From the NCBI GenBank assembly GCA_028713125.1, contig JAQTOU010000001.1, forward strand, positions 78,273 through 142,272: a stretch of 64,000 nucleotides of DNA. Reading direction: 5' to 3'. This stretch comes from Elusimicrobiales bacterium (lineage in GTDB: Bacteria; Elusimicrobiota; Elusimicrobia; Elusimicrobiales; UBA9959). Below are positions 1-64,000 of the stretch, piece after piece (position 1 is the stretch's first letter; each line of letters begins with the position of its first letter). The translations under genes and the position numbers were made by a program. The notes under the pieces are model-generated. The model was given only the letters and a program-made list of their open reading frames with translations. It did no database searches and was not told where the DNA came from.

Positions 1-135
1 GCATAAAACGAGCTAACGCATGAATTGAGTGGAGGGGTGGCAAGGGTATGGGTTCGGAGCGACCTCTCGGGATGGAGCGAAGCGACAGTTCTGCGCCCCG
101 ACTTCGCATCTCGCGGTCTTAATTAGGCTCGGGAC

Positions 136-1341
136 TCAATTGTTCAGGCGGGAGTCGATTATCCATTTGGTGAAGGGGAAGCTGCCGGTGAAGGCGGGGC
201 TGACGGCGTTGAGGACGTGGGTGCTGGCTTTGTCGCCTTCGACGACGAAGTCCTGGACGAGCTCCAGGTTTTTGGTGTTCAGGAGCTGGGCGCGGATGCC
301 GGGTCTGGTCCATTCGTTGAGGCCGTCGGCGTCGAGTTTTTTTACCAGTTTCTGACCGAGGCCGACGAAAAAGGGTTTGTAGTATTTCCGCATCTCCTCG
401 AAGGCCAGGCTTCTGAAGCCGAAGGAATTTTTCAGGAAAAGGAGGGCTTCGTAGCTTCCCGCTTCCAAGAGCTCACGGAGCTTGAAGTTGTCCAGGCCCT
501 CGTAGTTCTCGCGCCAGAAGGCCGGGATGGCCGTCGGGCCCAGTTTGACGTGGCCGTCTACCGTGACCGTGTAGTGGACGCCGAGAAAAGGGTTCTTCAG
601 GTTAGGGACCGGGTAGACATTTACCTTGAGCGGGGCTGCCTCGCCGGTGTACTTCAGATATATGCCTTTGAAAGGGATGATCACATAATCTTTGGAATAG
701 CCGAAATCGCGGGCTATTTTGTCGGCGTAAAGCCCGGCGGCATTGATCAGGTGTCCGGCTTTGATAAGGCGGCCCTTGGTGGTTTTGACGGTATTCTCTC
801 CGGAGAGTTCCAGGTATCCTTCTTCGAAGAAGATCCGGGCACCGGATTTTAAGAGCTGGTTCTTTATGCTGGTGTTGACTTCCACGGGGTCGACGGTGGC
901 GGTCGACGGGGAGTAAAGCGCTTTTTGGAAGGTCCTGGCATTGGGCTCTATCGTCGCCAGCTCCTTCTCGTCTATCAGCCGCACGTCCACGCCGTTGGCC
1001 TTGCCGCGCTTCTCAAGTTCGTAAAGGGCTTTGAGTTCCGTCTCGTCGGAGGCCACTACCACCTTCCCGCATTCGTTCAGGGCCAGGCCGTTCTCCCTGC
1101 AGTACTTCTTCATCGCCGCGTTCCCTTCTCTGGTGAAGCGGGCCTTCAGCGAGTTAGCCGTGTAATAAAAGCCGGCGTGGAGCACGCCGCTGTTGCGCCC
1201 GCTGCTGTGCCTGGCTACGTCGGGCTCCTTCTCTAGCAGCAGGATCTTTTTGCCGGGATATCTCTCCCGCAGCTGGCGGGCCAGAGTAAGCCCTATTATC
1301 CCCGCGCCTATGATAAGGTAGTCGGCTCTTTCAGTCTGCAT
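136..1341 (-). CDS. lhgO: FAD-dependent oxidoreductase, L-2-hydroxyglutarate oxidase (LhgO/YgaF)-like
   Basis: 401-aa ORF. N-terminal dinucleotide fold DYLIIGAGIIGLT..LLLEKE and GRNSGVLHAG motif. The start overlaps the upstream ABC gene by 11 nt. Confidence 0.7.
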   Translation of the reverse strand: MQTERADYLIIGAGIIGLTLARQLRERYPGKKILLLEKEPDVARHSSGRNSGVLHAGFYYTANSLKARFTREGNAAMKKYCRENGLALNECGKVVVASDETELKALYELEKRGKANGVDVRLIDEKELATIEPNARTFQKALYSPSTATVDPVEVNTSIKNQLLKSGARIFFEEGYLELSGENTVKTTKGRLIKAGHLINAAGLYADKIARDFGYSKDYVIIPFKGIYLKYTGEAAPLKVNVYPVPNLKNPFLGVHYTVTVDGHVKLGPTAIPAFWRENYEGLDNFKLRELLEAGSYEALLFLKNSFGFRSLAFEEMRKYYKPFFVGLGQKLVKKLDADGLNEWTRPGIRAQLLNTKNLELVQDFVVEGDKASTHVLNAVSPAFTGSFPFTKWIIDSRLNN

Positions 1342-3100
1342 TCTTCACCGCCCCCCCGCCCAGCTCTTCTTTCAGCTTCTGGCGCTCGTAGATCTGTTTG
1401 TAGACGCCGTTGCGCGCCATCAGTTCGGCGTGTGTCCCTTTCTCCGCCAGGCCCCCGTTCTCAATGACCAGGATCAGGTCCGAGGTCTCGATGGTTTTCA
1501 GGCGGTGCGTGACGGCCAGGCAGAGCGCGTCCGGGGGCTCCTTGCGGAAAGCCTTCCAGAAATGGTCCTCGGTCTGGGCGTCCATGGCGCTGGTGGCGTC
1601 GTCGAGCAGCAGCACGTCGGGTTCGGTCAGCAGCGCGCGGGCGATGGCTACCCGCTGCTTCTGGCCTCCGGAAAGGGCGAAGCCGCGCGTGCCTACTACG
1701 GTATCCAGGCCTTTAGGGAATTTGTCCAGCTCTTTGGCGAGCTGCGCTGTCTCCAGGGCCTTCTCAAGCATTCCCGGCTTTACTCCGAAAGTGCGGTCCA
1801 TCAGGATATTGTCGCGCAGCGTCCCGCTGAATATGGACGCCTCCTGCGAGGTATAGCCTACGCGCTCCCTGAAAAGCTGCAGGTTCCATTCGCGGATGTC
1901 CGTGCCGTTGACCAGCATCTCGCCCGCGTCGTGCTCGGCCAGGCGCAGCGCCAGCGACAGCAGGGTGGACTTGCCGCAGCCGATCCTGCCGACCACGGCC
2001 ACGCGCTGGCCGCGGACGGCCGTAAAGGTTATATCCCGGATAAGCATGGCGTCGCCCTTGGGGTTCTTCAGGCCGGCCCCGCGGAATTCCAGCGAAGTTA
2101 TATGGCCCGGGGTGGTTTTGTCCCCAAGCCCCGACTTCAGCGAAGAGCGCGCCGTCAGCAGCTCGTTGACGCGCCCTATGGAAACGCCGGCGCGGTTGCC
2201 GGCCACGACGAACTGGCTGATGTCCATCAGGGGCTGCACCACCATGCCGGCGTAGAACTGGAAAGCGATCAGCTCGCCCAGCGTGGCGCGGCCGTTTATC
2301 ACCATCAAGCCGCCCGCGGTGTAGAGCAGCGCGATGGAGATGAAACCGGCCTCGTGCCAGAAGTAGGAGAAGATGATCTGCAGCTTGGCGGTGGAGATCT
2401 CGGCGGCGCTCTGGGCGGCGGTCCTGGTCTTGAAGAACTCCAACTGGGAGGGCTCTTTGGCGTTGGCCTTGATGACGCGGATGCCGGTAAAGCAGGTCTC
2501 CAGGAAGTCGAAGAGGTTGGTGATCGAATCCTGCAGCTCCTTGTACCTGCCGGTGAGCAGCCGCCCGGTCTTTATGGAGAAAACCAGCACGAACGGCAGC
2601 GGCAGCAGGACGCAGAGCGAGAAGGCCGGGTTCACATAGAACATCATCCCCACGGCCGCCGTCAGCGTAAAGCAGGCCTGGACGAAGCGGAAGACGCCGG
2701 AGCAGCCGAACCAGGAGATCTTTTCGGATATATCGTCAGAGAGGCGGGCCACCAGGTCGCCGGTGGTGAAGCGGTGGAAGAAGTTGCGGTCCATTTTGAC
2801 GACGTGGTCGAACGCGTCGCGGCGGATCTCCCACTCGAGGCGGACGTTCATCCACGCCCTGTTGCGCTGCGCTATAAGGTTGGTCGCGAACAGCCCGAAG
2901 CCGACGCCGATGATCAGCAGCACGTTATGGCGGAGGTACTCCGGGTCCGGGCTGCCGGAGAGGCCGTTGATGATGTTCTTTATCAGCAGCGGGTTGTAGG
3001 CGTGCAGCGCGGCGCTCAGCATGCCGAAAACCACGATGACGGTCATGCGCACGGCGTGCCGGCGCCAGTACGGGAGCAGCCATCTCAGGGTAAAGATCAT
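1331..3100 (-). CDS. ABC exporter, fused permease/ATPase subunit
   Basis: 589 aa. N-terminal multi-TM domain and C-terminal NBD with Walker A GRIGCGKST, signature LSGGQKQR and Walker B LLLDDATS. Confidence 0.85.
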   Translation of the reverse strand: MIFTLRWLLPYWRRHAVRMTVIVVFGMLSAALHAYNPLLIKNIINGLSGSPDPEYLRHNVLLIIGVGFGLFATNLIAQRNRAWMNVRLEWEIRRDAFDHVVKMDRNFFHRFTTGDLVARLSDDISEKISWFGCSGVFRFVQACFTLTAAVGMMFYVNPAFSLCVLLPLPFVLVFSIKTGRLLTGRYKELQDSITNLFDFLETCFTGIRVIKANAKEPSQLEFFKTRTAAQSAAEISTAKLQIIFSYFWHEAGFISIALLYTAGGLMVINGRATLGELIAFQFYAGMVVQPLMDISQFVVAGNRAGVSIGRVNELLTARSSLKSGLGDKTTPGHITSLEFRGAGLKNPKGDAMLIRDITFTAVRGQRVAVVGRIGCGKSTLLSLALRLAEHDAGEMLVNGTDIREWNLQLFRERVGYTSQEASIFSGTLRDNILMDRTFGVKPGMLEKALETAQLAKELDKFPKGLDTVVGTRGFALSGGQKQRVAIARALLTEPDVLLLDDATSAMDAQTEDHFWKAFRKEPPDALCLAVTHRLKTIETSDLILVIENGGLAEKGTHAELMARNGVYKQIYERQKLKEELGGGAVKNAD

Positions 3101-4875
3101 TCGCCCTCCCCGGACTGCAGGCGGTGGTATTTGGCGTAGAGCCCGCCTTTGGCGAGCAGCTCGTCGTGCGTGCCGAGCTCCTTGACCTCGCCGCCGGAGA
3201 TCATCATGACCCGGTCGGCGTTCCTTACCGTGGACAGCCGGTGCGCTATGATTATGACGGTCTTATGCTTGAGCAGGTTCTTGATGGCCGTGGTGATCAG
3301 GCGCTCGGTATGCGGGTCCATGTTCGAGGTCGCCTCGTCGAGCACCAGCACCTCCTGGTCCAGCACCATCGCGCGCGCAAGCGAGATAACCTGTTTTTCG
3401 CCGATGGAGAGGTTGGCCCCCTTCTCCTTTACTACCTTGTCGAGAGGATGCTTCTTGAAGAAGGTCTCTATGCCCATCAGCCTGATGGCGTCATGCACGC
3501 GGCTGTCGGGGATAGAGGCGTCCATCAGCTTCAGGTTCTCCATCACCGTGCCGGGGAAAAGGTAGATGTCCTGCTGCACCAGGCCTATGGCCGCGCGCAG
3601 CGAGCCCAGGCTGAGCGTGCGGATGTCGGTGCCGTCTATCTCGATATGCCCCTTCTGGAAATCGTAGAAGCGGAACAGCAGGCTGGTCACCGTGGTCTTG
3701 CCGCCGCCGGTCTCTCCGAGGATGGCCAGGCTTTTGCCGCGCGGCAGCGTGAAGGAGACGTCCTTGAGCACCCAGCCCGCCTCCTCCTTATAGCGCATCC
3801 AGACATTGCGGAAATCTATGGATTCGCGGACGCTGGTCAGGTAATGGGGCTGGGCCGGCTCGGTCAGGGCCGGTCTGAGCTCGAGTATCTTCGCTATCCT
3901 GTGCCCGGCCGAGAAGGAGCGCTGTATGATGCTCAGATGCTCGGAGAAGCGGAAGATGGGGTCGAAGAGGTTTCCGAGGTACATGACGAACAGCAGGATG
4001 ACGCCCACCGTCATCTTGCCGTCCAGCACCATTCTGCCGCCGTAGTGGAAGACGGCCGCGGTGGCCGCCGGGTGCAGGAATACGATGCTGAGGAAGAAGA
4101 CCACCGTGTATAGCTCGACGCTTATGTCCGCGGTGAACCTCCTCTGGTTCAGCGCCTCCATCTTGGCCGAAGCGTCCTCCTCGCGGCTGAAAGCCTGCAG
4201 GACCCCGATGCCGTTGAGCTGCTCCGTCAGGAAACCGGGGATCTCCGCGGCGATCTTGCGGACCTTGACGAACATGGGCGAGGTGACCTTCACGAAGACC
4301 CAGCCTAAGAGCCCCAGCACCGGGAACATCGGTATCAGCATCAGCGTAAGCTTGAGGTTGAAGAATGCCATCACGCAGAAGACCACCGCGAACATCAATA
4401 TGTCGTTGACGATGGTGATGACGGTGTTGGTGAAGAGGGCGTAAAGCGTGCTGGTATCAGACTGCACCCGCGCGTTAAGGCGGCCGACGGGCATGGAAGA
4501 GTAGAACTCCAGGTCCAGGGAAAGGATGTGGGCGAGGATGCGCTGCTTCAGGTCCACTATCAGGTCCTGCCCTGCGCGGGCGAGCTTAAGCACCTGGAGA
4601 TAGTTGAAGTAGAGGAACAGCAGCGTCGTGAGGATATAGACCGCGGCGGCCAGCAGCAGCGCCCGCGGGTCCCTGGCCGGGATCGCCGTGTCTATCACGT
4701 ATTTTACTATGTAAGGGATAAAGAGGTTCAGCAGCGTGGCCGTGGTCATGTAGACGAAAGCGAGGAGAAACGGGCGCTTTCGCGTCTTTATCAGGCCGTA
4801 GAGGAGGCTGAATGTCGCCTTGTAGTTGATCTTCTCTTTCGGGTCCTGCCCGTCGTCGCCGAGCTCGTGGTGCAT
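3097..4875 (-). CDS. ABC exporter, fused permease/ATPase subunit (partner of 1331..3100)
   Basis: 592 aa. Walker A GETGGGKTT, signature LSIGEKQ, Walker B LVLDEATS. A 4-nt overlap with the downstream subunit suggests a heterodimeric exporter. Confidence 0.85.
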   Translation of the reverse strand: MHHELGDDGQDPKEKINYKATFSLLYGLIKTRKRPFLLAFVYMTTATLLNLFIPYIVKYVIDTAIPARDPRALLLAAAVYILTTLLFLYFNYLQVLKLARAGQDLIVDLKQRILAHILSLDLEFYSSMPVGRLNARVQSDTSTLYALFTNTVITIVNDILMFAVVFCVMAFFNLKLTLMLIPMFPVLGLLGWVFVKVTSPMFVKVRKIAAEIPGFLTEQLNGIGVLQAFSREEDASAKMEALNQRRFTADISVELYTVVFFLSIVFLHPAATAAVFHYGGRMVLDGKMTVGVILLFVMYLGNLFDPIFRFSEHLSIIQRSFSAGHRIAKILELRPALTEPAQPHYLTSVRESIDFRNVWMRYKEEAGWVLKDVSFTLPRGKSLAILGETGGGKTTVTSLLFRFYDFQKGHIEIDGTDIRTLSLGSLRAAIGLVQQDIYLFPGTVMENLKLMDASIPDSRVHDAIRLMGIETFFKKHPLDKVVKEKGANLSIGEKQVISLARAMVLDQEVLVLDEATSNMDPHTERLITTAIKNLLKHKTVIIIAHRLSTVRNADRVMMISGGEVKELGTHDELLAKGGLYAKYHRLQSGEGE

Positions 4876-4902
4876 AACTCTATTGTATAAATTAATGGAG
4901 GC

Positions 4903-4940
4903 GGAAAAGAAAAAGACCCGGTCTTGGCCGGGCCTTTTTC
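4903..4940 (-). terminator. Candidate intrinsic terminator after the oxidoreductase operon
   Basis: GC hairpin cccgg/ccggg (4917-4932, 6-nt loop). It is flanked by an A-run at 4905-4914 (the T-run on the minus strand) and by ttttt at 4935-4939. The stem is short. Confidence 0.45.
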
Positions 4941-4955
4941 TCGGTCTTCGCGCCC

Positions 4956-5495
4956 TCAGTTCAGTTTGAACTCGGCGCCGCGCTTAAGGGCTTTGACGTT
5001 AAGCTCTATTACTTCGGGCTTGAGCTTCTTGTACACCTTGGGCAGGGCCTTTGCGATGGCGTCTATGGTCATGGCCCCGGTAGCGGCGGCGAAGGCGCCG
5101 AGCGCCACCATGTTCATGATCTTTGCATTGCCCAGCTCTCCGGCTATCTCGTTGCAGGGTACATAAAGCACCTTAATGTCCTTGCGGGTCGCCTTTGAGT
5201 TCACCAGCGAGCTGTTTATTATCAGCAGGCCGCCCGGCTTTACCATCGGCTCGAACTTGGCCAGGGAAGGCTCGTTGAACACTATTACGGTGTCCGGCGT
5301 GGAAACTATCGGGGTTGAGACCTCGTCCGTGGCCACGACTACCGAGCAGTTGGCCGTGCCGCCGCGCATCTCGGCGCCGTAAGCCGGGAAGAAGCTGACT
5401 TCTTTTCCTTCCATCATGCCGGCCTGGGCCAGCAGATAGCCCGCGGAGATCACGCCCTGTCCGCCGAAACCGGATATCCTTATGCCTTGGTACAT
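4956..5495 (-). CDS. 2-oxoacid:ferredoxin oxidoreductase, gamma subunit
   Basis: 179 aa. N-terminal GFGGQGV motif. Last gene of a delta-alpha-beta-gamma cluster. Substrate (2-oxoglutarate, pyruvate or other) cannot be assigned from sequence. Confidence 0.85.
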   Translation of the reverse strand: MYQGIRISGFGGQGVISAGYLLAQAGMMEGKEVSFFPAYGAEMRGGTANCSVVVATDEVSTPIVSTPDTVIVFNEPSLAKFEPMVKPGGLLIINSSLVNSKATRKDIKVLYVPCNEIAGELGNAKIMNMVALGAFAAATGAMTIDAIAKALPKVYKKLKPEVIELNVKALKRGAEFKLN

Positions 5496-5510
5496 TTTAA
5501 AGTCCTCCGT

Positions 5511-6269
5511 TTATTTCTTCGCCGCGGAAGCGTCCTTGTAAACGCCCAGCGGGAATACCGGCAGCATGCCTTCGGCCACGAACTTCACGGCCTCCGAAGG
5601 GTTGTCCAGCCTGGTGCCCCAGTTGGTCGGGCACATTGAAAGGACCTCCACCATGGAGAAGCCTTTTCCGTCTATCTGGTTCTGGAAAGCCTTCTTAATA
5701 GCGGTCTTGGTCTTGATCACGCCCGGGACATTGTGGACCGTGGTGCGCTCGAGGTAGGTCGCCCCGTCGATAGTGGCCAGCATCTCGCACATCTTTATGG
5801 GGTAGCCCGACTGCTTGGCGGTGCGGCCTTCCTGGCAGGTCGTCGCTTTCTGGCCTATCAGCGTGGTCGGGGCCATCTGGCCGCCGGTCATGCCGTAGAT
5901 GGCGTTGTTCACGAAGATTACGGTTATGTTCTCCGAGCGGATGGCGGTATGGACTATCTCCGCCATGCCGATGGACGCCAGGTCGCCGTCGCCCTGGTAG
6001 GAGAACACGATGGTGTCCGGCTTGGCGCGCTTGATGCCGGTCGCTTCGGCGGGGCCGCGGCCGTGGGGGCCCTGGATCATGTCGCAGTTGAAGTAGGTGT
6101 CGGCGAAGACGGCGCAGCCCACCGGCGCCACGCCGATGGTGCGGTTGCGTATGCCCAGCTCGTCCATTACTTCCGCTATGATGCGGTGGATCGTGCCGTG
6201 GCCGCAGCCGGGGCAGTAATGCATCTTCACGTCCATCAGCGATTCGGGTCTTTTATTTTGCAGCTGCAT
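5511..6269 (-). CDS. 2-oxoacid:ferredoxin oxidoreductase, beta (TPP-binding) subunit
   Basis: 252 aa. CPGCGHG cysteine motif and TPP-binding YQGDGDLASIG..NNAIYGMTGGQ. Confidence 0.9.
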   Translation of the reverse strand: MQLQNKRPESLMDVKMHYCPGCGHGTIHRIIAEVMDELGIRNRTIGVAPVGCAVFADTYFNCDMIQGPHGRGPAEATGIKRAKPDTIVFSYQGDGDLASIGMAEIVHTAIRSENITVIFVNNAIYGMTGGQMAPTTLIGQKATTCQEGRTAKQSGYPIKMCEMLATIDGATYLERTTVHNVPGVIKTKTAIKKAFQNQIDGKGFSMVEVLSMCPTNWGTRLDNPSEAVKFVAEGMLPVFPLGVYKDASAAKK

Positions 6270-7341
6270 ATTCTTTGGCCCCCTTTTTTACGATGGCGTC
6301 CATGGTCTTGTAGACTTCTTCGGCGGTCATGACGGAGGCGCCGGGCTTGGCGTGGAGGTGGACTTCGGCGCGGCCGTTAAGCGCGAGCTGCACGTCCTCC
6401 ACCATCTGGCCCAGGCTCATCTCTACGGCCAGGAAATGCTTTATCCGCTTGGAGAGTTCCACCAGGCGGGCTTTAGGGAAGGGCCAGAGCGTGATCGGGC
6501 GGAACAGGCCCACTTTCAGGCCTTTCTCGCGCGCCAGCTTCATGGCGGCTACGGAGACGCGGGCCGAGATGCCGTAAGCCACTATGGCTATCTCGGCGTC
6601 TTCCAGCATCTTCTCCTCGTACATCACCTCGCTGGCCTCTATCTGCTTATAGCGCTTTACGCGCTCGTTGACCATCAGTTCCAGGAAGCCCTCGCGCAGG
6701 TCGTAGGACTTCGCTATCCGCTTCTCGCGGCCTTTGTTGACTCCTATGGCCCAGTTGGGTTCGGTCAGGGTCTTCGGGTCTATCTCAGGGGTGGTGAACT
6801 CGATCGGTTCCATCATCTGGCCGATCAGGCCGTCGGTGAGGACCATGGAGGGGATGCGGTATTTGAAGCCGACTTCGAAACACTTGTGAGGGAAGTTCCC
6901 CATCTCAGTGACGGAGTTCGGAGCCATTACGAAGGTGCGGTAGTCGCCGTGGCCGCCCCCTCGGGTGGCCTGCCAGTAGTCGCCCTGGGCGCCGGCTATA
7001 TTTCCCAGGCCGGGGCCGCCGCGCATAACGTTGCCGATGAAGATGGGCAGGTCCGCGCCGGCAGCGTAGGAGATGCCTTCCTGCTTCAGGCTCATGCCGG
7101 GGCTGGAGGAGGAGGTCATACAGCGCACGCCGGTGGCGGCGGCGCCATAGACCATGTTTATCGCCGAGACTTCGCTCTCGGACTGGATGAAAGCTCCGCC
7201 CGCCTGAGGGAGACGCCAGGACATATATTCCGGGATCTCGTTCTGCGGGGTTATCGGGTAGCCGGCGAAGAACCGGCAGCCGGCGCGCACGGCGCCTTCC
7301 GCCAGGGCTTCATTGCCTTTCATTAATTTTTTTTCAGCCAT
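6253..7341 (-). CDS. 2-oxoacid:ferredoxin oxidoreductase, alpha subunit
   Basis: 362 aa. N-terminus MKGNEALAEGAVRAGCRFFAGYPITP is typical of KorA/PorA-type alpha subunits. The 3' end overlaps the beta gene by 17 nt. Confidence 0.9.
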   Translation of the reverse strand: MAEKKLMKGNEALAEGAVRAGCRFFAGYPITPQNEIPEYMSWRLPQAGGAFIQSESEVSAINMVYGAAATGVRCMTSSSSPGMSLKQEGISYAAGADLPIFIGNVMRGGPGLGNIAGAQGDYWQATRGGGHGDYRTFVMAPNSVTEMGNFPHKCFEVGFKYRIPSMVLTDGLIGQMMEPIEFTTPEIDPKTLTEPNWAIGVNKGREKRIAKSYDLREGFLELMVNERVKRYKQIEASEVMYEEKMLEDAEIAIVAYGISARVSVAAMKLAREKGLKVGLFRPITLWPFPKARLVELSKRIKHFLAVEMSLGQMVEDVQLALNGRAEVHLHAKPGASVMTAEEVYKTMDAIVKKGAKEYAAAK

Positions 7342-7352
7342 GATGATGCTCC

Positions 7353-7556
7353 TTATTTATAGACCCGGATCGCCAGGTCGGGGCAGATGCGGGCGCAGCT
7401 CTGGCAGGCTATGCAGCAGCCTTCCTTCGAGTCCATGGCCGGGTAATAGCCGGTTTTGGAGAATTTATCGGATCTCTCGATGCACTTTTTCGGGCAGACC
7501 ACTATGCACAGATAGCAGCCCTTGCACTTATCTACGTCTACTTCCATCTTCGGCAT
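7353..7556 (-). CDS. 2-oxoacid:ferredoxin oxidoreductase, delta subunit (2x[4Fe-4S] ferredoxin)
   Basis: 67 aa with two CxxCxxCxxxCP motifs (CKGCYLCIVVCP, CIACQSCARICP). GGAGG RBS upstream. Confidence 0.85.
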   Translation of the reverse strand: MPKMEVDVDKCKGCYLCIVVCPKKCIERSDKFSKTGYYPAMDSKEGCCIACQSCARICPDLAIRVYK

Positions 7557-7679
7557 AGAACCTCCGGGATTTTTTCGAGGCGCGGCGGGCCGGCTTGGCG
7601 GGTGCTACGGGGATTGCTGCAGCTTCTGTCGGGCTGCCGGGGTCGCGCGTGGTGCGAAATGCTGTATAAAAAGTATATC

Positions 7680-7705
7680 AAAAATAGCCGGGCTTTTATA
7701 CCCGG
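7680..7705 (-). terminator. Weak candidate terminator after the glycosyltransferase gene
   Basis: 5-bp stem ccggg/cccgg (7688-7705, 8-nt loop). It is followed on the minus strand by cta+ttttt (7680-7687). The stem is short. Confidence 0.3.
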
Positions 7706-7736
7706 AAGAAGAAACAGTGGTTCTCCCGGCGGCGGG

Positions 7737-8933
7737 CTACTCCTGCGCGGCCTGCGCCGCTTTACCTAAGACCCTGGCGTAAAGCGCGAGCAGTTTTGCG
7801 TTCATGCTTTCCACCCCGAAGCGTGGAAATCCCGTTTCGTCGGGAGCGGCCGCCCAGGCCCTGGCGGCCAGGCTCATGCGCGCCCGCAGCTTTTGGGCAA
7901 GGATAAGCCTTTCAAGCGCGAAGGCCAGTTCCTCCGCGTCCCCGGGCTTTACCGCCAAACCGGTTTCCCCCTCTCTTATTACATCCGGGAGGCCGCAAAC
8001 ACGGCTTACCACAACTGGAAGTCCGAGCGCCTGCGCTTCGAGCGGCGCCCTGCCCATGGCTTCGTTGAGAGAGGGCTGCGCGTAGATATCAAGGGCCGCG
8101 AGCAGGGCTGCCGCGTCCTGGCGGAAGCCGGTGAATATTATCCGCCCCCCGACTCCGAGTTTCGCGGCGAGCTTGCGCAGCCCCGCTTCCAGCTCCCCCC
8201 CGCCTATTATCACAAATCGAAGTCTTGCCGCGGGAAGCCGCCTGTCAAGCAGCGCGGCCGCGCGGATGAGATATTCCACACCCTTCACCGGCTCCAGCCT
8301 TGCTATAGTTCCGATCGCGATCTCGTCAGCGGCGATATCCAGGTCCGCTTTCCGCGCCGGGACAGCCGGCGGCTTAAAGTCGACGCCGCTGTGGACCACC
8401 GTCCACTGTTCCGTCCTCCCGATCCCGGCGGCCGAGGACTCTTTCATTTCTCCGGGGGTAAGGGCGATAAAATGATCCGTAAAATTAGCCAGGAATCTTT
8501 CGGCCAGCTTGAAGATATAAGTTTTAAGCGCCCCGTAATAGCCATAGAGGAGATGCCCGTGAGGGGTGTGGATTATGACCGCCGGCTTCTGTGCGCCCAG
8601 GTTGGCCAGCGCCGCGGCCAGCCGTCCGAGCGCGCCGGCCTTTGAGGTGTGCGTGTGAACGATGTCGGGTCCGAGCCGGGCTATCTCTTTCTTCAGCTCA
8701 AGCAGCGCGCGAAGGTCCTTGGCGGCGCGGAGCTCGCGCTGCAGGTCCTGCACCTCCAGGCAGATCACCTCGGGCGGAAGGAGCTTGAGCAGCGTCCCGG
8801 AATCCTTGTGCGGCCCGGAGATCAGCACTACGTCGTAATCGCGGGTCTGGGCGGCGCAGGAATCTATCACGTTCCTGCTGGACCCGCCGGGCTCGAGCCT
8901 GGTGATGATATGGACGACAAGGGGTTTTGTCAC
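7737..8933 (-). CDS. GT4-family (GT-B fold) glycosyltransferase
   Basis: The conserved region starts at VTKPLVVHIITRLEPGGS. E-x7-E motif present (EAMGRAPLE). The proposed GTG start at 8933 forms a GTGA overlap with the upstream stop. The longer ATG ORF (to 9215) overlaps the yihY-like gene in another frame. Confidence 0.75.
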   Translation of the reverse strand: MTKPLVVHIITRLEPGGSSRNVIDSCAAQTRDYDVVLISGPHKDSGTLLKLLPPEVICLEVQDLQRELRAAKDLRALLELKKEIARLGPDIVHTHTSKAGALGRLAAALANLGAQKPAVIIHTPHGHLLYGYYGALKTYIFKLAERFLANFTDHFIALTPGEMKESSAAGIGRTEQWTVVHSGVDFKPPAVPARKADLDIAADEIAIGTIARLEPVKGVEYLIRAAALLDRRLPAARLRFVIIGGGELEAGLRKLAAKLGVGGRIIFTGFRQDAAALLAALDIYAQPSLNEAMGRAPLEAQALGLPVVVSRVCGLPDVIREGETGLAVKPGDAEELAFALERLILAQKLRARMSLAARAWAAAPDETGFPRFGVESMNAKLLALYARVLGKAAQAAQE

Positions 8934-9772
8934 GGGGCCTTCCGGAGCTCTGCCTGGGCGGCGCTCAGGCAGGCGCAGAAGATGAAGATAACTCCGGAGA
9001 CATAGGTCCAGAGAAGGAGCGCCATTATGCCGGCGAAGGCGCCGTAAACGGCGTTGAAGGACGCGAAGTGCTTGAGGTAGAACACGAACAGGTTCTGCGC
9101 GGAGTGCAGCAGGAGGGCGGCGCCGAGCGCGGCGACCCAGACCTCGGAGTATTTCGTGCGGCGGTGCGGCGCGAGCCGGTAGAAGAACACCAGGCTCAGG
9201 AAGACCATGACCCACGGGATGAAGAACAGTCCGAGCCGGTAGGCCCAGGGAAGGAAGATCCCGCTCGTGAGCAGCCCCCCCGACATTTTTCCCGCCAGCG
9301 GCGCGCCTATTCCCGTCAGGACCGCGATTATCAGGATAATAAGGAGGGCCAGACTTTTAAGCGGGAGTTTCCACCAGTGGCTGCCGGTGGTTCCCCAGGC
9401 GCGGTTGGCGGCCTGGATAAGAGTGGTGAAGAATTGGATTGACACCCACACCAGCATCAGGAGCGCTACGGCGCTGGCTTTGCCGCGGGCGGCTATAACG
9501 TGGGAGAGGGTGTCAAAGACATAATGCTGCATCTCCTCGCTGAGCGGCACGAATTTTTCGACGTAGGTTATCACCACGCCGGCGGCCTGCCCGCGGTCGG
9601 TAAAGAAGGAGGCGGCCGTTACGAAAAGGACCATCAGGGGAAAGAGAGCGAAGAAAGCGCTATAGGCGAAAGCGGCGGCGCGCTGTTCCCCGTCGATGCG
9701 CATGAATTTCTGGACCGTGAGGCGCAGGGTCCCGAAGATCTTTTGCGCGATGGTATATATTCTTTGCGGCAT
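8930..9772 (-). CDS. YihY/BrkB-family inner-membrane protein
   Basis: 280 aa from the ATG at 9772 (MPQRIYTIAQKIF..). The AAAFAYSAFFALFPL motif and multiple TM segments are typical of the YihY family. Confidence 0.7.
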   Translation of the reverse strand: MPQRIYTIAQKIFGTLRLTVQKFMRIDGEQRAAAFAYSAFFALFPLMVLFVTAASFFTDRGQAAGVVITYVEKFVPLSEEMQHYVFDTLSHVIAARGKASAVALLMLVWVSIQFFTTLIQAANRAWGTTGSHWWKLPLKSLALLIILIIAVLTGIGAPLAGKMSGGLLTSGIFLPWAYRLGLFFIPWVMVFLSLVFFYRLAPHRRTKYSEVWVAALGAALLLHSAQNLFVFYLKHFASFNAVYGAFAGIMALLLWTYVSGVIFIFCACLSAAQAELRKAP

Positions 9773-9855
9773 GTTGAGTTCGCCTTGCGGCGCGGCCCCG
9801 GGAGCATCGCTCCCGGGGCCGCCCACGCAGCGGGCCCGGCTGCGTTTATTTTAAC

Positions 9856-11694
9856 TTAATTCAGCTTCGCGTACTTCTCTGCGGCCGCGCCTTCTCCGGA
9901 GAGGCCCAGCTTCTCCAGGGTTTCCCTGGTCGGGATGCCGCGGTTATCGTAGCCGCGCTGGTCGTAGTAATGCTGAAGCAGCCGGTCGTATTTGTCGTAC
10001 TCCAGGTACTTGCCGGCCACGGGGCCTTCTTTGTCGGCGTTGGCCGGGTCGAACCAGACGGCCGGAGGATAATCGCCTTTGCGCGTCGCCTCGGGGAACT
10101 CGCGGATATAATGCAGCTTCATCAGGGCATAGGTGCGGTCGGCTACTTTCCACATGTCGTCGAGAGTCCAGTTCAGGCCGGTGGCCATATTAAAGTACCT
10201 GGGGTAGTTGTCCAGCGTCCAGCCCAGCTCGATCCAGGGGAAGCGGCAAGCCACCATGAATTCGAACATCCCGCCGCGGATGCGCTGCAGCTCTATCACC
10301 TTGGCCGCTTTTTCGGGTCCGTAGGACTCGCGGCTGCTGAGCTTGAGCTCGAAGGTTATGATCCAGGCTTCCTTATGGTGAGCGCCCATGGGGCCCACGC
10401 CGAAGGACAACGCCTGGCCGGGGATGAACTTGCAGTTGTAGGCGGCGATATCCAGGCCTTTTACCTGCAGCGCGTAGGCTTCGGAATTGTGGCCGAATTT
10501 CTTCGCCATGCGCAGCGAGCCCTCGGCCAGGAGATTCCCAACCTCGCCTTCACGCCGCGCGCACATGCCAAGAAGCTCCTTACCACGCTCGGCGTCGCCG
10601 AATTTGAAATCTCCCTTCGTGGCCCCACGGGCGATGGCGTCCGCGTAGAAGCTCAGCGTGCAGCCGGCCGACATCGTATCCAGACCGTACTCGTCGCAGA
10701 GGTAATTGAGCGAGCCCACCTGGTCGAGCTCGAAGACGTTCAGGTTCGAACCCAGCAGGGCGACGTTCTCGTAGTCCAGCTCGGATTCGCGGCCCTCTTT
10801 GTCGTGGATAGTGATGCCGCATTTCATCGTGCAGCTTGGGCAGCCGTAAGTGGCAACGCGGGCATTGTCGAGGCGCTCGCCGTCTATCTTCCAGGCGTCG
10901 GGGCTGCTGGTCTTGCGGCAGTTCTCCACCGGGAGGGCGGCCACTTCGTTGCACCAGGCCAGCACGCCGTTGGTGCTCTGCTTGGACCAGCCGGATTTCT
11001 GGTCCATTTCGTGGACGGTTTTAAGGTCGCCGTAGCCGGCTTTCTTCATAGCGTCGGGCTCGGCCTGCGGAATAGCTTTTGTTCCTTTTACCACGATGGC
11101 CTTGAGCAGTTTCGAGCCCATGACCGCGCCTATGCCGGGGCGCCCGCCCGCGCGGCCCTCCAGGCTGCGCACCACGGCGTAGCGCACCATGTTCTCGCCG
11201 GCCTGCCCGATGTTCAGGACGCCGGCGTTCTTGCCGTATTTCTTGTAGATCCAGTCGTTGGAGAAGTAGGTCCCTTTCCCCCACATCTCTTCGGCGCTGA
11301 GGAATTCCACTTTGTCGTCCTCGATGTAGAGCATGGTGGGCCTTTCGGCCTTCCCTTCCACGATCATCGCGTCGTAGCCGGCCTTGCGCAGCTGGCTGGA
11401 AACGTGCGTGCCCAGGTTCCCGTCGCCGTAGAAGCCCGTAAGTGGTGATTTGGCGGCGACGATGCACTTGCCGGTATTGGGGGCCGGGATGCCGGAGATG
11501 GGGCCCAGGGCGACCACCAGCTTGTTCTCGGGGCCGAGCGGGTCTATGCCCGGCTTGAGCTCGTCGTAAAGTATCTTGGCGGCGAAGCCGCGGCCGCCTA
11601 CCCACTTCTGGGCGAATTCTTCGGTGAAAGATTCTTTCTTGAACGTCTTGGTAGTCAGGTTAACCCTGAGAATATAGCCTATCCATCCTTTCAT
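9856..11694 (-). CDS. aor: Aldehyde:ferredoxin oxidoreductase (tungstopterin AOR family)
   Basis: 612 aa. N-terminus ILRVNLTT..WVGGRGFAAKILYDE..PENKLV is typical of AOR. Full-length AOR-family architecture. Confidence 0.85.
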   Translation of the reverse strand: MKGWIGYILRVNLTTKTFKKESFTEEFAQKWVGGRGFAAKILYDELKPGIDPLGPENKLVVALGPISGIPAPNTGKCIVAAKSPLTGFYGDGNLGTHVSSQLRKAGYDAMIVEGKAERPTMLYIEDDKVEFLSAEEMWGKGTYFSNDWIYKKYGKNAGVLNIGQAGENMVRYAVVRSLEGRAGGRPGIGAVMGSKLLKAIVVKGTKAIPQAEPDAMKKAGYGDLKTVHEMDQKSGWSKQSTNGVLAWCNEVAALPVENCRKTSSPDAWKIDGERLDNARVATYGCPSCTMKCGITIHDKEGRESELDYENVALLGSNLNVFELDQVGSLNYLCDEYGLDTMSAGCTLSFYADAIARGATKGDFKFGDAERGKELLGMCARREGEVGNLLAEGSLRMAKKFGHNSEAYALQVKGLDIAAYNCKFIPGQALSFGVGPMGAHHKEAWIITFELKLSSRESYGPEKAAKVIELQRIRGGMFEFMVACRFPWIELGWTLDNYPRYFNMATGLNWTLDDMWKVADRTYALMKLHYIREFPEATRKGDYPPAVWFDPANADKEGPVAGKYLEYDKYDRLLQHYYDQRGYDNRGIPTRETLEKLGLSGEGAAAEKYAKLN

Positions 11695-11742
11695 TGTATT
11701 GCCTCCTGGTAAATATAGTCTGAGTCGCGGATACGCAAGAAA

Positions 11743-13074
11743 CTACTTTTTCGCTTTCGGTTTCCGGGGCTGCGCTTTCGTGGCGGTCCCGATGGCTTTG
11801 TCGATTATATCCAGCCCCTCTACCAGCTGCTCGTCGGTGATCACGAGCGGCAGCAGGAGGCGGATGACGTTCTTGTGCAGGCCCGCGCCTGCGAGTATGA
11901 CCCCGTTATCCCGGGCTTCCTGTATCACTTTCTGGCAGGTCTCGGTGTCGGGCGACCAGCTCTCCTCGTCCTTGATGAATTCGATAGCGAGCATCGCGCC
12001 GACTCCCCTCACTTCTTTTATCGCGGGGTATTTCCCCTTAAAGCCTTCGAAGCGCTTCCTTATGATCTTCCCGAGGTAAACGGCCCGCTCGAGCAGTTTT
12101 TGTTCGTCGATCATTTTTATGATCTCGATGGCGGCCGCGCAGCCCAGCGGATTCCCGCCGTAGGTGCTGCCTATGGAACTTTTCGGGAGCGCGTCGAAGA
12201 GCTTCTTGTCCCCGACCACGGCCGAGAGCGGCAGGCCGCCCGCGATGGATTTGCCGAGCGTGATCAGGTCCGGCTCGACGCCCCAGTTCTGTATAGCGAA
12301 GAATTTCCCGGTTCTTCCATAGCCCGACTGCACCTCGTCGGCGACCATCAGGATCCCGTATTTAGAGGTGACGCGGCGTATCTCTTTGAGGAAGCCCTCG
12401 GGCGGGACATTGAAGCCTCCCTCGCCCTGGATGGGCTCTATCACGACCGCCGCGACGTCCTCGGGGCAGACGTTCTCGAGGAGGAGCTTTTCAAAATCCT
12501 CGGCGGCATACTTGTTCTTGCGCGGGTTCGGGTAAGGCAGCCGGTAGACGTCCGGCGCGGTGCCGAACAAATACTTGTAGGGCATAGGGCGGTGCGTCAT
12601 GGTCATCGTCAGCAGGGTGCGGCCATGGAAGGCCCCCTCGAAAACCACTATGCTCCTGCGCCTGGTTGCGCCCCTCGCGATCTTTACGGCGTTCTCGACC
12701 GCCTCGGCTCCGCTGTTAAAGAAAGCTACGGCCTTTTCCGCGGTCCCCCGCGCTTTTTCAGCCAGCATCTCGGACAGCTGCACCCAGGGCTCGTAGGGGA
12801 TGACGGTGAAATCGGAATGAAGAAAATTCTCCGCCTGCGCCTTTACCGCGCGGACCACGCTTTCCGGGCTATAGCCGGTTACAAGGCAGCCCCAGCCCCC
12901 GGTGAAATCCAGGAACCTGTTCCCGTCCACATCCTCTATAGCGGCGCCGAACCCTTTCTTTATATAGAAGGGGGCGAGGGAGTCCATAGGCGAGGCCGAG
13001 GAAACTTTCCTTCTCGCGGAGAGCGCTTTGCTCTCCGGCCCGGGTATTTCGGTCTTAATGAGTGTATGTTTCAT
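11743..13074 (-). CDS. Class III PLP aminotransferase, 4-aminobutyrate aminotransferase-like
   Basis: 443 aa. GabT-like N-terminus IKTEIPGPES, ADEVQSGYGRTGKFFA, and a PLP-lysine region LGKSIAGGLP. Confidence 0.8.
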   Translation of the reverse strand: MKHTLIKTEIPGPESKALSARRKVSSASPMDSLAPFYIKKGFGAAIEDVDGNRFLDFTGGWGCLVTGYSPESVVRAVKAQAENFLHSDFTVIPYEPWVQLSEMLAEKARGTAEKAVAFFNSGAEAVENAVKIARGATRRRSIVVFEGAFHGRTLLTMTMTHRPMPYKYLFGTAPDVYRLPYPNPRKNKYAAEDFEKLLLENVCPEDVAAVVIEPIQGEGGFNVPPEGFLKEIRRVTSKYGILMVADEVQSGYGRTGKFFAIQNWGVEPDLITLGKSIAGGLPLSAVVGDKKLFDALPKSSIGSTYGGNPLGCAAAIEIIKMIDEQKLLERAVYLGKIIRKRFEGFKGKYPAIKEVRGVGAMLAIEFIKDEESWSPDTETCQKVIQEARDNGVILAGAGLHKNVIRLLLPLVITDEQLVEGLDIIDKAIGTATKAQPRKPKAKK

Positions 13075-13076
13075 TA

Positions 13077-13577
13077 TCAGGCGGGGTTGGACAGCATAAG
13101 CTTCCGGGTGTACGGGATAAGGCCGCCGGCGTCGATAATGGCCTGGCGCGCCTTCGGGAGCGGGTTAGTAGCGAACGATTTCCCGGAAGTCCGGTTCATC
13201 ATCCTCCCGCCCTCTATCTCGAGCTCGTCCCCTTCGGCGGCCTCTATCTCCGGGCAGACGATGATATTAAGGCCCAGGTTGATGGCGCTCTGCAGGAAGA
13301 TGCGCGAGATGTCGCGCGCCACGATCATCATCTCGTAGCCTTTCAGGCAGGAGACGGCCTGTTCCCTGGAGGAGCCGCAGCCGAAGTTCTTTCCCGCGAC
13401 GAGGGCGCTGCCTTTGGGGATCTCCCCCGACTTCAGCCTTTTGTTGAAGTCGGGGTTGTCCGCGAAGGCGAAGGCCGGCGTTTCTGAGGGCAGCACCGTG
13501 GCCATGAAGCGCCCCGGGTAAATTATGTCGGTGGATACGTCGTCTCCAACTTTAAGGACTACTTTCTTCGTGCTCAT
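13077..13577 (-). CDS. Aconitase-family hydro-lyase, small subunit (LeuD/HacB-like)
   Basis: 166 aa from the ATG at 13577 (MSTKKVVLKVGDD). ATGA overlap with the large subunit. GKNFGCGSSREQA swivel-domain motif. The track ORF start at 13841 lies inside the large-subunit gene and is rejected. Confidence 0.8.
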   Translation of the reverse strand: MSTKKVVLKVGDDVSTDIIYPGRFMATVLPSETPAFAFADNPDFNKRLKSGEIPKGSALVAGKNFGCGSSREQAVSCLKGYEMMIVARDISRIFLQSAINLGLNIIVCPEIEAAEGDELEIEGGRMMNRTSGKSFATNPLPKARQAIIDAGGLIPYTRKLMLSNPA

Positions 13578-14863
13578 TTTGCCTCCCTGGGATCGGTTAT
13601 TACGCCCGTAAGCGCGCTCGCCGCGGCTACCGCCGGGGAGCAGAGGTAAACTTCGGCTTTCGGGTTGCCCATGCGCCCCTTGAAATTCCGGTTGGTGGTC
13701 GCCAGCGCTACCTCGTTGTCGCCAAGCGCGCCCTGGTGGATGCCGAGGCATGGCCCGCAGCCCGGATTGCAGACCACCGCGCCGGCGCGGGAGATGTCCT
13801 GGATGAAGCCGAGGTCCATCGCCTTGTGGTAGATGCGCCACGAGGCCGGGAACACCAGCATGCGCGTGCCGTCCACTACGCGCTTCCCTTTAAGTATCTT
13901 CGCCGCGACCTCGAGGTCGTCAAGGCGCCCGTTGGTGCAGGAGCCTATCACTATCTGGTGGAGCTTTTTACCCTTCACTTCCGTAACCGGCTTCACATTG
14001 TCCACGGTATGCGGGCAGGCTATCTGCGGGGTAAGCTTCGAGGCGTCTATCTCCAGGACCTGCTCGTAGACGGCGTCGGCGTCCGGGCCGAAGGTCTCTA
14101 TCTTCTCTTTCACACCGGCTTCCTCGCGGAGGTAGCGCAGCGTTTCCTCGTCGGGCGGGACCAGCCCTGAGGTGGCGCCGGCCTCAACGCTCATATTGCA
14201 GATGGTAAGCCGGCCGGAGGTGGACATGTTCCGGATCGTGTCGCCGTGGAATTCCAATACCTTGTAATTCGCGCCCTGCGCGGTGAGCTTTCCTATCACA
14301 TAGAGGATCAGGTCTTTAGGATAAACGTAAGCGGGCAGCTTGCCGTTGACCACGACCTTGATGGTGGCCGGGACTTCCACGTTAAGGATCCTGCCCAGCG
14401 TCCAGACGGAAGCCATCTCGGTGGCGCCGACGCCGAAAGAAAATGCCCCGAGCGCGCCGTGGGTAGTGGTGTGGCTGTCGGTGCCGACCAGGACATAGCC
14501 GGGCCGCACATAGCCGTTCTCCGGGAGGATCTGGTGGCAGATGCCGCCCACGTCGCCGCGGACATCGTGGAATTTCTTTATGCCCTGCTTGCCCACGAAC
14601 TCGCGGGTCTTTTTCTGGTTGCCTGCCGTCTTGGAAGACTCGGCGGGGACGCGGTGGTCGAAGATTATGGCGATATTGTCAGGGTTCCAGACTTTGGCTT
14701 CGCGGTCCGTGCCTTTGTAGATCTCTTCAAATTGACTTATCACCAGCGCGCCGTTCTCATGCGACATCGCCAGGTTCACTTTCGGCTCGAGCACTTCGCC
14801 GACATCCACTTTCGACTGGCCGACCGCTTTGGCCAGCAGCTTCTGTACGTAGGTCATTCCCAT
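13574..14863 (-). CDS. Aconitase-family hydro-lyase, large subunit (archaeal-type LeuC/HacA-like)
   Basis: 429 aa. GTDSHTTTHG, and Fe-S ligand regions IGSCTNGR and CNPGCGPCLG. Confidence 0.85.
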   Translation of the reverse strand: MGMTYVQKLLAKAVGQSKVDVGEVLEPKVNLAMSHENGALVISQFEEIYKGTDREAKVWNPDNIAIIFDHRVPAESSKTAGNQKKTREFVGKQGIKKFHDVRGDVGGICHQILPENGYVRPGYVLVGTDSHTTTHGALGAFSFGVGATEMASVWTLGRILNVEVPATIKVVVNGKLPAYVYPKDLILYVIGKLTAQGANYKVLEFHGDTIRNMSTSGRLTICNMSVEAGATSGLVPPDEETLRYLREEAGVKEKIETFGPDADAVYEQVLEIDASKLTPQIACPHTVDNVKPVTEVKGKKLHQIVIGSCTNGRLDDLEVAAKILKGKRVVDGTRMLVFPASWRIYHKAMDLGFIQDISRAGAVVCNPGCGPCLGIHQGALGDNEVALATTNRNFKGRMGNPKAEVYLCSPAVAAASALTGVITDPREAK

Positions 14864-14884
14864 TGCTTAGTCCTCCTAGATGAT

Positions 14885-16084
14885 TTAAATTACTTTCTTC
14901 TCTTTAAGGGCCGCGAATTCTTCTTCTTTTATTCCCAGGCTTGAAAGTATCTCGGCGGTATGGGCCGAAAGGCGCGGGGGCGGCGCGTTGAGCTCGCCCG
15001 GGGTGTCGGAGAACTGGGCCGCGAGGCCGAACAGCTTCAGGTTCCCGATCCCTTTCTCGTTGATATCCTTCAGGATGGCCCGGTGCTTTATCTGGGGCTG
15101 GCTGAGCGCGTCGCCCAGTTCCAGGATAGCGCCGCTCGGGACGTCTTTGCCGTTAAGGAGCTCCACCCACTCCGCGGTCGGGCGCAGGGCGAATTTCTCC
15201 TCGAGCAGCGGGGTCAGGAGCTTGCGGTTCTTCTTCCGTGTATCGCGTTTCTCGAAGCGCTGGTCGGTCTTCAGCTCCGGCACGCCCACCACGTCGCAGA
15301 GGGCTTCCCACTGCTCCTGTTTATTGGCGGCCACGTTCATATAGCCGTCCTTCGTCTTGAAAGTCCCGGAGGGAGCGGCGGTGAAATTATCATTGCCCAT
15401 CGGGACGGGCTTCTGGCCGGCGATGAGCAGGTTCGCGGCCACCCAGCCCATCAGGGGCATGATGGAGTCAAGCATGGCTATATCTATCATCTGGCCTTTG
15501 CCGCTGTGCTCGCGGTGGTAGAGCGCGGCCATTACCGCGAAGGCGGCGTTGAGCCCCCCCACCGTGTCGCAGATCGGGAAGCCGGCGCGCAGCGGGTGCA
15601 GCCGCTCGTCGCCGTTGACGTCCATTACGCCGCTCAGGCCCTGGATGATCTGGTCGTAGGCGGGCTTGAAAGCGTCGGGGCCGGTCTGGCCGAAGCCGGA
15701 GATAGAGCAGTAAATGAGGCGGGGATTTATTTCCGCGAGGGTTTGATAGCCCAGGCCGAGGCGGCCCATCACGTCGGGCCGGAAATTCTCCACCAGCACG
15801 TCCGCGGTCTTTACCAGCTTTTTAAAGATCTCTTTTCCCTCGGGCGTCTTGGTGTTGAGGGTGACCGATTTTTTATTGGAGTTCTGGGCCAGGAAGCTGG
15901 TGCCCATCAGCTGCTCGTTCAGGGCGGGCATCACGCCAAGCTTGCGGGCCAGGTCGCCGTCCTTTGGATTCTCTATCTTTATTACTTCCGCGCCGAGCAG
16001 AGCGAGGTGGAGGGTAGCGAAAGGGCCGGACAGGACATTGGTAAGGTCAAGCACCCTTACGCCGGAAAGGATCTGTTTGCTCAT
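14885..16084 (-). CDS. Family III CoA-transferase (CaiB/BaiF type)
   Basis: 399 aa. N-terminus LSGVRVLDLTNVLSGPFAT is characteristic of family III CoA-transferases. Confidence 0.85.
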   Translation of the reverse strand: MSKQILSGVRVLDLTNVLSGPFATLHLALLGAEVIKIENPKDGDLARKLGVMPALNEQLMGTSFLAQNSNKKSVTLNTKTPEGKEIFKKLVKTADVLVENFRPDVMGRLGLGYQTLAEINPRLIYCSISGFGQTGPDAFKPAYDQIIQGLSGVMDVNGDERLHPLRAGFPICDTVGGLNAAFAVMAALYHREHSGKGQMIDIAMLDSIMPLMGWVAANLLIAGQKPVPMGNDNFTAAPSGTFKTKDGYMNVAANKQEQWEALCDVVGVPELKTDQRFEKRDTRKKNRKLLTPLLEEKFALRPTAEWVELLNGKDVPSGAILELGDALSQPQIKHRAILKDINEKGIGNLKLFGLAAQFSDTPGELNAPPPRLSAHTAEILSSLGIKEEEFAALKEKKVI

Positions 16085-16100
16085 GATGCGCTCCTTGAAT

Positions 16101-17024
16101 TTACGGCAGAACGGCTGTTTTTACGCTGATAGGCCCCGTCGTGTAAACGAAACCCTGCATCTCGCGCCCGAAGTGCTTCGCTACGTCGCGGGCGACCTCG
16201 AGCAGCTTCTCCAGGCTTATATCCTTCCTGAGGCCTTCCCTCTGCAGCACGTGCACGAAGTCCTCGGTGGCCACGTTCCCCGCGGCCGTCTTGGTGAAAG
16301 GGCAGCCGCCGAGGCCGGCGAAAGAGGTTTCGAAAGAGGTCACGCCCGACCGCATCGCCGCGAACATATTGGCCATGCCCAGCCCGTAGGTATTGTGGAA
16401 GTGGGCTGTGCAGTCTATGCCCGGGTCGAGCGCCAGGACCGCGCCGAAGAGCCGCTCCACCTGGGCCGGGTGCGCGTGGCCCGCGGTATCGGCGAGGCTT
16501 ATGCTCTTCAGGCCGGCCTCGAGATAGGCGCGCGCTATTTTCAGGACGCGCTCCTCGGGAATGGGCCCTTCGAAGCCGCAGCCGAAAGCCGATTGGACGG
16601 AAACCTGGACTCTCTTGCCGGCGGCCAGCGCCGCTTTGGCCGCCGGTATGATGCGCGCGACGGCCTCGTCCGTGCCCATGCCCGTGTTCTTGCGGCTGTG
16701 GGTTTCGCTGGCCGAGACGCCCAGGCAGAACATTTCCACGCCGCAGGCGAGCCCGCGCTCCAGCCCCTTCTCGTTGAGCACCAGGCCGGAGAGCATGGCT
16801 TTGGACTTTTTGTCCGCCGTAAACCGGCGGAACAGTTCGTCGGTGTCGGCCATCTGCGGCATCTTCACAGGGTGCACGAATGAGCCGACCTGTATTATGT
16901 CCACACCGGATTCCAGCAGTCCGGAGAGCCAGACCGCCTTCTTTTCAAGAGGGACGACCTGGCTTTCCATCTGCAGGCCGTCCCGCAGTCCTACTTCGTG
17001 GAGAAGCAGGGCTTTAGAGGTCAT
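16101..17024 (-). CDS. HMG-CoA-lyase-family (DRE-TIM) hydroxyacyl-CoA lyase
   Basis: 307 aa. EVGLRDGLQ, SFVHPVKMPQMAD and GLGGCPFTKTAAGNVATEDFVHVL closely follow the HMG-CoA lyase pattern. It lacks the C-terminal domains of LeuA/CimA synthases. Confidence 0.8.
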   Translation of the reverse strand: MTSKALLLHEVGLRDGLQMESQVVPLEKKAVWLSGLLESGVDIIQVGSFVHPVKMPQMADTDELFRRFTADKKSKAMLSGLVLNEKGLERGLACGVEMFCLGVSASETHSRKNTGMGTDEAVARIIPAAKAALAAGKRVQVSVQSAFGCGFEGPIPEERVLKIARAYLEAGLKSISLADTAGHAHPAQVERLFGAVLALDPGIDCTAHFHNTYGLGMANMFAAMRSGVTSFETSFAGLGGCPFTKTAAGNVATEDFVHVLQREGLRKDISLEKLLEVARDVAKHFGREMQGFVYTTGPISVKTAVLP

Positions 17025-18157
17025 TTAACGGTTACCGCGCACTTGTCCGCTATGGCCTTCGCCATGTCGATAGTGGTGGCCGAGCCGCCCATATCGTAGG
17101 TGCGCACTTTCCCTTCGGCTATAACCTCGGCGACGGCGTCTTCGATGATCTTCGCCTTGGCGGTCTCCCCCAGCCAGTCCAGCATCATCTTGGCCGCGAG
17201 TATCGTGGCGATGGGGTTTACTTTGTACATGCCGGCGTATTTGGGCGCCGAGCCGTGGGAGGGCTCGAACACGCCGAGTTTCGTTCCGATATTGGCGGAG
17301 CAGCCGAAGCCCAGGCCGCCGACCATCTGCGCGCTAAGGTCGGAGATGATGTCGCCGTAGAGGTTCGGGGCCACCAGCACGTCGTAGTTGAAGGGGTTCT
17401 TCAGCAGCCACATGGTCATGGCGTCGATATTGGCGTCATCCATCTTTATGCCGGGGTATTCCTTGGCCACGGCTTTCGCCGTCTCGAAGAACAGCCCGTC
17501 GGTGGCGCGCACGACGTTCGCCTTGTGCACCACTGTGACCTTCTTGCGGCCGAACTTCTTCGCGAATTCGAAGGCGGCGCGCACTATGCGCTCCGAGCCT
17601 TTGCGGGTGTTTATCTTGCAGGAGATGGCGTATTCATCGCTCTTCAGGCCCTTGAAAGCCTTGAAAGCGGGCGAGAGCTCGGCCAGGACGTCGCGGAGTT
17701 TGTCCGGCACCGTATTGAATTCAACGCCGGCGTAAAGGTCCTCGGTGTTCTCGCGGAACACTACGATATCTATGCCTTCTTTGTAGTTAAGCGGATTCTT
17801 CGGGTAGGCTTTGCAGGGGCGCAGGCAGTTATAGAGGTCGAACATCTGGCGCATGCGCACGATGGGCGAGCGGTAGACCAGGCCTTTTCCCTGCAGGGCG
17901 GGTACCAGCTCTTTCTCGGCGTCTTTTACCGGTTTGGAGGTTATGGCGCCGAACATCGCGGCGTCCACGTTGCCCAGCAGGTCGATAGTGCGCTGGGGGA
18001 AGGAATCGCCTTCCTTGCACCAGAATTCCCAGCCTATGTCTCCGTGGGGGTATTCGGCGTCCAGTCCTACGCGGTCAAGAACGATCTTCGCCGCTTCCAT
18101 CACTTCGACGCCTACGCCGTCGCCTGGCAGCCACGCTATCTTGTATTTCTTTCCCAT
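17021..18157 (-). CDS. Isocitrate/homoisocitrate/isopropylmalate dehydrogenase family protein
   Basis: 378 aa from the ATG at 18157 (MGKKYKIAWLPGDGVG) with a GGAGGA RBS. Motifs VVFRENTEDLYAG, YRSPIVRMRQMFDLYNCLRP and NLYGDIISD. The track start at 18217 lies upstream of the predicted promoter. Confidence 0.85.
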   Translation of the reverse strand: MGKKYKIAWLPGDGVGVEVMEAAKIVLDRVGLDAEYPHGDIGWEFWCKEGDSFPQRTIDLLGNVDAAMFGAITSKPVKDAEKELVPALQGKGLVYRSPIVRMRQMFDLYNCLRPCKAYPKNPLNYKEGIDIVVFRENTEDLYAGVEFNTVPDKLRDVLAELSPAFKAFKGLKSDEYAISCKINTRKGSERIVRAAFEFAKKFGRKKVTVVHKANVVRATDGLFFETAKAVAKEYPGIKMDDANIDAMTMWLLKNPFNYDVLVAPNLYGDIISDLSAQMVGGLGFGCSANIGTKLGVFEPSHGSAPKYAGMYKVNPIATILAAKMMLDWLGETAKAKIIEDAVAEVIAEGKVRTYDMGGSATTIDMAKAIADKCAVTVK

Positions 18158-18221
18158 GTTGGAGTCCTCCGTAGAATCTTTGCCCTGTTTGCCGGATGAA
18201 CCGCTGCACAGGGGCAAAGTT

Positions 18222-18251
18222 ATATTACCACTAAGCCAATTTTGTTGTCAA
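18222..18251 (-). promoter_or_regulatory. Sigma70-like promoter of the IDH-like operon
   Basis: On the minus strand it reads TTGACA (18251-18246), an 18-nt spacer, then TAATAT (18227-18222). It sits about 60 nt upstream of the ATG at 18157. Confidence 0.5.
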
Positions 18252-18301
18252 TTAACACCGGACAAGCCTATTAAATATATTTATCAATATAAGACCCTAC
18301 A

Positions 18302-18859
18302 CTAACCGGAGGCTTTTAGCAGGTAAAGTTTCTTGTCCGCCATGCGGTAGAACATCGGCAGCACTTTTACGTTTGGATACTTCAGATTGAGCCGCTTCGC
18401 CTCGGCCCTGACGAAATCCAACTCGCTGCCGATCTCGAAGCGCGGGGCGTTCTTCAGAAAATGGCGCATGGCGTCCTTGCGGGTCCACCCTCCGTTCTTT
18501 ACGAGCCCGGAAACGAATTTCCCGCGCTTCGAGGCCAGGTTCACCATACCGCAGTTGTCGTGCGCTATCATAGCGACATGCCTTACGCCGCCTATCCCGA
18601 CCGCATAGGATATCTTGAACTCGTTATAGCGCATATTCCCCCCGCCGGTTCGGAGTATATAAGCGAAGTTATCGGGAAGGCTCAGCTGCTTCTTATTGTC
18701 CATGCACATGCAGACGAGGACTTCGGCCTTATGGTGCTTCCTCGGCGGCCTGCCGCAATTGTGGTAGTCGATCAGACGGCCGAGCGGGGTATGCCTTAAG
18801 CCCTGCGGGATGTCCGAGGCGGTCCTTACCGGTCTTAGGTCTTGCATGAAATGCGCCAT
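18302..18859 (-). CDS. Hypothetical protein with beta-carbonic-anhydrase-like Cys/His motifs
   Basis: 185 aa. CMCMDNKK (C-x-D) and IAHDNCGM (H-x-x-C-G) resemble the beta-CA zinc site, but Lys replaces the Arg of the Asp-Arg dyad. The assignment is tentative. Confidence 0.35.
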   Translation of the reverse strand: MAHFMQDLRPVRTASDIPQGLRHTPLGRLIDYHNCGRPPRKHHKAEVLVCMCMDNKKQLSLPDNFAYILRTGGGNMRYNEFKISYAVGIGGVRHVAMIAHDNCGMVNLASKRGKFVSGLVKNGGWTRKDAMRHFLKNAPRFEIGSELDFVRAEAKRLNLKYPNVKVLPMFYRMADKKLYLLKASG

Positions 18860-18909
18860 AAAATAGTCCCTGTCCGAGCCGCGCGGCTGCCGCGGCCGCG
18901 TCAGTAAAA

Positions 18910-18938
18910 AGTATAGCAGAGCCGCTGTATATGGGCAA
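18910..18938 (-). promoter_or_regulatory. Extended -10 promoter for the CA-like gene
   Basis: On the minus strand it reads TTGCCC, a 17-nt spacer, then TGcTATACT. It lies in the divergent region shared with the LysR gene. Confidence 0.4.
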
Positions 18939-18974
18939 AATAGATAATTTAGTAGAATATCATCGTATAAAACT

Positions 18975-19904
18975 ATGATACCTATAAACTACCACCACCT
19001 GTATTATTTCTACATCATCGCCCGGGAAGGAAGCATAAGCAGGGCCTGCAAGATCCTCCTGCTGGCGCAGTCCACGCTGAGCGCCCAGCTTATGCAGCTG
19101 GAGGCCTCCCTGGGAGGGAAGCTCTTCGAGCGGAAAAAGCAGCGGCTTCTCCTTACGGAGAAGGGGCGCATGGTGCTGGGCTATGCCGAGAGCATTTTTG
19201 AAATGGGGCGCGAACTTCAGGACGCGATCAAGGACCGGCCGCAGCCGGGCCGCAGCGCCATCCAGGTGGGGATATTGAACGGGACGCCGCGGGCCTTCGG
19301 GCACGCGCTTATAGAATGCCTGCTTAAGGACGCCGACCTGCCTCGCGTGACCGTCCAGGAAGGCAGCCTCGGGGAGCTTGTAGCGGGGCTGAGCCAGCAG
19401 AAGCTGGACGTCGTTCTTTCCGACGTAAGCATGCGGGGCCCGGACCAGGGGGCTATCTTCAACCACCTTATCGCGAAGATCCCGGTCGTCCTCGCCGCGT
19501 CTCCGAAAGTAGCCGGGCGCTGCCGGAAGATCCCGGCCGACCTGGACGGAGCGCCTTTTATCCTTCCCTCCCTGCCGAGCCAGGTCTATCACCAGGTGCA
19601 GGAGGCCCTGGCCCAGTGGAATATCCGGCCCAATGTGGTGGCTGAAGTTCAGGACGTGGAGCTGGCGCGCCGCCTGGCGATGGCCGGGCGCGGTATCGCG
19701 CCGATCAATGAATATACCGTAGCGTCAAGCCTCCCGGCCGGCCGGCTGAAGGTCATCGCGGCCAGCCGCGCTTTCGGGATCCATGAATCCGTCTATCTTA
19801 TTACGAGGAAAAGAAGATGGCCCAATCCGATGGCGGACCGGCTGGTAAAAAATTTCCGCGCTTTATTCGCGGCTAAAAGCGGCCGAGCTTCTCCGCTATT
19901 ATAA
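18975..19904 (+). CDS. LysR-family transcriptional regulator, NhaR-like
   Basis: 309 aa. The N-terminal wHTH INYHHLYYFYIIAREGSISRACKILLLAQSTLSAQLMQLE resembles NhaR. The 3' end overlaps the convergent CoA-transferase B gene by 32 nt. Confidence 0.85.
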   Translation: MIPINYHHLYYFYIIAREGSISRACKILLLAQSTLSAQLMQLEASLGGKLFERKKQRLLLTEKGRMVLGYAESIFEMGRELQDAIKDRPQPGRSAIQVGILNGTPRAFGHALIECLLKDADLPRVTVQEGSLGELVAGLSQQKLDVVLSDVSMRGPDQGAIFNHLIAKIPVVLAASPKVAGRCRKIPADLDGAPFILPSLPSQVYHQVQEALAQWNIRPNVVAEVQDVELARRLAMAGRGIAPINEYTVASSLPAGRLKVIAASRAFGIHESVYLITRKRRWPNPMADRLVKNFRALFAAKSGRASPLL

Positions 19905-20526
19905 GTTTGGCCCCGGTGTTCTTTATCACTTCTTCCACCGTAGTGTCCTCGGCTATTTCTTCGAGGACCAGGCCCGCCGGCGTCACTCTGATGAAAGCCA
20001 TTTCGGTGACGATGAGGTTGACCTCTTTCGGGGCGGTGAGAGGGAGGGTGCATTTCTTAACGATCTTCGGCTCGCCGTGCTTGCTGACGTGCTCCATCGC
20101 TATGACCACGTTCTTGGCGCCGACGGAGAGGTCCATGGCCCCGCCTATGCCGGGGATGAATTTGCCCGGGATAGTGTAGTTCGCCAGGTTCCCCTCCTCG
20201 TCCACTTCGAGGGCGCCCAGGATCGTGTAGTCCAGGTGGCCGCCGCGGATGATGGCGAAAGACATCGAGGAATCGAAGCAGCAGCCGCCGGGCACGAGCG
20301 TGGCCGCCTGGCCGCCGGCGTTCACCAGGTTAGGATCTTCCTGCCCGGGCGCGGCGGGCGCACCGAGGCCGATATAGCCGTTCTCGGAGTGCAGGAGTAT
20401 CCCTTTGCCCTCCGGGATAAAATTGCTGACCAGGGTGGGGATCCCGATGCCGAGGTTGACTATCGAATTCTCCGGCAGCTCCCTCGCTATTCTTTTCGCT
20501 ATCCTGAGCCTCATATTATCGTCCAT
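19873..20526 (-). CDS. 3-oxoacid CoA-transferase (family I), subunit B
   Basis: 217 aa. The catalytic-glutamate motif SENG is present (LLHSENGYIGLG). Confidence 0.85.
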   Translation of the reverse strand: MDDNMRLRIAKRIARELPENSIVNLGIGIPTLVSNFIPEGKGILLHSENGYIGLGAPAAPGQEDPNLVNAGGQAATLVPGGCCFDSSMSFAIIRGGHLDYTILGALEVDEEGNLANYTIPGKFIPGIGGAMDLSVGAKNVVIAMEHVSKHGEPKIVKKCTLPLTAPKEVNLIVTEMAFIRVTPAGLVLEEIAEDTTVEEVIKNTGAKLIIAEKLGRF

Positions 20527-20527
20527 T

Positions 20528-21202
20528 TTAGTTCACCCCTTTCGCGACGGCTTTCGAAACCTTCACCAGAGTATCTATGAAAACGCAAGGGAAAGTCACT
20601 TTTTCAGGGTCGAGCTGCCCAGGCTCGACTATCTCTTCCGCTTCGAGTATCACGTGGGCGGCCGCCATCGCCATCGCGGCGTTGAAATTCTTGGAGGAGC
20701 CGGCGGAGAAGCCGTTGCCGTATTTATCGGCCTTGTTCGCCCTGACCACCGCGAAGTCGGCCCTGAGCGGTTTCTCCAGGAGGTATTTTTTGCCGTCCAC
20801 CGTCAGGACTTCCTTCCCTTCGGCGATCGCGGTGCCGAGTCCCGTCGGGGTCAGCACCCCGCCAAGGCCGGCTCCCGCGGCGCGGATCCTCTCCACGAAA
20901 GTGCCCTGCGGGACGAGCTCTATCTTGATCTCGCCGGATTTCATCTTCTCGCCCATTATCCGGTTCATCCCGATGTAGGAGCCGATGAATTTAGTCACTC
21001 TGCCCGCCATGACCAGCTTGATGATCCCGGTTTCCTCTTTGGAGGTGTCGTTGGAGATGATGGTCAGGTCCTTTATGCCTTTTTCGTAGATGGCCTCGAG
21101 AACTTCGGCTGGCCGCCCGCAGGAAATAAAGCCGCCTATCATTATCGAGCAGCCGTCCTTCATGTTCTCAACAGCCTGCCGTGGTGTTTTAATCGGTTTC
21201 AT
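20528..21202 (-). CDS. 3-oxoacid CoA-transferase (family I), subunit A
   Basis: 224 aa from the ATG at 21202 (MKPIKTPRQAVENMKDGCSIMIGGF) with a GGAGG RBS. The track start at 21289 lies in a hairpin-rich leader and is rejected. Confidence 0.85.
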   Translation of the reverse strand: MKPIKTPRQAVENMKDGCSIMIGGFISCGRPAEVLEAIYEKGIKDLTIISNDTSKEETGIIKLVMAGRVTKFIGSYIGMNRIMGEKMKSGEIKIELVPQGTFVERIRAAGAGLGGVLTPTGLGTAIAEGKEVLTVDGKKYLLEKPLRADFAVVRANKADKYGNGFSAGSSKNFNAAMAMAAAHVILEAEEIVEPGQLDPEKVTFPCVFIDTLVKVSKAVAKGVN

Positions 21203-21374
21203 CGTACCTCCGCCGCTAAATTTAACAGTTCTCCTGAAAGTTGCAGTCGCAACTTTCCGCCCGCATTGCGGGCGCCCTGCGGGAGGCATACACCTCTTCG
21301 GGCCTGGCGCGCATAGCGCTGGGCCCTCCGCCCGCTCCGCGGGGAATCCTGCGGATTCAGGTTAAATTATAACA
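21203..21374 (-). promoter_or_regulatory. Extended -10 promoter plus ~155-nt hairpin-rich 5' leader of the CoA-transferase operon
   Basis: Minus-strand TGtTATAAT at 21374-21366. Perfect hairpins at 21344-21358 (6 bp), 21331-21343 (5 bp), 21258-21274 (7 bp) and 21236-21257 (9 bp). A 9-position long-range helix gcggagggc/gcctcccgc is also present. Confidence 0.45.
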
Positions 21375-21415
21375 AAATTTTTGTATTATAACGGTGACGC
21401 AAGCTAAGAGGTTTT

Positions 21416-22231
21416 ATGCATAAAGTCCACATAGATCACCGCGAATCGCTTATCAAAGAAAACCTGGCCCGCATCAGGCTCAAGATCCTGGTTATGAGCA
21501 ATAAAGGAGGGGTCGGCAAAAGCACTGTTTCCGTCAACTTCGCCTCGCTCCTCGCCGCCCGGGGTCTGAAAACCGGCCTTCTCGATATCGACATCCATGG
21601 GCCCTCTATCGCCCGCATGACCGGGCAGGAGGGCCAGTCCCATGTTTCGGACGGTAAATTCATACAGCCGCTGGAAGTGGCGCCAAACCTCAAGATGATC
21701 TCCATGGGCTCCATCATGAAAGAGGGGGACGCCCCCGTTATCTGGCGCGGCCCCATCAAACTCACGGTCCTCAGGCAGTTCCTCTCCGACGTGAACTGGG
21801 GAGACCTGGACGCCCTCGTCATAGACGCCCCCCCGGGCACCGGCGACGAGCCGCTTACGATCTGCCAGCTTATCCCGGAGATGACGGGCGCGGTCATAGT
21901 AACCACCGGCCAGGAAGTGGCCCTGCTCGATTCGCGGAAGGCGGTTAACTTCCTTAAGCAGGTGGGCATCCCCGTGCTTGGCATCCTGGAGAATATGACC
22001 GCCTTCGACTGCCCCCACTGCGCGAAGGAGATAAACCTTTTCAAGACCGGCGGCGGGCGCCGCGCCGCGGAAGAAATGGGCGTCCCTTTCCTCGGCAGCG
22101 TCCCTTTCGCCCCGCCGATGGTGGACGCCGGGGACGCCGGCAAGGCCTACGCCGTTGAAAGCCCGTCGGCGCCGGCCTCCTCCGCCATCAAAGCCGCGCT
22201 CGACGCCGCGCTGGCCGGAGTCAAGGGATGA
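21416..22231 (+). CDS. mrp: Mrp/ApbC/NBP35-family Fe-S cluster carrier ATPase
   Basis: 271 aa. Deviant Walker A SNKGGVGKST and a CPHC motif (FDCPHCAKE). AAGAGG RBS. Confidence 0.85.
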   Translation: MHKVHIDHRESLIKENLARIRLKILVMSNKGGVGKSTVSVNFASLLAARGLKTGLLDIDIHGPSIARMTGQEGQSHVSDGKFIQPLEVAPNLKMISMGSIMKEGDAPVIWRGPIKLTVLRQFLSDVNWGDLDALVIDAPPGTGDEPLTICQLIPEMTGAVIVTTGQEVALLDSRKAVNFLKQVGIPVLGILENMTAFDCPHCAKEINLFKTGGGRRAAEEMGVPFLGSVPFAPPMVDAGDAGKAYAVESPSAPASSAIKAALDAALAGVKG

Positions 22232-23070
22232 TAAAGATATTCGCCCTCATGGCCCTGCTGGCCGCGCCCTCGCAGGCTGAATTCCGGGCTTTCGGCCAGC
22301 AGGGAGCGGAGGTCCCGCCCCTTAATTTCTGCGCCTCCGGCAAATTCCTGGTCTACCTGGGCAGCTGTTCGCCAGGGGGAAAGATGAAGGACGTTATAAG
22401 CAGCAAGGCCTGCAGCGATATTGGGGGCATACTCTCGGACGGGCTCCCGGTGCTCTACCCCAATGCCAAGGTGGAAGGCTATACCGGTCTCAGCGCCGAG
22501 GAAGTGATGGAGAGCCTGATGCGCCCCGGCGTGCTCGGTTTCTTTTTTGTCGGCGAGGGCGACGCCAAAGGCGCCTTTATAACCGGCCCGGAGCGCGGGC
22601 GGGTCTACCCGGATATGTCGGCCTGTATGTCCGACCTGGACCTTTTCGCCGGGTTTACCTCGCACAGCAAGTATTCCCCCGCTTCCCCCGCCCCGAAGTC
22701 CGAACGGGCTCTGGTGATCAGCCGCACGCAGACGATCTTCGGAGGGGGCGGAGCCATGGCCGATTCCTGGCCCAAGCTGTGCAAGCCCCGGGTAAGCCTG
22801 GTCTATCCCACGCGCACCTTCGCGGGGCGCATGAAGGACGATGTTAAGAAATTCATGAATCTGCTGCAGGAAGAAAAACGCAAGCACGTCATGAAGACGC
22901 TAGCCGCTATCTGCGACAACTGCCAGGGCCATGTCGCCGCCAACGACGAACTGGCCAGGTTCTGCCCCCCCAACTCCGAGATCTGCAGGCAGCGCAAGAT
23001 CACTCCCGGTTCGGAAGAGTTCATCCTGAAAAATTATTGCCTGGCCCACGCGCCGGCGCCCTCCCGGTAA
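22228..23070 (+). CDS. Hypothetical secreted Cys-rich protein
   Basis: 280 aa. Signal peptide MIKIFALMALLAAPSQA. About 10 Cys, including a C-terminal CDNCQGH..FCPP..ICRQ cluster. ATGA overlap with mrp. No family recognised. Confidence 0.5.
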   Translation: MIKIFALMALLAAPSQAEFRAFGQQGAEVPPLNFCASGKFLVYLGSCSPGGKMKDVISSKACSDIGGILSDGLPVLYPNAKVEGYTGLSAEEVMESLMRPGVLGFFFVGEGDAKGAFITGPERGRVYPDMSACMSDLDLFAGFTSHSKYSPASPAPKSERALVISRTQTIFGGGGAMADSWPKLCKPRVSLVYPTRTFAGRMKDDVKKFMNLLQEEKRKHVMKTLAAICDNCQGHVAANDELARFCPPNSEICRQRKITPGSEEFILKNYCLAHAPAPSR

Positions 23071-23086
23071 AGCTGGCGCTGGCCGG

Positions 23087-23860
23087 TCAGCCGAAAAGTA
23101 CGGCGCGCATGGAGAGGGAGGCGTGCTGGTAGCCCTCGTAGGGATAGGAGGCTTTGTCCCCGAGGCCGGCCCCCAGCGCCGTCAGGAAAGGCCAGTAATG
23201 GTCCGGAGCCGGGACGGCGCGGAGCCCGCCGGGCAGCGCGGCGTAATCCGCCAAGTCCGCCCTTCTTCCAGTATCGATATATTCCTTAACTTTAAGATCG
23301 AACTGCCTGGCCCAGGCTAAAGGCGGGGCTTCGATATCCGGGTCCATAAGGCCGAGGTTGTGCACGATGTTCCCGCTCCCGATTATCAGGATCCCTTCTT
23401 TTCTCAGCGGCGCGAGACGCCGTCCAAGCTCATAGTGGGAACCGCCCTCCGCGGGGTAATCGACGCTCAGCTGGTACACCGGCACGTCCGCTTCCGGATA
23501 AAGCATGCGCAGGACGGTCCAGGCGCCGTGGTCCAGGCCGCGCCCTTCAAGAACAGGCGCCGGCTCCAGGAGCGCGGCGGTCCTGGCCGCCTCTCTCGCC
23601 GCGGGCGGAGGAGCGTATTTGATGCGGTAAAGTTCGTCGGGGAACCCGCCGAAGTCGTAGATGGTCTCGAATTCGGCGGATCCGTTCAGGCGGAGTACGC
23701 CTTCGGTGAGCCAGTGCGCCGAGACGCAGAGTATCGCTTCGGGCCTCGGGAGGGACTTCCCGAGCGCGGCCATCGCCCTGGTGAAAGAATTGTCCAGCAC
23801 CGCGTTCATCGGCGAGCCGTGGCCGATGAAGAGCGCCGGCATGAGCGGCGTTTTCTTCAC
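23087..23860 (-). CDS. ygiD: Class III extradiol dioxygenase, YgiD (4,5-DOPA dioxygenase)-like
   Basis: 257 aa. PALFIGHGSPMNA and CVSAHW motifs. The GTG start forms a GTGA overlap with the upstream stop (alternative ATG at 23842). Confidence 0.75.
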   Translation of the reverse strand: MKKTPLMPALFIGHGSPMNAVLDNSFTRAMAALGKSLPRPEAILCVSAHWLTEGVLRLNGSAEFETIYDFGGFPDELYRIKYAPPPAAREAARTAALLEPAPVLEGRGLDHGAWTVLRMLYPEADVPVYQLSVDYPAEGGSHYELGRRLAPLRKEGILIIGSGNIVHNLGLMDPDIEAPPLAWARQFDLKVKEYIDTGRRADLADYAALPGGLRAVPAPDHYWPFLTALGAGLGDKASYPYEGYQHASLSMRAVLFG

Positions 23861-25614
23861 AGCTTGAACTTCGGCAGCTTCGCCTTGCCCGGGACCAGGT
23901 TCTTAAGCAGACCGTCGCTCACGCCGGATATCCTGGATTCGGCCTCCTTAAGTTTAGCCCCCAGCTCCGCCTGCTTGACCGCGGCCGCATCGTCGAGTTT
24001 CGCCCGGTAGGGCTTCAGCGCTTCGTCCACCTTTCTCTGCGCCGCTTCCTGGGCCTTTTTAACTTCGGCGCCCAATGCCCCGGAAAAAGCCTTGGATACG
24101 GCGTTGGCGAGGTCGGTCTTTATGGACAGCCTCGGGCTCTTTATCGTGCCTGAGATATCCGTTTCGATGAGCGCGGCGGAAAGCCCGGCGAAAGAGGATT
24201 CTACCGCGGAGCGAAGCGGCGCCGCTTTTATTTTGTCCGCGCTTGCCTTGAAAGAAGCCCCGGCCAGGCGGGCCGCCGCCTTCCCGTCCAGCCGCTCTCC
24301 GGCCGTCCTCAGCGTCGCGTCAAAAGCCGCGCTGCCGCCGGTGATGTCCACCATGAAGGATGACGCCGAGCCCAGTTGCATTTGCTTTACCGGCATACCG
24401 GAGAAGGAAAGCTCCGAGGCGGTCTTTATCTCTTCGCCCGCGGCGTCGAGAGAAGCCCTGAAATCCAGCCTGCGCATCCCTTTGGCGCCCTTAACCGCTA
24501 TAGTGGTAGGTCGCCCGTAAACCTGCGGCTGGGTGGTCAGACCCTCCACTGTGCCGCTGTATTCCAGTGGATCCTCGGTCCCGAGCTCGCCGGTCAGCGA
24601 CAGTTTGCGCACCAGCACCGCAGGGTAGGATTTCTCCTTCGGGAAATGCACTTCGCGCCCGCGCGCGCCCTCGTTCTTCAGCACGCCCTTCGTGCTGGCC
24701 GGCATATACTTGCGGGCGAGGCTCATCCACTTCATGGCTTGAGCGGTTTTTTCCGCGATCACGGGTCCTGCCAGCATGCGGGCTATGGACTGGGTGTCCA
24801 TGGACGGCAGCTTCATTTTCGCCATCACGGCGGCCATGTCCTTCCTGCGCGCCTCGTCCAGGGCCTTGAAAGAGTCCTTGGCGCGCGCGAGCGCGGCCTC
24901 CGTTTCCTCTTTGTCCTTCCTGAAATCTGAAGCAAGTTTCTTGACTTCTTTGCCTATCTCGGCGTAGTCCTTGGCCTGCTTGGCGAAGTTCTTATCGTCC
25001 TTGGCCTTCTCGTAACGGGCTTTAAGCGCCTCCATTCCCGCCTCGTATTTCTTAGTGTCCAGCCGGGCCGAGATCGCCTCATAGTCTTTCTGATAGCTTT
25101 CCTCCAGCTGTTTGGCCAGCTTTACCGAGCCCAGCTCCGCCGGGTCCACTTTGTAGTCGGCGGCCGCGCCGGCCTTCGCGTCCGAAGTGCGCTCCAGGGC
25201 GAAATCCTTTGATTCTTTCTTGAGGTCCTCCACCAGCGGCGAAGGCACTTCCTTTACGAAGGCCAGTTTGCCGGAGGTTTTGCGGACGGTTCCGAAGCGC
25301 AGGCCTTTAAGGGAGGCGCTGTCGACCACGAGCTTTTTCTCCAGCAGCGGCGCGCCCTCGGCGGCGAAAGACAGCTCGGAGAATTCCACGAGGTTGCGGT
25401 ATTCATCTTTGGAGTCGCCCACGGCAAGGCCGGAGATCTTCAGCGAGGGGTGGAGGAAGCTGGTTTTAAGCGAGGCTATCTCGGCCTTGGCCTTCGCTCC
25501 TTTTTCCAGCCCTTTTATCATGCCCCATTTAAGGAGAGGGTCGAATGCGAAAAAGAAGAAGGCCCAGAGAAGAAGCAGCAGCGTAAGGCGGGGAGCTATG
25601 TATGACCAGCGCAT
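23857..25614 (-). CDS. Large envelope protein with N-terminal anchor, AsmA-like (TIGR03545-type as recalled)
   Basis: 585 aa. One N-terminal TM segment and a Lys/Ala/Glu-rich coiled middle region. It is paired with a small polytopic protein, as described for the TIGR03545/TIGR03546 pair. Not HMM-verified. Confidence 0.55.
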   Translation of the reverse strand: MRWSYIAPRLTLLLLLWAFFFFAFDPLLKWGMIKGLEKGAKAKAEIASLKTSFLHPSLKISGLAVGDSKDEYRNLVEFSELSFAAEGAPLLEKKLVVDSASLKGLRFGTVRKTSGKLAFVKEVPSPLVEDLKKESKDFALERTSDAKAGAAADYKVDPAELGSVKLAKQLEESYQKDYEAISARLDTKKYEAGMEALKARYEKAKDDKNFAKQAKDYAEIGKEVKKLASDFRKDKEETEAALARAKDSFKALDEARRKDMAAVMAKMKLPSMDTQSIARMLAGPVIAEKTAQAMKWMSLARKYMPASTKGVLKNEGARGREVHFPKEKSYPAVLVRKLSLTGELGTEDPLEYSGTVEGLTTQPQVYGRPTTIAVKGAKGMRRLDFRASLDAAGEEIKTASELSFSGMPVKQMQLGSASSFMVDITGGSAAFDATLRTAGERLDGKAAARLAGASFKASADKIKAAPLRSAVESSFAGLSAALIETDISGTIKSPRLSIKTDLANAVSKAFSGALGAEVKKAQEAAQRKVDEALKPYRAKLDDAAAVKQAELGAKLKEAESRISGVSDGLLKNLVPGKAKLPKFKL

Positions 25615-25615
25615 A

Positions 25616-26128
25616 TCAGACGGCCCCCTTGAAGTACCAGTCCAGGAGCCAGGAGGCCTTAAGGGCCTTCACGAATTTGGAGTTCATTACCCTGTCCCGG
25701 AACTTCTCATTGTAAAAGATCCCGAAGCGCCGGCCCATGAAATAGACCGGGGCGGCCAGCAGCGCGCCCAGGACCAGCCCGCCGGGGACCACGGTATTGT
25801 TGAAGCCTGTCCACGGCGCCAGGGGCATATTGTAAAGCTTGGTCCAGAGCGGGCGCAGGGCTTCGCTGGTCAGCAGGGCGTAGCCGATCGGGTCGGTGAT
25901 CTTATCGAGGAGCGGGTTCACGAGGCTGACGGCGAAGACGGTGAGTATGGCCATCGGGATATTGACCCGGGTGGCCATCATGACTACTATAAGCAGCTGG
26001 GCCGTAAGAGTTGCTTTCGGCATCATTCCGATGAGAAAACCCAGCGTTATGCCGGCGCCTATCTGGCCCGGGGTGGTCTCGGCCGTGAGGCCCTGGAAGA
26101 ACTGGCGTATGATTGCAAGTGGGTTCAT
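25616..26128 (-). CDS. Small polytopic membrane protein, DUF2062/TIGR03546-like
   Basis: 170 aa. QIGAGITLGFLIGMMP motif and 3-4 TM segments. Its stop is 1 nt from the start of the 585-aa partner gene. Confidence 0.55.
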   Translation of the reverse strand: MNPLAIIRQFFQGLTAETTPGQIGAGITLGFLIGMMPKATLTAQLLIVVMMATRVNIPMAILTVFAVSLVNPLLDKITDPIGYALLTSEALRPLWTKLYNMPLAPWTGFNNTVVPGGLVLGALLAAPVYFMGRRFGIFYNEKFRDRVMNSKFVKALKASWLLDWYFKGAV

Positions 26129-26171
26129 AAGGTTAATATATTAAAAGCGGGGCGGCGGTTCAAGAAGGGTT

Positions 26172-26180
26172 TGGTATAAT
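26172..26180 (+). promoter_or_regulatory. Extended -10 box (TGgTATAAT) 6 nt upstream of the mntP ATG
   Basis: TGGTATAAT at 26172-26180. No SD sequence lies between it and the ATG at 26187, suggesting a leaderless or near-leaderless transcript. Confidence 0.4.
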
Positions 26181-26186
26181 TGTCTT

Positions 26187-26762
26187 ATGAAAGCCCTGGA
26201 GATACTTCTTATAGCCGTGGGCCTCTCCATGGACGCCTTCGCCGTTTCGCTCGCGAGCGGGGCTACCATGAAGCGGCTCCATCTCCCGAACGCGCTGAAA
26301 ATGGGCTTTTTCTTCGGCGGCTTCCAGGCCTTTATGCCGGTGCTGGGCTGGGCCGCCGGCCTGAACATGAAGAATTTTATTTCCGCCTGGGACCACTGGA
26401 TAGCCTTCGTGCTTCTTTTCGCGGTGGGCGGCAAGATGGTCTATGAAGCCTTCAAGCTGAAGGAAGAGGAGGAATGCGGCGGGCCTAAAACCTGCCCTTT
26501 CGATACCGGTACGCTCACCGTGCTGGCCCTCGCCACAAGCATTGACGCGCTGGCCGTCGGGCTGACCTTCTCCCTGCTGCAGGTCTCGATAATCACGCCC
26601 GTCCTGGTCATCGGGCTCGTGACTTTCCTTATGTCGGTGGCCGGGGTCAAGATCGGCTCGAAGGGCGGCCATTTCTTCGAGCACAAGATGGAGGCCGCGG
26701 GCGGCTTTATCCTGATAGCCATCGGCCTTAAAATACTCCTGGAGCACCTGGGCTTTTTCTAA
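26187..26762 (+). CDS. mntP: Manganese efflux pump MntP
   Basis: 191 aa. The N-terminus LLIAVGLSMDAFAVSLASG and the internal repeat ALATSIDALAVGLTFS are typical of MntP/YebN. Confidence 0.85.
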   Translation: MKALEILLIAVGLSMDAFAVSLASGATMKRLHLPNALKMGFFFGGFQAFMPVLGWAAGLNMKNFISAWDHWIAFVLLFAVGGKMVYEAFKLKEEEECGGPKTCPFDTGTLTVLALATSIDALAVGLTFSLLQVSIITPVLVIGLVTFLMSVAGVKIGSKGGHFFEHKMEAAGGFILIAIGLKILLEHLGFF

Positions 26763-26773
26763 ACCCGCATCTC

Positions 26774-27457
26774 CTACATCTTCTTGAACCACTTTTCCTT
26801 GCCGTACAGCTTCTGCATGCAGTCCTCGCAGAGGCCGTGCGTGAACCTGGCGCCGGAGCGCTCCTCCAGGTAAGTCTCTACTTTCTGCCAGAAGCCCTTG
26901 TCGTCGCGTATCTTTTTGCACTGCGCGCAGATCGGGATAAGGCCCTGCAGCGTGCGCACGTCCTTCAGCGTTTCCTCCAGCTGGGTGTTCTTGCTTATCA
27001 GGTCGAGGTGGCCGGTTATGATCTCGCTGAATTCCTCCATCAGCCTGATTATAGTCCCCTCGAAATTATTGGGCTTCCGGTCGAAAATGCAGATGCTGCC
27101 GAAGATGTCCCCGTTGGGGTGGAAGATGGGCACGCCGGCGTAGGCCATATAGCCCGCCTTGGCCCCCTCGCTGTCCTTCCAGAAATCGCTTTTCCCCGCG
27201 TCGGCTATTATCAGCTTCTCCCGCGATTCTATCACCGCCGCGCAGTAGATCTTAAGGCCGGGCTTCAGCTTTATGATATCGTCGGACTCGTGCGGATTGC
27301 CGGCCCCCCCGCCGGGAGCGATGACCCTGATGCTGTCCTCCTCAACTATGTTTATCGTAGCGGCCGGGACCCCTGCCAGCTGGGCCAGCAGGTCGGCGAT
27401 GTTCCGCCACTTCAGCAAGGCTATGTCTGGAATGCGCAGTTTATTTGTGTCGGTCAT
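26774..27457 (-). CDS. GAF-domain protein with C-terminal CxxC-x26-HxxCxxC module
   Basis: 227 aa. GAF core (YMAYAGVPIFHPNGDIFGSICIFDRKP), a coiled linker, then LIPICAQCKKIRDDKGFWQKVETYLEERSGARFTHGLCEDCMQKLYG. AAGAGG RBS. Last gene of the TBDR/PBP/HK operon. Confidence 0.8.
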   Translation of the reverse strand: MTDTNKLRIPDIALLKWRNIADLLAQLAGVPAATINIVEEDSIRVIAPGGGAGNPHESDDIIKLKPGLKIYCAAVIESREKLIIADAGKSDFWKDSEGAKAGYMAYAGVPIFHPNGDIFGSICIFDRKPNNFEGTIIRLMEEFSEIITGHLDLISKNTQLEETLKDVRTLQGLIPICAQCKKIRDDKGFWQKVETYLEERSGARFTHGLCEDCMQKLYGKEKWFKKM

Positions 27458-27465
27458 ATTACCTC

Positions 27466-27909
27466 TTAAAGCGGCAGCTTCGATACTGAAACCCAGTACT
27501 GCTCGAACTTCCGGGCGAGCTCCAGGAACTCTTCCAGGGACGCGGGTTTGGTTATATAGGAAGCCGCCCCGTTCTCATAGCTGCGCACCATGTCTTCGTG
27601 CCTGGACGAGGTGGTCAGCATCACCACCGGTATCGCGCGCAGCGCCGGGTCCGCCTTCAGGCGCTTCAGGAGAGCGATCCCGTCCATCAGCGGGAGCGTG
27701 ATGTCCAGCAATATTATCGACGGGCGGAGCGGCTTCTGCCCCCCTTTGCTGCCCGAGGCCGTAAGCATGTCCAGCGCCTCCTGTCCGTCGCGGGCTACGG
27801 CCACGGCGGAGATGAACTTGAATTCCTGGAAGGCCCGCTGGGCGATGAGTACGTCGTCCTCGTTGTCCTCCACCAGAAGCAGACTAAGGTTTTTTATTTC
27901 GCTGTTCAT
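27466..27909 (-). CDS. Single-domain response regulator (receiver only)
   Basis: 147 aa. LLVEDNEDD, phospho-acceptor region IILLDITLPLMDG, TTS and YITKP. No output domain. Confidence 0.9.
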   Translation of the reverse strand: MNSEIKNLSLLLVEDNEDDVLIAQRAFQEFKFISAVAVARDGQEALDMLTASGSKGGQKPLRPSIILLDITLPLMDGIALLKRLKADPALRAIPVVMLTTSSRHEDMVRSYENGAASYITKPASLEEFLELARKFEQYWVSVSKLPL

Positions 27910-27918
27910 TTTCCCTCC

Positions 27919-29766
27919 TCAAGTTCTTTTGCTCAGGTCGGCGGGGATCAGGGTGTAGAATACCGAGCCTTTCCCTTCCTCCGACTCTATCCAGATCTTG
28001 CCGCCGTGTTCTTCGGCTATCTTTTTAACTATGGCCAGCCCGGCGCCGGTGCCGCCGCCGTATTCCTGGCGCGAGTGCAGCCGCTTGAATATCTTGAAGA
28101 CCTCTTCGAAATACTGGCTGGGGATGCCTATCCCGTTGTCCTTTACCAGGAACTTCCAGTAGTATTCGCCGAATTTCTCCGCGCTTATCTCCACTTCAGG
28201 CACCGGCTTGTCGTTATATTTTACGGCATTGCTGACCAGGTTCTGGAAAAGCTGGCGGATCTTTACCGGGTCGCAGAACAGCTCCGGCAGGCCGTCCGAG
28301 ACCTTCACCACGGCCTTGCGCTCCTCCAGCATTACGGAGAGCCCGGCCACCGCCTCCCGCGCAAGGGCGGCGGTAGAGGCGTACTCATAGGGATTGCGGA
28401 CCCGCGCCACCCGGGCGTAGCTTAACAGGTCGTCGATAAGCCTTCGCATCCGGCCGGAGGCCTTGACCACCCTGGCGATATAGTCGGCCGCCTGCGGCTC
28501 CAGCTTCGCGGAATAATCGGACAGGAGCATGCCGGAGAACATTTCTATGCCGCGCAGCGGCTCCTTCAGGTCGTGCGAGACCGTGTGCGCGAAAGAGTCG
28601 AGCTCGTCGTTGACCGTTTCTACTTCTTTCAGGTACTGCGCCATCTTGGCCTCGGATTCCTTATGCCGGGTAGTGTCTTTAAGGAGCGAGACTACCTGCC
28701 TGCTGCCTACCCCGCCGATAAAGGCGGCGGAAAGCATTACAGGCAGCCGCTTGCCGTCCTTGCTCTTGAACCAAAGGTCCAGCTCCTTTATGTGGCCGCC
28801 CCAGGACAGTAGGGCGAAAGGCTCCGCCGCGCCCTCCGTCTGCGGCTCCAGCAGCTCTTTGAGGTTCATCGAGCCCGGCGGGAGGAAGTCATAGCCGGAG
28901 AAGTCCTCCGCGGCCCGGTTGCTCTTGAGGATCTTGCCGGCCTCGTCGGTGATTATGAGCGGGTCCGGCATGCTTTCGAGGACCGAGTCCAGGTATTCCT
29001 TGGAGACCGTGGTCTCGGAGAGGCCGCGGTTCAGCTTATTGAAGCTCTCCGTCACCTCGCCTAATTCGTCCCTGGAGATCACCGGCACTAAAAAATCATA
29101 ATTTCCCGCGCGCGCTTTGCGTATGCCTTCCCTCAGCAGGTAGACCTGCCGCAGTATTACGCTGGAAAAGATCGCTGAGAGCACGATGGCCGCGGCCGAG
29201 ATCAGGAGCGCCAGGACGAGCAGCTTATACAGGATGGCTCTTTCCGCCTTGCGCGCCGTGGTCAGCGGGAGGCCGGCGCGCAGGAAACCCGCGCTCTTTC
29301 CGACGGCGTCGGCCCCCTGGAAAAGAATATCTTCGGCCGAGGCGGGCAGGCCGGCCGGGACGGGGATGATCGTATCTACGACCTCGTCGCCGCCGTGCAG
29401 GACCCTGCGGAACAGCGGCACCGATGTCTTGGCCGCCTTGATCAGCAGCTGGTCCTTCATCTTAGTGCCGGTCAGCGCCACATTGGTATGCGCGATCACC
29501 GTGCCGTCGGCGGTGACAAGGCCCGAATAGACCGCCCCCGTCTTCTGGGCGAAGGTGTGCAGAGCCTTGATTCCGTCAAGCTCCTTCCCTGAAACAAAAG
29601 CTTTCTGGAAGGAGAGGGCCTGGTCAGCCGCCACCATGGCGGCCGAGTCAGCTATCTGCGCGCTCATTGCTTCCGAAACCGCCAGGCCCGAGAAGTGCAT
29701 GTTTATCAAAAAGGCGGAGCCTGTGAGGAACAATATGAAGGCGACTATTTTCAGGTATAGTTTCAT
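27919..29766 (-). CDS. Sensor histidine kinase: TM, periplasmic Cache/PDC-like domain, TM, HAMP, PAS, HisKA, HATPase_c
   Basis: 615 aa. Two TM segments flank a ~170-aa periplasmic region (..GAVYSGLVTADGTVIAHTN..). H-box FAHTVSHDLKEPLRGI, N-box LVSNAVKYN, G-boxes DNGIGIP and GTGAGLAIV. ATGA overlap with the upstream gene. Confidence 0.9.
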   Translation of the reverse strand: MKLYLKIVAFILFLTGSAFLINMHFSGLAVSEAMSAQIADSAAMVAADQALSFQKAFVSGKELDGIKALHTFAQKTGAVYSGLVTADGTVIAHTNVALTGTKMKDQLLIKAAKTSVPLFRRVLHGGDEVVDTIIPVPAGLPASAEDILFQGADAVGKSAGFLRAGLPLTTARKAERAILYKLLVLALLISAAAIVLSAIFSSVILRQVYLLREGIRKARAGNYDFLVPVISRDELGEVTESFNKLNRGLSETTVSKEYLDSVLESMPDPLIITDEAGKILKSNRAAEDFSGYDFLPPGSMNLKELLEPQTEGAAEPFALLSWGGHIKELDLWFKSKDGKRLPVMLSAAFIGGVGSRQVVSLLKDTTRHKESEAKMAQYLKEVETVNDELDSFAHTVSHDLKEPLRGIEMFSGMLLSDYSAKLEPQAADYIARVVKASGRMRRLIDDLLSYARVARVRNPYEYASTAALAREAVAGLSVMLEERKAVVKVSDGLPELFCDPVKIRQLFQNLVSNAVKYNDKPVPEVEISAEKFGEYYWKFLVKDNGIGIPSQYFEEVFKIFKRLHSRQEYGGGTGAGLAIVKKIAEEHGGKIWIESEEGKGSVFYTLIPADLSKRT

Positions 29767-30638
29767 GGGAAAAGATAGCCCGCCTCGTCGAGTATTGAGC
29801 CGGGGAAGACTATCCCCAGCTTAGCGGCGGCGGAGGCGTTCAGGGTTATTTCAACTTTTCCGGGGAACACCGCTCCCGTAGCGGGCTCTCCCTTCTCAAG
29901 GCTGAGCGCCGCTTTGGCGGCGGCCTTCCCCATCTCCGCGAAACTGACACCCAGCGAGGCCACGGCGCCCTCCCTGGTCATGCTTTTAGTGGAGCCGTAA
30001 AATGGTATCCCGTTCTCCCAGGAAAACTCCTTCAGAAGCCTCAGGGTCTGCGGCGTTATTATCTGCGGGTCCGGGGCCAGCCAGATAGCGTCCGCGGCGC
30101 CCATGGTGCGGCGGAGAGCGGCCGGCAGGGCGTCCTGGTTTTCCAGCCTGACGGTAGTGACCTGTATGCCTTCGCGGACGCCTTCAGCTCTAACGGTCTG
30201 GGCGTAAGGGTTGGTTTCCGGGACCACCCAAAAGATCCACAGGCGCTTCAGCCCGGGCTGTATTTGCTTAAGCTTGGCGAACGTTATAGGAAAATCTGGG
30301 ATCAGGCTGATCTTGACGTTCTTTGCTCCGCTAGCGGCCGTGCCTGTAAAAACTCCGGGGGCCAGGCAGTCAATTACATTCAGCCCGGCCGGATAGGGAT
30401 AGTTTGCCGCTCTGCCGCCGAAAGCCACCACCAGCCGGGTCTCCTTCTCCAGCTCCGGCTTCTGCCTGGAGAGGTCGTAGTGAGCCACTTCCCCGCCGTA
30501 AGCCGCCTGGAAAGCGGAGAAAGCTTCCATGTAAACCCCGCTCTCCATTGAAAGCACGGCGACCGTCTCCCGGGGCGCGCCAGCGTAGCCCGGGGCGGCC
30601 GACAGTAAGAGCAAAATATACGACGGGGATAGTCTCAT
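29763..30638 (-). CDS. Orphan periplasmic solute-binding-protein-like protein, copy B (resembles the ABC_sub_bind/COG2984 type)
   Basis: 291 aa. Signal peptide present. Motifs DAIWLAPDPQIIT and NGIPFYGST are shared with 32697..33563 and 58048..58905. No adjacent permease or ATPase gene. Confidence 0.65.
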   Translation of the reverse strand: MRLSPSYILLLLSAAPGYAGAPRETVAVLSMESGVYMEAFSAFQAAYGGEVAHYDLSRQKPELEKETRLVVAFGGRAANYPYPAGLNVIDCLAPGVFTGTAASGAKNVKISLIPDFPITFAKLKQIQPGLKRLWIFWVVPETNPYAQTVRAEGVREGIQVTTVRLENQDALPAALRRTMGAADAIWLAPDPQIITPQTLRLLKEFSWENGIPFYGSTKSMTREGAVASLGVSFAEMGKAAAKAALSLEKGEPATGAVFPGKVEITLNASAAAKLGIVFPGSILDEAGYLFP

Positions 30639-30641
30639 CTT

Positions 30642-32642
30642 TTAAAACCGGTACTCAAAAGTATACTCTAAGCGGCGGCCGGAATACAGCGGAAGGGACT
30701 CGACCGCGCGCAGGCGCGCATATTCCGGGTAAAGCACGGTATGGCCGGTCAGGTTCCGGGCCGCAAGAACGTGGCGCATAGCGCCTTTCCTGTAGCCGAG
30801 GCTGACATCGATCCAGAGCTGCGGGTCTACGTGGCCGCGGAGGGTGCGGTTCCTGCCATAGCCGTTGAAGTTGGAAGCCAGGAAGAAGTCCCCGAGGTTA
30901 TGGGAAACCCCGCCTGATATCGTATAGGCCGGGACATATTTGAAGTTCCAGGAGCTGCCGCCGGTAACCGCATGCTCGTCGCCGCGGCTGGCGTTGAGCC
31001 GCTCCAGGGCCAGGAAGGCGCTTGTCCGTTTGCCTTCATAGCGCCCCTCCAGCTCCAGGCCGCTGGAATTGTAGTCGGGGGCGTTGTCGTAATAGTTTAC
31101 CGCGGTGTAGGCGGTGCCGTCCCGGGCGAAGTCACCGAGGTTGCGGTAAATAGTGTCTGAATATTTAGCGTAGTAAGCTGTCACATGGCCAAAAAATTTA
31201 CCCCGGGAGGCAAGATAGGAGAGCTCGAAAGTGTCCGTCCTCTCGGGATCGAGGCCGGGGTTCCCCAGCACGGTTACCGTGGAAGGATGGAAATACTGTT
31301 CGAACGGCGTCGGGGAGCGGAAGGACTGGCTGAACAGCGCCTTAAGACTGTTGACCTCGTTAAACAGGTAGATCGCGGACGCCCTTGAGGACAGGTTATC
31401 GCCGGTCTTCGTATTGTGAGTATAGCGGCTTCCCGCCAGGAGCTTCCACTTTTCGCTTTCGTAGCCCAGCTGGGCATGAGCGGAAACCTCGTCGCTCAAT
31501 CTGCCGCTCATCTCGTTATCGCTCTCCGGAACGCCTGTATTGCTGAAATAATTCAGGTAGTGCCGGACATAGCGGTATTCATATGTGCTCCCGCCTTCCA
31601 GGTAAAAGGCTTTTGGCAGGTCCGCGCGTCCGCTCAGCGAATTTATGAAGCGCGCCCCTATGATGTCGGAGCGCACATTGTCGCTGGCGTCCCGAGGGAT
31701 GCTGCGGTGCTGCCAGTCGTAGGTGACGGTGTATTTCAGGCCGCCCCAGTGGGGCGCGAAGTCATAGGCGTAGCTGGCCAGGGCGGCTTCGCGCGAAGCG
31801 TTGAAGAGTTCTCCGCTGGCCAGCGTCAGGCTGTTGCCGAAGTAATTCTGATCGTTGCGGGCGGCGTTGACCAGGAGGGTGCTTTTTCCGCGCGTCCCCG
31901 TAAAGTTAAAGCTGCGGGCGTGCAGGTAATCCCTGACCGCGTTCACGTCCCCGTTCTCGTCGGAGAAGCGGAACACCGGCTGCGCTTTGTTATAGGAGTC
32001 GGCGGCCAGGGTGTAGGAAGCCTGCTTGCCGCTCCAGGCGTAGAGGCCGCTGGCGCGGGAGACATCCCCGCTGTCGCCATAGCCTCCGGCGCCGGACCCC
32101 AGGCCGCCGCCGGCGAGGCCCAGGCTGGCGGCGGTCCCGGCCGGCTTGCGTAAAACTATGTTTATGGCCCCGGTAAGCGCGTTGGACCCGTAGAGCACCG
32201 AGGCCGGGCCGAGCAGAACCTCTATCCGCTCGACGGAAGCTATCCCCACCCGGTCCAGGTCGCCCTCTCCGGTCACGGCGTTCCACATAGGCACATTATT
32301 TATCATCACAAGAACTTTATCCGCGTAATGCTCCTGCAGGGCCCCGCGGATGGTTGGGACATTGTGCATCAGGTAGGTGCGCAGAACCATCATTCCCGGC
32401 ACTATTTCCAGCGCCTCCGATACGGAGGCGAAGTTATAGCGCTCTATCATCTCCCTGCTTATGACCGTTATATTGGAGACGCTGTTGAACACGGTTTCCG
32501 GCGCGTCCGAGGCGACGGTAAGGTTTTTGGCCTCCTCGGTCATGAAGCTCCAGAATTCCGAGCTTTCGTCCTGTGCCCGGGCCGGCGCGGCCGTCAGTAC
32601 CGCGGCAAAAAAGATCAGGCTGGTCAATAATTTCAGGTTCAT
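30642..32642 (-). CDS. TonB-dependent receptor, copy B
   Basis: 666 aa from the ATG at 32642 (MNLKLLTSLIFFAAVLTAAPARAQ); the track start at 32663 is also possible. Plug motifs IEVLLGPASVLYGSNALTGAINIV. C-terminal ..YTFEYRF. Confidence 0.85.
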   Translation of the reverse strand: MNLKLLTSLIFFAAVLTAAPARAQDESSEFWSFMTEEAKNLTVASDAPETVFNSVSNITVISREMIERYNFASVSEALEIVPGMMVLRTYLMHNVPTIRGALQEHYADKVLVMINNVPMWNAVTGEGDLDRVGIASVERIEVLLGPASVLYGSNALTGAINIVLRKPAGTAASLGLAGGGLGSGAGGYGDSGDVSRASGLYAWSGKQASYTLAADSYNKAQPVFRFSDENGDVNAVRDYLHARSFNFTGTRGKSTLLVNAARNDQNYFGNSLTLASGELFNASREAALASYAYDFAPHWGGLKYTVTYDWQHRSIPRDASDNVRSDIIGARFINSLSGRADLPKAFYLEGGSTYEYRYVRHYLNYFSNTGVPESDNEMSGRLSDEVSAHAQLGYESEKWKLLAGSRYTHNTKTGDNLSSRASAIYLFNEVNSLKALFSQSFRSPTPFEQYFHPSTVTVLGNPGLDPERTDTFELSYLASRGKFFGHVTAYYAKYSDTIYRNLGDFARDGTAYTAVNYYDNAPDYNSSGLELEGRYEGKRTSAFLALERLNASRGDEHAVTGGSSWNFKYVPAYTISGGVSHNLGDFFLASNFNGYGRNRTLRGHVDPQLWIDVSLGYRKGAMRHVLAARNLTGHTVLYPEYARLRAVESLPLYSGRRLEYTFEYRF

Positions 32643-32696
32643 GCTATTTCTTCCAGGTTTCATGAGATTATATAGGGGCCGGCGCTACCGCCGGCT

Positions 32697-33563
32697 TTAC
32701 GGATATCTGAATTCCGCTTCATCCAATACCGCGCGCGGGAACTTAAGGCCGCATTTGGCGGCGGCGTCGGAGTTAATTGTTATTTCCGCCTGCCCCGGGA
32801 AGATGGTCTCCGGCAGGATGTCGCCTTTCCTGAGCTCGAGCGCCGCCGCGGCGGCGGCTTTCCCCATCTCCGAGAAACTGACCCCGATAGAGGCCGCGGC
32901 GCCATCCCTGGTCATCCCTTTTGTCGACCCGTAAAAGGGTATCCCGTTGGCCCATGAGAAGTCCCTCATGATCGTAAGATTTTCCCGGGTGATAAGCATG
33001 GGGTCCGGCGGTATCCAGAAAGCGTCCGCAGTCCCGGGCAGCAAACGGAGGAGGGCAGGGAGCTCTTCCATGGAGATCAATTGCTTCGTGGTGACCTGTA
33101 TGCCCTGGCGCGCCGCTTCGATCTTCACGGTATCGATGTATTTGCTGAAGTCAGGCAGCATCCAGAAGATCTGCAGCCGACCGATCCCGGGCTGCATCTG
33201 TTTTATTTTACTGAAAACCACACTGAATTCAGGGACAAGGCTGATCTTGACCGCTTTTCCGCCGCCGGGAGCTTTAATGAAGATCCCGGGCGCCATGCAG
33301 TAGATAATGTCGGAGTCCCGGGGATAGCGGAGATTGGCCGCCCTGCCGCCGAAGACTACCACGGTGCGTATACCTTCGGACAGGTCCGGCTTATTACTCG
33401 AGAGGTCGTATTTATGCACGCTTTCACCGTAGTTTTTCTCGAAAGCCGTAAAAGCTTCCTGGTAGGCGCCCCCCCCGTAGGAAAGCACAGCGGCCGTATC
33501 TCCGGCCGCGGCGGCGGCCGGAAGCAGCAGCAGCGCGCAACAGGCGAGGCCCTTAAAACTCAT
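32697..33563 (-). CDS. Orphan periplasmic solute-binding-protein-like protein, copy A
   Basis: 288 aa. Signal peptide present. DAFWIPPDPMLIT and NGIPFYGST motifs. About half identical by eye to copy B. An 11-nt overlap with the upstream TBDR gene. Confidence 0.65.
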   Translation of the reverse strand: MSFKGLACCALLLLPAAAAAGDTAAVLSYGGGAYQEAFTAFEKNYGESVHKYDLSSNKPDLSEGIRTVVVFGGRAANLRYPRDSDIIYCMAPGIFIKAPGGGKAVKISLVPEFSVVFSKIKQMQPGIGRLQIFWMLPDFSKYIDTVKIEAARQGIQVTTKQLISMEELPALLRLLPGTADAFWIPPDPMLITRENLTIMRDFSWANGIPFYGSTKGMTRDGAAASIGVSFSEMGKAAAAAALELRKGDILPETIFPGQAEITINSDAAAKCGLKFPRAVLDEAEFRYP

Positions 33564-35520
33564 AGCCTGCCTTTAAAAAGATTTCACGGGAGGGCCCGGG
33601 CAGAGGCGCGTGCCCGCCGTTGTAGGGCTGTATATAACTGTAGTTGGATTTGAAAATATCCTTTACGCCCAGGTTCAGCGTAAGGCGCTTTATCGGGCGG
33701 TCACGGAGCTGCAGGTTGAAGTCCGCCATTATTCTCTCGCCGAAAACCCTGAGCGAGCCGTTTCCGGCGTAGCCGTACCTGCGGGAAATATAAATAGCCG
33801 ACGGGTTAGCGCTTAATGCGCCGGCGAGCGGGATGGAGGAGTTGAGCGTAACTTTGTGGCGCGGAAAGCCCAACAGGTAGGAACCGCGGCCGGGAACGCC
33901 GTAAACGTCCACCCGGTTCCCGGCGGCCGAATAAGTGGTGTAATCGGCGTTAAGGCGGGCGGCGCCGTTTTTATATTTCAGCCCGAAGCCGTAGCCGAGC
34001 GTGCCGGTGCGGTCGTAATTCCGGTAATACTCGTTCCCGGAGGTGTCCGTATAGAAAATTATGGGGTCATTTATGGTCGTGAGCGAGGCGCTCGCGTAGA
34101 GGTAAAAAAGGTCGCCGGCCTTGTACCCGGCTTCCGCTTCCATAACCGTGGTCCTTTCCGGCTTGATCCTGAACCCGTTATCGGAGGCGAGGCGGATATT
34201 CTCGATAGAAGGGGCCTTGAAGGCACTGCTGTAAATGGCTTTAAAGTTGAAATCACCGGCCTGCTTTGTCAGGGCCAGGCGCGGGACGAGCGAAGCCCCG
34301 CATTTAGAATGCTTGTCATAGCGGGCCCCGGCCACTATGGTCGCGGGACGGGCGTGGAGGGTGGCCTGCCCGAAGAGCGCGTAGTTTTCATAGTAGACCC
34401 GGTCGCGGCCGCTGCCGTATTGGGAAGCGGCGGCCGTGACCGGCTCGACTTTTACGGCGTCATGGGAATACTCTCCGCCGGCCAGCAGCTGCACCTCGTC
34501 CGACGGGGCATGGAAAGCGGTCAGCGATCCCGTAATGCGCTCGGTTTTTTTGTCGTAGGTAAAATGCTCGTCCTTCTCCACCCAGGCCATGCTCCGCGCG
34601 TAATTAAGTTTCGGTTCCAGGCGCAGGGTATCCGAAAGCCGCCAATCGTATCTGGTCTCGGCGAAAAAAGAAGGAAAGCCCACTTTGCCCGAGCCCGTTG
34701 CCAGGGCGGTCGTGAACTGGTCCCTGTCCCTCAGCTTGTAGTCGTCCTGTATGAACCTGGCCGATAAACCGCTTTTCGCCACGGAGACGTTGACGCTCGC
34801 GGGGCGGAGGTCGGACGTCCTGTTCATGTTATAGGAGAGGCCGCTGAAATCCGTGTACCGCCTGTCGCTGCGCTGGGCCTCGCCCCAGAAGACCTTGGCG
34901 GCGGCTTCAGTCCCGTCGAAATCCTTTCCGTACGACAGGCCGGCGTAATTCCTTGCGCGGGCGCCTTCCCCCTGCCCGTAGGCGGCAAAGGCCGAGGCGC
35001 CGCCGAGTTTTTTGGCCGGGAGGGTCCTGACGTTTATTACCGCCAGCTCCGCGAAGCCGCCGTAGATGACGGAGCCGGGGCCGCGGATGATCTCTATCTC
35101 GTCGATCTGGTCCACCGGGAAGCGGTCGAATTGAACGGTGGCGTAGAGGGTCTCATTATAAACCTGGCCGTCCCAGATAAGCAGCGCCTTCCCCTCGTTG
35201 GCCCAGTTGCCGCGCACGCCCAGCCCCAGATTGCCCTGCACGTCCATCCCGAAGTCGAATTCCGGGACCAGCTTCAGCACGTCGATAAGGTCGCGCGCTC
35301 CGCCGGCCTGGATCTCTTCGCGGGTGATGACCGTAACAAGGCCCGGGGTTTCGCGCAGCTTCATCGGGTTTCTCGTAGCTACGGAGGTGCGTATGTTAAG
35401 GGTTTCTTCCAGCGAGGCGCGCTCGAGGCTGAAAAATTCAGCTTCGTCGTCGGCGGCGCGCTGCGCCAGCGCGGGCCTGGCCGCGGCTAGAAAAAGCAGG
35501 CATAAGGCAAGACGGAACAT
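33553..35520 (-). CDS. TonB-dependent receptor, copy A
   Basis: 655 aa. Signal peptide present. Plug motifs ETPGLVTVITREEI and IEIIRGPGSVIYGG. C-terminal ..KAGYEF. Confidence 0.85.
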   Translation of the reverse strand: MFRLALCLLFLAAARPALAQRAADDEAEFFSLERASLEETLNIRTSVATRNPMKLRETPGLVTVITREEIQAGGARDLIDVLKLVPEFDFGMDVQGNLGLGVRGNWANEGKALLIWDGQVYNETLYATVQFDRFPVDQIDEIEIIRGPGSVIYGGFAELAVINVRTLPAKKLGGASAFAAYGQGEGARARNYAGLSYGKDFDGTEAAAKVFWGEAQRSDRRYTDFSGLSYNMNRTSDLRPASVNVSVAKSGLSARFIQDDYKLRDRDQFTTALATGSGKVGFPSFFAETRYDWRLSDTLRLEPKLNYARSMAWVEKDEHFTYDKKTERITGSLTAFHAPSDEVQLLAGGEYSHDAVKVEPVTAAASQYGSGRDRVYYENYALFGQATLHARPATIVAGARYDKHSKCGASLVPRLALTKQAGDFNFKAIYSSAFKAPSIENIRLASDNGFRIKPERTTVMEAEAGYKAGDLFYLYASASLTTINDPIIFYTDTSGNEYYRNYDRTGTLGYGFGLKYKNGAARLNADYTTYSAAGNRVDVYGVPGRGSYLLGFPRHKVTLNSSIPLAGALSANPSAIYISRRYGYAGNGSLRVFGERIMADFNLQLRDRPIKRLTLNLGVKDIFKSNYSYIQPYNGGHAPLPGPSREIFLKAGYEF

Positions 35521-35542
35521 TCTACCCCCCTAGAAACCGGAC

Positions 35543-35743
35543 CTAAGGCAGCGCGGCGGTCTTTCTCGGAACTATGAAAACCGCGGCGATATAGGCTATT
35601 ACGCCCGGCACGATCGCTGTAGCCAGCAGCAGGAAGACGAAGGCGAGCCGCAATACTACAGGGTCCACGTCGAAGTACTCCCCCAATCCTCCCAGGACCC
35701 CGGCCAGCACTTTGTTGGTTTCGCTGCGGTATAAATGCTTCAT
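35543..35743 (-). CDS. PspC-domain membrane protein
   Basis: 66 aa. LYRSETNKVLAGVLGGLGEYFDVDPVVLRLAFV is the PspC-domain consensus. It lies 22 nt upstream of TBDR copy A. Confidence 0.75.
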   Translation of the reverse strand: MKHLYRSETNKVLAGVLGGLGEYFDVDPVVLRLAFVFLLLATAIVPGVIAYIAAVFIVPRKTAALP

Positions 35744-35812
35744 GGCAATATTTTATAATATAAATGCGAAAGATATACCTCAAAACCGCTCCTGCCGTGC
35801 ATTTTTTCCTTA

Positions 35813-37276
35813 ATGCCGCTCCAGGAAAATAGTAATATTAACCTAATGACCGCGGACGTAATAATCATAGGCGCTGGAGTGACCGGGGCCGCCATTGCCA
35901 GGGAGCTCTCCCGCTACAAACTCAAGATCCTCATCCTGGAAAAGGAAGCCGAGGCCGCTTTCGGCGTCTCAAAGTCCAACAGCGGCATTATCCACGCGGG
36001 AACGCAGAACCCACCCAGTTCCTTGAAAGGCTGGCTCTGCGTGGAAGGCAACCGCCTTATACGCGAGGAGATAGCCGCTGACCTGGGCCTGGATTTCGCG
36101 CAGTGCGGGCAGTTGATAGCAGTTTTCGACCTTGCCGACCTCCCGGAGCTCGAGATAATAAAGAAGGAAGGCGAGGAACTGGGGGTCCGCGGCCTCGAAC
36201 TGGTGGACCGCGCCTGGCTGGACCTTAACGAGCCGAACATCAGCCCCGGCGTAAAAGCCGCGCTCCGCGTTCCGTCGGCTGGAATTATCAGTCCTTACCG
36301 GTTCGTCTACGCCCTGGTGGAGAACGCCGTAAAGAACGGAGCGGAGCTGAAGACCGAAAGGAAAGTCACCGGGATACGTCCGCAGAAAGGCGGCGGGTTC
36401 GAAGTAGTCGCGGGCGGCGAGGTCTTCCGCGCCCGTTTCCTCGTGAACGCGGCCGGCCTTTACGCGGATGAGATCTCGGCTATGGCGGGGGCCCCTACTT
36501 TTAAGATAACCCCCCGCAAGGGAGAGGAATACCTGCTGGACAAGAAGCGCGAGCACCTCTCTAACCACATACTTTTCCCCCTGCCGTCCGCGACCTCCAA
36601 GGGTGTCCTTGTGATAAAAACCGCCGACGGCAACCCTATGATAGGCCCTACCGCGCACGACGTGGAGGACAAGGCCGACCTCTCTACCACCGAGGAGGGG
36701 CTGGAGGAAGTGCTGGCGGGCGCGCGCCGGCTGATACCTTCCGTTTCCAAGAGCGATATCATCGCCTATTTCTCCGGCCTGCGGCCCGTCGCGGGAAAAG
36801 ATTTTATAATCCGCCATGAGGACTCCGCCCCCGGCCTCGTTAACGCCGCCGGGATCCAGTCCCCGGGGCTTACCTCGGCCCCCGCCATCGCCGTGATGGT
36901 GGCGGGTATTCTCAAGGAGCATGGCCTCGGGCTTGAGCCCAAAGAGGAATTCCGCCGCCTGCGGCCGCGTCCCGTGCATCTCTTCCAGGTTCCGCCGGAG
37001 GAGACCCGGCGGCTTATAGCGAAGAATCCCGCCTACGGCGATATCGTCTGCCGCTGCGAGCTGGTCTCGGCCCAGGAGATACGCGACGCGCTGAAGCGCG
37101 GGGCGCGCACCCTGGACGGCGTGAAATTCCGCACCCGGGCGCAATCGGGCCGCTGCCACGGCGGCTTCTGCACCACGCGCGTGATAAAAATAATGCAGGA
37201 GGAGCTCGGCCTGCCGGCCACCGCCGTCAGCAAGCGCGGCCGCGGCTCCGAACTTATAAAGGATGAAAGAAAATGA
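35813..37276 (+). CDS. FAD-dependent oxidoreductase, GlpA/LhgO-like, with C-terminal BFD-like [2Fe-2S] domain
   Basis: 487 aa (alternative start at 35846, MTADVIIIGAGVTGAA). GxGxxG motif and CRCELVSAQEIRDAL..SGRCHGGFC. First gene of a conserved trio with the DUF1667 gene. Confidence 0.8.
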   Translation: MPLQENSNINLMTADVIIIGAGVTGAAIARELSRYKLKILILEKEAEAAFGVSKSNSGIIHAGTQNPPSSLKGWLCVEGNRLIREEIAADLGLDFAQCGQLIAVFDLADLPELEIIKKEGEELGVRGLELVDRAWLDLNEPNISPGVKAALRVPSAGIISPYRFVYALVENAVKNGAELKTERKVTGIRPQKGGGFEVVAGGEVFRARFLVNAAGLYADEISAMAGAPTFKITPRKGEEYLLDKKREHLSNHILFPLPSATSKGVLVIKTADGNPMIGPTAHDVEDKADLSTTEEGLEEVLAGARRLIPSVSKSDIIAYFSGLRPVAGKDFIIRHEDSAPGLVNAAGIQSPGLTSAPAIAVMVAGILKEHGLGLEPKEEFRRLRPRPVHLFQVPPEETRRLIAKNPAYGDIVCRCELVSAQEIRDALKRGARTLDGVKFRTRAQSGRCHGGFCTTRVIKIMQEELGLPATAVSKRGRGSELIKDERK

Positions 37277-37506
37277 ACGTTATCTATCTCCGCCACGGCA
37301 GCCCTAAAGCCCGCAAGTTCATGAAAAAGAAATTGCGCCGGCGGCAGGACGCCTCGATCTATAATATCGAGGCCGGCGACTGCTGTCTCGCCCCCGCCCC
37401 TGTCAGGCGCGGGGATTATATGGTGACTTTCCTCGGAGACCTTTCCCCGGAGATGCTCGCCTTTATCTACCGCAGCGGGGCGTGGATCGGCCTTAGCCGG
37501 AACTGA
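37273..37506 (+). CDS. Possible small hypothetical protein
   Basis: 77-aa ORF filling an otherwise unexplained 250-nt gap. ATGA overlap with the upstream stop. Third codon positions are mostly G/C, as in neighbouring genes. No family recognised. Confidence 0.3.
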   Translation: MNVIYLRHGSPKARKFMKKKLRRRQDASIYNIEAGDCCLAPAPVRRGDYMVTFLGDLSPEMLAFIYRSGAWIGLSRN

Positions 37507-37525
37507 GAGGCGCGGCGAAACAAGC

Positions 37526-38521
37526 TTGAAAATGAAGAAAAGAGACCTGGTTATCGTGGGCGGAGGCCCCGCCGGCATGGCTGCAGCGCTGGCGGCCCGC
37601 GCCGCCGGCGTGCAAGACGTGCTCCTCCTCGAGCGCGACCAGTACCTTGGCGGCATTCTTAACCAGTGCATCCACCCCGGCTTCGGCCTGCACCATTTCA
37701 AAGAGGAACTGACCGGCCCCGAATACGCCGGCCGCTTCGCCGCGCTGGTCGCGGAGGACCGGGGCATAGAGGTCAGCCTGCGCTCCTTCGTCGTCAAGCT
37801 CACGAAGGACAAGGAACTTTCATATCTGCGCCCCGGCGCCCTTGAGGAGATCAAGGCGGGCTCGGTGATCCTGGCTACCGGCTGCCGCGAGCGCACCCGC
37901 GAGATGATCCCGATACCCGGGTCCCGCCCCGCCGGCATCTACCCCGCCGGCCTGGCGCAGAAGATGGTCAACATAGAGGGCTGGATCCCCGGCCGGGCGG
38001 CAGTGATAGTCGGCTCCGGCGATATCGGCCTGATAATGGCCCGCCGCATGGCGCTCGAGGGGATGGCCGTAAAGGCGGTCATCGAAATACAGAAGACCAG
38101 CCGCGGGCTCGTGCGCAACGTCGTGCAGTGCCTGGAGGATTTCAATATTCCGCTCTATCTGCGGCACCGCGTCTCGGCGATACACGGCCGTGACCGCGTC
38201 GAAAAGGTGCGCGTGGTGAAAGTGGACGACGCCTCCGTGGACGTCCCCGGCTCCGCTTTCGAGATAGCCTGCGACACCGTGCTGGTCTCGGTCGGGCTCA
38301 TTCCCGAGAACGAGCTGCTTGAGATGGCCGGGGCGGAGATAGACTTCAGGACCAACACCCCGGTAGCGCCCGGGGTGAACCTTACCTCTATCCCGGGAAT
38401 TTTCGCCTGCGGCAACGCCAGCAAGGTTTACGACCTGGTTGACTGGGTAACCCGTGACAGCGAGCTGGCGGGAAAAATGGCCGCGGAATATTTAGAAAGA
38501 CCGGAAGCCGCTGACCGATGA
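37526..38521 (+). CDS. NAD(P)/FAD-dependent pyridine-nucleotide-disulfide-type oxidoreductase
   Basis: 331 aa. Two dinucleotide folds (DLVIVGGGPAGMAAA; AAVIVGSGDIGLIMA). Confidence 0.8.
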   Translation: MKMKKRDLVIVGGGPAGMAAALAARAAGVQDVLLLERDQYLGGILNQCIHPGFGLHHFKEELTGPEYAGRFAALVAEDRGIEVSLRSFVVKLTKDKELSYLRPGALEEIKAGSVILATGCRERTREMIPIPGSRPAGIYPAGLAQKMVNIEGWIPGRAAVIVGSGDIGLIMARRMALEGMAVKAVIEIQKTSRGLVRNVVQCLEDFNIPLYLRHRVSAIHGRDRVEKVRVVKVDDASVDVPGSAFEIACDTVLVSVGLIPENELLEMAGAEIDFRTNTPVAPGVNLTSIPGIFACGNASKVYDLVDWVTRDSELAGKMAAEYLERPEAADR

Positions 38522-38880
38522 AAAGATCTATGACCTGCATAGAATGCCCGAAGGGCTGCCGGCTCGAAATAGACGCCGACGGCGCCAGGCTGATAAGCAT
38601 GAGCGGGCACGAGTGCAGCCGCGGCAGCCTTTACGCCCGGAGGGAGATCGAGGCTCCAGTGCGCACGCTTACCACTTCCGTCCTTACGCGGGGCCTTGAA
38701 CTAAAGATGCTGCCGGTGCGCACCTCGAAACCGATCCCGAAGGAAAAAATTTTCGAGGCCATGGCCGCCGTCAAATCGATAACGGTCACCACCCCGGTTA
38801 AGGCCGGCGCCGTGGTCGCCACGGATTTCCTCGGCCTTGGCGCGGACCTCATAGCCTGCCGGAGCCTGGGCAAGCCATGA
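38518..38880 (+). CDS. DUF1667-domain protein
   Basis: 120 aa. [21 protein letters not shown] matches the DUF1667 Cys pattern. A 4-nt overlap with the neighbour on each side. Confidence 0.75.
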
Positions 38881-39371
38881 AATATTTTATCCTGGCGCTC
38901 CTCTGCCTTACAGCCTGCTCGGAGAAGCCGCCTGCGGAGAACCGAACTATGGACGAGAAAAACAAAAAACTTACCCCCCTCCAGTACGAGGTCACGAAGA
39001 AATGCGGCACCGAGCCGCCTTTCAAGAACGAATACTGGGACAATCACCGGGCGGGGATTTACGTGGATATTGAAACAGGGGAGGCGCTGTTCGCCTCGAG
39101 CGATAAATTCGATTCCGGGTCTGGCTGGCCCAGCTTTACCCGCCCCATTAAAGCGGAAACCGTGGAAGAGAAAGCGGACGTTTCCCTGGGGGTCCAGCGT
39201 ACCGAAGTCCGCTCAAGATCCAGCGGCTCGCACCTCGGGCACGTATTCCCGGACGGGCCGGGCCCCGCCGGCCTGCGCTACTGCATTAACTCCGCGGCCC
39301 TGAAGTTCATCCCTCTCGAAGAAATGGAAAAAGCCGGCTACGGCAAGTACCTGCCGCAGGTAAAGAAGTAA
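38877..39371 (+). CDS. msrB: Peptide-methionine (R)-S-oxide reductase MsrB, lipoprotein form
   Basis: 164 aa. Lipobox LLCLTAC. GWPSF, HLGHVF and the catalytic RYCINS are present. Both CxxC zinc motifs are absent. Confidence 0.85.
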
Positions 39372-39384
39372 GGCCTGCCCGGGT

Positions 39385-40353
39385 TTATTTTTCCTTTCCC
39401 CTGAACCATTTCTCTTTCCCGTAAAGCTCCGCCATGCATTCTTTGCAGAGCCCGTGGGTGAAGCGGGCGCCGGAGTGCTTTTCCAGGTAAACCTCGACCT
39501 TCTCCCAGAAACCTTTGTCATCCCTGATCTTCTTGCATTTGGCGCAGATCGGGATAAGTCCGCGCAGCGCGTCCGCCTCCTGCATCGCTTCCTCCAGCCT
39601 CTTCCTCTCGGTTATATCGCGGGCGCTGGCATAAAAATATTCCGAGCCGTCTACGACGGAGTGGGTCGCGCTGATCTCCACCGGGAAAGAGGTCCCGTCC
39701 GCGCGGATGTGCCGGCCCTCTATAAAGAGGTGGCCGGAAGCTTTTATTTTTCCTCTCAGTTTTTCCCAGTCGCCGTGCGACGGCACCGTGGACTGTATGT
39801 CCGGCACGCCCATGCGCAGGAGAGTGTCCCGCCGGTAGCCCAGTCTGCGGCACGCGGTCTCGTTAAAGTCCAGGAAAGAGCCGTCTTCGGGGTTCACTAT
39901 GAAAATAGCGTCGTTGGAGGTTTCAAGGAGCTTGCGGAACAGGGCCAGGTCGTCATTAGCCTTTTTCAGCGCGGTGATATCGTTAATTACTCCCACCAGG
40001 ACGTCCTCCCCGCCCTCGTCCCTGAATACCTGCTTCCGCGTCTGGATGGCGCGCGTGGAGCCGGCGGCGTCCGTAAAGAACTCCTCGTTCACGGTCTGCG
40101 CGCGCGTAGCGAAGGTCTGATCGTCTTTTTTCCAGCAAACATCGGCCTGGACGGCCGGGAAAAAATCATGGTCGGTCCTCCCGAGAAGTTCCTCCCTGCT
40201 GTGGCCCATGAACTCGCAGCAGGCCTTGTTCATGTAGATCCAGCGGTGCTTCCTGTCTTTTACGAAGACCGGCGAGCCCACGGAATTAAGGATCTTCTCC
40301 AGTAGTTTGGTCGAGCGCAAAACAGCTCCGGTTATGTTTTTTTTCGCTTTCAT
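39385..40353 (-). CDS. Tandem-PAS protein with C-terminal CxxC-x26-HxxCxxC module
   Basis: 322 aa from the ATG at 40353 (strong GGGAGGGGA RBS). Two PAS domains, then LIPICAKCKKIRDDKGFWEKVEVYLEKHSGARFTHGLCKECMAELYG. Confidence 0.8.
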   Translation of the reverse strand: MKAKKNITGAVLRSTKLLEKILNSVGSPVFVKDRKHRWIYMNKACCEFMGHSREELLGRTDHDFFPAVQADVCWKKDDQTFATRAQTVNEEFFTDAAGSTRAIQTRKQVFRDEGGEDVLVGVINDITALKKANDDLALFRKLLETSNDAIFIVNPEDGSFLDFNETACRRLGYRRDTLLRMGVPDIQSTVPSHGDWEKLRGKIKASGHLFIEGRHIRADGTSFPVEISATHSVVDGSEYFYASARDITERKRLEEAMQEADALRGLIPICAKCKKIRDDKGFWEKVEVYLEKHSGARFTHGLCKECMAELYGKEKWFRGKEK

Positions 40354-40451
40354 GCTCCCCTCCCGAAGACCCATGCTTCAAAGCGCGCGGCCGGATGCGC
40401 CGCGGTCTGTACATTTTAGATAAAAAGGATACGGCCGGACAGGGAAATATA

Positions 40452-40479
40452 TTGACTTCGGCTTTCTAAGTTGTATAAT
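40452..40479 (+). promoter_or_regulatory. Near-consensus sigma70-type promoter
   Basis: TTGACT (40452-40457), a 16-nt spacer, then TATAAT (40474-40479). A GAGGA RBS precedes the ATG at 40504. Confidence 0.55.
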
Positions 40480-40503
40480 TGGGTAAGCGGCCAGACTTGA
40501 GGA

Positions 40504-41442
40504 ATGTCAATGCTCAAACTTCTTCTTCCCCTCCTTCTTCTGCTGCCCGGAAGCGCCCGTGCCGCGGGCTCCGAGTTCAAGCTTGACTCCGTCACGCTGC
40601 TGACGCTGGGCGAGGTCCCGCTTCCGTCGGCGCCGGCCGTTTCCGTGCCGTTCCGGGCCCCCGCCCGGCCCGAGGACAGATATTTCAATTCCTATGTGCT
40701 TAAAGCCGTGGATTACCTCTATTCCAACTACGGGAAACTCGGCTACGACATCAATTCCATCCTGACGCACGATATCACTTATCATACCTTCGGCGTTATC
40801 CCCGCCCGGCACGCCCCTCTTACGATGTGCGTGGCCGCCCAGATGGAGGTAATACTCACCGCTTTCGAACTCTACGCCCGCGAGACCGGGGACTATGCGG
40901 TATATGATTATCTGCCGAAGCGGAGCTTCGAGGGCCTTTCGATCACCGACCTGAAAGGGCATATCTGGGTCAACCATGCTTTCAAAGCCGACGGAACCGC
41001 GGACGCCCTGATAAACTTCGGTATGGGCGAGCGCCGCGCTTTCGAGGAACTTAAGCCGGGCGATTTCGTGAACATCAACCGCACCACGAAGACGGGCCAT
41101 GCGGTTACCTTCCTGGGCTACATCAACTCCACCGGAAAGATCCAGCCGGAGTATAATCCCGAAGTGGTCGGCTTTAAATATTTCTCTTCCCAGGGCCAGG
41201 CCGCCGCCGGGCAGGGCGGCTTCGATTACCGCTACGCCGTGTTCAGCAAGTTCGGCTGCCCCGCCATGCCTTATAAGCGCGACTGCGAAGTCATCTATTC
41301 GGCCGACCAGCGGATGCTGAATACCGGCACTATGCTCAGCCCCAGGTCCTGGACCGGGATAATGCCGCAGGCCTCCGACGCGCCCGAAGGAGAAACTGTC
41401 CTCAACCGCGCCCTCTTCAACGGCATAACCACCGACGACTGA
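40504..41442 (+). CDS. Secreted hypothetical protein, possible NlpC/P60-like papain-fold hydrolase
   Basis: 312 aa. Signal peptide LLLLLPGSARA. A candidate Cys (PLTMCVAAQMEV) and the PGDFVNINRTTKTGHAVTFLGY pattern resemble NlpC/P60 Cys..PGD..GH motifs. Tentative. Confidence 0.4.
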   Translation: MSMLKLLLPLLLLLPGSARAAGSEFKLDSVTLLTLGEVPLPSAPAVSVPFRAPARPEDRYFNSYVLKAVDYLYSNYGKLGYDINSILTHDITYHTFGVIPARHAPLTMCVAAQMEVILTAFELYARETGDYAVYDYLPKRSFEGLSITDLKGHIWVNHAFKADGTADALINFGMGERRAFEELKPGDFVNINRTTKTGHAVTFLGYINSTGKIQPEYNPEVVGFKYFSSQGQAAAGQGGFDYRYAVFSKFGCPAMPYKRDCEVIYSADQRMLNTGTMLSPRSWTGIMPQASDAPEGETVLNRALFNGITTDD

Positions 41443-41454
41443 TCCCGCTGGCAT

Positions 41455-41493
41455 AAAAAAAGCCCCCGGGAGCGAACCGGGGGCTTTTTATTT
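41455..41493. terminator. Bidirectional intrinsic terminator
   Basis: An 8-bp GC stem gcccccgg/ccgggggc (41462-41484). It is flanked by A7 (41455-41461) and T5 (41485-41489), between convergent genes. Confidence 0.7.
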
Positions 41494-41502
41494 GGCGCCG
41501 GG

Positions 41503-43323
41503 TCAGGCCGCCGCTTTCATCCCGTCGAGCAGTTTCTTATAGCGGGCCAGAGGTTCGGCCAGGCCTTTTATCGCGGTCTCCCAGAAGGCGGGATCCCCGA
41601 TATCAGCGCCGAGGCTGCGCTTCGCCACGCCCTCCGCCGTGTCCGAGCCGGTGAGGCGCAGGAAGGCCTCGTACTTCGGCAGGAAGGCCGGGCCTTCGGC
41701 CTTGAACTTCCGGAACAGCGTGGCCGCCATCAGGAAGCCGAAGGTGTACGGGAAGTTATAGAAAGAAACTCCCGAGATATAGAAATGCAGCTTGGAAGCC
41801 CAGAACAGGGGGTCCTCGCCGCCGGGCTCCAGGGCGTCGCCGAAGACGCGCTTCTGGCAGGACGTCATCAGTTCTTTGAGCTTCGCCACGGAAACCTCGC
41901 CCTTCTGCCTCTCCTCATAGAACGCTTTCTCGAATTCGAACCTGACCGTTATATCAAGGATGGTGACGGCGGCGCCGCTCAGGTACTCGTCGAGCATGAT
42001 CAGCTTCTGGGCCTCGCTGATGCCGGGGTCCGCCTGTATCCCGTCGGACAGGAGGTGCTCTCCGAAGATGGAGGCGGTTTCCGCCAGCGTCATAGGATAC
42101 TCGGTGGCCCAAGGGCGCATCTCTTTCAGCAGATGGCTGTGCCAGGCGTGGCCCAGCTCGTGGGCGAGCGTGTTCACGTCGCCAAGCGCCCCGTTGAAGG
42201 TCATGTAGACCCGCTGCTCGCGGATGAGGTTGGAGCCCGTACAGAAAGCGCCGGGGCGCTTGCCGCCGCGGGCCTCGCTCTCCAACCATTTCCGGGCGAG
42301 AAAATCCCGGTAATACTCGCCGAGGGCCGGGTAGACCCGCCCGAAGGCCGCCTGCACCTTGGCCGAGCCCTCCTCCCAGGAATAAAGCTTGGAGTCCTTA
42401 AGCGGGAGCGGGGCTTCGCGCTCGTAGAAAGCTATCCCCTTCCTGCCCATCGCGGCCGCCTTGACGCGCAGGATCTCGCGCACCGGCTCCAGGTTCTTGT
42501 TGACCGCGGCGTACATCGCGTCCAGGGTGCGGCGCTTTATCCCGGCGCCGAAAAGGGCCTGGTCCAGGAAATGCTTTATCTTCCGCCTGCGGTAAAGGGT
42601 GTGGCGGGTCCCGGCCAGGGCGTTAAGCGCGGCGGCGCAGGTGTCTTCCACGCCGGCCCAGGCCTTGTTCCCTCCCTCGAAGGCGGCGCGGCCTACTTTG
42701 CGGTCGGTATCCGACATCAGCGCGCGCCAGCGCGAGATGGGCAGGCGCTCCTTCCTGCCGTCGGGCCAGTTCATGTCGAACTCCAGCTTCCCCGAAACTT
42801 TATTATAGAGACGCTCCCAGGACTGGAAGCCGTCCACGCCCAGGTCCGCGGCCAGCTTCTCTTCCGCCGGCGTCATAGTGCGCTTCGCCGCTTCGCGCAC
42901 CCGCCTCAGGGAATGCTCCGCGCCTTTGAGCTTTTCGCGCTTTATGAAAGCGGCGAAGACCTTTTCCGGCACGTCTTTGAAGGCCCGCAGCAGGTCCACT
43001 CCGAACTTGGAATATTCGGCTGCGAGAGATGAAAGGTTCGCGGTCTCCGCCGAGTATTCATCCTTGTCCGCGTGCGCGGCCTCGAGGCAGCCCGTATAAG
43101 AGAAGATGTGTCCCAGCCGGGTTTCGGCGCTTTCCGCGGCGAGCAGGAGTTTTTCCCAGTCGCCGGCGGTTTTGGCCGAGAGCGGGGCCAGCCTGGCGCC
43201 TTTTTTCTGGAGGGCGGCGATATCCGTCTTCAGCTTATTCTTAAAGACGATCATCTCCGGTCCGTTGAAAGACGGGAAGAAACCCGAGAGGTCCCACTTT
43301 ACGCCCTGCGCGGTGTTTGCCAT
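41503..43323 (-). CDS. pepF: M3B-family oligoendopeptidase F
   Basis: 606 aa. Zinc motif HELGHAWH. PepF-like length and layout. Confidence 0.85.
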   Translation of the reverse strand: MANTAQGVKWDLSGFFPSFNGPEMIVFKNKLKTDIAALQKKGARLAPLSAKTAGDWEKLLLAAESAETRLGHIFSYTGCLEAAHADKDEYSAETANLSSLAAEYSKFGVDLLRAFKDVPEKVFAAFIKREKLKGAEHSLRRVREAAKRTMTPAEEKLAADLGVDGFQSWERLYNKVSGKLEFDMNWPDGRKERLPISRWRALMSDTDRKVGRAAFEGGNKAWAGVEDTCAAALNALAGTRHTLYRRRKIKHFLDQALFGAGIKRRTLDAMYAAVNKNLEPVREILRVKAAAMGRKGIAFYEREAPLPLKDSKLYSWEEGSAKVQAAFGRVYPALGEYYRDFLARKWLESEARGGKRPGAFCTGSNLIREQRVYMTFNGALGDVNTLAHELGHAWHSHLLKEMRPWATEYPMTLAETASIFGEHLLSDGIQADPGISEAQKLIMLDEYLSGAAVTILDITVRFEFEKAFYEERQKGEVSVAKLKELMTSCQKRVFGDALEPGGEDPLFWASKLHFYISGVSFYNFPYTFGFLMAATLFRKFKAEGPAFLPKYEAFLRLTGSDTAEGVAKRSLGADIGDPAFWETAIKGLAEPLARYKKLLDGMKAAA

Positions 43324-43474
43324 GAAAAGCTCCTTAGCCGAGGATATGCTTTTATTCTACAATAAAAAATTGAATGCCGGCTTTTGGCCGTCCGCCGCGC
43401 ATAGCGCCCGGCAGCCCGGTGAACATAGTTCCCGATACGGCATGACCACGGGCCTAAAATGATAAAATAACAGC

Positions 43475-44002
43475 ATGGACTGGTACATAGAACTCGTTAA
43501 GGCGCACCCGATAACCACCGCGATGGCCCAGTTCGCCGTGCTCGGGACTTTCGGCGAAATAGTCTCGAAGTGGCTGGCCGGACGCCGCTTCTTTTTCCCG
43601 TTCGGGGCCAGGGGCACGGTCCTCAGGATGCTGGGCTGGGCCCTGCTCGCCGTCTGCATCAAATACGCTTTTACCGGCTTCGTCGCCTTTGTCGACGGGC
43701 TTATCGCGCACGGATTGCTCCCCGCGATGGGCGCGCTGGGCAAGGCTTTCTCCGTTTCGCTTTTAATGAACCTGCAGTTCGGGCCTTTCCTTGTGATAGT
43801 TCACCGCCTTATAGACAATGCCATAGACGGGAAGCCCAACTGGGCGAACCTGGACAAAGGGCTGCTGTCCCTGCTCTGGTTCTGGGTGCCCGCCCACACC
43901 GTCACCTTCCTCCTGCCGCTGGAGCTGCGCATCGGCCTCGCCGCCGTCTGGTCGGTGGCCCTTGGACTTATCCTCGGCTGGTATAACCGCAAAATAGAAT
44001 AA
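43475..44002 (+). CDS. Integral membrane protein, family not recognised (weak Mpv17/PMP22-like C-terminal pattern)
   Basis: 175 aa with about 4 TM segments. The C-terminal WFWVPAHTVTFLLPLELR loosely resembles the Mpv17/PMP22 W-x-P..F..P...R pattern. Confidence 0.45.
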   Translation: MDWYIELVKAHPITTAMAQFAVLGTFGEIVSKWLAGRRFFFPFGARGTVLRMLGWALLAVCIKYAFTGFVAFVDGLIAHGLLPAMGALGKAFSVSLLMNLQFGPFLVIVHRLIDNAIDGKPNWANLDKGLLSLLWFWVPAHTVTFLLPLELRIGLAAVWSVALGLILGWYNRKIE

Positions 44003-44031
44003 AAAAGCCGCGCACCGGGCGCGGCCTTCTT
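44001..44031. terminator. Intrinsic terminator between convergent genes (best on the minus strand)
   Basis: A 7-bp stem gccgcgc/gcgcggc (44007-44025, loop accgg). A6 lies upstream (the T-run for the minus-strand gene). The downstream T-rich stretch is weak. Confidence 0.6.
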
Positions 44032-44045
44032 ATCTACCCGGCTTT

Positions 44046-44678
44046 TCAGGGCCGGGCCGGCTGGCTTTTATCCGCCTGTACCGCGAAGATCATCGAAAGC
44101 ACCGCCGTGAAGGCCTGCTTGGAGAACCGGTCGGTATCATAGCTGCCGTTCACGCCGTATTGGTCAAAGCTGAGGCTCATGCCCGGACCGCTCACATAGT
44201 AGGAGAAGTCGTCGAAGCGCTTGGAAACGCTGAAGTTGAGATAGCGGCTCTGTGCGCCCTGCGCGGGCACGCTGCCGGTTATGGTATAGGAGCCGGCGAA
44301 CTCGCGCATGTCCAGGTACGAGCCGTAGCCCGAGAGCTGCCAGTCGGCGTTGAAGACCTTCCGTATGCTGCCCATCTGCGTCTGGTTATCGACGCGGTTG
44401 AACATATCGTACTGGTCGCTGAAGACCTTTCGCACGCTTATATCCACATTAAGCTGGTAGTCGTTCGCTTCCACCGCTCCCCACGAAGGCTGGTTGCGTA
44501 TCTGCATGAAGACGTTCTGGTAGCCGCGGACTATTCCCGGGGCGGGCTGCGCCGGTTGCGGCGCCGGCACCGCCGAAACGTCCATAGCCTTTATGTCGGC
44601 CGCGCTTACCGGCCTGAGTTCCCCGGCGCTGACGCCGGCGGCCGAAAGCAGAAGCGCTAAATAAATAATAGTTCTCAT
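44046..44678 (-). CDS. Secreted hypothetical protein
   Basis: 210 aa. Signal peptide MRTIIYLALLLSAAGVSAG. GGGGAG RBS. No family recognised. Confidence 0.5.
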   Translation of the reverse strand: MRTIIYLALLLSAAGVSAGELRPVSAADIKAMDVSAVPAPQPAQPAPGIVRGYQNVFMQIRNQPSWGAVEANDYQLNVDISVRKVFSDQYDMFNRVDNQTQMGSIRKVFNADWQLSGYGSYLDMREFAGSYTITGSVPAQGAQSRYLNFSVSKRFDDFSYYVSGPGMSLSFDQYGVNGSYDTDRFSKQAFTAVLSMIFAVQADKSQPARP

Positions 44679-44832
44679 TTTTTCTCCCCTGTCCGCTGTT
44701 AACTATATTATATTCCCGAACGGCGCTGAGGAGCAAGTCTATTTACACAAGCCCGCCGTTTATCTTAAAATCATTCTTAGATCAGGCGGTCCCCGATCGC
44801 GGGACGCAGCCGGGCCAAGAGCAGCGGTTTAT

Positions 44833-44863
44833 CCGCGGGACTATAGTATCCCGCGGTTTTTTT
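44833..44863 (+). terminator. Intrinsic terminator inside the 5' leader of the P-type ATPase gene (attenuator candidate)
   Basis: An 8-bp stem ccgcggga/tcccgcgg (44833-44856, 8-nt loop) followed by T7 (44857-44863). It lies 22 nt upstream of the ATG at 44885. No plus-strand gene lies upstream. Confidence 0.6.
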
Positions 44864-44884
44864 GCGGAAAAAAACGGAGAAAAA

Positions 44885-47440
44885 ATGGCCGACATTAACG
44901 ATCTGCTCGCCTCGATACAGGGACTTTCCGAAAAGGAAGCCGCAGCCCGCCTCGAAGAGGAGGGCTATAACGAACTGCCCTCCCAGAAGAAGCAGACCAT
45001 TTTCGATATTATTATAAACGTCCTCAAGGAGCCCATGCTCCTGCTGCTCCTCGCCTGCGGAACTATCTACCTTATCCTTGGCGAAGCCAAAGACGCGATG
45101 ATGCTCATGACCTTCGTCCTGGTCGTGATCGGCATAACTTTCTACCAGGAGCGCAAGACCGAGAACGCGCTGGAGGCGCTGCGCGGCCTGGCCAGCCCCC
45201 GCGCGCTGGTGATACGCGGCGGGAAGCAGGCCAGGATCGCGGGCCGCGAGGTCGCCCGGGAGGACATTATTTACCTGCAGGAAGGCGACCGGGTCCCGGC
45301 CGACGGCGTAGTGCTGGCCTGCGTCAATTTCTCGGCCGACGAATCATTGCTTACCGGGGAATCGGCGGCGGTCCGCAAATCCTCCTGGGACGGGAAGACG
45401 GAGCAGGCCCGCCCCGGCGGGGACGACCTGCCTTTCGTATATTCAGGGACTCTTGTGGTGCAGGGCCGCGCGCTGATAAAGGCTACTGCCACGGGGCCGC
45501 GCTCGGAGATGGGCAAGATAGGCAAGGCGCTGGAAGCTATAACGCAGGAGGAAACCCCTCTCAACAAGGAAACCGGCAGGATAGTAAAAAGCTTCGCCAT
45601 AGCTGGCGCCGTACTCTGCGCCGTGGTGATAGTGGTGTTCGGCCTCACGCGCGACAGCTGGCTTAACGGCTTCCTGGCCGGACTGACGCTCAGCATGGCC
45701 ATGCTTCCCGAAGAATTCCCGGTGGTGCTGGTGATCTTCCTTACCATAGGCGCCTGGCGCATCTCTAAGAAGAACGTGCTCACCCGCCGCATGCAGGCCA
45801 TAGAGACCATGGGCGCCACGACCGTGCTCTGCACCGATAAGACCGGCACGCTGACGCTCAACACAATGCGCCTCTGCGAGATCTGGGCTGAAGGGCGGTT
45901 CCACAGGATAGAGGAAAAAGATTCGACCATCCCCGACGAGTTCCATGACCTGACGGAATATTCCATCCTGGCCAGCCAGGAGGACCCTTTCGATCCCATA
46001 GAGAAGGAATTGAAGCGCGTGGGGGGCTGCTGCCTGGCCGGGACCGAGCATTTGCACGGCAATTGGAAAGTAGTGCGCGAGTATCCGCTGTCGAAGGAAC
46101 TTCTCTCCCTTTCTCACGTCTGGGAAGCCCCGGACCACAAGCACTATATAATAGCCGCCAAGGGCGCTCCAGAAGCCATCATAGACCTCTGCCACCTGCC
46201 CGCGGATAAAGCCGGGGAGGTCATGAAGGCGGTCCTGGAGCTTTCCGGCCGCGGCCTGCGGGTTCTGGGCGTCGCCAGGGCGAAATTCGAAAAGCAGGAC
46301 CTCCCGGACGGACAGCACGATTTTAATTTCGAATTCGCGGGGCTGGTCGGCTTTATGGACCCCGTACGCCCGCAGGTCCCCCACTCGGTGCGCGAAGCCC
46401 ATAATGCAGGGATAAGGGTGGTGATGATAACCGGCGATTATCCCGGCACCGCCTCCTTCATCGCCCGGCAGATAGGCCTGAAGAATCCGGACAGCCCCAT
46501 CACCGGGCCCGAGCTTGCGGCCATGGCGCCTGAAGTCCTGAAGGAGCGGATAAAGGAAACGTGCGTTTTCGCCCGCGTCGTGCCGGAGCAGAAGCTGGCC
46601 ATCGTGAACGCTTTAAAGGCCAACGGCGAGATAGTGGCGATGACCGGCGACGGGGTTAACGACGCCCCCGCCCTTAAAGCCGCTCATATCGGCATAGCGA
46701 TGGGCGAGCGCGGCACCGACGTGGCCCGCGAGGCCTCGGCCATAGTCCTTATGGACGACGACTTCTCCAGCATCGTGCACGCTATACGCCTGGGCAGGCG
46801 GATCTTCGATAACCTGAGGAAAGCTATCGCCTATATACTTTCCGTGCACGTGCCGATAGCCGGCATGTCGCTGCTGCCGGTGCTGTTCGGGCTCCCTATC
46901 GTGCTGATGCCCGCGCACATAGCGTTCCTCGAGCTGATAATAGACCCGGCCTGCTCCGTGGTCTTCGAGGCTGAAAGCGAGGAGAGCGACATAATGAACC
47001 GCCCCCCCCGCCGGATGGGCGAGCCGCTGTTCTCCCGGAATATGGTGATCTTGAGCCTGCTGCAGGGATTGAGCGTGCTCGCTATGGTCTTCGCTATCTT
47101 TATGATAGCGCTGAGTATCGGAAAGGGCGCCGACGAGGCCAGGGCGCTTTCGTTCACCGCGCTGGTCTTCGCCAATGTGCTCCTGATACTGACGAACCTG
47201 TCCTGGAGGGATAATTTCCTCAGGATAATGAGGAAGGCGCACGCTACTTTCTGGTGGGTTTCGGCCGGGGCGCTGGCGGTGCTCTTCCTGGCTCTCTACC
47301 TGCCTTTCTTCCGCGGGGTATTCCGCTTCGGGATCCTGCACCCCGACGACCTGGCACTGGCTTTCTTCGGCGGGGCCGCCAGCCTGCTCTGGTTCGAGCT
47401 GCTGAAGATCTTCAAGTTCGGCAGGTCCGCGAAGGCCTGA
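44885..47440 (+). CDS. Cation-transporting P-type ATPase (type II, Ca2+-ATPase-like)
   Basis: 851 aa. Phosphorylation site CTDKTGTLT, MITGDYPGTA, and hinge TGDGVNDAPALKAAHIGIAMG. Confidence 0.9.
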   Translation: MADINDLLASIQGLSEKEAAARLEEEGYNELPSQKKQTIFDIIINVLKEPMLLLLLACGTIYLILGEAKDAMMLMTFVLVVIGITFYQERKTENALEALRGLASPRALVIRGGKQARIAGREVAREDIIYLQEGDRVPADGVVLACVNFSADESLLTGESAAVRKSSWDGKTEQARPGGDDLPFVYSGTLVVQGRALIKATATGPRSEMGKIGKALEAITQEETPLNKETGRIVKSFAIAGAVLCAVVIVVFGLTRDSWLNGFLAGLTLSMAMLPEEFPVVLVIFLTIGAWRISKKNVLTRRMQAIETMGATTVLCTDKTGTLTLNTMRLCEIWAEGRFHRIEEKDSTIPDEFHDLTEYSILASQEDPFDPIEKELKRVGGCCLAGTEHLHGNWKVVREYPLSKELLSLSHVWEAPDHKHYIIAAKGAPEAIIDLCHLPADKAGEVMKAVLELSGRGLRVLGVARAKFEKQDLPDGQHDFNFEFAGLVGFMDPVRPQVPHSVREAHNAGIRVVMITGDYPGTASFIARQIGLKNPDSPITGPELAAMAPEVLKERIKETCVFARVVPEQKLAIVNALKANGEIVAMTGDGVNDAPALKAAHIGIAMGERGTDVAREASAIVLMDDDFSSIVHAIRLGRRIFDNLRKAIAYILSVHVPIAGMSLLPVLFGLPIVLMPAHIAFLELIIDPACSVVFEAESEESDIMNRPPRRMGEPLFSRNMVILSLLQGLSVLAMVFAIFMIALSIGKGADEARALSFTALVFANVLLILTNLSWRDNFLRIMRKAHATFWWVSAGALAVLFLALYLPFFRGVFRFGILHPDDLALAFFGGAASLLWFELLKIFKFGRSAKA

Positions 47441-47450
47441 TCCGCTCCCG

Positions 47451-49088
47451 CTATGCCGCGCGGGGAAAATAAATTTTAAAGGTCGTTCCGCGCCCAGGCC
47501 CGGTTTCTATGTCTATGCCGCCCTTGGCCTGCAGGACTATCCCGTAAACTGTCGACAGTCCCAGGCCGCTTCCCTTCCCCTCTTCCTTCGTGGTAAAGAA
47601 AGGCTCGAAAATATGCGCCAGGTTCTCGGGGAGTATCCCGCTGCCGGTGTCGGTGACCGAAAGCGCTACATAATTTCCCGGCTCCGGGGTCAGCCGCATC
47701 CCGGTGCGTCCTTTCTCCACCGCTTCATTGGCCGTGCGGAGGATTATCTTTCCGCCGTCCGGCATAGCGTCGCGGGAGTTTACGACCAGGTTCATTATGA
47801 TCTGCGAGACCTGTCCCGGGTCGGACCTTATCCCGGCGATATCGGGCGAGAGAAGCGTCTCCAGGTGCATATTCGCGCCTATAATGCGCTTCAGCATCCT
47901 GCTGGTATCGGAGATAATAGTGTTCAGGTCCAGGACCTGCTCCTGCACCGGCTCCCTGCGGCTCATCGCGGTGAGCTGGCGCGTCAGCGCGGCGCCCCTT
48001 TCCGTTTCCGTTCTTATTTCCGCAAGGTCGGAGCGCATGGGTGAGTCCTTCGGCAGCGTTTTGATCAGCAGCTCCGCGCAGCCGCTTATCGAAACCAGGA
48101 TATTGTTGAAGTCGTGGGCGATCCCGCCGGCGAGCCGCCCGATGGCTTCCATCTTCTGCGACTGGAGGAGTTCCAGCATCAGGCTATTCCTGGATTTTTC
48201 CGATTCGGTGCGCTGCGCGATCTGGTCCCTCAGCTGGAGGTTGGCCTCGGTAAGCTCCGCTGTGCGTTCGCGGACCCTTTTTTCCAGGCCTTCGGTGAGA
48301 GAGCGGATCTGCTCCTGGTGCCGCCGTCGTACGGTTATGTCGCGGCACAGGGTGAGCATCTGCATGGCTCCTCCCCTGGTGACCACGGTGGAGTTGATCT
48401 CTATAGGCGTGATCTTCCCGGCGCCGTCGATATAGTCGATCTCAAGATTCCAGATATGGCCGTCTCTGGCGCATTGCGCCACGGCTTTCGCGTTCTTTTC
48501 CTTCTCATGGGGAGCGGTCCATTCCACTACGTTCCTGCCCAGTATTTCTTTCAGATCCTTGTGACCGCTCAGGCGCACGTACTCCCGGTTCGCGTCCAGC
48601 ACGTTCCCATACGCGTTAACGACCACGTAGCCGGTGCCTGTAGTTTCTACAAGGGCGCGGTAGAGCGACTCGCTTTCCCAGAGGGATTTTTCAGCCGCCG
48701 CGCGCTTCGTAACGTCCTCGAACATCACAAAAACCCTGCCGGCGGCGATGACGCCGAAAATATAGACCGTCTTAAGCGTCCCGTCCTTGCAGGTTACTTT
48801 GTACTCGCCGCCGTCTATCTCGCTTTTCCGGAGAAAAGCGTCCTGCACGTGGCCCATCCACCTGGCGGTCACCTCTTTGCGGTAATGTTCATTGGGGTAG
48901 GCCTGCACCCACCAGCGGTCCATGTTAGGGATATCCGAGTGCGCGTAGCCGAAGGTTTCTACGGCCTTCCGGTTTATATATTCTATAGTCCCGTCCATCG
49001 CCACTATGGCCATGGACATCGGGGCGCTGTCTATTATCTGGCGCAGCGTGGTTCCGCTGTCGTAGGAATCGTTTTTTTTGTCTGTCAT
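47451..49088 (-). CDS. Cytoplasmic PAS-PAS histidine kinase
   Basis: 545 aa from the ATG at 49088 (GGGAGGGG RBS). H-box GGIAHDFNNIL. HATPase motifs NLVVNSRDAM, DTGSGI and GSGLGLSTVYGIV. Confidence 0.85.
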   Translation of the reverse strand: MTDKKNDSYDSGTTLRQIIDSAPMSMAIVAMDGTIEYINRKAVETFGYAHSDIPNMDRWWVQAYPNEHYRKEVTARWMGHVQDAFLRKSEIDGGEYKVTCKDGTLKTVYIFGVIAAGRVFVMFEDVTKRAAAEKSLWESESLYRALVETTGTGYVVVNAYGNVLDANREYVRLSGHKDLKEILGRNVVEWTAPHEKEKNAKAVAQCARDGHIWNLEIDYIDGAGKITPIEINSTVVTRGGAMQMLTLCRDITVRRRHQEQIRSLTEGLEKRVRERTAELTEANLQLRDQIAQRTESEKSRNSLMLELLQSQKMEAIGRLAGGIAHDFNNILVSISGCAELLIKTLPKDSPMRSDLAEIRTETERGAALTRQLTAMSRREPVQEQVLDLNTIISDTSRMLKRIIGANMHLETLLSPDIAGIRSDPGQVSQIIMNLVVNSRDAMPDGGKIILRTANEAVEKGRTGMRLTPEPGNYVALSVTDTGSGILPENLAHIFEPFFTTKEEGKGSGLGLSTVYGIVLQAKGGIDIETGPGRGTTFKIYFPRAA

Positions 49089-49142
49089 GGGCCCCTCCCG
49101 GATAATATACAAAATCAAAAGAGGTTCCGTAACTGGGTAACT

Positions 49143-49169
49143 AAAAAAGCCCCGCCATACTGGCGGGGC
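49143..49169 (-). terminator. Intrinsic terminator after DEAD-box helicase 1
   Basis: An 8-bp stem gccccgcc/ggcggggc (49149-49169, loop atact). It is followed on the minus strand by T6 (the A-run at 49143-49148). Confidence 0.7.
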
Positions 49170-49189
49170 TTCTTTTTAGAACAGCAATT

Positions 49190-50956
49190 CTATTCGTGCT
49201 TGTAGTCTTCCTTTTTCTTCTTAAGGAAACGGGAGAACCAGCCCCCGGCGGCAGGCGGCTTGCCCTGGGCCGGGGAGTGAGTTTCCTGCCTCCCGCGGGC
49301 CGGCGGCCTGCGCCGGGGCTCGTCGGAGTCGAAATACGGAGAGGGGCTTACTATCCCGCCGCGTTTAGACGGGTCCACCCCGTAGCGGTTGGGCCCGGGG
49401 CGGGCGCCTGAAGGGCGCGGGCCGTAGCCGGGGCGCGCGTCGCGGCGCTGCGGGGGTCTTTCCTGCTGGTTGCCGGCGCTGCGGCCGTACGAGCCCTGGC
49501 GGGGCGGGCCCGACTGGCCGCGCCTGGGGCCGCCGGCCGGCGGGCGCGAAGGCCCTCGGCTGAAATTCCCCCGCGCCGGCGGCCGCCGGGACGGAGCCTG
49601 CGGCTCTACCGCGCGGTTATAATTCTTTTCGCCCGGCTCGGGCCGATGGGAGAACTGCTCTTCGCCGGACTGTACGGCCGGCTGCTGCCTGGGTTCGGGC
49701 CGGCTTTCCTGCGCGGGCCGCTCCTGGTATTCGCGGCGCGGGGCCGTCCTTGTTCCCGGGCGGCGCTTATCCCCCTGCTGACGCTGGCTGCCGTTGTGGC
49801 TGAAGCCGAAGCTGGCCGGCAGGATGTCGGGATGCACGGAGACGGGGAGCTGCATGCGCATCAGGCGCTCGATATTGCGGACGTCCCGGCCCTGGTCCGG
49901 CGCGGCGAAGGTGATGGCGCGGCCCGGCTGCCCCGCGCGGCCCGTGCGGCCTATGCGGTGGATATAGTTCTCGTCCTCGTCGGGCAGGTCATAATTTATT
50001 ACCAGCTCTATCCCGGTCACGTCTATCCCGCGGGCGGCGATATCGGTGGCCACCAAAATGCGGTATTTTCCCGCCTTGAAGCCTTCCAGCGCTTCGCGGC
50101 GCTGGGCCAGGGAGCGGTTTGAGTGGATCTCGGCGGCGCTGTGCTTCATGTCGCGCAGCTCCTTGGCCAGCTTCTTGGCGTTATGCTTGGTGCGCACGAA
50201 CATCAGCACGCTCCCCCAGTATTTGTCCAGGATCTTGGCGAGCAGGGGAAGTTTATCCCCGCGGCTGACGATAAAGAGCTCCTGGTCCACTTTCTCGGCT
50301 ACGGTGCCGGAGCGGGCGACCTCGATGCGGGTGGGCAGCTTCATGTGGGCGGCGGCCAGCTTCATTATTTCGTCGGGCATGGTGGCCGAGAAAAGCATGG
50401 TCTGGCGCTCTTTGGGGAGGGCCGCGATGATCCTGTTTATCTGGGGGGCGAAGCCCATGTCGAACATCCGGTCCGCCTCGTCGAGGACCAGGACGCGCAC
50501 GTCTGACATTATGACGTTGCGCTGTGTGATATGGTCGATCAGCCGGCCCGGGGTGGCGATTATAATGCGGGGGCGGCGGAACAGCTCCTGCCGCTGTCGG
50601 CCCAGGCTTTCCCCGCCTATGATCACCGCGGTCTGCATCCCCATCAGGGGGGCGAACTGCTTTACCACTTCGGCGACCTGCAGGGCGAGCTCGCGGGTCG
50701 GGACGAGGACGAGGCCTTTCCCCTCCTTGGCGGCGAGGCGCTGTATCATCGGGATGGCGAAGGCGATAGTCTTGCCTGTGCCGGTCTGGGCGATGCCCAC
50801 CATATCGTTCCCCTCGGAGGCGACGGGAATCGCCTTCTGCTGTATGGGAGTGGGGGTAGTGAACTTGAGTTTGTCTAGAGCTTCGAGCAATTTAGGGGCT
50901 ATCCCCAGGCCGTAGAAGCCGGCGGCTGGCGTTTGATTTATTTCGGTCATATACAA
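49190..50956 (-). CDS. DEAD-box RNA helicase with ~190-aa Arg/Gly/Pro-rich C-terminal tail
   Basis: 588 aa. Q-motif TPTPIQ, AQTGTGKT, VLDEADRMF, SAT and HRIGRTGRAG. The low-complexity tail (RRPPARG, GPRRGQSGPPRQG..) starts around residue 395. Confidence 0.9.
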   Translation of the reverse strand: MYMTEINQTPAAGFYGLGIAPKLLEALDKLKFTTPTPIQQKAIPVASEGNDMVGIAQTGTGKTIAFAIPMIQRLAAKEGKGLVLVPTRELALQVAEVVKQFAPLMGMQTAVIIGGESLGRQRQELFRRPRIIIATPGRLIDHITQRNVIMSDVRVLVLDEADRMFDMGFAPQINRIIAALPKERQTMLFSATMPDEIMKLAAAHMKLPTRIEVARSGTVAEKVDQELFIVSRGDKLPLLAKILDKYWGSVLMFVRTKHNAKKLAKELRDMKHSAAEIHSNRSLAQRREALEGFKAGKYRILVATDIAARGIDVTGIELVINYDLPDEDENYIHRIGRTGRAGQPGRAITFAAPDQGRDVRNIERLMRMQLPVSVHPDILPASFGFSHNGSQRQQGDKRRPGTRTAPRREYQERPAQESRPEPRQQPAVQSGEEQFSHRPEPGEKNYNRAVEPQAPSRRPPARGNFSRGPSRPPAGGPRRGQSGPPRQGSYGRSAGNQQERPPQRRDARPGYGPRPSGARPGPNRYGVDPSKRGGIVSPSPYFDSDEPRRRPPARGRQETHSPAQGKPPAAGGWFSRFLKKKKEDYKHE

Positions 50957-51001
50957 TTATCCCATATATAGGCTGGCGTGCACAGTAGTATAATTACTGA
51001 G

Positions 51002-51499
51002 ATGAGATTACTGCTTCTGACCCTTTTGTTCATTTCCCCCGGGATGACTCCCGCGCAGGATAAGGTGGAAAAGCGCCTTACCGGGGTGGAGAAGCGCGTT
51101 GCGAAAGTGGAGAAGCGCGTGACCCGCCTTGAAGGCGCGGCGGCGCAGCCGGCGGCCCCCGCGCCGCAGAAGGAGCCCGCCACCCCTATAGCGGTTTATT
51201 TCAAGGGTAAAAAACAGGTGGTCGGCAAATCGAAGCTGGGGATAAAGCTCTTTCTCGAATTTGAAAATCTTACCGCCCGCCGCCTTTACGCTTTCAACGG
51301 CAACCTGATCTTCAAGAACGAAGCCGGGGCGGTGATCTGGACCCGCCCCTACGCCCATAGCGAGCAGCTTGGGCCCGGAGAGACCGTCGAGGTCTCCATG
51401 GGGATACTGAGCGACCAGGCGAAAGAATACCTCAAGTTCGTGAAAGCGCGCTCCGTCTCCGTCTCGCTGGAGAAACAGGAAGCCTACGGCTCGGAATGA
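51002..51499 (+). CDS. Secreted hypothetical protein
   Basis: 165 aa from the ATG at 51002 (MRLLLLTLLFISPG). It contains a triple heptad VEKRLTG/VEKRVAK/VEKRVTR. No family recognised. Confidence 0.5.
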   Translation: MRLLLLTLLFISPGMTPAQDKVEKRLTGVEKRVAKVEKRVTRLEGAAAQPAAPAPQKEPATPIAVYFKGKKQVVGKSKLGIKLFLEFENLTARRLYAFNGNLIFKNEAGAVIWTRPYAHSEQLGPGETVEVSMGILSDQAKEYLKFVKARSVSVSLEKQEAYGSE

Positions 51500-51508
51500 C
51501 GGCCGGCG

Positions 51509-51976
51509 TCAGGGTTTGAGAACGGGGAATTTTTTAAACAGGGCCGGGGTTACTTTAAGGCGGTACCAGTGCATGGTGGCCGCGTTGCAATGGTGGTTGT
51601 GCGGGCAGACCTTCTCGAAACCGTAGCGCAGATGGCAGCAGATGGTGACCAGGTTGCCGTCTTCGCAAGCGTACCAGATCTCTTTGGCGCCCTGCTCGAT
51701 AGTATGGCGCAGGCGGGCTTCCGTAAGACGTTTGGCCAGCCCCATTTCGCGGAACTCCGGGTTCACTCTCAGCCCGTCCATCACCCAGCGGCCATTTTCA
51801 AAATAGACCACGCTGTGCCCGACTATCTCCTCGCCGGAGTAGGCGGCGAAATATGTATGCGCCTTCCTGCCAACTTTTTTTATGTCACAGCCGGAAAAGA
51901 AAGCCAGGAAGCGGGCCTTCCAGGCCGCGTCTTCATGCTCCACTTTACATACTGTTATCTCTTCCGGGGTTTTCAT
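51509..51976 (-). CDS. GNAT-family N-acetyltransferase
   Basis: 155 aa. Acetyl-CoA motif A region LRVNPEFREMGLAKRL. Confidence 0.7.
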   Translation of the reverse strand: MKTPEEITVCKVEHEDAAWKARFLAFFSGCDIKKVGRKAHTYFAAYSGEEIVGHSVVYFENGRWVMDGLRVNPEFREMGLAKRLTEARLRHTIEQGAKEIWYACEDGNLVTICCHLRYGFEKVCPHNHHCNAATMHWYRLKVTPALFKKFPVLKP

Positions 51977-52135
51977 CGCGACTATATTATACAGAAAAGC
52001 GAGCGGCCCGCCATCGGCCCAAGGCCCCAGGCCGGCCTGGGCCTAAAAACTTTACCGGCATGGGGCTAAAGCCCCTTATGAAAAAAACTTCAGGGCGCTA
52101 AACTATAACTATCCCAGCGTTGCCGGAGGTTTCGC

Positions 52136-53266
52136 GTGAGAAAGATAATTAATTCCCTGCTGCTGCTGCTGCTTGCGGCCCCTCCGGCTTTTTCTGCCGG
52201 GTCCGCCGGACTTGAAAACTTAACTTCGAGAACGCTGCCTTCCGCCGCGGCGCCAGCCGTGCCGTTCCCGCTCTACGCGGGGGACCGCGGCTATGACTGG
52301 AGCGGCCTTCCCGCCTATATTTTTACCGAGGAGGAGTCTCTGGCCAAGCCCCTGGTGGAGGCGATCGGCCGCACCAGGCGGACGCTGGACGTGGCGCTTT
52401 ACAATCTGCAGATAGACGGCGCGGTGGAGGCGCTGGTCAAAGCCAGGGACCGCGGCGTCAAGGTCCGCGTGCTCTTCGACGCCGCTCACGTCTATCCCCT
52501 GGCCGGCAAGCAGATCCAGTCGGTTATTGATTCCGGCATAGAGACCCGCGCAATGAACGGCCGCGGCGGCACCGGCGCGATGCACTGCAAATACGCCCTT
52601 TTCGACGGCACCCTGCTCCAGACCGGCTCCGCCAACTGGAGCGGGTTCGCCGAGACCTTCAGCTACGAGAACATAATGTTCACGGCGGACCAGGACATCG
52701 TGTCCGGCTATGGCAGGAACTTCGACTGGATGTGGGCGCAGGCGAGGCCGTCAGGCCAGCCGGAGGCCGCCGCGGCGAAGCCCTCCGCCCCCCCCTCCGA
52801 CCCTACTCCCGACGTTAACTTTAACGGGACGCTGCTGCCTGACTACGCTTTCTCGCCGCGCGGCGGTACCGAGGCCGCGATAGTGAAGGCCATCGACGCG
52901 GCCCGCTCCGAGGCCGACGTGGCCATGTTCACCTTCACCTCCGTCAATATCATGGAAGCTCTTAAGCGCGCGGCGGCCCGCGGCGTCAGGGTAAAATTGA
53001 TGCTTTTCATCGGCCAGAAATTCCCGTTCGCGCAGGAGGCTAAAGCCTCGCGCATGGAAATGCGCTTCAAGAACGGGCGCCTGGAGAAGGGACAGATGCA
53101 CAACAAGTTCGCGGTGCTCGACGGCCGCCTGCTGATAAACGGCTCTTTTAACTGGACCGTTACGGCTGAGACCAGCAATACGGAGAATACTATCTTTACC
53201 ACCGCGCCGGAATACGTAAGCCCGTATAAGGCCGAGTTCGAGAAGCTCTTTATGCAGAAGGACTGA
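52136..53266 (+). CDS. Secreted phospholipase D / nuclease-family protein (two HKD motifs)
   Basis: 376 aa. GTG start preceded by GGAGG. Signal peptide LLLLLLAAPPAFSA. HKD motifs HCKYALFDG..GSANWS and HNKFAVLDG..GSFNWT. Confidence 0.8.
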   Translation: MRKIINSLLLLLLAAPPAFSAGSAGLENLTSRTLPSAAAPAVPFPLYAGDRGYDWSGLPAYIFTEEESLAKPLVEAIGRTRRTLDVALYNLQIDGAVEALVKARDRGVKVRVLFDAAHVYPLAGKQIQSVIDSGIETRAMNGRGGTGAMHCKYALFDGTLLQTGSANWSGFAETFSYENIMFTADQDIVSGYGRNFDWMWAQARPSGQPEAAAAKPSAPPSDPTPDVNFNGTLLPDYAFSPRGGTEAAIVKAIDAARSEADVAMFTFTSVNIMEALKRAAARGVRVKLMLFIGQKFPFAQEAKASRMEMRFKNGRLEKGQMHNKFAVLDGRLLINGSFNWTVTAETSNTENTIFTTAPEYVSPYKAEFEKLFMQKD

Positions 53267-53279
53267 GCCGCGCCGGCGC

Positions 53280-53316
53280 AAAAAAGAAGGGCCGCCCTCA
53301 GAGGCGGCCCTTTCTT
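53280..53316. terminator. Bidirectional intrinsic terminator
   Basis: An 8-bp stem gggccgcc/ggcggccc (53289-53310). It is flanked by A6 and tttctt, between the convergent PLD and helicase 2 genes. Confidence 0.7.
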
Positions 53317-53334
53317 ATCCCAGGCTTCAGGATC

Positions 53335-54603
53335 TTATCTGCGGCGCCTTGGGCCGCCGCCGGGCCTGCGCGCGGAGCGCTGGTTCCAGCCGCGGCCTCC
53401 GGCCGCGTGGTCGTAGCCCCAGAGGGTTTCCGCCGGAACTTCGGGATGCGTCACCTGGTTCATGGGGATGCCCGTAAGGGTCTCTATGCTGCGGACGTCG
53501 CCGCCCTGGTCCGGAGTGGCGAAGGTGATGGCGCGGCCCGGCTGCCCGGCGCGGCCGGTGCGGCCTATGCGGTGCACATAGGCGTCGTCTTCCGACGGCA
53601 TTTCGAAGTTGATCACAAGCTCTATCCCGGTCACGTCTATGCCGCGGGCGGCGATATCGGTGGCAACGAGTATGCGGTATTTCCCGGATTTGAAGCCGGC
53701 CATCGCGTCCTTGCGCTGGCCCATGGTGCGGTCGGAGTGTATCTCGGCCACCGCGTGGCCCATGTAGGAAAGTATGCTAGCCACCTTCGCGGCGTCATAG
53801 CGGGTTTCGACGAAGATCAGCACGGTGCCGGCGTATTTCTCCAGGAGCTTTGAAAGCAGCAGCGGCTTGGAGCCGGTGCGCACGACGTAGAGCTCCTGTA
53901 TGACGTTGGCGGCGGAGGTTCCTGATTTGGCGACCTCGATGCGGATGGGCAGCTTCATGTGCTGGCTGGCCAGCTTCATGACCTCGTCGGGGATGGTGGC
54001 GGAGAACAGCATGGTCTGGCGCTCTTTGGGCAGGGCGCGGATGATGCGGTTTATCTGCGGCGCGAAGCCCATGTCGAACATCCGGTCCGCCTCGTCGAGC
54101 ACGAGGATGCGGGCGTCGTCGACGCGGAGGTCGCCCCGCTCTATATGGTCGTAGACGCGGCCGGGGGTGCCTATTATTATCCTGGCTTTGCGGTGGAGGT
54201 CGCGCAGCTGGGTTTCCTTCCCTTCGCCGCCGATAAGGCAGGCGACGCCCATCCCCATCTGCGGGGCGAATTCGCGGCAGACTTCGGCCACCTGCAGGGC
54301 CAGTTCGCGCGTCGGGAGCAGCACCAGGCCCTTGCCGGGCTTGGCGGCGAGGCGCTGTATCATCGGTATCGAGAAGGCGATGGTCTTGCCGGTGCCGGTC
54401 TGGGCTATGCCGACCATGTCCTTGCCTTCGGTGGCGATGCGTATCGATTTCTCCTGTATGGGAGTGGGCGTTACGAAGCCTTTTTTGTCGAGGATATCCA
54501 TGAGCTTCGGAGCTATGCCGAGCCCGTAGAATCCTGAGGCCTCTTTCATCAGTCCCAATTTCTCCAGGGCTGTGCGGCCGATCTTAGTAAGTAGCTTTTT
54601 CAT
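53335..54603 (-). CDS. DEAD-box RNA helicase (paralog of 49190..50956)
   Basis: 422 aa (alternative start at 54549). AQTGTGKT, VLDEADRMF, SAT and HRIGRTGRAG. Roughly two-thirds identical by eye to helicase 1 over the core. Short RGG/RRRR tail. Confidence 0.9.
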   Translation of the reverse strand: MKKLLTKIGRTALEKLGLMKEASGFYGLGIAPKLMDILDKKGFVTPTPIQEKSIRIATEGKDMVGIAQTGTGKTIAFSIPMIQRLAAKPGKGLVLLPTRELALQVAEVCREFAPQMGMGVACLIGGEGKETQLRDLHRKARIIIGTPGRVYDHIERGDLRVDDARILVLDEADRMFDMGFAPQINRIIRALPKERQTMLFSATIPDEVMKLASQHMKLPIRIEVAKSGTSAANVIQELYVVRTGSKPLLLSKLLEKYAGTVLIFVETRYDAAKVASILSYMGHAVAEIHSDRTMGQRKDAMAGFKSGKYRILVATDIAARGIDVTGIELVINFEMPSEDDAYVHRIGRTGRAGQPGRAITFATPDQGGDVRSIETLTGIPMNQVTHPEVPAETLWGYDHAAGGRGWNQRSARRPGGGPRRRR

Positions 54604-54614
54604 ATATTATCTAT

Positions 54615-54623
54615 ATTATAGCA
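54615..54623 (-). promoter_or_regulatory. Extended -10 box (TGcTATAAT) directly upstream of helicase 2
   Basis: On the minus strand it reads TGCTATAAT. Its 3' end is 11 nt from the ATG at 54603, so either the leader is very short or the start at 54549 is used. Confidence 0.4.
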
Positions 54624-54674
54624 CGGTATAAAGCCGCAGAAACAGAACCGATAAGAACCGCGAGATGCGAAGTC

Positions 54675-54997
54675 GGGGCCTACCGCAGGGGCAGGAACGA
54701 AAAACACGTTCGGCCACACCGTGGCCTCACTCGGTATTCGCCCGCCGGGCTATGCAACCGGCGGGCTCAACGACGGTTTTTCTTATCCTGCCCCCGCGGT
54801 CTCCCCTCCGCTCGGCTTTGAAGGCCGAACGTCTTTCTTTAAAATAGTGTAACCTGGGCGGAGACCGTGGGTGCAGGGTTAGCAAAAGCCCGTCGGAGGC
54901 CGACGCTTGCGTAAGCGCGGAGGCCGAGACCGGCAGGCGCGCGCACGGTGTGCGCGACGCCGGTTTTGCGTTCCTGCACCCACGGTAGGCCGCCCAG
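54675..54997 (-). repeat. Two tandem ~130-145-nt imperfect palindromes built from four copies of a ~29-nt repeat
   Basis: Repeat copies lie at 54677-54705 (forward), 54776-54804 (reverse), 54860-54888 (forward) and 54963-54991 (reverse). Hairpin A spans 54675-54806 (about 25 bp in segments). Hairpin B spans 54854-54997 (8 + 14 bp perfect, plus 6 bp). Each encloses small perfect hairpins. Confidence 0.7.
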
Positions 54998-55035
54998 CAG
55001 ATTTCCCGCTTGGCGAGTATTCTGTATTCCTAAAT

Positions 55036-56445
55036 TTAGTTCAGCTCAAACTCTTCGCCCATGTTGGGGCATTTTACGTTCTTGATGCCTTCGGCCGCGA
55101 GCGAGGCGGAGAGGGCGGCGCGGGCTTCGGGGTCGCCGTGCACCAGGAAGACGCCCCGCGCTGGCTTGGCGGCTTTGATGAAGGCGAGCAGGTCGTTCTT
55201 GTCGGCGTGCGAGGAGAAGGTGTGCATCGTCTCGACGCTGGCCCAGACTTCGTGCTCGAGGCCGAAGATCTTGACTTTTTTCAGGCCGTCCTGCAGCTTC
55301 CTGCCCAGGGTGCCCTGGGCCTGGTAGCCGACGAGGAGGATGGTGGTGTTCTCCTTCTCTATGTTGTTCCGGAGATGGTGCAGAACGCGGCCGCCTTCGC
55401 ACATCCCGGAGGCCGAGATTATCAGCATCGGACCTTTCAGATTATTGAGCCGCTGCGATTCTTCCTTGCTGCGCACGTAGCTGATATAGTCGAAGCCGAA
55501 CGGATCTCCGTCGATGCGGGCATAATCGCGGAATTTGTCGTCGAAGCTGAAGCTGTCCCGGTGTTTGTTGAAGATCTCGGTCAGGCTGACGGCCATCGGG
55601 CTGTCCACATAGATAGGTATAGCGGGGACGGTCTTGTCCCCGCGCAGCTTGTCCAGTATTACGATCAGCTCCTGCGTGCGCTCCAGGGCGAAGCTGGGGA
55701 TTATGACCTTCCCTCCCTCTTTCCAGGCTTTCTTTATTACGTCCGCGAGTTTCCCGGCCGCGTCGGCGAGGGGCTCGTGCAGGCGGTCGCCGTAGGTGCT
55801 TTCTATAACAAGGTAATCCACGCTCTGGGGCGCCGCCGGGTCTTCTAGCAGCAGGGTTTCGGCGCGGCCCAGGTCGCCGGTATAAACCAGGCGCCGTATC
55901 CCCCCGGCGGTTTCTATATCAAGCTGCGTCATGGCGGAACCCAGCACGTGGCCGGCGTTGAGGAATTTCGCTTTCACGCCAGGCACCGGGTCGAAGCCGG
56001 AATTATATTCGCGGGGTTTGAAATGCCGCAGCGCAAGATCCGCGTCTTCCTCGTCGTACATCGGCTCTATGGTCAGGTTCTCCGCGGCGTGTATTTTATT
56101 GTAGAACTTCGCGTCGCCCTCCTGGAGGCGGGCGGAGTCGGCGAGCATTATGCCCGCTATTTCGGCGGTGGCGGCGGTCGCGTAAACAGGGGCGTCGCAG
56201 CCGTTCTTGTAAAGCAGCGGAAGCAGCCCGCAGTGATCCACGTGCGCGTGGCTGAGCAGCACGGCGTCGACGGAGGCCGGCGGAAAGCGGAAGGTGCGGT
56301 TCTTGGCGTCCGCGTCGCTGCGGTGGCCCTGGAACATCCCGCAGTCCAGCAGCAGGGTTTTATCTCCGACCTCGAGCAAATGCCTCGAGCCGGTGACTTC
56401 CCCCGCGGCGCCGTGGAAAGATATTTTAGCTTTGTTGTTTATCAT
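55036..56445 (-). CDS. Beta-CASP family metallo-beta-lactamase-fold ribonuclease
   Basis: 469 aa. HxHxDH motif (LLSHAHVDHCG). The length and layout match the COG1236-type MBL + beta-CASP + RNA-specificity domain architecture. Confidence 0.8.
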   Translation of the reverse strand: MINNKAKISFHGAAGEVTGSRHLLEVGDKTLLLDCGMFQGHRSDADAKNRTFRFPPASVDAVLLSHAHVDHCGLLPLLYKNGCDAPVYATAATAEIAGIMLADSARLQEGDAKFYNKIHAAENLTIEPMYDEEDADLALRHFKPREYNSGFDPVPGVKAKFLNAGHVLGSAMTQLDIETAGGIRRLVYTGDLGRAETLLLEDPAAPQSVDYLVIESTYGDRLHEPLADAAGKLADVIKKAWKEGGKVIIPSFALERTQELIVILDKLRGDKTVPAIPIYVDSPMAVSLTEIFNKHRDSFSFDDKFRDYARIDGDPFGFDYISYVRSKEESQRLNNLKGPMLIISASGMCEGGRVLHHLRNNIEKENTTILLVGYQAQGTLGRKLQDGLKKVKIFGLEHEVWASVETMHTFSSHADKNDLLAFIKAAKPARGVFLVHGDPEARAALSASLAAEGIKNVKCPNMGEEFELN

Positions 56446-56454
56446 AGTGTCCTT

Positions 56455-56934
56455 TTACAGCTTCCGGCTCCGCTTCCCGGAAAGAAGCGGGCCCTTCGTC
56501 TTCCGCATCAGTACCTCGTCGCAGCCTTTTATGACAAAATCCTTAAGCAGCCCGGCTTTAGCATACCCGAGCCGCCGGTAAAATTTGATCGCGCCCTCAT
56601 TGAAGGAGGAGACGCAGAGAAAAACATTGGGCGAGCGTGCGAAGATCTTCTTCTCGGCGAACCCCATCAGTTTCTCGCCCAGCCCTTTTCCCCTGAAGCC
56701 GTCAGCTACGAACAGTGACTGGATGTAGCCTTTGAAGGTCCCGTACATCGTTATGGTCACCAGGCCGGAAATCCGTCCGCCCGCTTTTGTTATGTACGTT
56801 TCCCTGAACGGGACGCCGAGGGCTTTAAGGCAGCTCGCCGGGCCTAAGCCGAGTTTCAGCCAAGGGTCGGAAGCCGCCATCAAGAAGGCTGCTTCACGTT
56901 TCTCTTTAAGGGAAATCAGGCGGTAGATTCTCAT
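56455..56934 (-). CDS. GNAT-family N-acetyltransferase
   Basis: 159 aa from the ATG at 56934 (MRIYRLISLKE). Motif A LFVADGFRGKGLGEKLM. The longer track ORF (to 57006) would translate a perfect inverted repeat. The stop is 9 nt from the beta-CASP start. Confidence 0.7.
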   Translation of the reverse strand: MRIYRLISLKEKREAAFLMAASDPWLKLGLGPASCLKALGVPFRETYITKAGGRISGLVTITMYGTFKGYIQSLFVADGFRGKGLGEKLMGFAEKKIFARSPNVFLCVSSFNEGAIKFYRRLGYAKAGLLKDFVIKGCDEVLMRKTKGPLLSGKRSRKL

Positions 56935-56988
56935 GCGGTAATTCGTAAATAGTACAAAATTTAAGAGGCTCATCATTAATAACCCTAT

Positions 56989-57027
56989 GGGCCAAAGGGC
57001 CCACAAGCAGCATAGGCCCTTTGGCCC
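56989..57027. repeat. Perfect 13-bp inverted repeat
   Basis: gggccaaagggcc (56989-57001) and ggccctttggccc (57015-57027), separated by a 13-nt loop. It lies upstream of the GNAT/beta-CASP genes. Confidence 0.8.
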
Positions 57028-57096
57028 TTGTTTAATAGGCCTTGTCGTGTAAACTATTGATATAAATCAGTTGATTCTGGTCAAGCCGGAGGAAAG

Positions 57097-57984
57097 TTGA
57101 AACGCTCTACAGGTCTACTCTCACTGATAGCTCTCATCGTCGTGCCATTCGCATTTCCGGCAGCTCAGCCGGCGCCCGCCTTTGCCACCCTTAAAGGTGC
57201 AGCGGCGGGTTTTTCATTCTCCGTGCCTGCCCCGGAGGCCCCCTTTCTCTTCAACCTTCCCCGCGCGCCGCAGGACGCCCTGTCCGGCGAAGCGCTCTTC
57301 GCCTACCTTCATGAGGCTACGGCGCCGGCCCCCCGCAAGACACCTGCTTCATATAGAGCTGCCAAATCATTTATGTACGCCAAGGCCGACAATACCGGCT
57401 GCAACGGCGCTCCCGGTATCATAACCGCTTATTCCCAGCTATGCGTGAACGGCTCCAGCGATAACGGCGATAATTATAAGGAACAGGGCGACCAGAACGT
57501 AGATGGAATAGCCGGGGACTTCGTAAACGCGGAGCATGTCTGGCCTCAGAGCTATTTTAACAGTTCCCTGCCCATGGTGGCTGACCTCCACCACCTGATG
57601 GCGACGCTGTCCACCCCGAACGGCCGCCGCGCCAACCTGAAGTTCGCCAGGGTTTCGAAGGCCACCTACAGCACGTCGTCCGGCTCGAAACTCGGCAAGG
57701 AGGGCTTTGAGCCCGATGACTCTGTAAAAGGCAATGTGGCCCGCGCGCTTTTCTACTTCATAGAGCGTTACAGCGATAAGAATATCCGCCAGGGCATGGA
57801 CTACAACAGCTTCTGGACGAACAATGTACAGATGCTGCTCGATTGGAACCGCCAGGATCCGCCCGACGCAAATGAGCGCCGCCGCAATGACCTTATCGAG
57901 GGTTTTCAGGGGAACCGCAATCCTTTCATAGACAATCCCGAACTGGCCGACAGGGTCGGCGCGCCTGTTTTTAAAGCCCATTGA
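57097..57984 (+). CDS. Secreted endonuclease I (EndA/Vvn) family nuclease, copy 1
   Basis: 295 aa. TTG start (GGAGG-n4-TTGAAACGC). Signal peptide present. Motifs NAEHVWPQS, EPDDSVKGNVARALFYF and NRNPFIDNP. Confidence 0.8.
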   Translation: MKRSTGLLSLIALIVVPFAFPAAQPAPAFATLKGAAAGFSFSVPAPEAPFLFNLPRAPQDALSGEALFAYLHEATAPAPRKTPASYRAAKSFMYAKADNTGCNGAPGIITAYSQLCVNGSSDNGDNYKEQGDQNVDGIAGDFVNAEHVWPQSYFNSSLPMVADLHHLMATLSTPNGRRANLKFARVSKATYSTSSGSKLGKEGFEPDDSVKGNVARALFYFIERYSDKNIRQGMDYNSFWTNNVQMLLDWNRQDPPDANERRRNDLIEGFQGNRNPFIDNPELADRVGAPVFKAH

Positions 57985-58002
57985 ATTAACGGACGCGTAA
58001 AT

Positions 58003-58035
58003 AAAAAAAGGCCCCGCAGGAGGCCTTTTTTATTT
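58003..58035. terminator. Candidate bidirectional terminator
   Basis: A7, then a ggcc(cc)..(gg)a-ggcc bulged stem, then T6. It lies between convergent genes. The stem is weak. Confidence 0.45.
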
Positions 58036-58047
58036 ACAGGCTGCGCG

Positions 58048-58905
58048 CTATTTTCTTGCCAACGGCCAGCGGCATTTATCTCTCAGCTCCTCGTTTACGC
58101 GCAGGGTGGTTCTCTCCGGGTAAGTTACCGGCGGCAGTTTGTCGCCCCTGCGGAGCGCCGCTATTACCCGCGCGGCGGCGGCGCCCGCCTCCGGGAAATC
58201 GGGGGCGAAAGAGGCGGTCGCCCCGTGCACCACAAGGGCGTAGGTCGGGGCATAGAATGGTATGCCGTTGGAGCAGGAAAAATTAGCCAGCATCATCAAG
58301 CTCGACTGGGTTATCAGGACAGGGTCGGGCATAAGCCAGAAAGCGTCCATTTTCCCCATAAGGTACCGCAGGCGCTCCGGGAAGGAGTCGGGGGACTTCA
58401 GCTTCGCGGATATTATCCCTATGCCGGCCGCCTCGCCCGCCCTGCGGAGTTCCTCCATATATTTCTCGCCCGGATAGGCGGCCCAGAAGACGGCCAGCTG
58501 CTTCAGCCCCGGCTGGAGCTTCTTATAGGCCGCAAGGGCCTCGGCAGGCTGCGGCGCCATGGAGATCTCGTGCCAACTGCGGCTGCGCGCGGTCACAGGG
58601 GCGAGCGCGTAGATCAGCCGGGTTCCGGGCGGGTATTCTACCGCCGCCGCCTTCGCCCCGAAAGCCACAGCATAGAGTATGTCCGCGGGCGGAGCGAAGT
58701 CCGGGGCGGAAGCGTCGTAAAAATCGTGCGGCATCCCGAGCGCGTCGCTGAACGCCGCGTAGGCCGCTGCATAAGGGCCGGCTTTGCCGGAGACCACGGC
58801 CGCCAGGTCGGCGGCTGGAAGCTCGCCGGCTGAAAAGACCAGCAGGATGCAGGACGCCAGTCCCGCAAGCATGCTCTTTTTTTTAAGTCCGGCCGGTTTT
58901 ATCAT
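58048..58905 (-). CDS. Orphan periplasmic solute-binding-protein-like protein, copy C
   Basis: 285 aa. Signal peptide present. It shares DAFWLMPDPVLIT and NGIPFYA with copies A and B but is more divergent. It lies 5 nt downstream of TBDR copy C. Confidence 0.6.
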   Translation of the reverse strand: MIKPAGLKKKSMLAGLASCILLVFSAGELPAADLAAVVSGKAGPYAAAYAAFSDALGMPHDFYDASAPDFAPPADILYAVAFGAKAAAVEYPPGTRLIYALAPVTARSRSWHEISMAPQPAEALAAYKKLQPGLKQLAVFWAAYPGEKYMEELRRAGEAAGIGIISAKLKSPDSFPERLRYLMGKMDAFWLMPDPVLITQSSLMMLANFSCSNGIPFYAPTYALVVHGATASFAPDFPEAGAAAARVIAALRRGDKLPPVTYPERTTLRVNEELRDKCRWPLARK

Positions 58906-58910
58906 GGAAT

Positions 58911-61100
58911 TTAAAACTTGTAACTCAGACCGCCTGAGGCCTCAAATGGGTTTTGTGGGGCGCCTTCCAGGTGGTCCGCCCCGCCGCCGTATGCGGCGTT
59001 ATAATAGCGGCGGTCGAAAATATTTTTAAGCTCGAGATAGGCCGTCAGCCCGCCTGCTTTTAAACCCGGGATAGCGCAGCGCACGAAAAGGTCGGCCACG
59101 GCGAACTGCGGCACCCTTTGCCCGTCCTGGTCCCGGCTGTAGGAACGGTACAGGACTTTCGGCGTCACGGCCCACTTGCCGCGCAGCACCGAGATCCCGG
59201 CCTGGAGCGAATGCCTGGAATTGAACGGTATAGGGTCCCCCGTCAGTTTCCCTTCAGAATACGTGTACGCCGCCCAGGGCTCGAAGCCCCAGCGGCCGCT
59301 GCGCAGCACGGCGTCCGCGCGCAGGGTGGCTCCGTAAGTTTCCAGGGTGCCGCGGTTCTGGGCCATTTCGATATTATCCACCTCCACCCCTTTGAAGGTT
59401 CCGGGGCCAGTGATAATATCCTGGATAAGCTCGCGCACTTTATTATAGTAGGGGTTGAGGGACAGCCGCAGCTCCTGTCCGAAGCGGTGGCTTAAAGACC
59501 CCTCTACGGAGCGCACCTTTTCCGGTTCCAGGCCTTCGTTGGGCACATGGAAGAAATAGCTGTGATAGCCGCTGGCCGCGGTAGGCGAAGAAATAAAAGA
59601 GCCGAAATGTTTGTGGGTGGAGAAAGGCGAGGGTGCCAGGTAGGCCTCTCCGTACAGGAGTTTAACTACTGTCTGCTCGCTGCCGCCGGGTTTCCACACC
59701 AGGCCTGCCCGCGGGTTCCAGGTCGTCCCATAGGAGCTATTGTTGTCGTAGCGCAGGGCGAGCGAAAGCGTGGCATTCCCCATTTCCGGGGTCTGTACCC
59801 GCATGAAGGCGCCGATATTGCTGTAGTTAAGCGAGTAGAAATCTACAGGTATCGTAGAGCCGGAATACACAAAGCCCTGGGAGGAGGGACTTTTATCCTT
59901 ATTGAATTTATGTCCGAGGTCAGCGGTATACGGCAGGACGGAATTTTCCTGGTAGGTGAGTCCCAATATTGCCGGGCAGCCCGCCGCAGTCTCGAAAGAG
60001 AGAGTTTCCTGCAGGGAGCTGGTTTGAGACAGAGCGTATTTATAGGCGTCCTGATAGCCGGAAAAACTGTTCCTGAACTTGCTTTCCGGTTCGATTTCAT
60101 AATTGTAATGGGAAATCAGGCTGGTAAGCGTCCAGGTTTCGTCGGGGGAAGTATAAGTGTGCCTGCCGTATAACGTCCAGTACGCCGTGGAGAAGCGCGC
60201 GTCTTTGGAATACAGAGTAAGTTCCGGCTTTACTCCTATAGAGGAGGAATGGGATTCACGCATCCTGATCAGGCCGGTCTCGAAATTTCCCAGGCTCAGC
60301 CTGGCGTTCAGGAAGGAGGAATCCTCCCCTGCGTCATAGCGCAGTGCCGGCACCGTCGTGGTGGAGGCGTTGTACGGGGAAACTTGGGCGAGCCCGCGCC
60401 GGTATTCATTGTTGTACCAAGCGTAGTCACGCTTGTAGAAATCCGGCAGCCTGGGGTTGTCGCCGGCCCTGGCTTCGAAAGTTACGCCCGCTGACGGGCT
60501 GGCGGGACCGCCGTTGGACAGGCCTGTAGCGGCGGAAAGATCCCCGGAGACGGAGTTGAAGCGGCCGTACTTGAAGCCTGCCGCGGCCTTTCCCCCTTTC
60601 CGGCTTACGATATTTATTACGCCGCTGAAAGCGTCCGCGCCGTAGAGAGACGACATCGGGCCAAGCACTACTTCTACACGCGCCGCATTCTTGAGGGAAA
60701 ACTGGCCGGCCATGGCGAGCAGGTCCCCGGTGGGAGGCGTGACCCTGATCCCATCGTAAAGGATCACCAGGCGTTCATTATTGGGGATGCCCCGGACGCT
60801 TATGAGATTAAGCCTGCGCACATCCGAGTTGCGCTGCAACTGGAACTGTGGCGTGTCGGCCAGCAGGTCGGCAAGGGTGGCGTAGCCGCGTTTGCTTATT
60901 GTTTCAGCTGTTATGACGGAGGCTGAGGCGGCGGCGTCAGAGGGTTTCTCTTCGGAGTAGGAAGCGGCCAGCAGGGGCGTATCAAGTATTTCCGCCAGCG
61001 TGGCCTGAAAGAAATCCACCCCGCCGGCCGGCTCATCCGCCCGGGCGGACGAAGAGACAACCGCGCAAATAACTGCTGCGATCAGGATTTTATAAAACAT
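58911..61100 (-). CDS. TonB-dependent receptor, copy C
   Basis: 729 aa from the ATG at 61100 (MFYKILIAAVICAVVSSSARA). Plug motif VEVVLGPMSSLYGADAFSGVINIV. C-terminal ..GGLSYKF. Confidence 0.85.
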   Translation of the reverse strand: MFYKILIAAVICAVVSSSARADEPAGGVDFFQATLAEILDTPLLAASYSEEKPSDAAASASVITAETISKRGYATLADLLADTPQFQLQRNSDVRRLNLISVRGIPNNERLVILYDGIRVTPPTGDLLAMAGQFSLKNAARVEVVLGPMSSLYGADAFSGVINIVSRKGGKAAAGFKYGRFNSVSGDLSAATGLSNGGPASPSAGVTFEARAGDNPRLPDFYKRDYAWYNNEYRRGLAQVSPYNASTTTVPALRYDAGEDSSFLNARLSLGNFETGLIRMRESHSSSIGVKPELTLYSKDARFSTAYWTLYGRHTYTSPDETWTLTSLISHYNYEIEPESKFRNSFSGYQDAYKYALSQTSSLQETLSFETAAGCPAILGLTYQENSVLPYTADLGHKFNKDKSPSSQGFVYSGSTIPVDFYSLNYSNIGAFMRVQTPEMGNATLSLALRYDNNSSYGTTWNPRAGLVWKPGGSEQTVVKLLYGEAYLAPSPFSTHKHFGSFISSPTAASGYHSYFFHVPNEGLEPEKVRSVEGSLSHRFGQELRLSLNPYYNKVRELIQDIITGPGTFKGVEVDNIEMAQNRGTLETYGATLRADAVLRSGRWGFEPWAAYTYSEGKLTGDPIPFNSRHSLQAGISVLRGKWAVTPKVLYRSYSRDQDGQRVPQFAVADLFVRCAIPGLKAGGLTAYLELKNIFDRRYYNAAYGGGADHLEGAPQNPFEASGGLSYKF

Positions 61101-61122
61101 GTCCCCCCCCCACACCTGCGTT

Positions 61123-62400
61123 CTAGCGCGCCAGTTTATACGGGTCGTCGGTGACGCCAAGCATGTAAACCGCGGCTTTTACGTTCTTTGAGACGGCCTT
61201 GTCCACTATCGCCGCTCCCGGGTAAAAAGTCGTGCCTTCCAGCTCAGTCGTGAAAGCGAAAATGCCGGCCGTGGAGTAGGCCCAGTCTGTGGTATCGCCG
61301 GTGGCTACATAAAGGTCGCTCGACTGCTCGGGCGTGTAGCCGGTGAAGGCGACCATTCCTTTCGCCATCGCTTCGAACACTTTGCGGTCCCTGGCGTTCT
61401 CCACCGGGACATCCTTGCCCGCCCAGGGATAAAGCAGCAGGCTGGAATAAGAGTGGTAGCTCATCAGGGTCTTTATATTCTTGCGGGCCTCTACGAAGCG
61501 CTTGATGACCCGGGTTTCTGGCTCGGAGAAAGCCGAGGGACCGCAATATGTATCGGCGGCCGGGGAATGCGAGGCGCCGGCCTGGCACCAGAGCGAGTCG
61601 TAATTGCGGTTCAGGTCCACGCCTATGCTCTTGTCGGAATTGACGCGCGTGTTTTTTCGGTGCCAGCGGTATTTGCCGGTCTGGATATCGTATTCGGCGC
61701 CGTCGGGGTTGGTCAGGGGCGCTATGTAAATATCCAGGGTCTCCAGGAATTTCTTCACTTCAGGCTCGCCTTTATGCGCCAGGAGGTAGGAGGCCAGGCC
61801 CAGCGCCACTTCGTTAGTGAGGTGTTCGCGCGCGTGGTGGTTGCCCATGAAGAAAGCGGCGGGGCGGGAGGAAGGGGTTTCGCCTTTTTCGGCGGGATTG
61901 ATGCGCAGGCACCAGATATCGCGGCCCTCCAGGCTTTTGCCGATGGAAAAAAGCGAGGTTTCGGCGGGATTATCCGCCGCCAGCTTCTGCAGCAGGTCCG
62001 CGGTCTCCTTATAGTTATGATAGACGGCGTCGGCGGCGGGAAAATCCTTGAGGTGGCTTGCCGCGTATTCCTGCATGGTCTGGCGGCTTCTGACGATAAA
62101 GCCCTTGGCGGCCAGCTGATCCAGGTCCCGTTTCTCGATCAGGCCGGAGACGGCGTATTTTCCTGTCTCGATGATGTCCAGGCCGGCGTCCAGCAGGGCC
62201 GTCCTGTCGTATTTGTCCCAGGCGGGCGCGGTGATCCAGTAGCGGGTATCCGACTGAAGATAATCAAGGGAAGTCCGGCTCTCCAGCGCCGGCTCGGGGG
62301 CGGCGGGAAGCTCGGCTCCCGAGCGCAGCTGGTCGAAAGGGCCGGCGGCGGCCGGGGAGCAGAGGGAGAACAAGAGGAAAGCGTGAAGTGTTTTTTTCAT
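61123..62400 (-). CDS. Secreted M14-family zinc carboxypeptidase
   Basis: 425 aa. Signal peptide present. Zinc motif NHHAREH (HxxE) and a downstream SYHSYS region. Confidence 0.85.
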   Translation of the reverse strand: MKKTLHAFLLFSLCSPAAAGPFDQLRSGAELPAAPEPALESRTSLDYLQSDTRYWITAPAWDKYDRTALLDAGLDIIETGKYAVSGLIEKRDLDQLAAKGFIVRSRQTMQEYAASHLKDFPAADAVYHNYKETADLLQKLAADNPAETSLFSIGKSLEGRDIWCLRINPAEKGETPSSRPAAFFMGNHHAREHLTNEVALGLASYLLAHKGEPEVKKFLETLDIYIAPLTNPDGAEYDIQTGKYRWHRKNTRVNSDKSIGVDLNRNYDSLWCQAGASHSPAADTYCGPSAFSEPETRVIKRFVEARKNIKTLMSYHSYSSLLLYPWAGKDVPVENARDRKVFEAMAKGMVAFTGYTPEQSSDLYVATGDTTDWAYSTAGIFAFTTELEGTTFYPGAAIVDKAVSKNVKAAVYMLGVTDDPYKLAR

Positions 62401-62475
62401 AGGTCCGCCTTTGTTTTAATATAGCAAACCCGCGGGGAGACGCGCCACGTTTTTAATCGCATTTCCCGGGAATAA

Positions 62476-62484
62476 TGTTATAAT
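62476..62484 (+). promoter_or_regulatory. Extended -10 box (TGtTATAAT) upstream of endonuclease I copy 2
   Basis: TGTTATAAT at 62476-62484, about 37 nt upstream of the TTG start. The GGAGG RBS is at 62512-62516. Confidence 0.4.
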
Positions 62485-62520
62485 TTATTTGGCGTACGAA
62501 AGAGGAAGTTCGGAGGCATT

Positions 62521-63408
62521 TTGAAACGCACCGCGCTATTGCTCGTGTTTGCCTTTGCCGCCCAGGGTTTTCTGCCCGGCCGACTGCCGGCGCAAAGCCT
62601 GCCCAGCTTAGAAGATTTCCAGTCCGGCCTGCCCGGACTGGCGGTTCCGTCCCCTCTCCCCCCGCTTCGCGCCCCGCAGTATCTCTCGCCGGCCGCCGGG
62701 TTAAGCGGAGAACAGCTTTTCCAGTTCCTGCATAAAGCCACCGAGATGCCGAACGGCCGCGGCGGCAAGGATTACCTTAACGCTAAAAAATTCATGTTCT
62801 CCTCGGCCGATAATACCGGCTGCGGCGGCGGCCCCGGTGTGACCTGTCTTTATTCGCAGGTCTGCGCCAGGGGCGCAAGCGAACACGGCGAGGATTATAA
62901 GGAACCGGGCGACGCCAACGGCGACGGGACCAACGATTCCGGCGGCATGAACGCGGAGCATTCCTGGCCGCAGGGCTTCTTCAACCAGGCCGCGCCAATG
63001 AAGTCGGATCTCCACCATATTTTCCCCACTTTCATAACCCCGAACAATACCAGGGGCTCCGTGCCCTTCGGACCTGTTGCCCGCCCGCAATACCAGACCG
63101 CCAACGGAACCAAATTCGACGGCGGGGAATTCGAGCCGGCCGATCACGTAAAAGGCGACATAGCCAGGGCGATACTTTATTTCGTCGTCCGGTATTATGA
63201 CCGGAACATCAGGGACGGGATGAGCTATAAGGACTTCTGGACCAGCCGCGTGCCGATGTTCCTGGACTGGAACAGGCAGGACCCGCCAGACGCGGCCGAG
63301 ATCCGCCGCAACGACCTTATCGCTAATTTCCAGGGCAACCGGAATCCTTTTGTGGATGACACGACGCTGGCCGCGCGGGTCGGCCTCCAGACTTTCCAGT
63401 CCCATTGA
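62521..63408 (+). CDS. Secreted endonuclease I (EndA/Vvn) family nuclease, copy 2
   Basis: 295 aa. TTG start in the same GGAGG-n4-TTGAAACGC context as copy 1. Motifs NAEHSWPQG, EPADHVKGDIARAILYF and NRNPFVDD. Confidence 0.8.
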   Translation: MKRTALLLVFAFAAQGFLPGRLPAQSLPSLEDFQSGLPGLAVPSPLPPLRAPQYLSPAAGLSGEQLFQFLHKATEMPNGRGGKDYLNAKKFMFSSADNTGCGGGPGVTCLYSQVCARGASEHGEDYKEPGDANGDGTNDSGGMNAEHSWPQGFFNQAAPMKSDLHHIFPTFITPNNTRGSVPFGPVARPQYQTANGTKFDGGEFEPADHVKGDIARAILYFVVRYYDRNIRDGMSYKDFWTSRVPMFLDWNRQDPPDAAEIRRNDLIANFQGNRNPFVDDTTLAARVGLQTFQSH

Positions 63409-63420
63409 TCATTTTACCCC

Positions 63421-63461
63421 GAAAAGAAAGAGCCCCGCTGCTGCGCGGGGCTTTTTCTTTT
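63421..63461. terminator. Bidirectional intrinsic terminator
   Basis: An 8-bp stem agccccgc/gcggggct (63431-63452). It is flanked by gaaaagaaag and tttttctttt, between convergent genes. Confidence 0.7.
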
Positions 63462-63473
63462 ATGCGGGGAGAG

Positions 63474-64000
63474 CTAAGGCTTTAACGGCGTAAGGCGGGC
63501 TTTGCCTGCGATGACGGCGAGGTTCAGGCGCACGATGTCGGAGGCGTAATCCATGAAAAGTGATTCAAGCTTGTCGCAGGCCTGGTGGTAGCAGGGGGTA
63601 TGGTCTTCCCAATGCTCTATGGAGAGATAGGTAGGGATGCCGGCCTCGAGAAAAGGCACATGGTCGCTGCCCCAGGCCGGCATGGCTATATGCGGCTGGA
63701 GCTTCGTATAAACCCGGGCGAGCGAACCCACCCAGTCGGCGTGGGCCGAGAATTCCTTATTGGTCTCTATTTCTATTATCCCGTCGCGGTTCCAGGCGAT
63801 CATGTCCATGTTTATGGCCCAGGCGACGCGGGCCAGCTCGCCGGAGGCTTTCATCCTCTTGACGCAGGCGTAGCTGCCGGTCATCTCGTTCTCTTCCCCG
63901 TTCGCCGTGACAAAGACAAGGTCATGGTCTGAAGAATAGGAGGTCAGGACCCTGGCCATCTCAAGCACGCCGGCGGCGCCGGAGGCATTATCGTCGGCCC
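63474..64000 (-). CDS. M28-family aminopeptidase (5' end runs off the window)
   Basis: The frame is open to the window edge. The DDNASGAAGVLE zinc-ligand motif is encoded at 63960-64000. GEENEMTGS and GSDHVPF motifs are present. Confidence 0.75.
   Translation of the reverse strand, partial: ADDNASGAAGVLEMARVLTSYSSDHDLVFVTANGEENEMTGSYACVKRMKASGELARVAWAINMDMIAWNRDGIIEIETNKEFSAHADWVGSLARVYTKLQPHIAMPAWGSDHVPFLEAGIPTYLSIEHWEDHTPCYHQACDKLESLFMDYASDIVRLNLAVIAGKARLTPLKP

Follow-up and report, generated by a model that had tools for sequence, protein, structure and literature searches.

A widely conserved synthase-free gene cassette at the head of an Elusimicrobiales operon and its possible role between lysine, 2-oxoadipate and 2-oxoglutarate

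The window analysed here is a 64,000-nucleotide stretch of DNA from an Elusimicrobiales bacterium (GCA_028713125.1), in which an ORF check placed seven closely spaced genes of the same direction on the minus strand (9856-18157). With Pfam and NCBIfam they were assigned, in operon order, to an Iso_dh-family β-decarboxylating dehydrogenase (17021-18157, 378 aa; PF00180), an HMGL-family acyl-CoA lyase (16101-17024, 307 aa; PF00682), a family III CoA-transferase (CoA_transf_3; 14885-16084, 399 aa; PF02515), the large subunit of an archaeal-type LeuC/HacA hydro-lyase (Aconitase/LeuC-like; 13574-14863, 429 aa), the LeuD/HacB-type small subunit (13077-13577, 166 aa), a class III GabT-like aminotransferase (Aminotran_3; 11743-13074, 443 aa; PF00202) and a tungsten/molybdopterin aldehyde:ferredoxin oxidoreductase (AOR; AFOR_N and AFOR_C; 9856-11694, 612 aa; PF02730 and PF01314). 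The successive junctions measure -4, 16, 21, -4, -4 and 48 nt, and the operon, including the dehydrogenase motif YRSPIVRMRQ, is as the initial annotation described it. That annotation had also noted the lack of a condensing synthase, and within the 64 kb window there is indeed no LeuA/CimA/homocitrate-synthase-like gene, nor a second copy of any operon gene.

The dehydrogenase gene starts with ATG at 18157, preceded by the ribosome binding site GGAGG (18170-18166) and by the promoter proposed earlier (18251-18222, minus strand), with its -35 box TTGACA at 18251-18246, an 18-nt spacer and a TG-extended -10 box TAATAT at 18227-18222. It matches 10 of 12 positions in a promoter scan; the region holds 4 promoter-like sites against 3.1 expected, which makes TTGACA-18-TAATAT taken alone statistically ordinary. 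The element TTGACAA...GTGnTAAnAT is found upstream of the first gene in six of the seven aligned Elusimicrobia loci, diverged ones included (L082, L006, L020, L002 and L086 among those that keep it), and because of this conservation the promoter is probably real.

Two neighbouring systems noted before were also located. A four-subunit 2-oxoacid:ferredoxin oxidoreductase (OFOR; 4956-7556, minus strand; Pfam, NCBIfam) begins 2.3 kb downstream with the δ subunit (7353-7556), followed by α (6253-7341), β (5511-6269) and γ (4956-5495). Its orthologs (46-53% identity) lie immediately upstream of the homologous genes in Ignavibacteriota/Bacteroidota (L050, L052, L053), whereas those of Elusimicrobia (L013, L015, L019, L086) lie downstream. 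An OFOR ortholog and a succinyl/acetyl-type CoA-transferase adjoin these genes in two phyla; judging from these positions, the OFOR is possibly linked to the operon. Upstream, on the minus strand, a family I CoA-transferase (PF01144; ScoA/ScoB, AtoDA-like) is encoded by subunit B (19873-20526) and subunit A (20528-21289) genes, both above the NCBIfam cut-off (pcaJ_scoB, 291 bits; pcaI_scoA, 236 bits). These two genes directly precede the operon on the same strand in most Elusimicrobia (L005, L007, L008, L011-L013, L015, L019).

The first five genes, for dehydrogenase, lyase, transferase, LeuC and LeuD, form a cassette that is complete in 47 fetched loci from about 12 bacterial phyla, with an identical compact gene order in 43 of them. 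Identity to the window ranges from 54 to 99%, with medians of 67-81%. This recurrence bears out the central claim of the initial annotation, that a hydro-lyase and dehydrogenase are joined to a CoA-transferase and HMGL-family lyase, and it argues that the cassette is a selected functional unit rather than a chance neighbourhood. Outside Elusimicrobia it is flanked by unrelated housekeeping genes, and no lysine-related neighbour, regulator or transporter stands beside it at those loci.

The lyase (PF00682, 134 bits; PDB 1YDO, 208 bits) scores above the cut-off of the NCBIfam HMG-CoA lyase subfamily (263 vs 246 bits), synthase models reaching at most 79 bits, and keeps the RD, HxH and GLGGCP motifs. 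However, true HMG-CoA lyases have RDGLQNE, whereas every cassette lyase has RDGLQ[MVAIL]E instead. The transferase (PF02515, 420 bits) is nearest in NCBIfam to succinate-glutarate CoA-transferase (313 bits), formyl-CoA transferase (266 bits) and succinyl-CoA:mesaconate CoA-transferase (250 bits), all below cut-off, and conserves the stretch GFP[VI]CDTVGG with the presumed catalytic Asp. We propose that the former is a putative homocitryl-CoA lyase, interconverting acetyl-CoA plus 2-oxoglutarate and homocitryl-CoA, and the latter a putative acyl-CoA:homocitrate CoA-transferase.

The initial annotation gave HMG catabolism delivering acetoacetate to the 3-oxoacid CoA-transferase as a competing reading, which the lyase score and the ScoAB genes would suit. 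It is not supported: HMG is not an α-hydroxy acid, so the LeuCD and Iso_dh enzymes would have no place, the RDGLQNE motif is altered throughout the family, and genes for isovaleryl-CoA dehydrogenase, methylcrotonyl-CoA carboxylase and methylglutaconyl-CoA hydratase were not found nearby. Leucine-type chemistry in either direction would connect 2-oxoisocaproate and 2-oxoisovalerate via isopropylmalyl-CoA, with a VorB-type OFOR acting on 2-oxoisovalerate. The OFOR α subunit exceeds the VorB subfamily cut-off (491 vs 399 bits), so that a branched-chain 2-oxoacid would be no worse a fit than 2-oxoglutarate or 2-oxoadipate, which counts against our preferred reading, and specificity positions in the dehydrogenase and small subunit are hydrophobic. 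However, the dehydrogenase lacks the IPMDH signature E-x-x-L-L and the lysine genes described below would be left unexplained; leucine and HMG chemistry taken together seem highly improbable to us.

The dehydrogenase (PF00180, 304 bits) is closest to homoisocitrate dehydrogenase (HICDH) both in NCBIfam (AksF2 HICDH, 342; IDH, 291; LeuB, 270 bits; all below cut-off) and in the PDB (Thermus HICDH, 236; NAD-IDH, 234 bits). Its substrate-helix motif YRSPIVRMRQ, invariant in 62 family loci, shares SPIV with the HICDH of S. pombe (YSSPIVALRK), whereas the IDHs of E. coli and A. pernix have RSLNVA[LI]RQ, whose S-x-N is absent from the cassette enzyme. To our knowledge, characterised IDHs carry the isocitrate-binding Asn115; the cassette dehydrogenases have Ile at this position, as does Thermus HICDH, preceded by Pro114 and followed by Val116, positions 115 and 116 thus being hydrophobic. 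The SPIV motif therefore looks fungal homoisocitrate-dehydrogenase-like, not of the isocitrate type, and helix geometry alone suggests that the invariant extra Arg in SPIVR may bind the distal carboxylate. A second invariant motif, SAPKY[AST]G..KVNP (SAPKYAG..KVNP in the window), is of the NADP type and includes the counterparts of K344/Y345, the residues that we take to confer NADP specificity on E. coli IDH; in Thermus HICDH and in the PDB 6LTF IDH the motif reads APDIAG instead. NADPH use would fit a reductive step.

These features bear on whether the acid is citrate, in an rTCA-like cleavage or formation unit independent of ATP-citrate lyase: 2-oxoglutarate, CO2 and NADPH would give isocitrate, citrate, citryl-CoA and finally acetyl-CoA plus oxaloacetate, with the OFOR as a 2-oxoglutarate synthase or oxidoreductase. 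In structure citryl-CoA comes closest to HMG-CoA, with a carboxylate in place of the methyl group; outside the SPIV helix the dehydrogenase resembles a type I NADP-IDH (YRS, CLRP, FRENTEDLYAGVEF, APKYAG); an OFOR and a succinyl-CoA:acetate-type transferase adjoin the cassette in Ignavibacteriota; and all steps would be reversible. Nevertheless, the Ile and Pro at positions 115 and 114 in family members, the lack of an obvious gain for aerobic hosts already running a normal TCA cycle and the unexplained lysine/saccharopine genes make citrate a decidedly unlikely substrate.

The large subunit of the hydro-lyase exceeds the cut-offs of PRK00402 (556 bits), IPMI_arch (522 bits) and hacA_fam (518 bits), its best equivalog model is the methanogen HacA (486 vs 449 bits for LEU2), and the Fe-S cysteine motifs GSCTNGR and GCG[PC]CLG are conserved. 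The small subunit, with a GSSRE motif and a recognition loop YPGRFMATVLP invariant in 51 loci, passes LEUD_arch (110.7 bits; cut-off 108.95). In the PDB it matches MJ1277 with 110, MJ1271 with 86 and the P. horikoshii (PH) LeuD with 76 bits, the isopropylmalate/citramalate isomerase of M. jannaschii (110 bits) thereby outscoring its homoaconitase (86 bits), and the loop F-M-A-T lacks the Arg of the methanogen homoaconitase loop YLRT. Both observations count against homocitrate, but the second objection loses weight because the P. horikoshii subunit, whose YNLT likewise has no Arg, is able to replace the Thermus homoaconitase subunit (PMC7308503).

The uncharged loop and the isomerase match, with the hydrophobic residues at dehydrogenase positions 115 and 116, would also suit (R)-citramalate, linking pyruvate plus acetyl-CoA to 2-oxobutyrate via citramalyl-CoA, citramalate and 3-methylmalate, either to make isoleucine without a synthase or, run backwards, to convert threonine/methionine-derived 2-oxobutyrate to pyruvate and acetyl-CoA while bypassing propionyl-CoA. 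The (R)-citramalyl-CoA lyase of Chloroflexus is the sole characterised non-HMG member of the lyase family known to us; in work by Friedmann, Alber and Fuchs (2006/2007) it is reportedly partnered by a family III succinyl-CoA:citramalate transferase. In L053, moreover, an upstream Cys_Met_Meta_PP enzyme could be a methionine γ-lyase yielding 2-oxobutyrate. Yet the Chloroflexota pairs are distant (lyases 32-36%, transferases 37-40% identity), the best HMMs of the dehydrogenase and large subunit belong to the 'homo' series, and no role would be obvious for the invariant Arg of SPIVR. Since citramalate is normally handled by housekeeping LeuCD/LeuB, a dedicated pair would be unnecessary, and the LKR, saccharopine dehydrogenase and AOR genes would be left idle. 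We regard citramalate as a rather unlikely substrate.

The gene position after LeuD connects the cassette to lysine. In the window and in L004, L006, L008, L019 and L086 it is occupied by the GabT-like transaminase (PF00202, 398 bits; PDB GabT, 351 bits; NCBIfam GABA-AT, 454-470, and 2-aminoadipate transaminase, 369 bits, all below cut-off), and in L002/L010, L015, L016 and L022 by genes for a lysine-ketoglutarate reductase (LKR) and a saccharopine dehydrogenase (SDH), with 7-nt spacers in L002. AOR follows this pair in L002/L010 and L015, and AOR orthologs lie downstream of the cassette in L002, L006, L008, L010-L013 and L015. The LKR of the sister Elusimicrobia is far nearer to the LKR domain of human AASS (283 bits) than to fungal LYS1 (52 bits), which suggests the catabolic AASS type. 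We propose that the aminotransferase is an ω-transaminase acting on lysine/2-aminoadipate semialdehyde, or a 2-aminoadipate:2-oxoglutarate transaminase, and that AOR interconverts 2-aminoadipate semialdehyde and 2-aminoadipate. Such a lysine branch explains AOR and aminotransferase better than the transamination of the elongation product envisaged initially. In L002 a MoaD/ThiS-like protein is encoded after AOR, and its GG terminus suggests a cofactor-related sulfur carrier as AOR partner, not LysW. The GabT-like aminotransferase, AASS-type LKR, AOR, OFOR and ScoAB are accessory genes typical of catabolism.

Taken together, the LKR/SDH genes of sister operons and the SPIV motif favour homocitrate/2-oxoadipate and lysine over citrate or citramalate. 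From gene content, order, conservation and motifs, all observed directly, we infer substrate, CoA partner and direction, and we tentatively prefer, at somewhat less than an even chance, a reversible lysine-linked homocitrate-type module (acetyl-CoA + 2-oxoglutarate <-> 2-oxoadipate + CO2) with chain shortening favoured. Its intermediates would be homocitryl-CoA, homocitrate, cis-homoaconitate and homoisocitrate: the lyase, acting on the CoA ester, would form or cleave the C-C bond, the transferase would exchange CoA with succinate or acetate, the probable free acids, without thioester hydrolysis, the LeuCD-type enzyme would isomerise the acid, and the NADP-type dehydrogenase would carry out oxidative decarboxylation or reductive carboxylation. 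Since the irreversible thioester hydrolysis of a synthase is absent, all steps would lie near equilibrium and both directions would be possible. In Elusimicrobia the module would be co-transcribed with enzymes joining it to lysine, lysine and 2-aminoadipate 6-semialdehyde being interconverted by the transaminase (window) or by LKR plus SDH (sister genomes), and the semialdehyde and 2-aminoadipate by the tungsten AOR with ferredoxin. A transamination step linking 2-aminoadipate to 2-oxoadipate is assumed and has no assigned gene in the LKR/SDH variants. In the favoured catabolic direction lysine would pass through 2-aminoadipate to 2-oxoadipate, which NADPH-dependent reductive carboxylation and later cleavage would turn into 2-oxoglutarate and acetyl-CoA, while the adjoining OFOR and family I CoA-transferase would recycle succinyl-CoA and acetyl-CoA. 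No description of a synthase-free homocitrate-like cassette or route was found in the searchable literature, and the analysis suggests that this reversible route is undescribed.

Cleavage is the direction in known CoA-transferase plus lyase pairs (citrate lyase CitF/CitE, Chloroflexus Sct/Ccl, Smt/Mcl), and elongation pathways known to us rely on synthases. Against the catabolic direction, the only reverse flux through a LeuCD/Iso_dh pair that we know of is that of aconitase/IDH in the rTCA cycle, and the housekeeping surroundings outside Elusimicrobia look more biosynthetic. Lysine synthesis is weighed as an unlikely alternative: acetyl-CoA and 2-oxoglutarate would give homocitryl-CoA, CoA would be passed to succinate or acetate, and homocitrate would proceed via 2-oxoadipate to 2-aminoadipate, whose unactivated carboxylate AOR and reduced ferredoxin would reduce in place of the ATP/NADPH-dependent Lys2 or LysZ/LysY, before saccharopine reductase and dehydrogenase, or the transaminase, completed lysine. 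The gene set maps one-to-one on the fungal AAA pathway except for two energy-consuming steps, both of which would be replaced by energy-conserving enzymes; the lyase-transferase-LeuC-LeuD order is the anabolic reaction order; and L053 has a MetY-like neighbour. The SDH homolog also slightly favours fungal saccharopine reductase (LYS9; yeast 334, Magnaporthe 331 bits) over human AASS (306 bits). However, the LKR is of the AASS type, a lyase plus transferase is not known from any biosynthetic elongation pathway, acid reduction by AOR/ferredoxin would be uphill by about 25 kJ/mol (our own estimate), and no lysine riboswitch was found upstream. A second lysine route would also be redundant in Gammaproteobacteria, Gemmatimonadota and Acidobacteriota, because Gram-negatives requiring meso-diaminopimelate normally make lysine via LysA.

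A lineage-specific insert (18302-19904) separates the Sco genes from the cassette in the window. It comprises a β-carbonic-anhydrase-like ORF on the minus strand (18302-18859) and, divergently oriented on the plus strand, the gene of a LysR-type regulator with LysR domains (18975-19904); L020 and L082 share this pair, and L006 has the ORF. The carbonic-anhydrase likeness, noted earlier, holds as far as the zinc motifs C-x-D and H-x-x-C and a weak PDB similarity (β-carbonic anhydrase/CS2 hydrolase, E about 2e-3) go, but the ORF has no match in Pfam or NCBIfam. At the other end, two GC-rich hairpins without a T-tract (9783-9846, minus strand) lie directly 3' of the AOR stop codon, a possible attenuation point or operon end; the scan listed the first of them on the plus strand.

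Seven ORFs on the minus strand of the window (9856-18157) follow one another with junctions of -4, 16, 21, -4, -4 and 48 nt, and their coordinates, these junctions and the Pfam/NCBIfam assignments of their products confirm the tight seven-gene operon described in the initial annotation. In order of transcription they encode an Iso_dh-family dehydrogenase (17021-18157, 378 aa; PF00180, 304 bits), an HMGL-family lyase (16101-17024, 307 aa), a family III CoA-transferase (14885-16084, 399 aa), the archaeal-type LeuC/HacA (13574-14863, 429 aa) and LeuD/HacB (13077-13577, 166 aa) subunits of a hydro-lyase, a GabT-like class III aminotransferase (11743-13074, 443 aa) and a tungsten aldehyde:ferredoxin oxidoreductase (AOR; 9856-11694, 612 aa); the first five genes are referred to as the cassette. 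The dehydrogenase gene starts with the ATG at 18157, preceded by GGAGG, and the previously noted TTGACA-18-TAATAT promoter, which has a TG-extended -10 element, was found by sequence inspection and promoter scan at 18251-18222 (-). The match alone is no better than chance, since four promoter-like sites were found against 3.1 expected; the element is kept in six of the seven aligned Elusimicrobia loci, diverged ones included. The missing condensing synthase likewise stood up to the search: no LeuA/CimA/homocitrate synthase (HCS)-type gene is present in the 64 kb window or among the flanking genes examined at other loci, and the window holds no second copy of any operon gene. No lysine riboswitch, T-box or other leader element was detected upstream of the cassette by Rfam at gathering thresholds in the window and seven diverse loci, where nothing but a tRNA and, in another part of the window, a NiCo riboswitch was matched. 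At 9783-9846 (-), past the AOR stop codon and ahead of the BrkB-like next gene, the sequence holds two strong GC-rich hairpins that lack a T-tract.

Relatives of the cassette lyase number in the thousands; among those with names, Elusimicrobia MAGs supply the closest. Scanning one genome for each GTDB species provided 80 loci, which were mapped by tblastn; a lyase at least 50% identical is encoded in 73 of them, and all five cassette genes in 47, of which 43 have the compact order Iso_dh-lyase-transferase-LeuC-LeuD. The lyase and CoA-transferase genes, 16 nt apart in the window, are adjacent in 64 loci. The cassette hosts include Elusimicrobiota, Gemmatimonadota, Acidobacteriota, Ignavibacteriota, Bacteroidota, Kapaibacteria, Gammaproteobacteria (Lysobacterales, Woeseiaceae), Hyphomicrobiales, Myxococcota, Eisenbacteria, Armatimonadota and Chloroflexota, with at least one isolate among them, Geothrix fuzhouensis SG12 (Acidobacteriota). 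Median identity to the window proteins is highest for the dehydrogenase (81%), followed by the transferase and LeuC (76% each), the lyase (72%) and LeuD (67%); such unusually high identity across phyla suggests lateral spread under strong constraint. The recurrence of the five genes as one cassette indicates that they are a unit selected by evolution, and the lack of a synthase belongs to the system itself.

All-against-all clustering of flank ORFs together with Pfam searches, in which antisense shadow ORFs produced by the greedy caller in high-GC loci were disregarded, revealed no conserved neighbours, regulator or transporter in the flanks outside Elusimicrobia; these are made up of lineage-specific housekeeping genes such as those for HtrA, PepA, HemN, OsmC, adenosine deaminase and DinB. 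The cassette was found in none of 72,556 plasmids searched by tblastn with the lyase, the plasmid matches being generic HMG-CoA lyases of about 43% identity or less. A few loci depart from the common arrangement. One gammaproteobacterial MAG (MFD03551.bin.2.18) carries two full cassettes on different contigs (L038 and L073), both 67-84% identical to the window; the dehydrogenase gene is separated from the lyase gene by an extra ORF in locus L044 (8482-9933) and by a methyltransferase gene and a DUF6933 gene in L084 (8321-9739), and L085 has lyase-transferase-LeuC-LeuD without an adjacent dehydrogenase gene. In two betaproteobacterial loci, L072 (4465-10867, Ramlibacter) and L076 (Diaphorobacter), a distant HMGL-like lyase of 35-40% identity with the motif RDGLQME adjoins a family III CoA-transferase, and L072 additionally has a tartrate/D-malate-dehydrogenase-like Iso_dh gene; these loci may represent a parallel lyase/transferase/dehydrogenase system.

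Our analysis of the lyase places it in the HMGL family (PF00682, 133.8 bits against a cut-off of 29) and in the HMG-CoA lyase subfamily (PRK05692, 263.3 bits against 246); it scores 79 bits or less with all LeuA, CimA and homocitrate synthase models and, at 307 aa, lacks the LeuA-type C-terminal domain. The motifs RDGLQ and H[FI]H[ND]T are conserved, as is GLGGCPF in 77 of the 80 loci. Where the HMG-CoA lyases of B. subtilis and P. aeruginosa share the motif RDGLQNE, every cassette-bearing locus has M, V, A, I or L in place of the Asn. The best model for the CoA-transferase is succinate-glutarate CoA-transferase, which it matches at 313 bits (cut-off 750). In these matches the cassette pair resembles HMG-CoA lyase with a succinate-hydroxymethylglutarate/glutarate (SUGCT-type) CoA-transferase, but the cassette partners LeuCD and Iso_dh cannot act on HMG. 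It had been considered that the operon might serve HMG catabolism and feed acetoacetate to the neighbouring CoA-transferase; the need of LeuCD and Iso_dh for a 2-hydroxy acid, together with the altered RDGLQNE motif, speaks against this route, and the HMG reading was rejected. Leucine-catabolic genes were found in none of the flanks. Taken as the acid on which the cassette acts, isopropylmalate or HMG is highly improbable.

Another parallel to the lyase-transferase pair is found in Chloroflexus aurantiacus, in which, reportedly from work of the Fuchs laboratory, an HMGL-family lyase ((R)-citramalyl-CoA lyase, Ccl) beside a family III CoA-transferase (succinyl-CoA:(R)-citramalate CoA-transferase, Sct) acts with it on a 2-substituted malate via its CoA ester. 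The two pairs are alike in family and adjacency, but only the cassette pair is joined to a hydro-lyase and a dehydrogenase. The lyase-transferase pairs of four Chloroflexota (Anaerolineae) loci (L078-L081) are no closer to the cassette than generic homologs are, with 32-36% identity for the lyase and 37-40% for the transferase. Citramalate, the acid of the Chloroflexus enzymes, is quite unlikely to be that of the cassette, and the substrate is probably a tricarboxylate.

Which tricarboxylate is involved can be approached through the dehydrogenase and the hydro-lyase. The dehydrogenases of 62 family loci carry the motif YRSPIVRMRQ, where the isocitrate dehydrogenases (IDHs) of E. coli and A. 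pernix have RSLNVA[LI]RQ in the same helix. Ser113 and Asn115 (E. coli IDH numbering) are taken by us to bind the gamma-carboxylate of isocitrate; in these 62 loci the Ser is kept, while Leu114 is replaced by Pro and Asn115 by Ile. An isocitrate dehydrogenase reading was rejected on this mismatch to the S-x-N motif. Citrate as the acid, which would make the cassette a counterpart of aconitase and IDH, is very unlikely, the isocitrate-binding Asn being absent from the dehydrogenase. The S. pombe homoisocitrate dehydrogenase (HICDH; 3TY3) reads YSSPIVALRK and has the same SPIV as the cassette family, and in the Thermus HICDH these positions hold Ile and then Arg85. The family dehydrogenase therefore has an HICDH-type helix without the IDH Asn and with an invariant extra Arg one residue past the Arg85 position; we infer that a distal carboxylate could be bound by this Arg of SPIVR. 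The cofactor motif SAPKY[AST]G..KVNP is invariant in the family and matches K344/Y345, the NADP determinants of E. coli IDH, unlike APDIAG of the Thermus HICDH and of the IDH in PDB 6LTF. Among NCBIfam models the methanogen HICDH (AksF2) ranks first with 342 bits, against an AksF2 cut-off of 540, followed by IDH (291) and LeuB (270), all below cut-offs.

The LeuC-type and LeuD-type subunits pass NCBIfam subfamily cut-offs, and the large subunit ranks methanogen HacA (486 bits) above archaeal LeuC (449), both below their cut-offs. The scores of the dehydrogenase and the large subunit under the equivalog cut-offs indicate new subfamilies. Overall the small subunit scores higher with isopropylmalate isomerase (110 bits) than with homoaconitase (86). 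Its invariant recognition loop, [FY]-M-A-T, is without the Arg (Arg26) of the M. jannaschii homoaconitase loop YLRT and keeps the Thr, which is absent from the isopropylmalate isomerase loop YLVY. The P. horikoshii small subunit, with the Arg-less loop YNLT, can stand in for the homoaconitase subunit of Thermus (PMC7308503), so that an Arg-less loop is no bar to homoaconitate.

The genes after leuD in Elusimicrobia differ from one genome to the next. The aminotransferase and AOR genes occur together in the window and in two other loci (L006, L008), the aminotransferase gene alone in L019 and L086, and the AOR gene alone in L011 and L013. In L002/L010 and L015 the aminotransferase position is taken by lysine-ketoglutarate reductase-like (LKR-like) and saccharopine dehydrogenase-like (SDH-like) genes, followed by the AOR gene and a small ORF; L016 and L022 have the same LKR-like and SDH-like genes, and there the locus ends or the AOR gene is not seen. 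The LKR-like and SDH-like genes of L002 have 7-nt spacers. The LKR-like protein scores 283 bits to the LKR domain of human AASS versus 52 to fungal LYS1, and the SDH-like protein 334 bits to yeast Lys9, 331 to the Magnaporthe saccharopine reductase and 306 to the human SDH domain. The two genes are of the AlaDh_PNT (LKR/LYS1) and Sacchrp_dh_NADP families, respectively. LKR and SDH transfer the epsilon-amino group of lysine to 2-oxoglutarate and leave 2-aminoadipate 6-semialdehyde (AASA). Both genes are absent from the window, which encodes the GabT-like transaminase instead. The aminotransferase or LKR-SDH position and the AOR gene give the most specific available hint of function, and point to the aminoadipate/2-oxoadipate node. 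LKR-SDH pairs that share 57-60% identity with those of Elusimicrobia also occur in L087, L088 and L089, from uncultured lineages labelled by their sources as TA06, Zixibacteria and Anaerolineae, as isolated two-gene units without cassette or AOR gene; these neither extend nor contradict the cassette-lysine link.

The AOR of the window matches PF02730 (248.6 bits) and PF01314 (315.4 bits), and its CPSCTMKC fits the C-x2-C-x3-C cluster motif. Neither a Lys2-type aminoadipate reductase nor an AASA dehydrogenase is encoded; the AOR is encoded instead. The small ORF after the AOR gene in L002 is MoaD/ThiS-like with GG at the C-terminus, an end that marks it as a MoaD/ThiS-type sulfur carrier rather than LysW, and it plausibly serves the AOR cofactor. 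A role for this ORF as a LysW carrier is ruled out by the GG end, and no LysX/Z/Y genes are present in the annotated flanks. In L019 (15661-18106) a tandem-duplicated gene pair (about 211 and about 124 aa) without Pfam matches follows the aminotransferase gene and occupies the AOR position of other genomes.

A ScoA/ScoB-type family I CoA-transferase is encoded directly upstream of the cassette and on the same strand in most Elusimicrobia; in the lineage of the window a LysR gene and a carbonic anhydrase-like (CA-like) ORF are inserted between them. The CA-like gene had been named from the sequence, and the ORF is there (18302-18859 (-), 185 aa), but the carbonic anhydrase label is weak, with a match to a beta-carbonic anhydrase/CS2 hydrolase in the PDB at E about 2e-3 and none in Pfam. 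It keeps the C-x-D and H-x-x-C motifs and may be a diverged zinc enzyme. The LysR regulator gene (18975-19904 (+)) is divergent from it; the pair is also found in L020 and L082, and the CA-like ORF alone in L006. Downstream of the operon, a four-subunit 2-oxoacid:ferredoxin oxidoreductase (OFOR) comes after two envelope genes. In Ignavibacteriota/Bacteroidota loci an ortholog of it (46-53% identity) directly precedes the cassette and is itself preceded by genes for a Cat1/AarC-type CoA-transferase and a MetY-like protein.

Several known systems resemble parts of this arrangement. The first half of the alpha-aminoadipate (AAA) pathway of fungi, Thermus and archaea and the methanogen AksA-AksD-E-AksF route likewise combine an archaeal-type two-subunit hydro-lyase with an Iso_dh-family dehydrogenase, but start with a LeuA/HCS-type synthase, in whose place the cassette has the HMGL-family lyase and the family III CoA-transferase; moreover, the cassette dehydrogenase has NADP-type K-Y where the Thermus HICDH has NAD-type D-I. 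If the cassette is reversed, its logic is the same as that of citrate cleavage in the reductive TCA (rTCA) cycle by CitF/CitE, by citryl-CoA synthetase and lyase or by ATP-citrate lyase (ACL), with aconitase and IDH: a 2-oxoacid is reductively carboxylated, isomerised, CoA-activated and cleaved to acetyl-CoA and a 2-oxoacid one carbon shorter. CitF/CitE and ACL are unrelated in family to the CoA_transf_3 and HMGL-like proteins of the cassette, which would use no ATP. In its predicted chemistry the cassette parallels the first half of the AAA pathway or, run in reverse, rTCA citrate cleavage, yet it belongs to neither, for it lacks the synthase, the IDH Asn and the HICDH residues of the NAD type. 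Sister operons share LKR and SDH with the AASS and LYS9/LYS1 saccharopine pathways, which use an NAD-dependent AASA dehydrogenase in catabolism or Lys2 in biosynthesis, whereas the Elusimicrobia operon encodes the ferredoxin-dependent tungsten AOR. The LysW-mediated AAA pathway of Thermus and archaea uses LysW and LysX/Z/Y/J/K, and the small ORF of L002 does not match LysW.

Judged from sequence, the most probable substrate pair of the cassette is 2-oxoglutarate/2-oxoadipate, with a lysine link in Elusimicrobia. In the proposed sequence, the lyase would interconvert acetyl-CoA plus 2-oxoglutarate with homocitryl-CoA; the transferase would exchange homocitryl-CoA and succinate or acetate for homocitrate and the acyl-CoA; the hydro-lyase would interconvert homocitrate and homoisocitrate; and the dehydrogenase would interconvert homoisocitrate plus NADP+ with 2-oxoadipate, CO2 and NADPH. 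None of these steps would be irreversible. Our tentative preference is for homocitrate as the substrate in a catabolic run. Lysine would then be converted to 2-aminoadipate by LKR/SDH, or by the GabT-like omega-transaminase as their one-step equivalent, followed by the AOR, which would interconvert AASA and 2-aminoadipate and here reduce ferredoxin; transamination would give 2-oxoadipate, from which the cassette would yield 2-oxoglutarate and acetyl-CoA, and the OFOR could remake succinyl-CoA from 2-oxoglutarate for the transferase.

Chain shortening is favoured because, to our knowledge, CoA-transferase-lyase pairs act in cleavage and elongation pathways use synthases, because the cofactor motif is of the NADP type, and because the accessory genes are of catabolic type (AASS-like LKR, GabT-like aminotransferase, AOR, OFOR and ScoAB). 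The LysR gene and the weakly carbonic anhydrase-like gene preceding the operon in one sub-lineage point the same way, and bacteria that require diaminopimelate (DAP) for their cell wall would presumably need no second lysine route. A search meant to settle the direction found no DAP or other amino-acid biosynthesis genes in the rest of the window. The opposite, anabolic use of homocitrate in lysine biosynthesis is unlikely; in its favour, outside Elusimicrobia the cassette sits among housekeeping genes, and the two steps of the AAA pathway that consume energy would be replaced. In its fullest form, the catabolic homocitrate reading would make the cassette a reverse homocitrate pathway, in which NADPH would drive the carboxylation of 2-oxoadipate, and homoisocitrate would pass to homocitrate, receive CoA by transfer and be cleaved to acetyl-CoA and 2-oxoglutarate. 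That this is an rTCA-like, ATP-free and hitherto unrecognised entry of lysine carbon into central metabolism in about a dozen phyla, with the tungsten AOR as a ferredoxin-reducing AASA oxidoreductase in Elusimicrobia, is a somewhat more doubtful proposal.

The cassette is a real and broadly conserved variant of 2-oxoacid elongation/shortening chemistry that has apparently not been described before. No description of it or of homocitryl-CoA was found in the searchable literature, and a survey of Elusimicrobia genomes says nothing of lysine. All textbook 2-oxoacid elongations that we know of (TCA entry, leucine, citramalate-isoleucine, AAA-lysine, coenzyme B, glucosinolates and NifV) begin with a LeuA- or citrate-synthase-type enzyme, whose thioester hydrolysis makes elongation one-way; the cassette is a widespread predicted alternative in which the thioester would be kept and the reaction would be reversible in principle. 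When bacteria break down lysine, 2-oxoadipate is known to go to glutaryl-CoA or, in Pseudomonas, through the HglS reaction. Action on homocitrate would mean either a new fate of 2-oxoadipate in this catabolism or an energy-saving bacterial AAA lysine pathway, with AOR in place of ATP-dependent carboxylate reduction. Either outcome would alter the lysine-metabolism annotation of thousands of environmental genomes, in which the cassette genes are currently labelled HMG-CoA lyase, CoA transferase, 3-isopropylmalate dehydratase and isocitrate/isopropylmalate dehydrogenase, and would provide an enzyme source for 2-oxoadipate, adipate or glutarate bioproduction.

Other features were noted elsewhere in the window. 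The NiCo (nickel/cobalt) riboswitch (44768-44845 (+), 38.5 bits against a gathering score of 37) immediately precedes a gene for a P-type cation ATPase (44885-47440). Two tandem copies of a TonB-dependent receptor gene with a gene for an ABC_sub_bind-type periplasmic binding protein are located at 29763-35520 (-), and genes for a PAS histidine kinase and a response regulator (27466-29766) adjoin this set. Three genes at 35813-38880 (+), encoding a DAO protein with a BFD-like [2Fe-2S] protein, a Pyr_redox_2 flavoprotein and a DUF1667 protein, suggest an oxidoreductase complex for amino acids or opines, of an uncharacterised type, and a second DAO-family gene is found at 136-1341.

Follow-up and report, generated by a model that had tools for sequence, protein, structure and literature searches.

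The same-strand run of eight genes described here, from a member of the Elusimicrobia, probably (at roughly 55%, in our estimate) encodes a two-component sensing cassette that receives its signal by way of the outer membrane. This reading of the sequence builds on features that are directly seen, i.e. the order and spacing of the genes, their domains and folds, the absence of ABC partners, and an order of TonB-dependent receptor (TBDR), binding protein (PBP) and Cache sensor that is conserved among relatives.

Layout of the gene run

The run starts with a PspC-domain gene, followed by TBDR-A, PBP-A, TBDR-B, PBP-B, a histidine kinase, a receiver-only regulator and a GAF/Cys-module protein (Table 1). 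The coordinates and spacings of the original prediction agree with the ORF list (recomputed gaps of 22, -11, 33, 3, -4, 9 and 8 nt, so -11 to +33 nt), but its "nine genes" are eight when counted. The overlaps of TBDR-A with PBP-A (11 nt) and of the PBP-B stop with the kinase start (4 nt) suggest that both pairs are translationally coupled. Genes on the + strand flank the run (mntP, 26187-26762, on one side and a DAO/BFD oxidoreductase gene, 35813-37276, on the other), and a consensus scan gave a candidate promoter (TTGAGG-17-TATTAT, a pattern match only) in an AT-rich region ahead of it. Of 28 kinase-linked loci, about 16 encode the PspC protein, which has one hydrophobic span, beside the cassette (77-100% identity there); its gene may share the synteny without being a working part of the cassette.

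Table 1 Features of the run and related genes, in coordinates of the window (the whole 64,000-nt stretch of DNA that was analysed)
Feature	Coordinates	Strand	Basis
Candidate operon promoter	35755..35783	-	sigma-70-like match just upstream of pspC-domain gene
PspC-domain membrane protein, 66 aa, first gene of run	35543..35743	-	Pfam PspC 77.6 bits
TBDR-A (signal peptide, plug, barrel, C-terminal Phe)	33553..35520	-	Pfam Plug, weak barrel match
PBP-A, secreted orphan PF04392 binding protein	32697..33563	-	PF04392 48.1 bits
TBDR-B, second TonB-dependent receptor	30642..32663	-	Pfam Plug and TonB_dep_Rec_b-barrel
PBP-B, secreted orphan PF04392 binding protein	29763..30638	-	PF04392 52.1 bits
Sensor histidine kinase	27919..29766	-	Pfam HAMP-PAS-HisKA-HATPase_c
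Stand-alone CheY-like receiver response regulator	27466..27909	-	Pfam Response_reg only
GAF protein with C-terminal ~60-aa Cys module, candidate output protein	26774..27457	-	Pfam GAF only
PAS-PAS protein with same C-terminal Cys module	39385..40374	-	jackhmmer; Pfam PAS x2
Secreted M14 zinc carboxypeptidase, head of third module	61123..62400	-	Pfam Peptidase_M14 226 bits
TBDR-C	58911..61100	-	Pfam Plug; start taken at ATG 61100
PBP-C, third orphan PF04392 protein, no kinase downstream	58048..58905	-	PF04392 30.8 bits

Binding proteins without ABC partners

The 290-aa proteins, which had been taken for solute-binding proteins (SBPs), are true PF04392 (ABC_sub_bind) proteins of type-I PBP fold with the full two-lobe binding fold. 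Their matches exceed the Pfam cutoff of 25.9 bits, and the AF2 model of PBP-B (pLDDT 88.7) has its best Foldseek PDB matches in 3LFT (an L-Trp SBP), 3LKV and 6HNI/6HNJ. PBP-A carries a hydrophobic leader at its N-terminus and is 54% identical to PBP-B, compared to 36% for PBP-C with either. Family and fold are thus common to the cassette PBPs and the canonical ABC importers of PF04392 (TrpX-type; 3LFT, 3LKV, CD0873), although the Pfam and PDB profile matches cover only the C-terminal part and a conserved strand motif reads DAxWxPPDP in the cassette subfamily versus DAIWVPIDN in 3LFT.

Canonical members, which are only distant relatives, are encoded in SBP-permease-ATPase operons, whereas none of the 144 subfamily PBP genes examined (~130 loci from genomes and metagenomes, collected through family motifs and therefore biased towards this subfamily) was accompanied by a permease of the PF04392 type in the locus or by an importer ATPase no more than 3 kb away. 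The same was found in the window, as predicted: Pfam scans of the larger ORFs detected neither importer permeases nor importer ATPases, the only ABC genes being of fused exporter type (1331-4875), and phmmer searches of all window ORFs of 90 aa or more with the permease and ATPase of canonical PF04392 operons agree. The Pfam scans also gave no sigma/anti-sigma pair and no TonB/ExbBD genes, the latter being a point against the sensing cassette. The expected third module, without a kinase but with an M14 carboxypeptidase, is also present (58048-62400, by Pfam); the gene after PBP-C is an endonuclease I on the opposite strand, and the M14-TBDR-PBP order occurs in locus L032 as well. The mechanical ORF of TBDR-C starts at TTG 61160, and the ATG 20 codons further in precedes the signal peptide.

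Receptors

No STN signalling extension was detected on the TBDRs by Pfam, in line with the predicted lack of a FecA-type N-terminus. The best NCBIfam match of TBDR-A is the TOL_0244 family, far below that family's cutoff. TBDR pairs are 22-23% identical (22% for A and B), so that the receptors are indeed much more diverged than the roughly half-identical PBPs. The explanation offered for this, namely that the PBPs were constrained while the receptors drifted, does not hold: TBDR-A and TBDR-B belong to two different old lineages, each of which is better conserved among orthologues (51-71%; 51-66% for TBDR-A in other genomes and 56-89% for TBDR-B) than the PBPs are (42-57%). More telling, and in favour of the sensing cassette, is how little the similarity of the PBPs varies with the TBDR lineage beside them.

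Sensor kinase

The kinase consists of TM1, a periplasmic single Cache (~residues 27-173), TM2, HAMP, PAS, HisKA (H398) and HATPase_c, the TM spans and the H, N and G boxes being read from the sequence. A periplasmic Cache/PDC domain had been anticipated, and both homology and structure identify it as a single Cache like that of CitA, DcuS and WalK. The homology of the first 200 aa of the kinase extends to the N-termini of every sensor adjoining a PBP, 36 of 48 of these matching sCache_3_2, and the AF2 model of the sensor domain (pLDDT 78) matches domains of WalK, CitA, DcuS, DctB and KinD, with a WalK-YycH complex model as top match and the LuxQ periplasmic domains also among the matches. The core of the domain has an invariant H93 followed by a nearly invariant T94-N95. 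Since CitA/DcuS-type single Cache domains bind small ligands directly and these residues are conserved, the kinase may do without the PBP. Kinases of the CitA/DcuS/WalK type, which have the TM-Cache-TM-HAMP/PAS-kinase layout in common with the cassette kinase, either bind the ligand themselves or rely on membrane partners; we know of none whose partner is a TBDR or a PF04392 protein.

Receiver and output protein

The receiver is 71-99% identical across cassettes, with D69 as predicted phospho-acceptor and an acidic pocket, T/S and K that can also be read from its sequence. In the GAF protein, Pfam matched only the GAF part, and the Cys module (C-x2-C-x26-H-x2-C-x2-C) matched nothing significantly in the PDB and nothing in NCBIfam. 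Its alignment has a mean column identity of 84%, with C17, C20, H47, C50, C53, W30, Y36 and F45 invariant, and it probably binds zinc. The module is portable, as it is also carried by the PAS-PAS protein, which is part of this alignment. A non-transcriptional output, as originally proposed, is not established, because this very conserved module of the last protein is an uncharacterised, probably zinc-binding domain.

Conservation across relatives

The usual context of the PBP gene, seen in 55 loci with both flanks readable (39 from genomes and 16 from metagenomes), is a TBDR gene on its upstream side and, downstream, a sensor with this Cache domain. Some of these loci lie beyond the Elusimicrobia (e.g. 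L055 from a Latescibacterota MAG, and metagenome contigs); no proteobacterial sequence was found among the relatives with assigned names. Chance is far from sufficient to account for the arrangement, as dozens of further genomes and metagenome contigs have the same order. In the genome loci, this Cache domain was found only in the sensor adjoining the PBP and not in other kinases there, while the output of these sensors varies (HisKA, HisKA_2, hybrid kinase, or chemoreceptor in che operons). An Acidobacteriota-like group (two MAGs and soil-type metagenome contigs) has the order cheW, PBP, Cache chemoreceptor inside che operons and lacks the TBDR, which makes a transport role unlikely in that group. 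In general, the PBP almost always directly precedes a sensor with the same Cache, whatever its output, as expected of a PBP-sensor pair.

Two inputs converging on one kinase, as first proposed, would apply to this run with its two modules but are no fixed feature: most relatives have one module; in a relative with a 98% identical kinase, module A is a deletion remnant, and locus L031 has two TBDRs and one PBP. The fastest-evolving parts of the cassette are the PBP and the periplasmic domain of the kinase. The pairwise distances of these two co-vary more closely (partial r 0.39) than those of PBP and TBDR (0.20). This is suggestive of a PBP-kinase partnership but weak evidence, since periplasmic domains usually evolve fast and the data points are not independent.

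Proposed mechanism

In the mechanism that we infer, TBDR-A and TBDR-B would each import a ligand that is unable to diffuse into the periplasm, which would then be captured by the orphan PF04392 protein encoded next to each receptor. The binding protein would act on the single Cache of the kinase, like LuxP on LuxQ, and the kinase would control phosphorylation of the adjacent receiver, with the output probably proceeding via the co-conserved GAF protein. The ligand class can be guessed at (an amino acid, aromatic compound or peptide fragment) from the solved PF04392 structures, which bind L-Trp, L-Tyr or L-Phe (PMC10443332), and from the peptidase genes (M14, M29) beside kinase-less modules, which fits the earlier hint at amino acids or peptides.

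Gene context and fold support, by analogy, a TBDR-fed PBP-sensor partnership of the LuxP-LuxQ kind. According to a review, the genes of SBPs that stimulate sensor kinases adjoin signalling genes (PMC8050422). In LuxP-LuxQ, TorT-TorS and ChvE-VirA an orphan type-I PBP is encoded directly upstream of the membrane kinase, as in the cassette, and LuxP-type PBPs act on a periplasmic PAS/Cache-like domain of the kinase, as proposed here. However, LuxP is a ribose-binding-protein-like PBP and not a PF04392 member, LuxQ is a hybrid kinase with a tandem periplasmic domain instead of a single Cache, and the LuxP-LuxQ operon lacks the outer-membrane receptor that the cassette has. In AI-2 sensing by Vibrio, LuxP involves no ABC transporter. 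A TBDR also heads the signalling pathway in transducers of the FecA-FecR-FecI type, but there the signal passes by contact between receptor and anti-sigma factor, whereas in the cassette, where no STN was detected and the window gave no sigma/anti-sigma genes, the carrier would be the imported ligand with its PBP.

Alternative explanations

It is rather unlikely, though the likeliest of the alternatives, that uptake and sensing are separate, with TBDR and PBP forming a nutrient route and the Cache sensing the same or a related molecule directly. The PBP would then be a periplasmic sink that delivers its ligand to a carrier in the inner membrane whose gene lies elsewhere (e.g. MFS), and the operon would be shared only because its genes serve one physiological task. 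Closely related TBDR-PBP pairs without a kinase form a clade within the same PBP radiation, beside MFS transporters, M29 and M14 peptidases and argG/argH, which shows that such a pair can work as an uptake unit, and the structural closeness of the sensor domain to ligand-binding CitA, DcuS, DctB and KinD, with conserved core residues, points the same way. Yet the PBP stays directly upstream of the Cache sensor even in che operons with neither a TBDR nor a transporter close by, the restriction of this Cache to neighbours of PBPs in the genome loci is left unexplained, and we know of no SBP-dependent MFS carrier.

A relay by contact, with no free shuttling of ligand, is improbable. Here the PBP would sit on the kinase or on the TBDR, at its periplasmic face, and report receptor occupancy or modulate independently of ligand (compare the proposal for PahP on PahS, or YycH/YycI on WalK). 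PahP is reported to be tightly bound to PahS and to move to PahK once loaded (PMC10570129), and both the overlap of the TBDR-A and PBP-A genes and the WalK-YycH match of the sensor domain would suit such docking. However, PBP similarity is nearly independent of the adjoining TBDR lineage, PBPs beside two unrelated lineages (77% distant) being almost as alike as those beside orthologous TBDRs, which together with the single PBP of L031 argues against a lineage-specific interface; the PBP has also kept its full binding fold. That the genes are neighbours without shared function, packed by a compact genome with the TBDR-PBP genes unrelated to the two-component genes, is barely credible and already near refutation from the conservation data. 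The tightly packed PspC gene, which only about half of the cassettes have, does illustrate that adjacency alone is no proof of shared function, but the TBDR-PBP-Cache-sensor order is kept across the evaluable loci, some in other phyla, with different flanking genes.

Relation to the Pah system

The original prediction knew of no characterised example of this wiring, but one was described in 2023. Cycloclasticus sp. P1 encodes, in the same gene order, the TBDR PahS (687 aa), the SBP PahP (318 aa) and the kinase PahK (Wang et al., iScience 2023, PMC10570129). Ligand transfer from PahS to PahP and subsequent PahP-PahK binding are reported from SPR, FRET, two-hybrid and mutant data; PahS has no sigma/anti-sigma partner, and the description of PahP is that of an SBP with two lobes and, like type-I PBPs, a hinge of three strands (PMC10570129). 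The Pah system differs in belonging to the Gammaproteobacteria and responding to polycyclic aromatic hydrocarbons, in having one input module instead of two, in a kinase that, unlike the Cache-bearing cassette kinase, is described as having no periplasmic sensor domain, and in its unlinked GacA-type DNA-binding regulator PahR, where the cassette has an adjacent receiver-only protein followed by the GAF/Cys-module protein. The layout found here is repeated in numerous uncultured bacteria, and there is one earlier report of a comparable relay from receptor to binding protein to kinase.

Organisation of the cassette and its surroundings

The window stems from an Elusimicrobiales metagenome-assembled genome (MAG). 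All gene coordinates of the original prediction were reproduced by the ORF list; the minus-strand run comprises eight genes, where nine had been counted. Recomputed intergenic gaps across the cassette are 22, -11, 33, 3, -4, 9 and 8 nt, the genes for PBP-B and the kinase overlapping by 4 nt. Just 5' of the pspC-domain gene there is a promoter-like site, and the minus-strand terminator-like matches are all within coding sequences, none in the cassette's short gaps. Pfam recognised PspC, a Plug domain with or without barrel in each of the two TonB-dependent receptors (TBDR-A and TBDR-B), PF04392 (ABC_sub_bind) in both binding proteins (PBP-A and PBP-B), HAMP-PAS-HisKA-HATPase_c in the kinase, a receiver alone and a GAF domain alone. 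When the larger ORFs of the 64-kb window were scanned with Pfam, the only ABC genes to emerge were fused and exporter-type, and there were neither importer components nor TonB/ExbBD genes nor, as the original prediction had noted for the surroundings, a sigma/anti-sigma pair.

With 77-100% identity between species, the 66-aa PspC-domain protein is among the best conserved at the locus; its gene adjoins only about half of the kinase-linked cassettes. The divergent genes upstream of the cassette (DAO/BFD oxidoreductase, a small ORF and Pyr_redox_2) are syntenic with a locus of Elusimicrobia GWA2_61_42, where a DUF1667 gene and SelR come next. Rfam gave no riboswitch at or upstream of the cassette; the only match in the window is a NiCo riboswitch (38.5 bits, against a gathering score of 37), directly 5' of a gene for a P-type cation ATPase. 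The window further encodes an M3 oligopeptidase F-like protein, which, together with the secreted M14 carboxypeptidase of a third, kinase-less TBDR-PBP module (TBDR-C and PBP-C), is consistent with a peptide-based lifestyle.

Features of the window and of related loci (identifiers beginning with L)
Feature	Location	Strand	Remark
ABC genes	1331-4875		fused, exporter-type
mntP	26187-26762	+	cassette neighbour
GAF/Cys-module protein	26774-27457	-	cassette
Cys module	26777-26977	-	end of GAF protein
Receiver-only regulator	27466-27909	-	cassette
Kinase	27919-29766	-	cassette
PBP-B	29763-30638	-	cassette
TBDR-B	30642-32663	-	cassette
PBP-A	32697-33563	-	cassette
TBDR-A	33553-35520	-	cassette
pspC-domain gene	35543-35743	-	cassette
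DAO/BFD oxidoreductase	35813-37276	+	cassette neighbour, other side
Divergent genes	35813-38521	+	syntenic with L001:4696-7710 (GWA2_61_42)
SelR	38877-39371		
PAS-PAS protein	39385-40374		ends in Cys module
Cys module	39394-39594	-	end of PAS-PAS protein
M3 oligopeptidase F-like	41503-43323	-	
NiCo riboswitch match	44768-44845	+	
P-type cation ATPase	44885-47440		
Third module	58048-62400		M14, TBDR-C, PBP-C
M14 carboxypeptidase	61123-62400	-	secreted
Cys module	L021:7665-7865		
Cys module	L016:4190-4390		
Cys module	L033:3948-4148		
Module A remnant	L004:6219-6791		in frame
Cassette counterpart	L004:6825-12715		compared with window 26774-32663
Kinase-less TBDR-PBP pair	L041:6643-13836		
Kinase-less TBDR-PBP pair	L038:5428-10807		
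Kinase-less TBDR-PBP pair	L043:3708-10320		
Kinase-less TBDR-PBP pair	L045		
PBP in che operon	L069:4056-14503		also L119, L123, L129, L137, L138

Binding proteins with no ABC importer genes nearby

The proposal that the ~290-aa proteins are PBPs is borne out both by the PF04392 profile (48.1 bits for PBP-A, 52.1 for PBP-B and 30.8 for PBP-C, against a Pfam gathering cutoff of 25.9), which matches their C-terminal half only, and by the two-lobe type-I fold of an AlphaFold2 model of PBP-B (pLDDT 88.7, alignment of 68 homologues). Foldseek places 3LFT (with L-Trp), 3LKV and CD0873 (6HNI/6HNJ) at the top for this model, at TM-scores of 0.62-0.70, and the next PDB matches after these PF04392 structures are type-I PBPs resembling ribose-binding protein. 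The profile of the family finds the same PF04392 entries by sequence, in the C-terminal lobe only; its motif DAxWxPPDP stands where 3LFT has DAIWVPIDN, and the Asp of this motif and the Asn of an LN motif pair with an Asp and an Asn of 3LFT. Full-length sequences of the subfamily fall into 233 clusters (50% identity, E <= 1e-30), compared to 10,445 clusters for PF04392 overall at E <= 1e-3; the cluster of the window's PBP-B, looked up exactly, has no recorded contig. The named contigs of the subfamily are assigned to Elusimicrobia, Latescibacterota, Acidobacteriota, Nitrospirota, Gemmatimonadota and Verrucomicrobiota.

Related loci were collected from a scan of one genome per species (61 loci, nearly all Elusimicrobia) and from JGI metagenomes (80 further loci). 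ORFs were called in all loci; the queries run against them were the proteins of the window, a Cache N-terminal profile and the chemoreceptor, CheA and CheW sequences met there. A tblastn search of plasmids with PBP-B returned distant canonical PF04392 genes only, which served as ABC-linked controls, and permease and ATPase sequences from two canonical operons with PF04392 genes (P. aeruginosa and Rhizobium) were used as control queries. The original prediction required that homologues of the PBPs do not normally adjoin ABC transporter genes, and indeed none of the 144 PBP genes examined has a PF04392-type permease at its locus or, within 3 kb, an importer ATPase. With no cognate permease or importer ATPase in the window or in ~130 related loci, we reject an ordinary ABC importer with its permease nearby.

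What does surround the PBP genes is most often a TBDR upstream and a Cache sensor downstream (39 genome and 16 metagenome loci); in 5 cases TBDR-PBP is followed by a second TBDR-PBP module, in 13 a TBDR lies upstream and the downstream sensor is absent, and in 10 CheW lies upstream and a chemoreceptor downstream. Beyond Elusimicrobia, the trio of TBDR, PBP and sensor occurs, for example, in a Latescibacterota MAG (L055) and in two metagenome contigs (L067 and L068), whose kinase core is of the HisKA_2 type; three loci (L049, L051 and L052) have hybrid kinases.

Receptors, kinase and candidate output

All three TBDRs have a signal peptide, a Plug domain and a terminal Phe; TBDR-B matches the barrel profile clearly and TBDR-A weakly, and no clear TonB box could be read in the N-termini. 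As predicted, a FecA-type extension is lacking, i.e. there is no STN match and the plug begins at about residue 55-60. Given the absence of STN, combined with that of a sigma/anti-sigma pair among the larger ORFs scanned, we reject a FecA-type transducer. The nearest curated family by profile score is TOL_0244 (NF053590), its name presumably taken from a gene of Thalassolituus, an oil-degrading marine bacterium, but the cassette TBDRs are not members of it: TBDR-A, for which it is the top match, scores 75 bits and TBDR-B 80 bits, against a curated cutoff of 645. It is also the best family for PBP-linked TBDRs of distant loci, over its full length, at 181-200 bits and thus likewise far below that cutoff.

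The kinase has transmembrane helices at residues 1-26 and 174-211 enclosing a periplasmic domain of ~150 aa, and from its sequence the H-box is at H398, with intact N and G boxes. The periplasmic domain itself has no Pfam match at E <= 0.01, and a homologue search with the N-terminal 249 aa returned 3 proteins only. Its description as Cache/PDC-like is nevertheless correct, since jackhmmer found this N-terminus to be homologous to those of all PBP-adjacent sensors in the related loci, 36 of 48 homologous sensor N-termini match sCache_3_2 (PF17203), and an AlphaFold2 model (pLDDT 78, alignment of 4 sequences) matches the sensor domains of WalK, CitA, DcuS, KinD and DctB, with a weaker match to LuxQ. 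In the receiver, the acidic pocket, D69, T/S and K are present as usual; it carries no effector domain.

At the C-terminus of the GAF protein lies a module of ~60 aa whose alignment columns are on average 84% identical (consensus LIPICAxCKKIRDDKGFW..VE.Y....S.A.FTHGLC..C..LYG), in which C17, C20, H47, C50 and C53, as well as W30, Y36 and F45, are invariant. This Cys module also terminates the PAS-PAS protein and further proteins in related loci, is far more conserved than the remainder of its GAF or PAS proteins, and in L021 belongs to a protein encoded directly upstream of a TBDR. The PDB search gave nothing significant for it and NCBIfam gave no match; Pfam found nothing beyond GAF or PAS domains in the two Cys-module proteins of the window. 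The module has the look of a portable output or interaction domain, probably zinc-binding, and may be a new one. Small Cys/His modules often bind nucleic acids, so that the non-transcriptional output proposed originally cannot be claimed.

Modular evolution of the input

In Elusimicrobia the core is TBDR-PBP-kinase-receiver-GAF/Cys, with a single input module in most genomes. Two input modules, as in the window, occur in L007, L014 (with L006), L079, L090, L099, L101 and L107, and L031 has one PBP and two TBDRs. An input module can also be lost: in L004, whose kinase is 98% identical to that of the window, module A is deleted, leaving an in-frame remnant of TBDR-A residues 1-108 fused to PBP-A residues 195-288. 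Between these two loci, the kinase, receiver and GAF genes show a synonymous divergence of 0.10-0.16, compared to 0.35 for TBDR-B and 0.55 for PBP-B (two to five times higher), and therefore the input module has a history different from that of the transmitter module. With dN/dS at 0.04-0.18 throughout, both modules are under purifying selection, and the divergence pattern suggests that recombination replaced the input module.

PBP-A and PBP-B are 54% identical to each other and 36% identical to PBP-C, whereas the three TBDRs share 22-23%. This contrast had been read as PBPs held constant by a shared partner while their TBDRs drifted. The drift part fails, and with it the idea of PBP-A and PBP-B as recent duplicates, as the TBDRs form two old, well-conserved lineages: over 24 single-module cassettes the mean pairwise distance is 0.37 for TBDRs within one lineage and 0.47 for the PBPs (kinase periplasmic domain 0.46, cytoplasmic kinase 0.27, GAF protein 0.28, receiver 0.22). 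What stands is that the likeness of PBPs follows some factor other than the TBDR, the PBP distance being 0.49 beside different TBDR lineages (TBDR distance 0.77) and 0.45 beside the same one. Once the cytoplasmic parts are accounted for, the distances of PBPs and Cache domains are correlated at a partial r of 0.39, versus 0.20 for PBPs and TBDRs, which is weak evidence because pairs are not independent and periplasmic domains generally evolve fast.

Sensing or uptake

For the cassette as a whole, it seems most likely (a probability of roughly 0.55) that it encodes an outer-membrane-gated, PBP-assisted Cache kinase, each functional step of which we infer from the data described here. The PBP-to-kinase step would be of the kind found in LuxP-LuxQ, TorT-TorS and ChvE-VirA, and the arrangement expected of a LuxPQ-type pair, i.e. 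an orphan PBP gene beside a kinase with a periplasmic Cache domain, is what the cassette has. According to a review, genes of binding proteins that stimulate sensor kinases sit with signalling genes (PMC8050422), and the adjacency of PBP gene and Cache kinase is kept in 55 or more loci.

The main rival is that TBDR and PBP form an uptake pair and that the kinase senses its signal directly, which we consider unlikely, albeit not negligibly so. The third module has a counterpart in L032, and a separate TBDR-PBP clade (L038-L045) adjoins MFS transporters, an M29 aminopeptidase, a GNAT acetyltransferase gene and argG/argH; with such transporters and peptidases beside it, the kinase-less pair can stand alone, probably in uptake. 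On the other side are the Acidobacteriota-like operons (two named MAGs and soil-type metagenome contigs) with the order cheY-cheA-cheW-PBP-MCP-MCP-cheR-cheB. Here, the PBP has neither a TBDR nor a transporter nearby, and is hard to explain otherwise than as a co-receptor. In six loci the PF04392 gene has cheW on one side and one or two genes for Cache/HAMP chemoreceptors on the other.

As for the ligand, solved PF04392 structures hold Trp, Tyr or Phe (PMC10443332). Since peptidase neighbours recur as well, an amino-acid, aromatic or peptide-derived ligand is a reasonable guess, no more.

Relation to the Pah system

The original prediction knew of no characterised example of this wiring, which is contradicted by one published chain from TBDR to binding protein to kinase. 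In Cycloclasticus sp. P1, a single cluster encodes the TBDR PahS (687 aa), the periplasmic binding protein PahP (318 aa) and the kinase PahK (771 aa), along which polycyclic aromatic hydrocarbons are reported to be handed on, on the basis of SPR, FRET, two-hybrid and mutant data (PMC10570129, PMC8547461). The gene order is alike in that TBDR, binding protein and kinase lie in one cluster. In contrast to the cassette kinase with its Cache domain, PahK reportedly has no periplasmic sensor domain, and whereas the Pah regulator is unlinked and of the DNA-binding GacA type, that of the cassette is adjacent and consists of a receiver domain only; the cassette further differs in its dual inputs and its phylum. 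The literature searched assigns PahP to no family and characterises it by its size (318 aa) and its fold. Homologues gathered with several seeds were mostly of Acidobacteriota type, with no named gammaproteobacterium among them, and the ten weakest named representatives among those listed are Elusimicrobia or Gemmatimonadota.

The concept has precedents. What is new is the combination of families and its spread over many Elusimicrobia genomes and some contigs of other phyla, as well as the swappable and doubled input modules, the relatives in chemotaxis operons and the Cys module.

Implications

TBDRs are usually viewed as nutrient importers or, in the case of STN-bearing ones, as activators of sigma-factor signalling. 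For periplasmic reading of an imported molecule by a PBP and a kinase, the experimental basis is a single study of one marine bacterium. Some 55 related loci, in a largely uncultured phylum and on some contigs of other phyla, keep the layout in organisms known from metagenomes only. Its protein families (TOL_0244-like TBDRs, the transporter-less PF04392 subfamily and sCache_3_2 sensors) form a concrete set for testing the generality of the relay, for which DAxWxPPDP provides a sequence signature of further cases, and the PBPs of chemotaxis operons extend the view that a binding protein may serve as a dedicated co-sensor.

A broader proposal, to which we would give slightly less than even odds, is that this PF04392 subfamily has left ABC transport to become a dedicated periplasmic co-sensor, serving TBDR-fed kinases as well as the chemoreceptors of che operons, and that Elusimicrobia swap, double or lose its inputs around a fixed kinase-receiver-GAF core with a new, probably zinc-binding output module of 60 aa. 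If true, the co-sensor subfamily would define a widespread, unstudied class of outer-membrane-gated signalling.

Follow-up and report, generated by a model that had tools for sequence, protein, structure and literature searches.

ERIC elements are imperfect palindromes of ~127 nt, and IS110/IS1111 elements often insert into REP sequences. The REP unit itself is an imperfect palindrome of 30–40 nt, and in E. coli BIMEs, REPs of the y and z types form inverse pairs separated by linkers (PMC3333891). Here we report what is apparently an undescribed family of palindromic repeats of Elusimicrobia, REP/BIME- or MITE-like in character, a member of which occupies the ~430-nt intergenic gap (54604–55035) between a helicase and an RNase gene in the 64,000-nt stretch of Elusimicrobiales DNA that was analysed (the window). 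The family behaves most like REP/BIME/REPIN elements: it is extragenic and present in many copies, its units are imperfect-palindrome DNA hairpins whose stems differ by subtype yet remain complementary, and these stand mostly as inverse pairs of two subtypes with a linker between them. In contrast to the short, simple REP hairpin, the unit here is ~137 nt long and has a three-way junction.

Our preferred reading, to which we assign a probability of roughly three in four, is that the region is one composite, dispersed repeat and most likely a non-autonomous mobile element like REP/BIME/REPIN or MITE/MIC. The module folds on either DNA strand into a three-way junction that is closed by a long stem (P1) and bears two inner hairpins (P2 and P3); two such modules face each other with their 3′ ends across an AT-rich spacer, and a 23-mer caps one outer end. 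An enzyme encoded elsewhere would copy the composite into new intergenic sites, and would do so by recognising the folded DNA hairpins and the conserved P2/P3 loops. The unusual traits of the family are its 137-nt three-way junction, its absolute convergent-pair rule, the one-sided 23-mer, Watson-Crick-only covariation and the foreign low-GC cargo of separated pairs, and it adds a candidate mobile element to a phylum with almost no mobile-element annotation.

Two inverted modules between an RNase and a helicase gene

The features of the locus, together with a related remnant near the start of the window, are as follows.

53335–54603, minus strand: DEAD-box helicase gene
54615–54623, minus strand: TGCTATAAT, an extended −10 box for the helicase, whose ATG follows 12 nt downstream
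54656–54678, plus strand: 23-nt terminal motif AACCGCGAGATGCGAAGTCGGGG, the outer 5′ extension of the alpha-type module
54675–54806, forward on the plus strand: module A, alpha subtype (P1 stem with internal loops, P2 and P3)
54712–54726: P2 of module A, GGCCAC-ACC-GTGGCC
54740–54766: P3 of module A, GCCCGCCGG-loop-CCGGCGGGC
54807–54853: AT-rich spacer between the facing 3′ ends of A and B
54854–54997, forward on the minus strand: module B, of beta subtype (foot 'GCGG...CCGC')
55036–56445, minus strand: beta-CASP/RMMBL RNase gene
31–118, minus strand: decayed third copy, alpha' subtype (23-mer at 96–118, 5′ stub and 3′ half)

An earlier note on this DNA, made from the sequence, had named the two flanking genes correctly. 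Homologues of the RNase come from Elusimicrobia, the closest named one being that of GWA2_61_42 (86% identity), and an exact-protein look-up found no identical protein on record for the helicase. The −10 box that the note saw on the minus strand is present, and its proposal of a separate helicase promoter is backed by a helicase-proximal block, CTATAATATAGATAATATATG, which is kept in six genomes (that of the window and those of L118, L119, L120, L121 and L123); the block stays constant in the five syntenic relatives, and upstream of it the repeat content varies. An independent, short-leader promoter for the helicase is thus supported as the probable arrangement, and the composite simply fills the gap from the RNase stop codon to that promoter. 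Module B is sense to the RNase transcript and starts 39 nt past the RNase stop codon, so the transcript would enter it in sense orientation unless terminated earlier; any effect on 3′-end stability or termination at the RNase would then be a by-product. A 60-aa ORF, which had been thought spurious, is situated within the repeat and has no Pfam match.

The four arm copies described earlier, at 54677–54705 (+), 54776–54804 (−), 54860–54888 (+) and 54963–54991 (−), are all present, hairpins A and B are real, and the small inner hairpins are there as well. As a repeat unit, however, the 29-nt arm does not hold, and the real unit is the ~137-nt module, present twice and inverted. It was also wrong to regard the interiors as unrelated and only the arms as conserved: B aligns with A over its full length and is the reverse complement of a diverged A copy, with 92/136 aligned positions identical (67.6%). 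The two have in common a P2 of the form GSSCAC-ACC-GTGSSC, a P3 with the loop GCTTAYGCAAGC, and asymmetric feet, 5′ GGCCTACCG and 3′ CGGTCTCC. The alternative nested pairing proposed in the note does have exactly matching outer flanks (ggcctaccg/cggtaggcc and ggagaccg/cggtctcc), but it is a mere consequence of the arrangement, since A and B are inverted copies of one asymmetric module.

As RNA, the segment 54650–55005 (356 nt) folds at −196.5 kcal/mol (z = −8.6 versus shuffles), and its predicted minimum-free-energy structure consists of two separate branched hairpins; as DNA, module A alone folds at −42.6 kcal/mol (z = −6.5). One long A:B hairpin was considered as the main fold and rejected, given this predicted structure of two separate modules and the finding that paired modules are mostly of different subtypes. 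An inverton, in which only the interior inverts, was rejected: the internal loops of P1 are asymmetric and change orientation along with the interior, and the strand-specific covariance-model scores given below agree with this. The spacer contains a small hairpin (54812–54828) with a T-rich tail, and on the plus strand a weak promoter-like match at 54818–54845, by consensus only (1 found versus 0.4 expected).

A covariance model of the module (R1, below) finds full-length copies in the window at A (54673–54809, 159.8 bits) and B (54855–54995, minus strand, 123.5 bits) only, with scores of 120–160 bits on the forward strand of a module versus 24–36 on the reverse strand. Elsewhere in the window the arm core motif has a single chance-level match, with two mismatches. 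The second copy of the 23-mer at 96–118, which the earlier note had spotted and of which 0 are expected by chance, belongs to the decayed copy, and alignment of the latter with the alpha' modules of L118, L069, L101 and L015 shows that it has suffered an internal deletion. The content of the window is therefore two full copies and one remnant per 64 kb. Any partner of the decayed copy would fall outside the window.

A dispersed composite repeat of Elusimicrobia

One genome per GTDB species (596 Gb) was scanned with the arm pattern ACCGYRGGKGCAGGN{5,6}AAAA, which gave at least 116 matching stretches, to be read beside an estimate of ~280 matches by chance in a collection of this size. Of the 116 stretches listed, ~30 belong to Elusimicrobia MAGs, frequently with several in one genome and with +/− partners ~100 nt apart. 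When these Elusimicrobia copies were extracted, the whole ~137-nt element proved to be conserved, beyond the arms. The covariance model R1 matches full-length copies across these loci at 46–162 bits, and an nhmmer profile census counts 157 modules at 108 loci; the model could be used to mask or census the family. There are more than 150 module copies in high-GC Elusimicrobiales MAGs and metagenomes, and all of them are intergenic. They adjoin unrelated housekeeping genes, among them those for a ComF-like phosphoribosyltransferase, GltX, NifS/NifU, PurC, an H+-PPase (H+-pyrophosphatase), an MFS transporter, AllG/AllH and a CN-hydrolase. The genome GWC2_64_44 has at least 10 loci with the repeat among the matches listed.

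Near-identical copies stand at unrelated loci, within species as well as between them. Two other GTDB species representatives, L117 and L084, have copies elsewhere in their genomes with 98.5% identity to module A, and another seven representatives have copies with 92–95.5%; for comparison, three other Elusimicrobia species show only 79–87% identity in orthologous coding DNA. The neighbouring genes are known, and unrelated, at L117, L047, L079, L019 and L015. Among the options offered in the earlier note, a REP/MITE-like insertion is therefore the supported one, because many copies, of the arms and of the 23-mer alike, are scattered among unrelated genes beyond the window. The note had itself regarded such scatter as speaking against a link with RNA metabolism, and a role specific to the RNase and helicase falls with it; an sRNA is likewise unsupported. 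This removes the regulatory-RNA story that would have tied the RNase to the helicase, and leaves the region as a generic repeat.

The modules are nearly always paired. In the nhmmer census all 24 cases of adjacent modules ≤150 nt apart are convergent ('+ then −', 3′ ends facing), with 0 of the 24 in any of the other three arrangements, so that the convergent arrangement of adjacent modules is obligatory. The spacers of convergent pairs are 1–86 nt long and fall into conserved spacer (linker) families. One pair member is usually of an alpha type, with a GGGG...CCCC foot and the 23-mer CGCGAGAWGCNNRGTCGGGG on its outer side; alpha types span several subtypes of P1, and in some the interior is so divergent that R1 barely detects it. 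The other member is of the beta type, with a GCGG...CCGC foot. The 23-mer consensus lies directly before modules of several P1 subtypes at 24 or more loci, and a stricter form of it is found in at least 120 metagenome stretches. Upstream of the 23-mer nothing is conserved, including any promoter, and inspection by eye gave no convincing sigma-54 or sigma-70 promoter match in or before it.

In GWC2_64_44 the whole composite occurs at seven or more loci with unrelated flanks, in the order beta module, spacer starting TTCTAACTGTTACAGCA, alpha module and 23-mer, and its beta modules at different loci are 95–100% identical. The composite of the window is 85.6% identical over 341 nt to that of L117, which adjoins gltX in another species. 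Since copies that include the spacer and the 23-mer recur at unrelated loci, the repeated unit is the ~340-bp composite, comprising two modules, an AT-rich spacer of ~45 nt and the 23-mer at one end.

Searches for the family in other places were negative. There was no match to it in plasmid and phage DNA collections or, by blastn, in 5,426 E. coli genomes; among viral contigs the 23-mer had one match (L245), at a locus without a covariance-model match. A whole-window Rfam scan, which the earlier note had suggested, gave no match in the region at the gathering threshold, and a permissive scan of the region at E ≤ 10 gave two chance matches to snoRNA models only. Clustering of ORFs across loci found no recurrent neighbour gene, only spurious ORFs that overlap the repeat and one syntenic block common to L067, L081 and L103, from which the empty-site comparison below is taken. 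By a nearest-ORF count the flanking genes are mostly convergent or tandem, but a longest-ORF heuristic differed, and it mis-called known genes in this high-GC DNA; because the two heuristics disagree, we claim no enrichment of flank orientation. Full-text literature searches turned up no description of an Elusimicrobia repeat or structured RNA of this kind.

Turnover, cargo and likeness to described elements

The RNase-helicase gap itself can be compared among species. The following lines give, for six loci, the protein identity of the RNase and the content between the RNase stop and the helicase start.

L118, RNase 95%: remnant, forward module of another subtype, alpha' module, 23-mer
L119, RNase 88%: pair, one member with an insertion
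L120, RNase 86%: one reverse module
L121, RNase 84%: one forward module
L123, RNase 76%: terminator, pair, remnant with 23-mer
L124, RNase 64%: degenerate forward module

A second site, between CN-hydrolase and AllH genes, is empty in L103 (4986/4987), where the CN-hydrolase stop and the AllH start are one base apart; L081 carries a 151-nt forward module at this site, and L067 a module of another subtype in reverse orientation. There is no target-site duplication in the single case of empty L103 (CCATA|TTACTG) versus filled L081 (CCATA[151 nt]TTACTG). Module subtypes turn over at orthologous positions.

No transposase or RAYT-like gene was found beside any copy, and for this reason we infer mobility, by transposition or recombination of hairpin DNA, from the pattern of copies only. 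One module has itself been a target. In L190 a 1.18-kb IS, whose protein is DEDD_Tnp_IS110 + Transposase_20, interrupts an alpha' module exactly in the conserved P3 loop (GCTCTT^ACGTAAGC), which is a further likeness to REPs as IS110/IS1111 targets; no other IS110 copies were found in modules, beyond a contig-end fragment in L187.

The likeness to REP/BIME elements extends to turnover, as their copy number and content at a locus also vary between strains (PMC3333891). Several differences keep the family out of the REP class proper, from which it departs in size and in the 5′ GTAG. A GTAG 5′ of the hairpin foot is not a family-wide feature: in alpha and beta modules the order is 5′-CTAC-hairpin and hairpin-GTAG-3′, a geometry opposite to that of REPs, and CTAC/GTAG is absent from alpha' (GGCCTGGCAAGG) and alpha'' (GGCCAGCCGGGG). 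The family differs also in its 23-nt terminal motif at one end only, in its phylum (REP/BIME elements are from Proteobacteria) and in that no RAYT gene was seen; Y1_Tnp had no match among the ~35 flanking or cargo ORFs scanned. Unlike the arms of a REPIN, A and B, at 68% identity, are too different to form one long hairpin.

MITEs and MICs, including the Correia elements of Neisseria, are similarly short, non-coding and intergenic with inverted-repeat arms, and they share with our family near-identical copies within a genome, internal insertion and deletion variants, and versions whose ends flank passenger genes without a transposase. In this family inverted repeats are formed by the P1 arms within a module and by the two modules of a pair, and the outermost termini differ. 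It departs from the MITE class proper in that the composite termini are asymmetric (the foot of the beta module at one end, the 23-mer at the opposite one) and in that the one testable insertion shows no target-site duplication. Its inner hairpins covary, which plain transposase-binding terminal repeats need not do, and ~245 loci yielded no cognate autonomous IS sharing the ends of the family.

ERIC elements (IRUs) are of a similar size class, intergenic, conserved across species and known in versions with internal insertions. They are nonetheless single long palindromes with no three-way junction and no obligatory convergent pairs, and identity with them was rejected on the lack of any similarity in the E. 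coli genomes searched. Integron attC sites and CALINs resemble the family in being imperfect palindromes of 60–140 nt that conserve structure over sequence under a folded-DNA constraint, and in having accessory cassettes such as toxin-antitoxin genes and ORFans. The stem bases here are GGGG/CCCC or GCGG/CCGC, however, and lack the R''/R' cores (RYYYAAC/GTTRRRY); modules stand as convergent pairs, where attC sites form arrays of one orientation with a site for each cassette; and the cargo has its own promoter, with no integrase among the scanned neighbours. Identity with attC was rejected on these grounds (cores, arrays and integrase).

Some pairs are separated and enclose genes. All eight convergent pairs that are 420–4350 nt apart (L129, L132, L160, L172, L177, L181 and L200 from the census, plus L103) enclose low-GC DNA, with a GC content of 0.39–0.52 inside the pair versus 0.53–0.63 in the rest of the locus; for the other orientations, the interval is ≥0.04 below the rest of the locus in 3/17 (L015, L185 and L209). 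The genes enclosed are those for a type I R-M specificity subunit and a methylase-like protein in L200, toxin-antitoxin pairs in L172 and L190, and ORFans and secreted proteins in L103, L132, L160 and L181; no transposase is among the enclosed genes. L103 is 'filled' where L081 and L067 carry 'empty' pairs at an orthologous site. The unrelated cargos of L103 and L132 start with the same promoter-like sequence directly after the 3′ end of the beta module, and one toxin-antitoxin cassette (88% nucleotide identity) adjoins different module subtypes in L172 and L190. A candidate for a crossover motif shared by cargo junctions is TCTAAC..TGTT(T)A, which adjoins the 3′ end of the beta module.

By analogy, these cargo pairs resemble the relation of a MITE to a mobile insertion cassette, or a capture site. 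One might speculate, as a rather improbable extension, that the convergent pair is a portable gene-capture 'landing pad' of structured DNA, moved about the genome as an empty ~340-bp composite, the spacer of which receives promoter-bearing cassettes through an unlinked recombinase or HUH enzyme that reads P2/P3 and the 23-mer. It is about as doubtful that the cassettes in such a scheme are the R-M systems, toxin-antitoxin pairs and ORFans, with the window copy as an empty site. If true, a little-studied phylum would possess a cassette system akin to integrons or MICs, with a new architecture of its sites. We keep cargo capture off the main explanation because the cases are few and were ascertained through the repeat.

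Modules downstream of the RNase persist through RNase protein identities of 64–95%, which could mean retention by the host and not repeated insertion. An alternative to the mobile composite is accordingly that the composite is a DNA element retained by its host, either a cruciform or protein-binding site (for a nucleoid protein or topoisomerase) or a landing pad for foreign cassettes. This persistence at an orthologous spacer over deep divergence agrees with such a role, as do pairing that is Watson-Crick only (next section), the low GC of all eight enclosed intervals, the nature of their cargo (type I R-M system, toxin-antitoxin pairs, ORFans), the orthologous pair with cargo in one species and none in two others, and the cassette shared by L172 and L190 next to different subtypes. 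Yet no recombinase is linked to the pairs, the eight cargo cases come from loci ascertained via the repeat, foreign genes and repeats may both build up in permissive intergenic gaps, and copies that are nearly identical in different species are better explained by mobility than by vertical retention. Host retention is compatible with a mobile composite and does not exclude it; as the explanation of the region we consider it unlikely.

Pairing at the level of DNA or RNA

Pairing in the module was examined in two alignments. RNAalifold on 19 sequences gives an interrupted long P1 that closes a three-way junction with P2 and P3, with 44 predicted pairs of which 15 have compensatory changes. A covariation test on 41 model-aligned copies (43 pairs, 1674 paired cells) finds 95.8% of the cells paired and double changes in 35/43 base pairs; 0/500 shuffle controls reach the observed covariation, and no slid control comes close. 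The covariation analysis that the earlier note had recommended thus gives strong support for the pairing. Among the paired cells 94.9% are Watson-Crick, and G·U (15/1674, 0.9%) and A·C (17/1674, 1.0%) are equally rare, although selection on a single RNA strand should tolerate G·U and disfavour A·C; therefore an RNA signature is present on neither strand. The A-C mismatch that becomes G-U on the minus strand, which the note had taken as a weak hint of a minus-strand RNA, is not borne out by this family-wide count.

It is strict Watson-Crick covariation without strand bias that keeps the pairing, and a DNA-level or two-strand constraint fits better than a one-strand RNA. Matched arms that bind protein, or correction of one arm by the other, would fit the pattern too. 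Across subtypes the loops of P2 and P3 are near-invariant, which shows constraint, the beneficiary of which may be the element or the host. Searches for RNA motifs by covariation only could be misled by this family.

These results bear directly on a second alternative, namely that the modules are functional structured RNAs, either cis-acting 3′-UTR elements (terminators, or stabilisers that protect from 3′ exonucleases), here of the RNase mRNA, or multi-copy small RNAs. The very strong covariation and very stable fold would be expected of them, copies are always intergenic, transcription from either side of a convergent pair meets a forward module first, and the sense orientation of module B just past the RNase stop codon is as a 3′-UTR element would have it. 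But G·U pairs are no commoner than A·C, canonical intrinsic terminators stand just ahead of several copies (L081, L067, L015 and L123), single modules stand in opposite orientations after the same upstream gene (L120 versus L121), no conserved promoter precedes the 23-mer, and no Rfam family matches. An RNA role for the modules is disfavoured, and we think it quite improbable.

Chance palindromes or an assembly artefact are hardly credible, as the same architecture is found in more than 100 independent assemblies and fold z-scores run from −6.5 to −8.6, although assemblers do struggle here: the family breaks short-read assemblies, and a short-read Logan contig with an identical RNase gene breaks inside module B.

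Low-GC DNA between convergent modules

Convergent pairs of the module, the ~137-nt dispersed repeat in which a long stem (P1) closes two inner hairpins (P2 and P3), bracket low-GC foreign DNA at the following loci from other Elusimicrobia genomes and metagenomes:

L103 151-1040, low-GC cargo
L132 6875-7397, low-GC cargo
L160 3358-3914, low-GC cargo
L129 1139-1619, low-GC cargo
L172 780-2240, low-GC cargo
L177 1161-1580, low-GC cargo
L181 134-1828, low-GC cargo
L200 598-4944, low-GC cargo

The genes within this cargo include a type I R-M system, toxin-antitoxin pairs and ORFans, and the cargos of L103 and L132 have in common a promoter-like sequence, ATTGACTTTCACTT...AATATTA, beside the beta-subtype module. 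Inside the L200 cargo lies another ~137-nt repeat (4607-4743; cargo positions 4010-4146), copies of which occur at L173, L180, L197 and L126 (95-98% identity) and at L177 (87%). It appears to represent a second family of repeats, this one from a relative of lower GC.

Modules interrupted, decayed and at contig ends

At L190 an IS110-family insertion sequence (779-1962), encoding a 320-aa protein with DEDD_Tnp_IS110 and Transposase_20 domains, interrupts a module exactly within its conserved P3 loop, and a contig-end piece of the same element adjoins a 23-mer at L187 (1-103). Much smaller is a recurrent insertion of ~25 nt, found in or beside P2 of several modules as well as in a module remnant right where the window begins; it contains TGTCGCT(T/C)CGCTCCA or the complement, GGAGCGAAGCGAC, and may be a nested micro-element. 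The remnant and the mini-insertions are located as follows:

Window 31-118, minus strand, decayed alpha'-subtype module with its 23-mer intact
Window ~62-88, minus strand, mini-insertion
L119 ~4478-4505, mini-insertion
L123 ~4497-4522, mini-insertion
L088, L039 and L046, mini-insertion

The partner of the decayed module may lie just beyond the window edge. Assemblies are also broken by the module repeat: a Logan short-read contig (L001), with an RNase gene identical to that of the window, ends inside module B (4451-4498), 88 nt past the RNase stop codon.

The helicase genes and other features

Two paralogous DEAD-box helicase genes, with common stretches of 260-300 nt that are 77-79% identical, lie 3.6 kb apart:

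Window 49190-50956, minus strand, DEAD-box helicase gene
Window 53335-54603, minus strand, DEAD-box helicase gene

The block directly 5′ of the latter's start, CTATAATATAGATAATATATG (54603-54623, minus strand), is kept in six genomes (the window and the syntenic relatives L118-L121 and L123). Its −10 box ends only ~12 nt 5′ of the ATG, and this spacing implies that the helicase leader would be very short or absent.

Elsewhere in the window, three collinear direct-repeat blocks, at 57361-57593 and 62782-63017, share 72-77% identity across a separation of 5.4 kb and point to a paralogous gene pair. A NiCo (nickel/cobalt) riboswitch aptamer is found at 44768-44845 on the plus strand, scoring 38.5 bits where the gathering cutoff is 37. 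At L015 (6136-6735, 7020-7299), an ORF6N-domain gene is flanked by two same-orientation modules, and its 3′ half is partly duplicated downstream.
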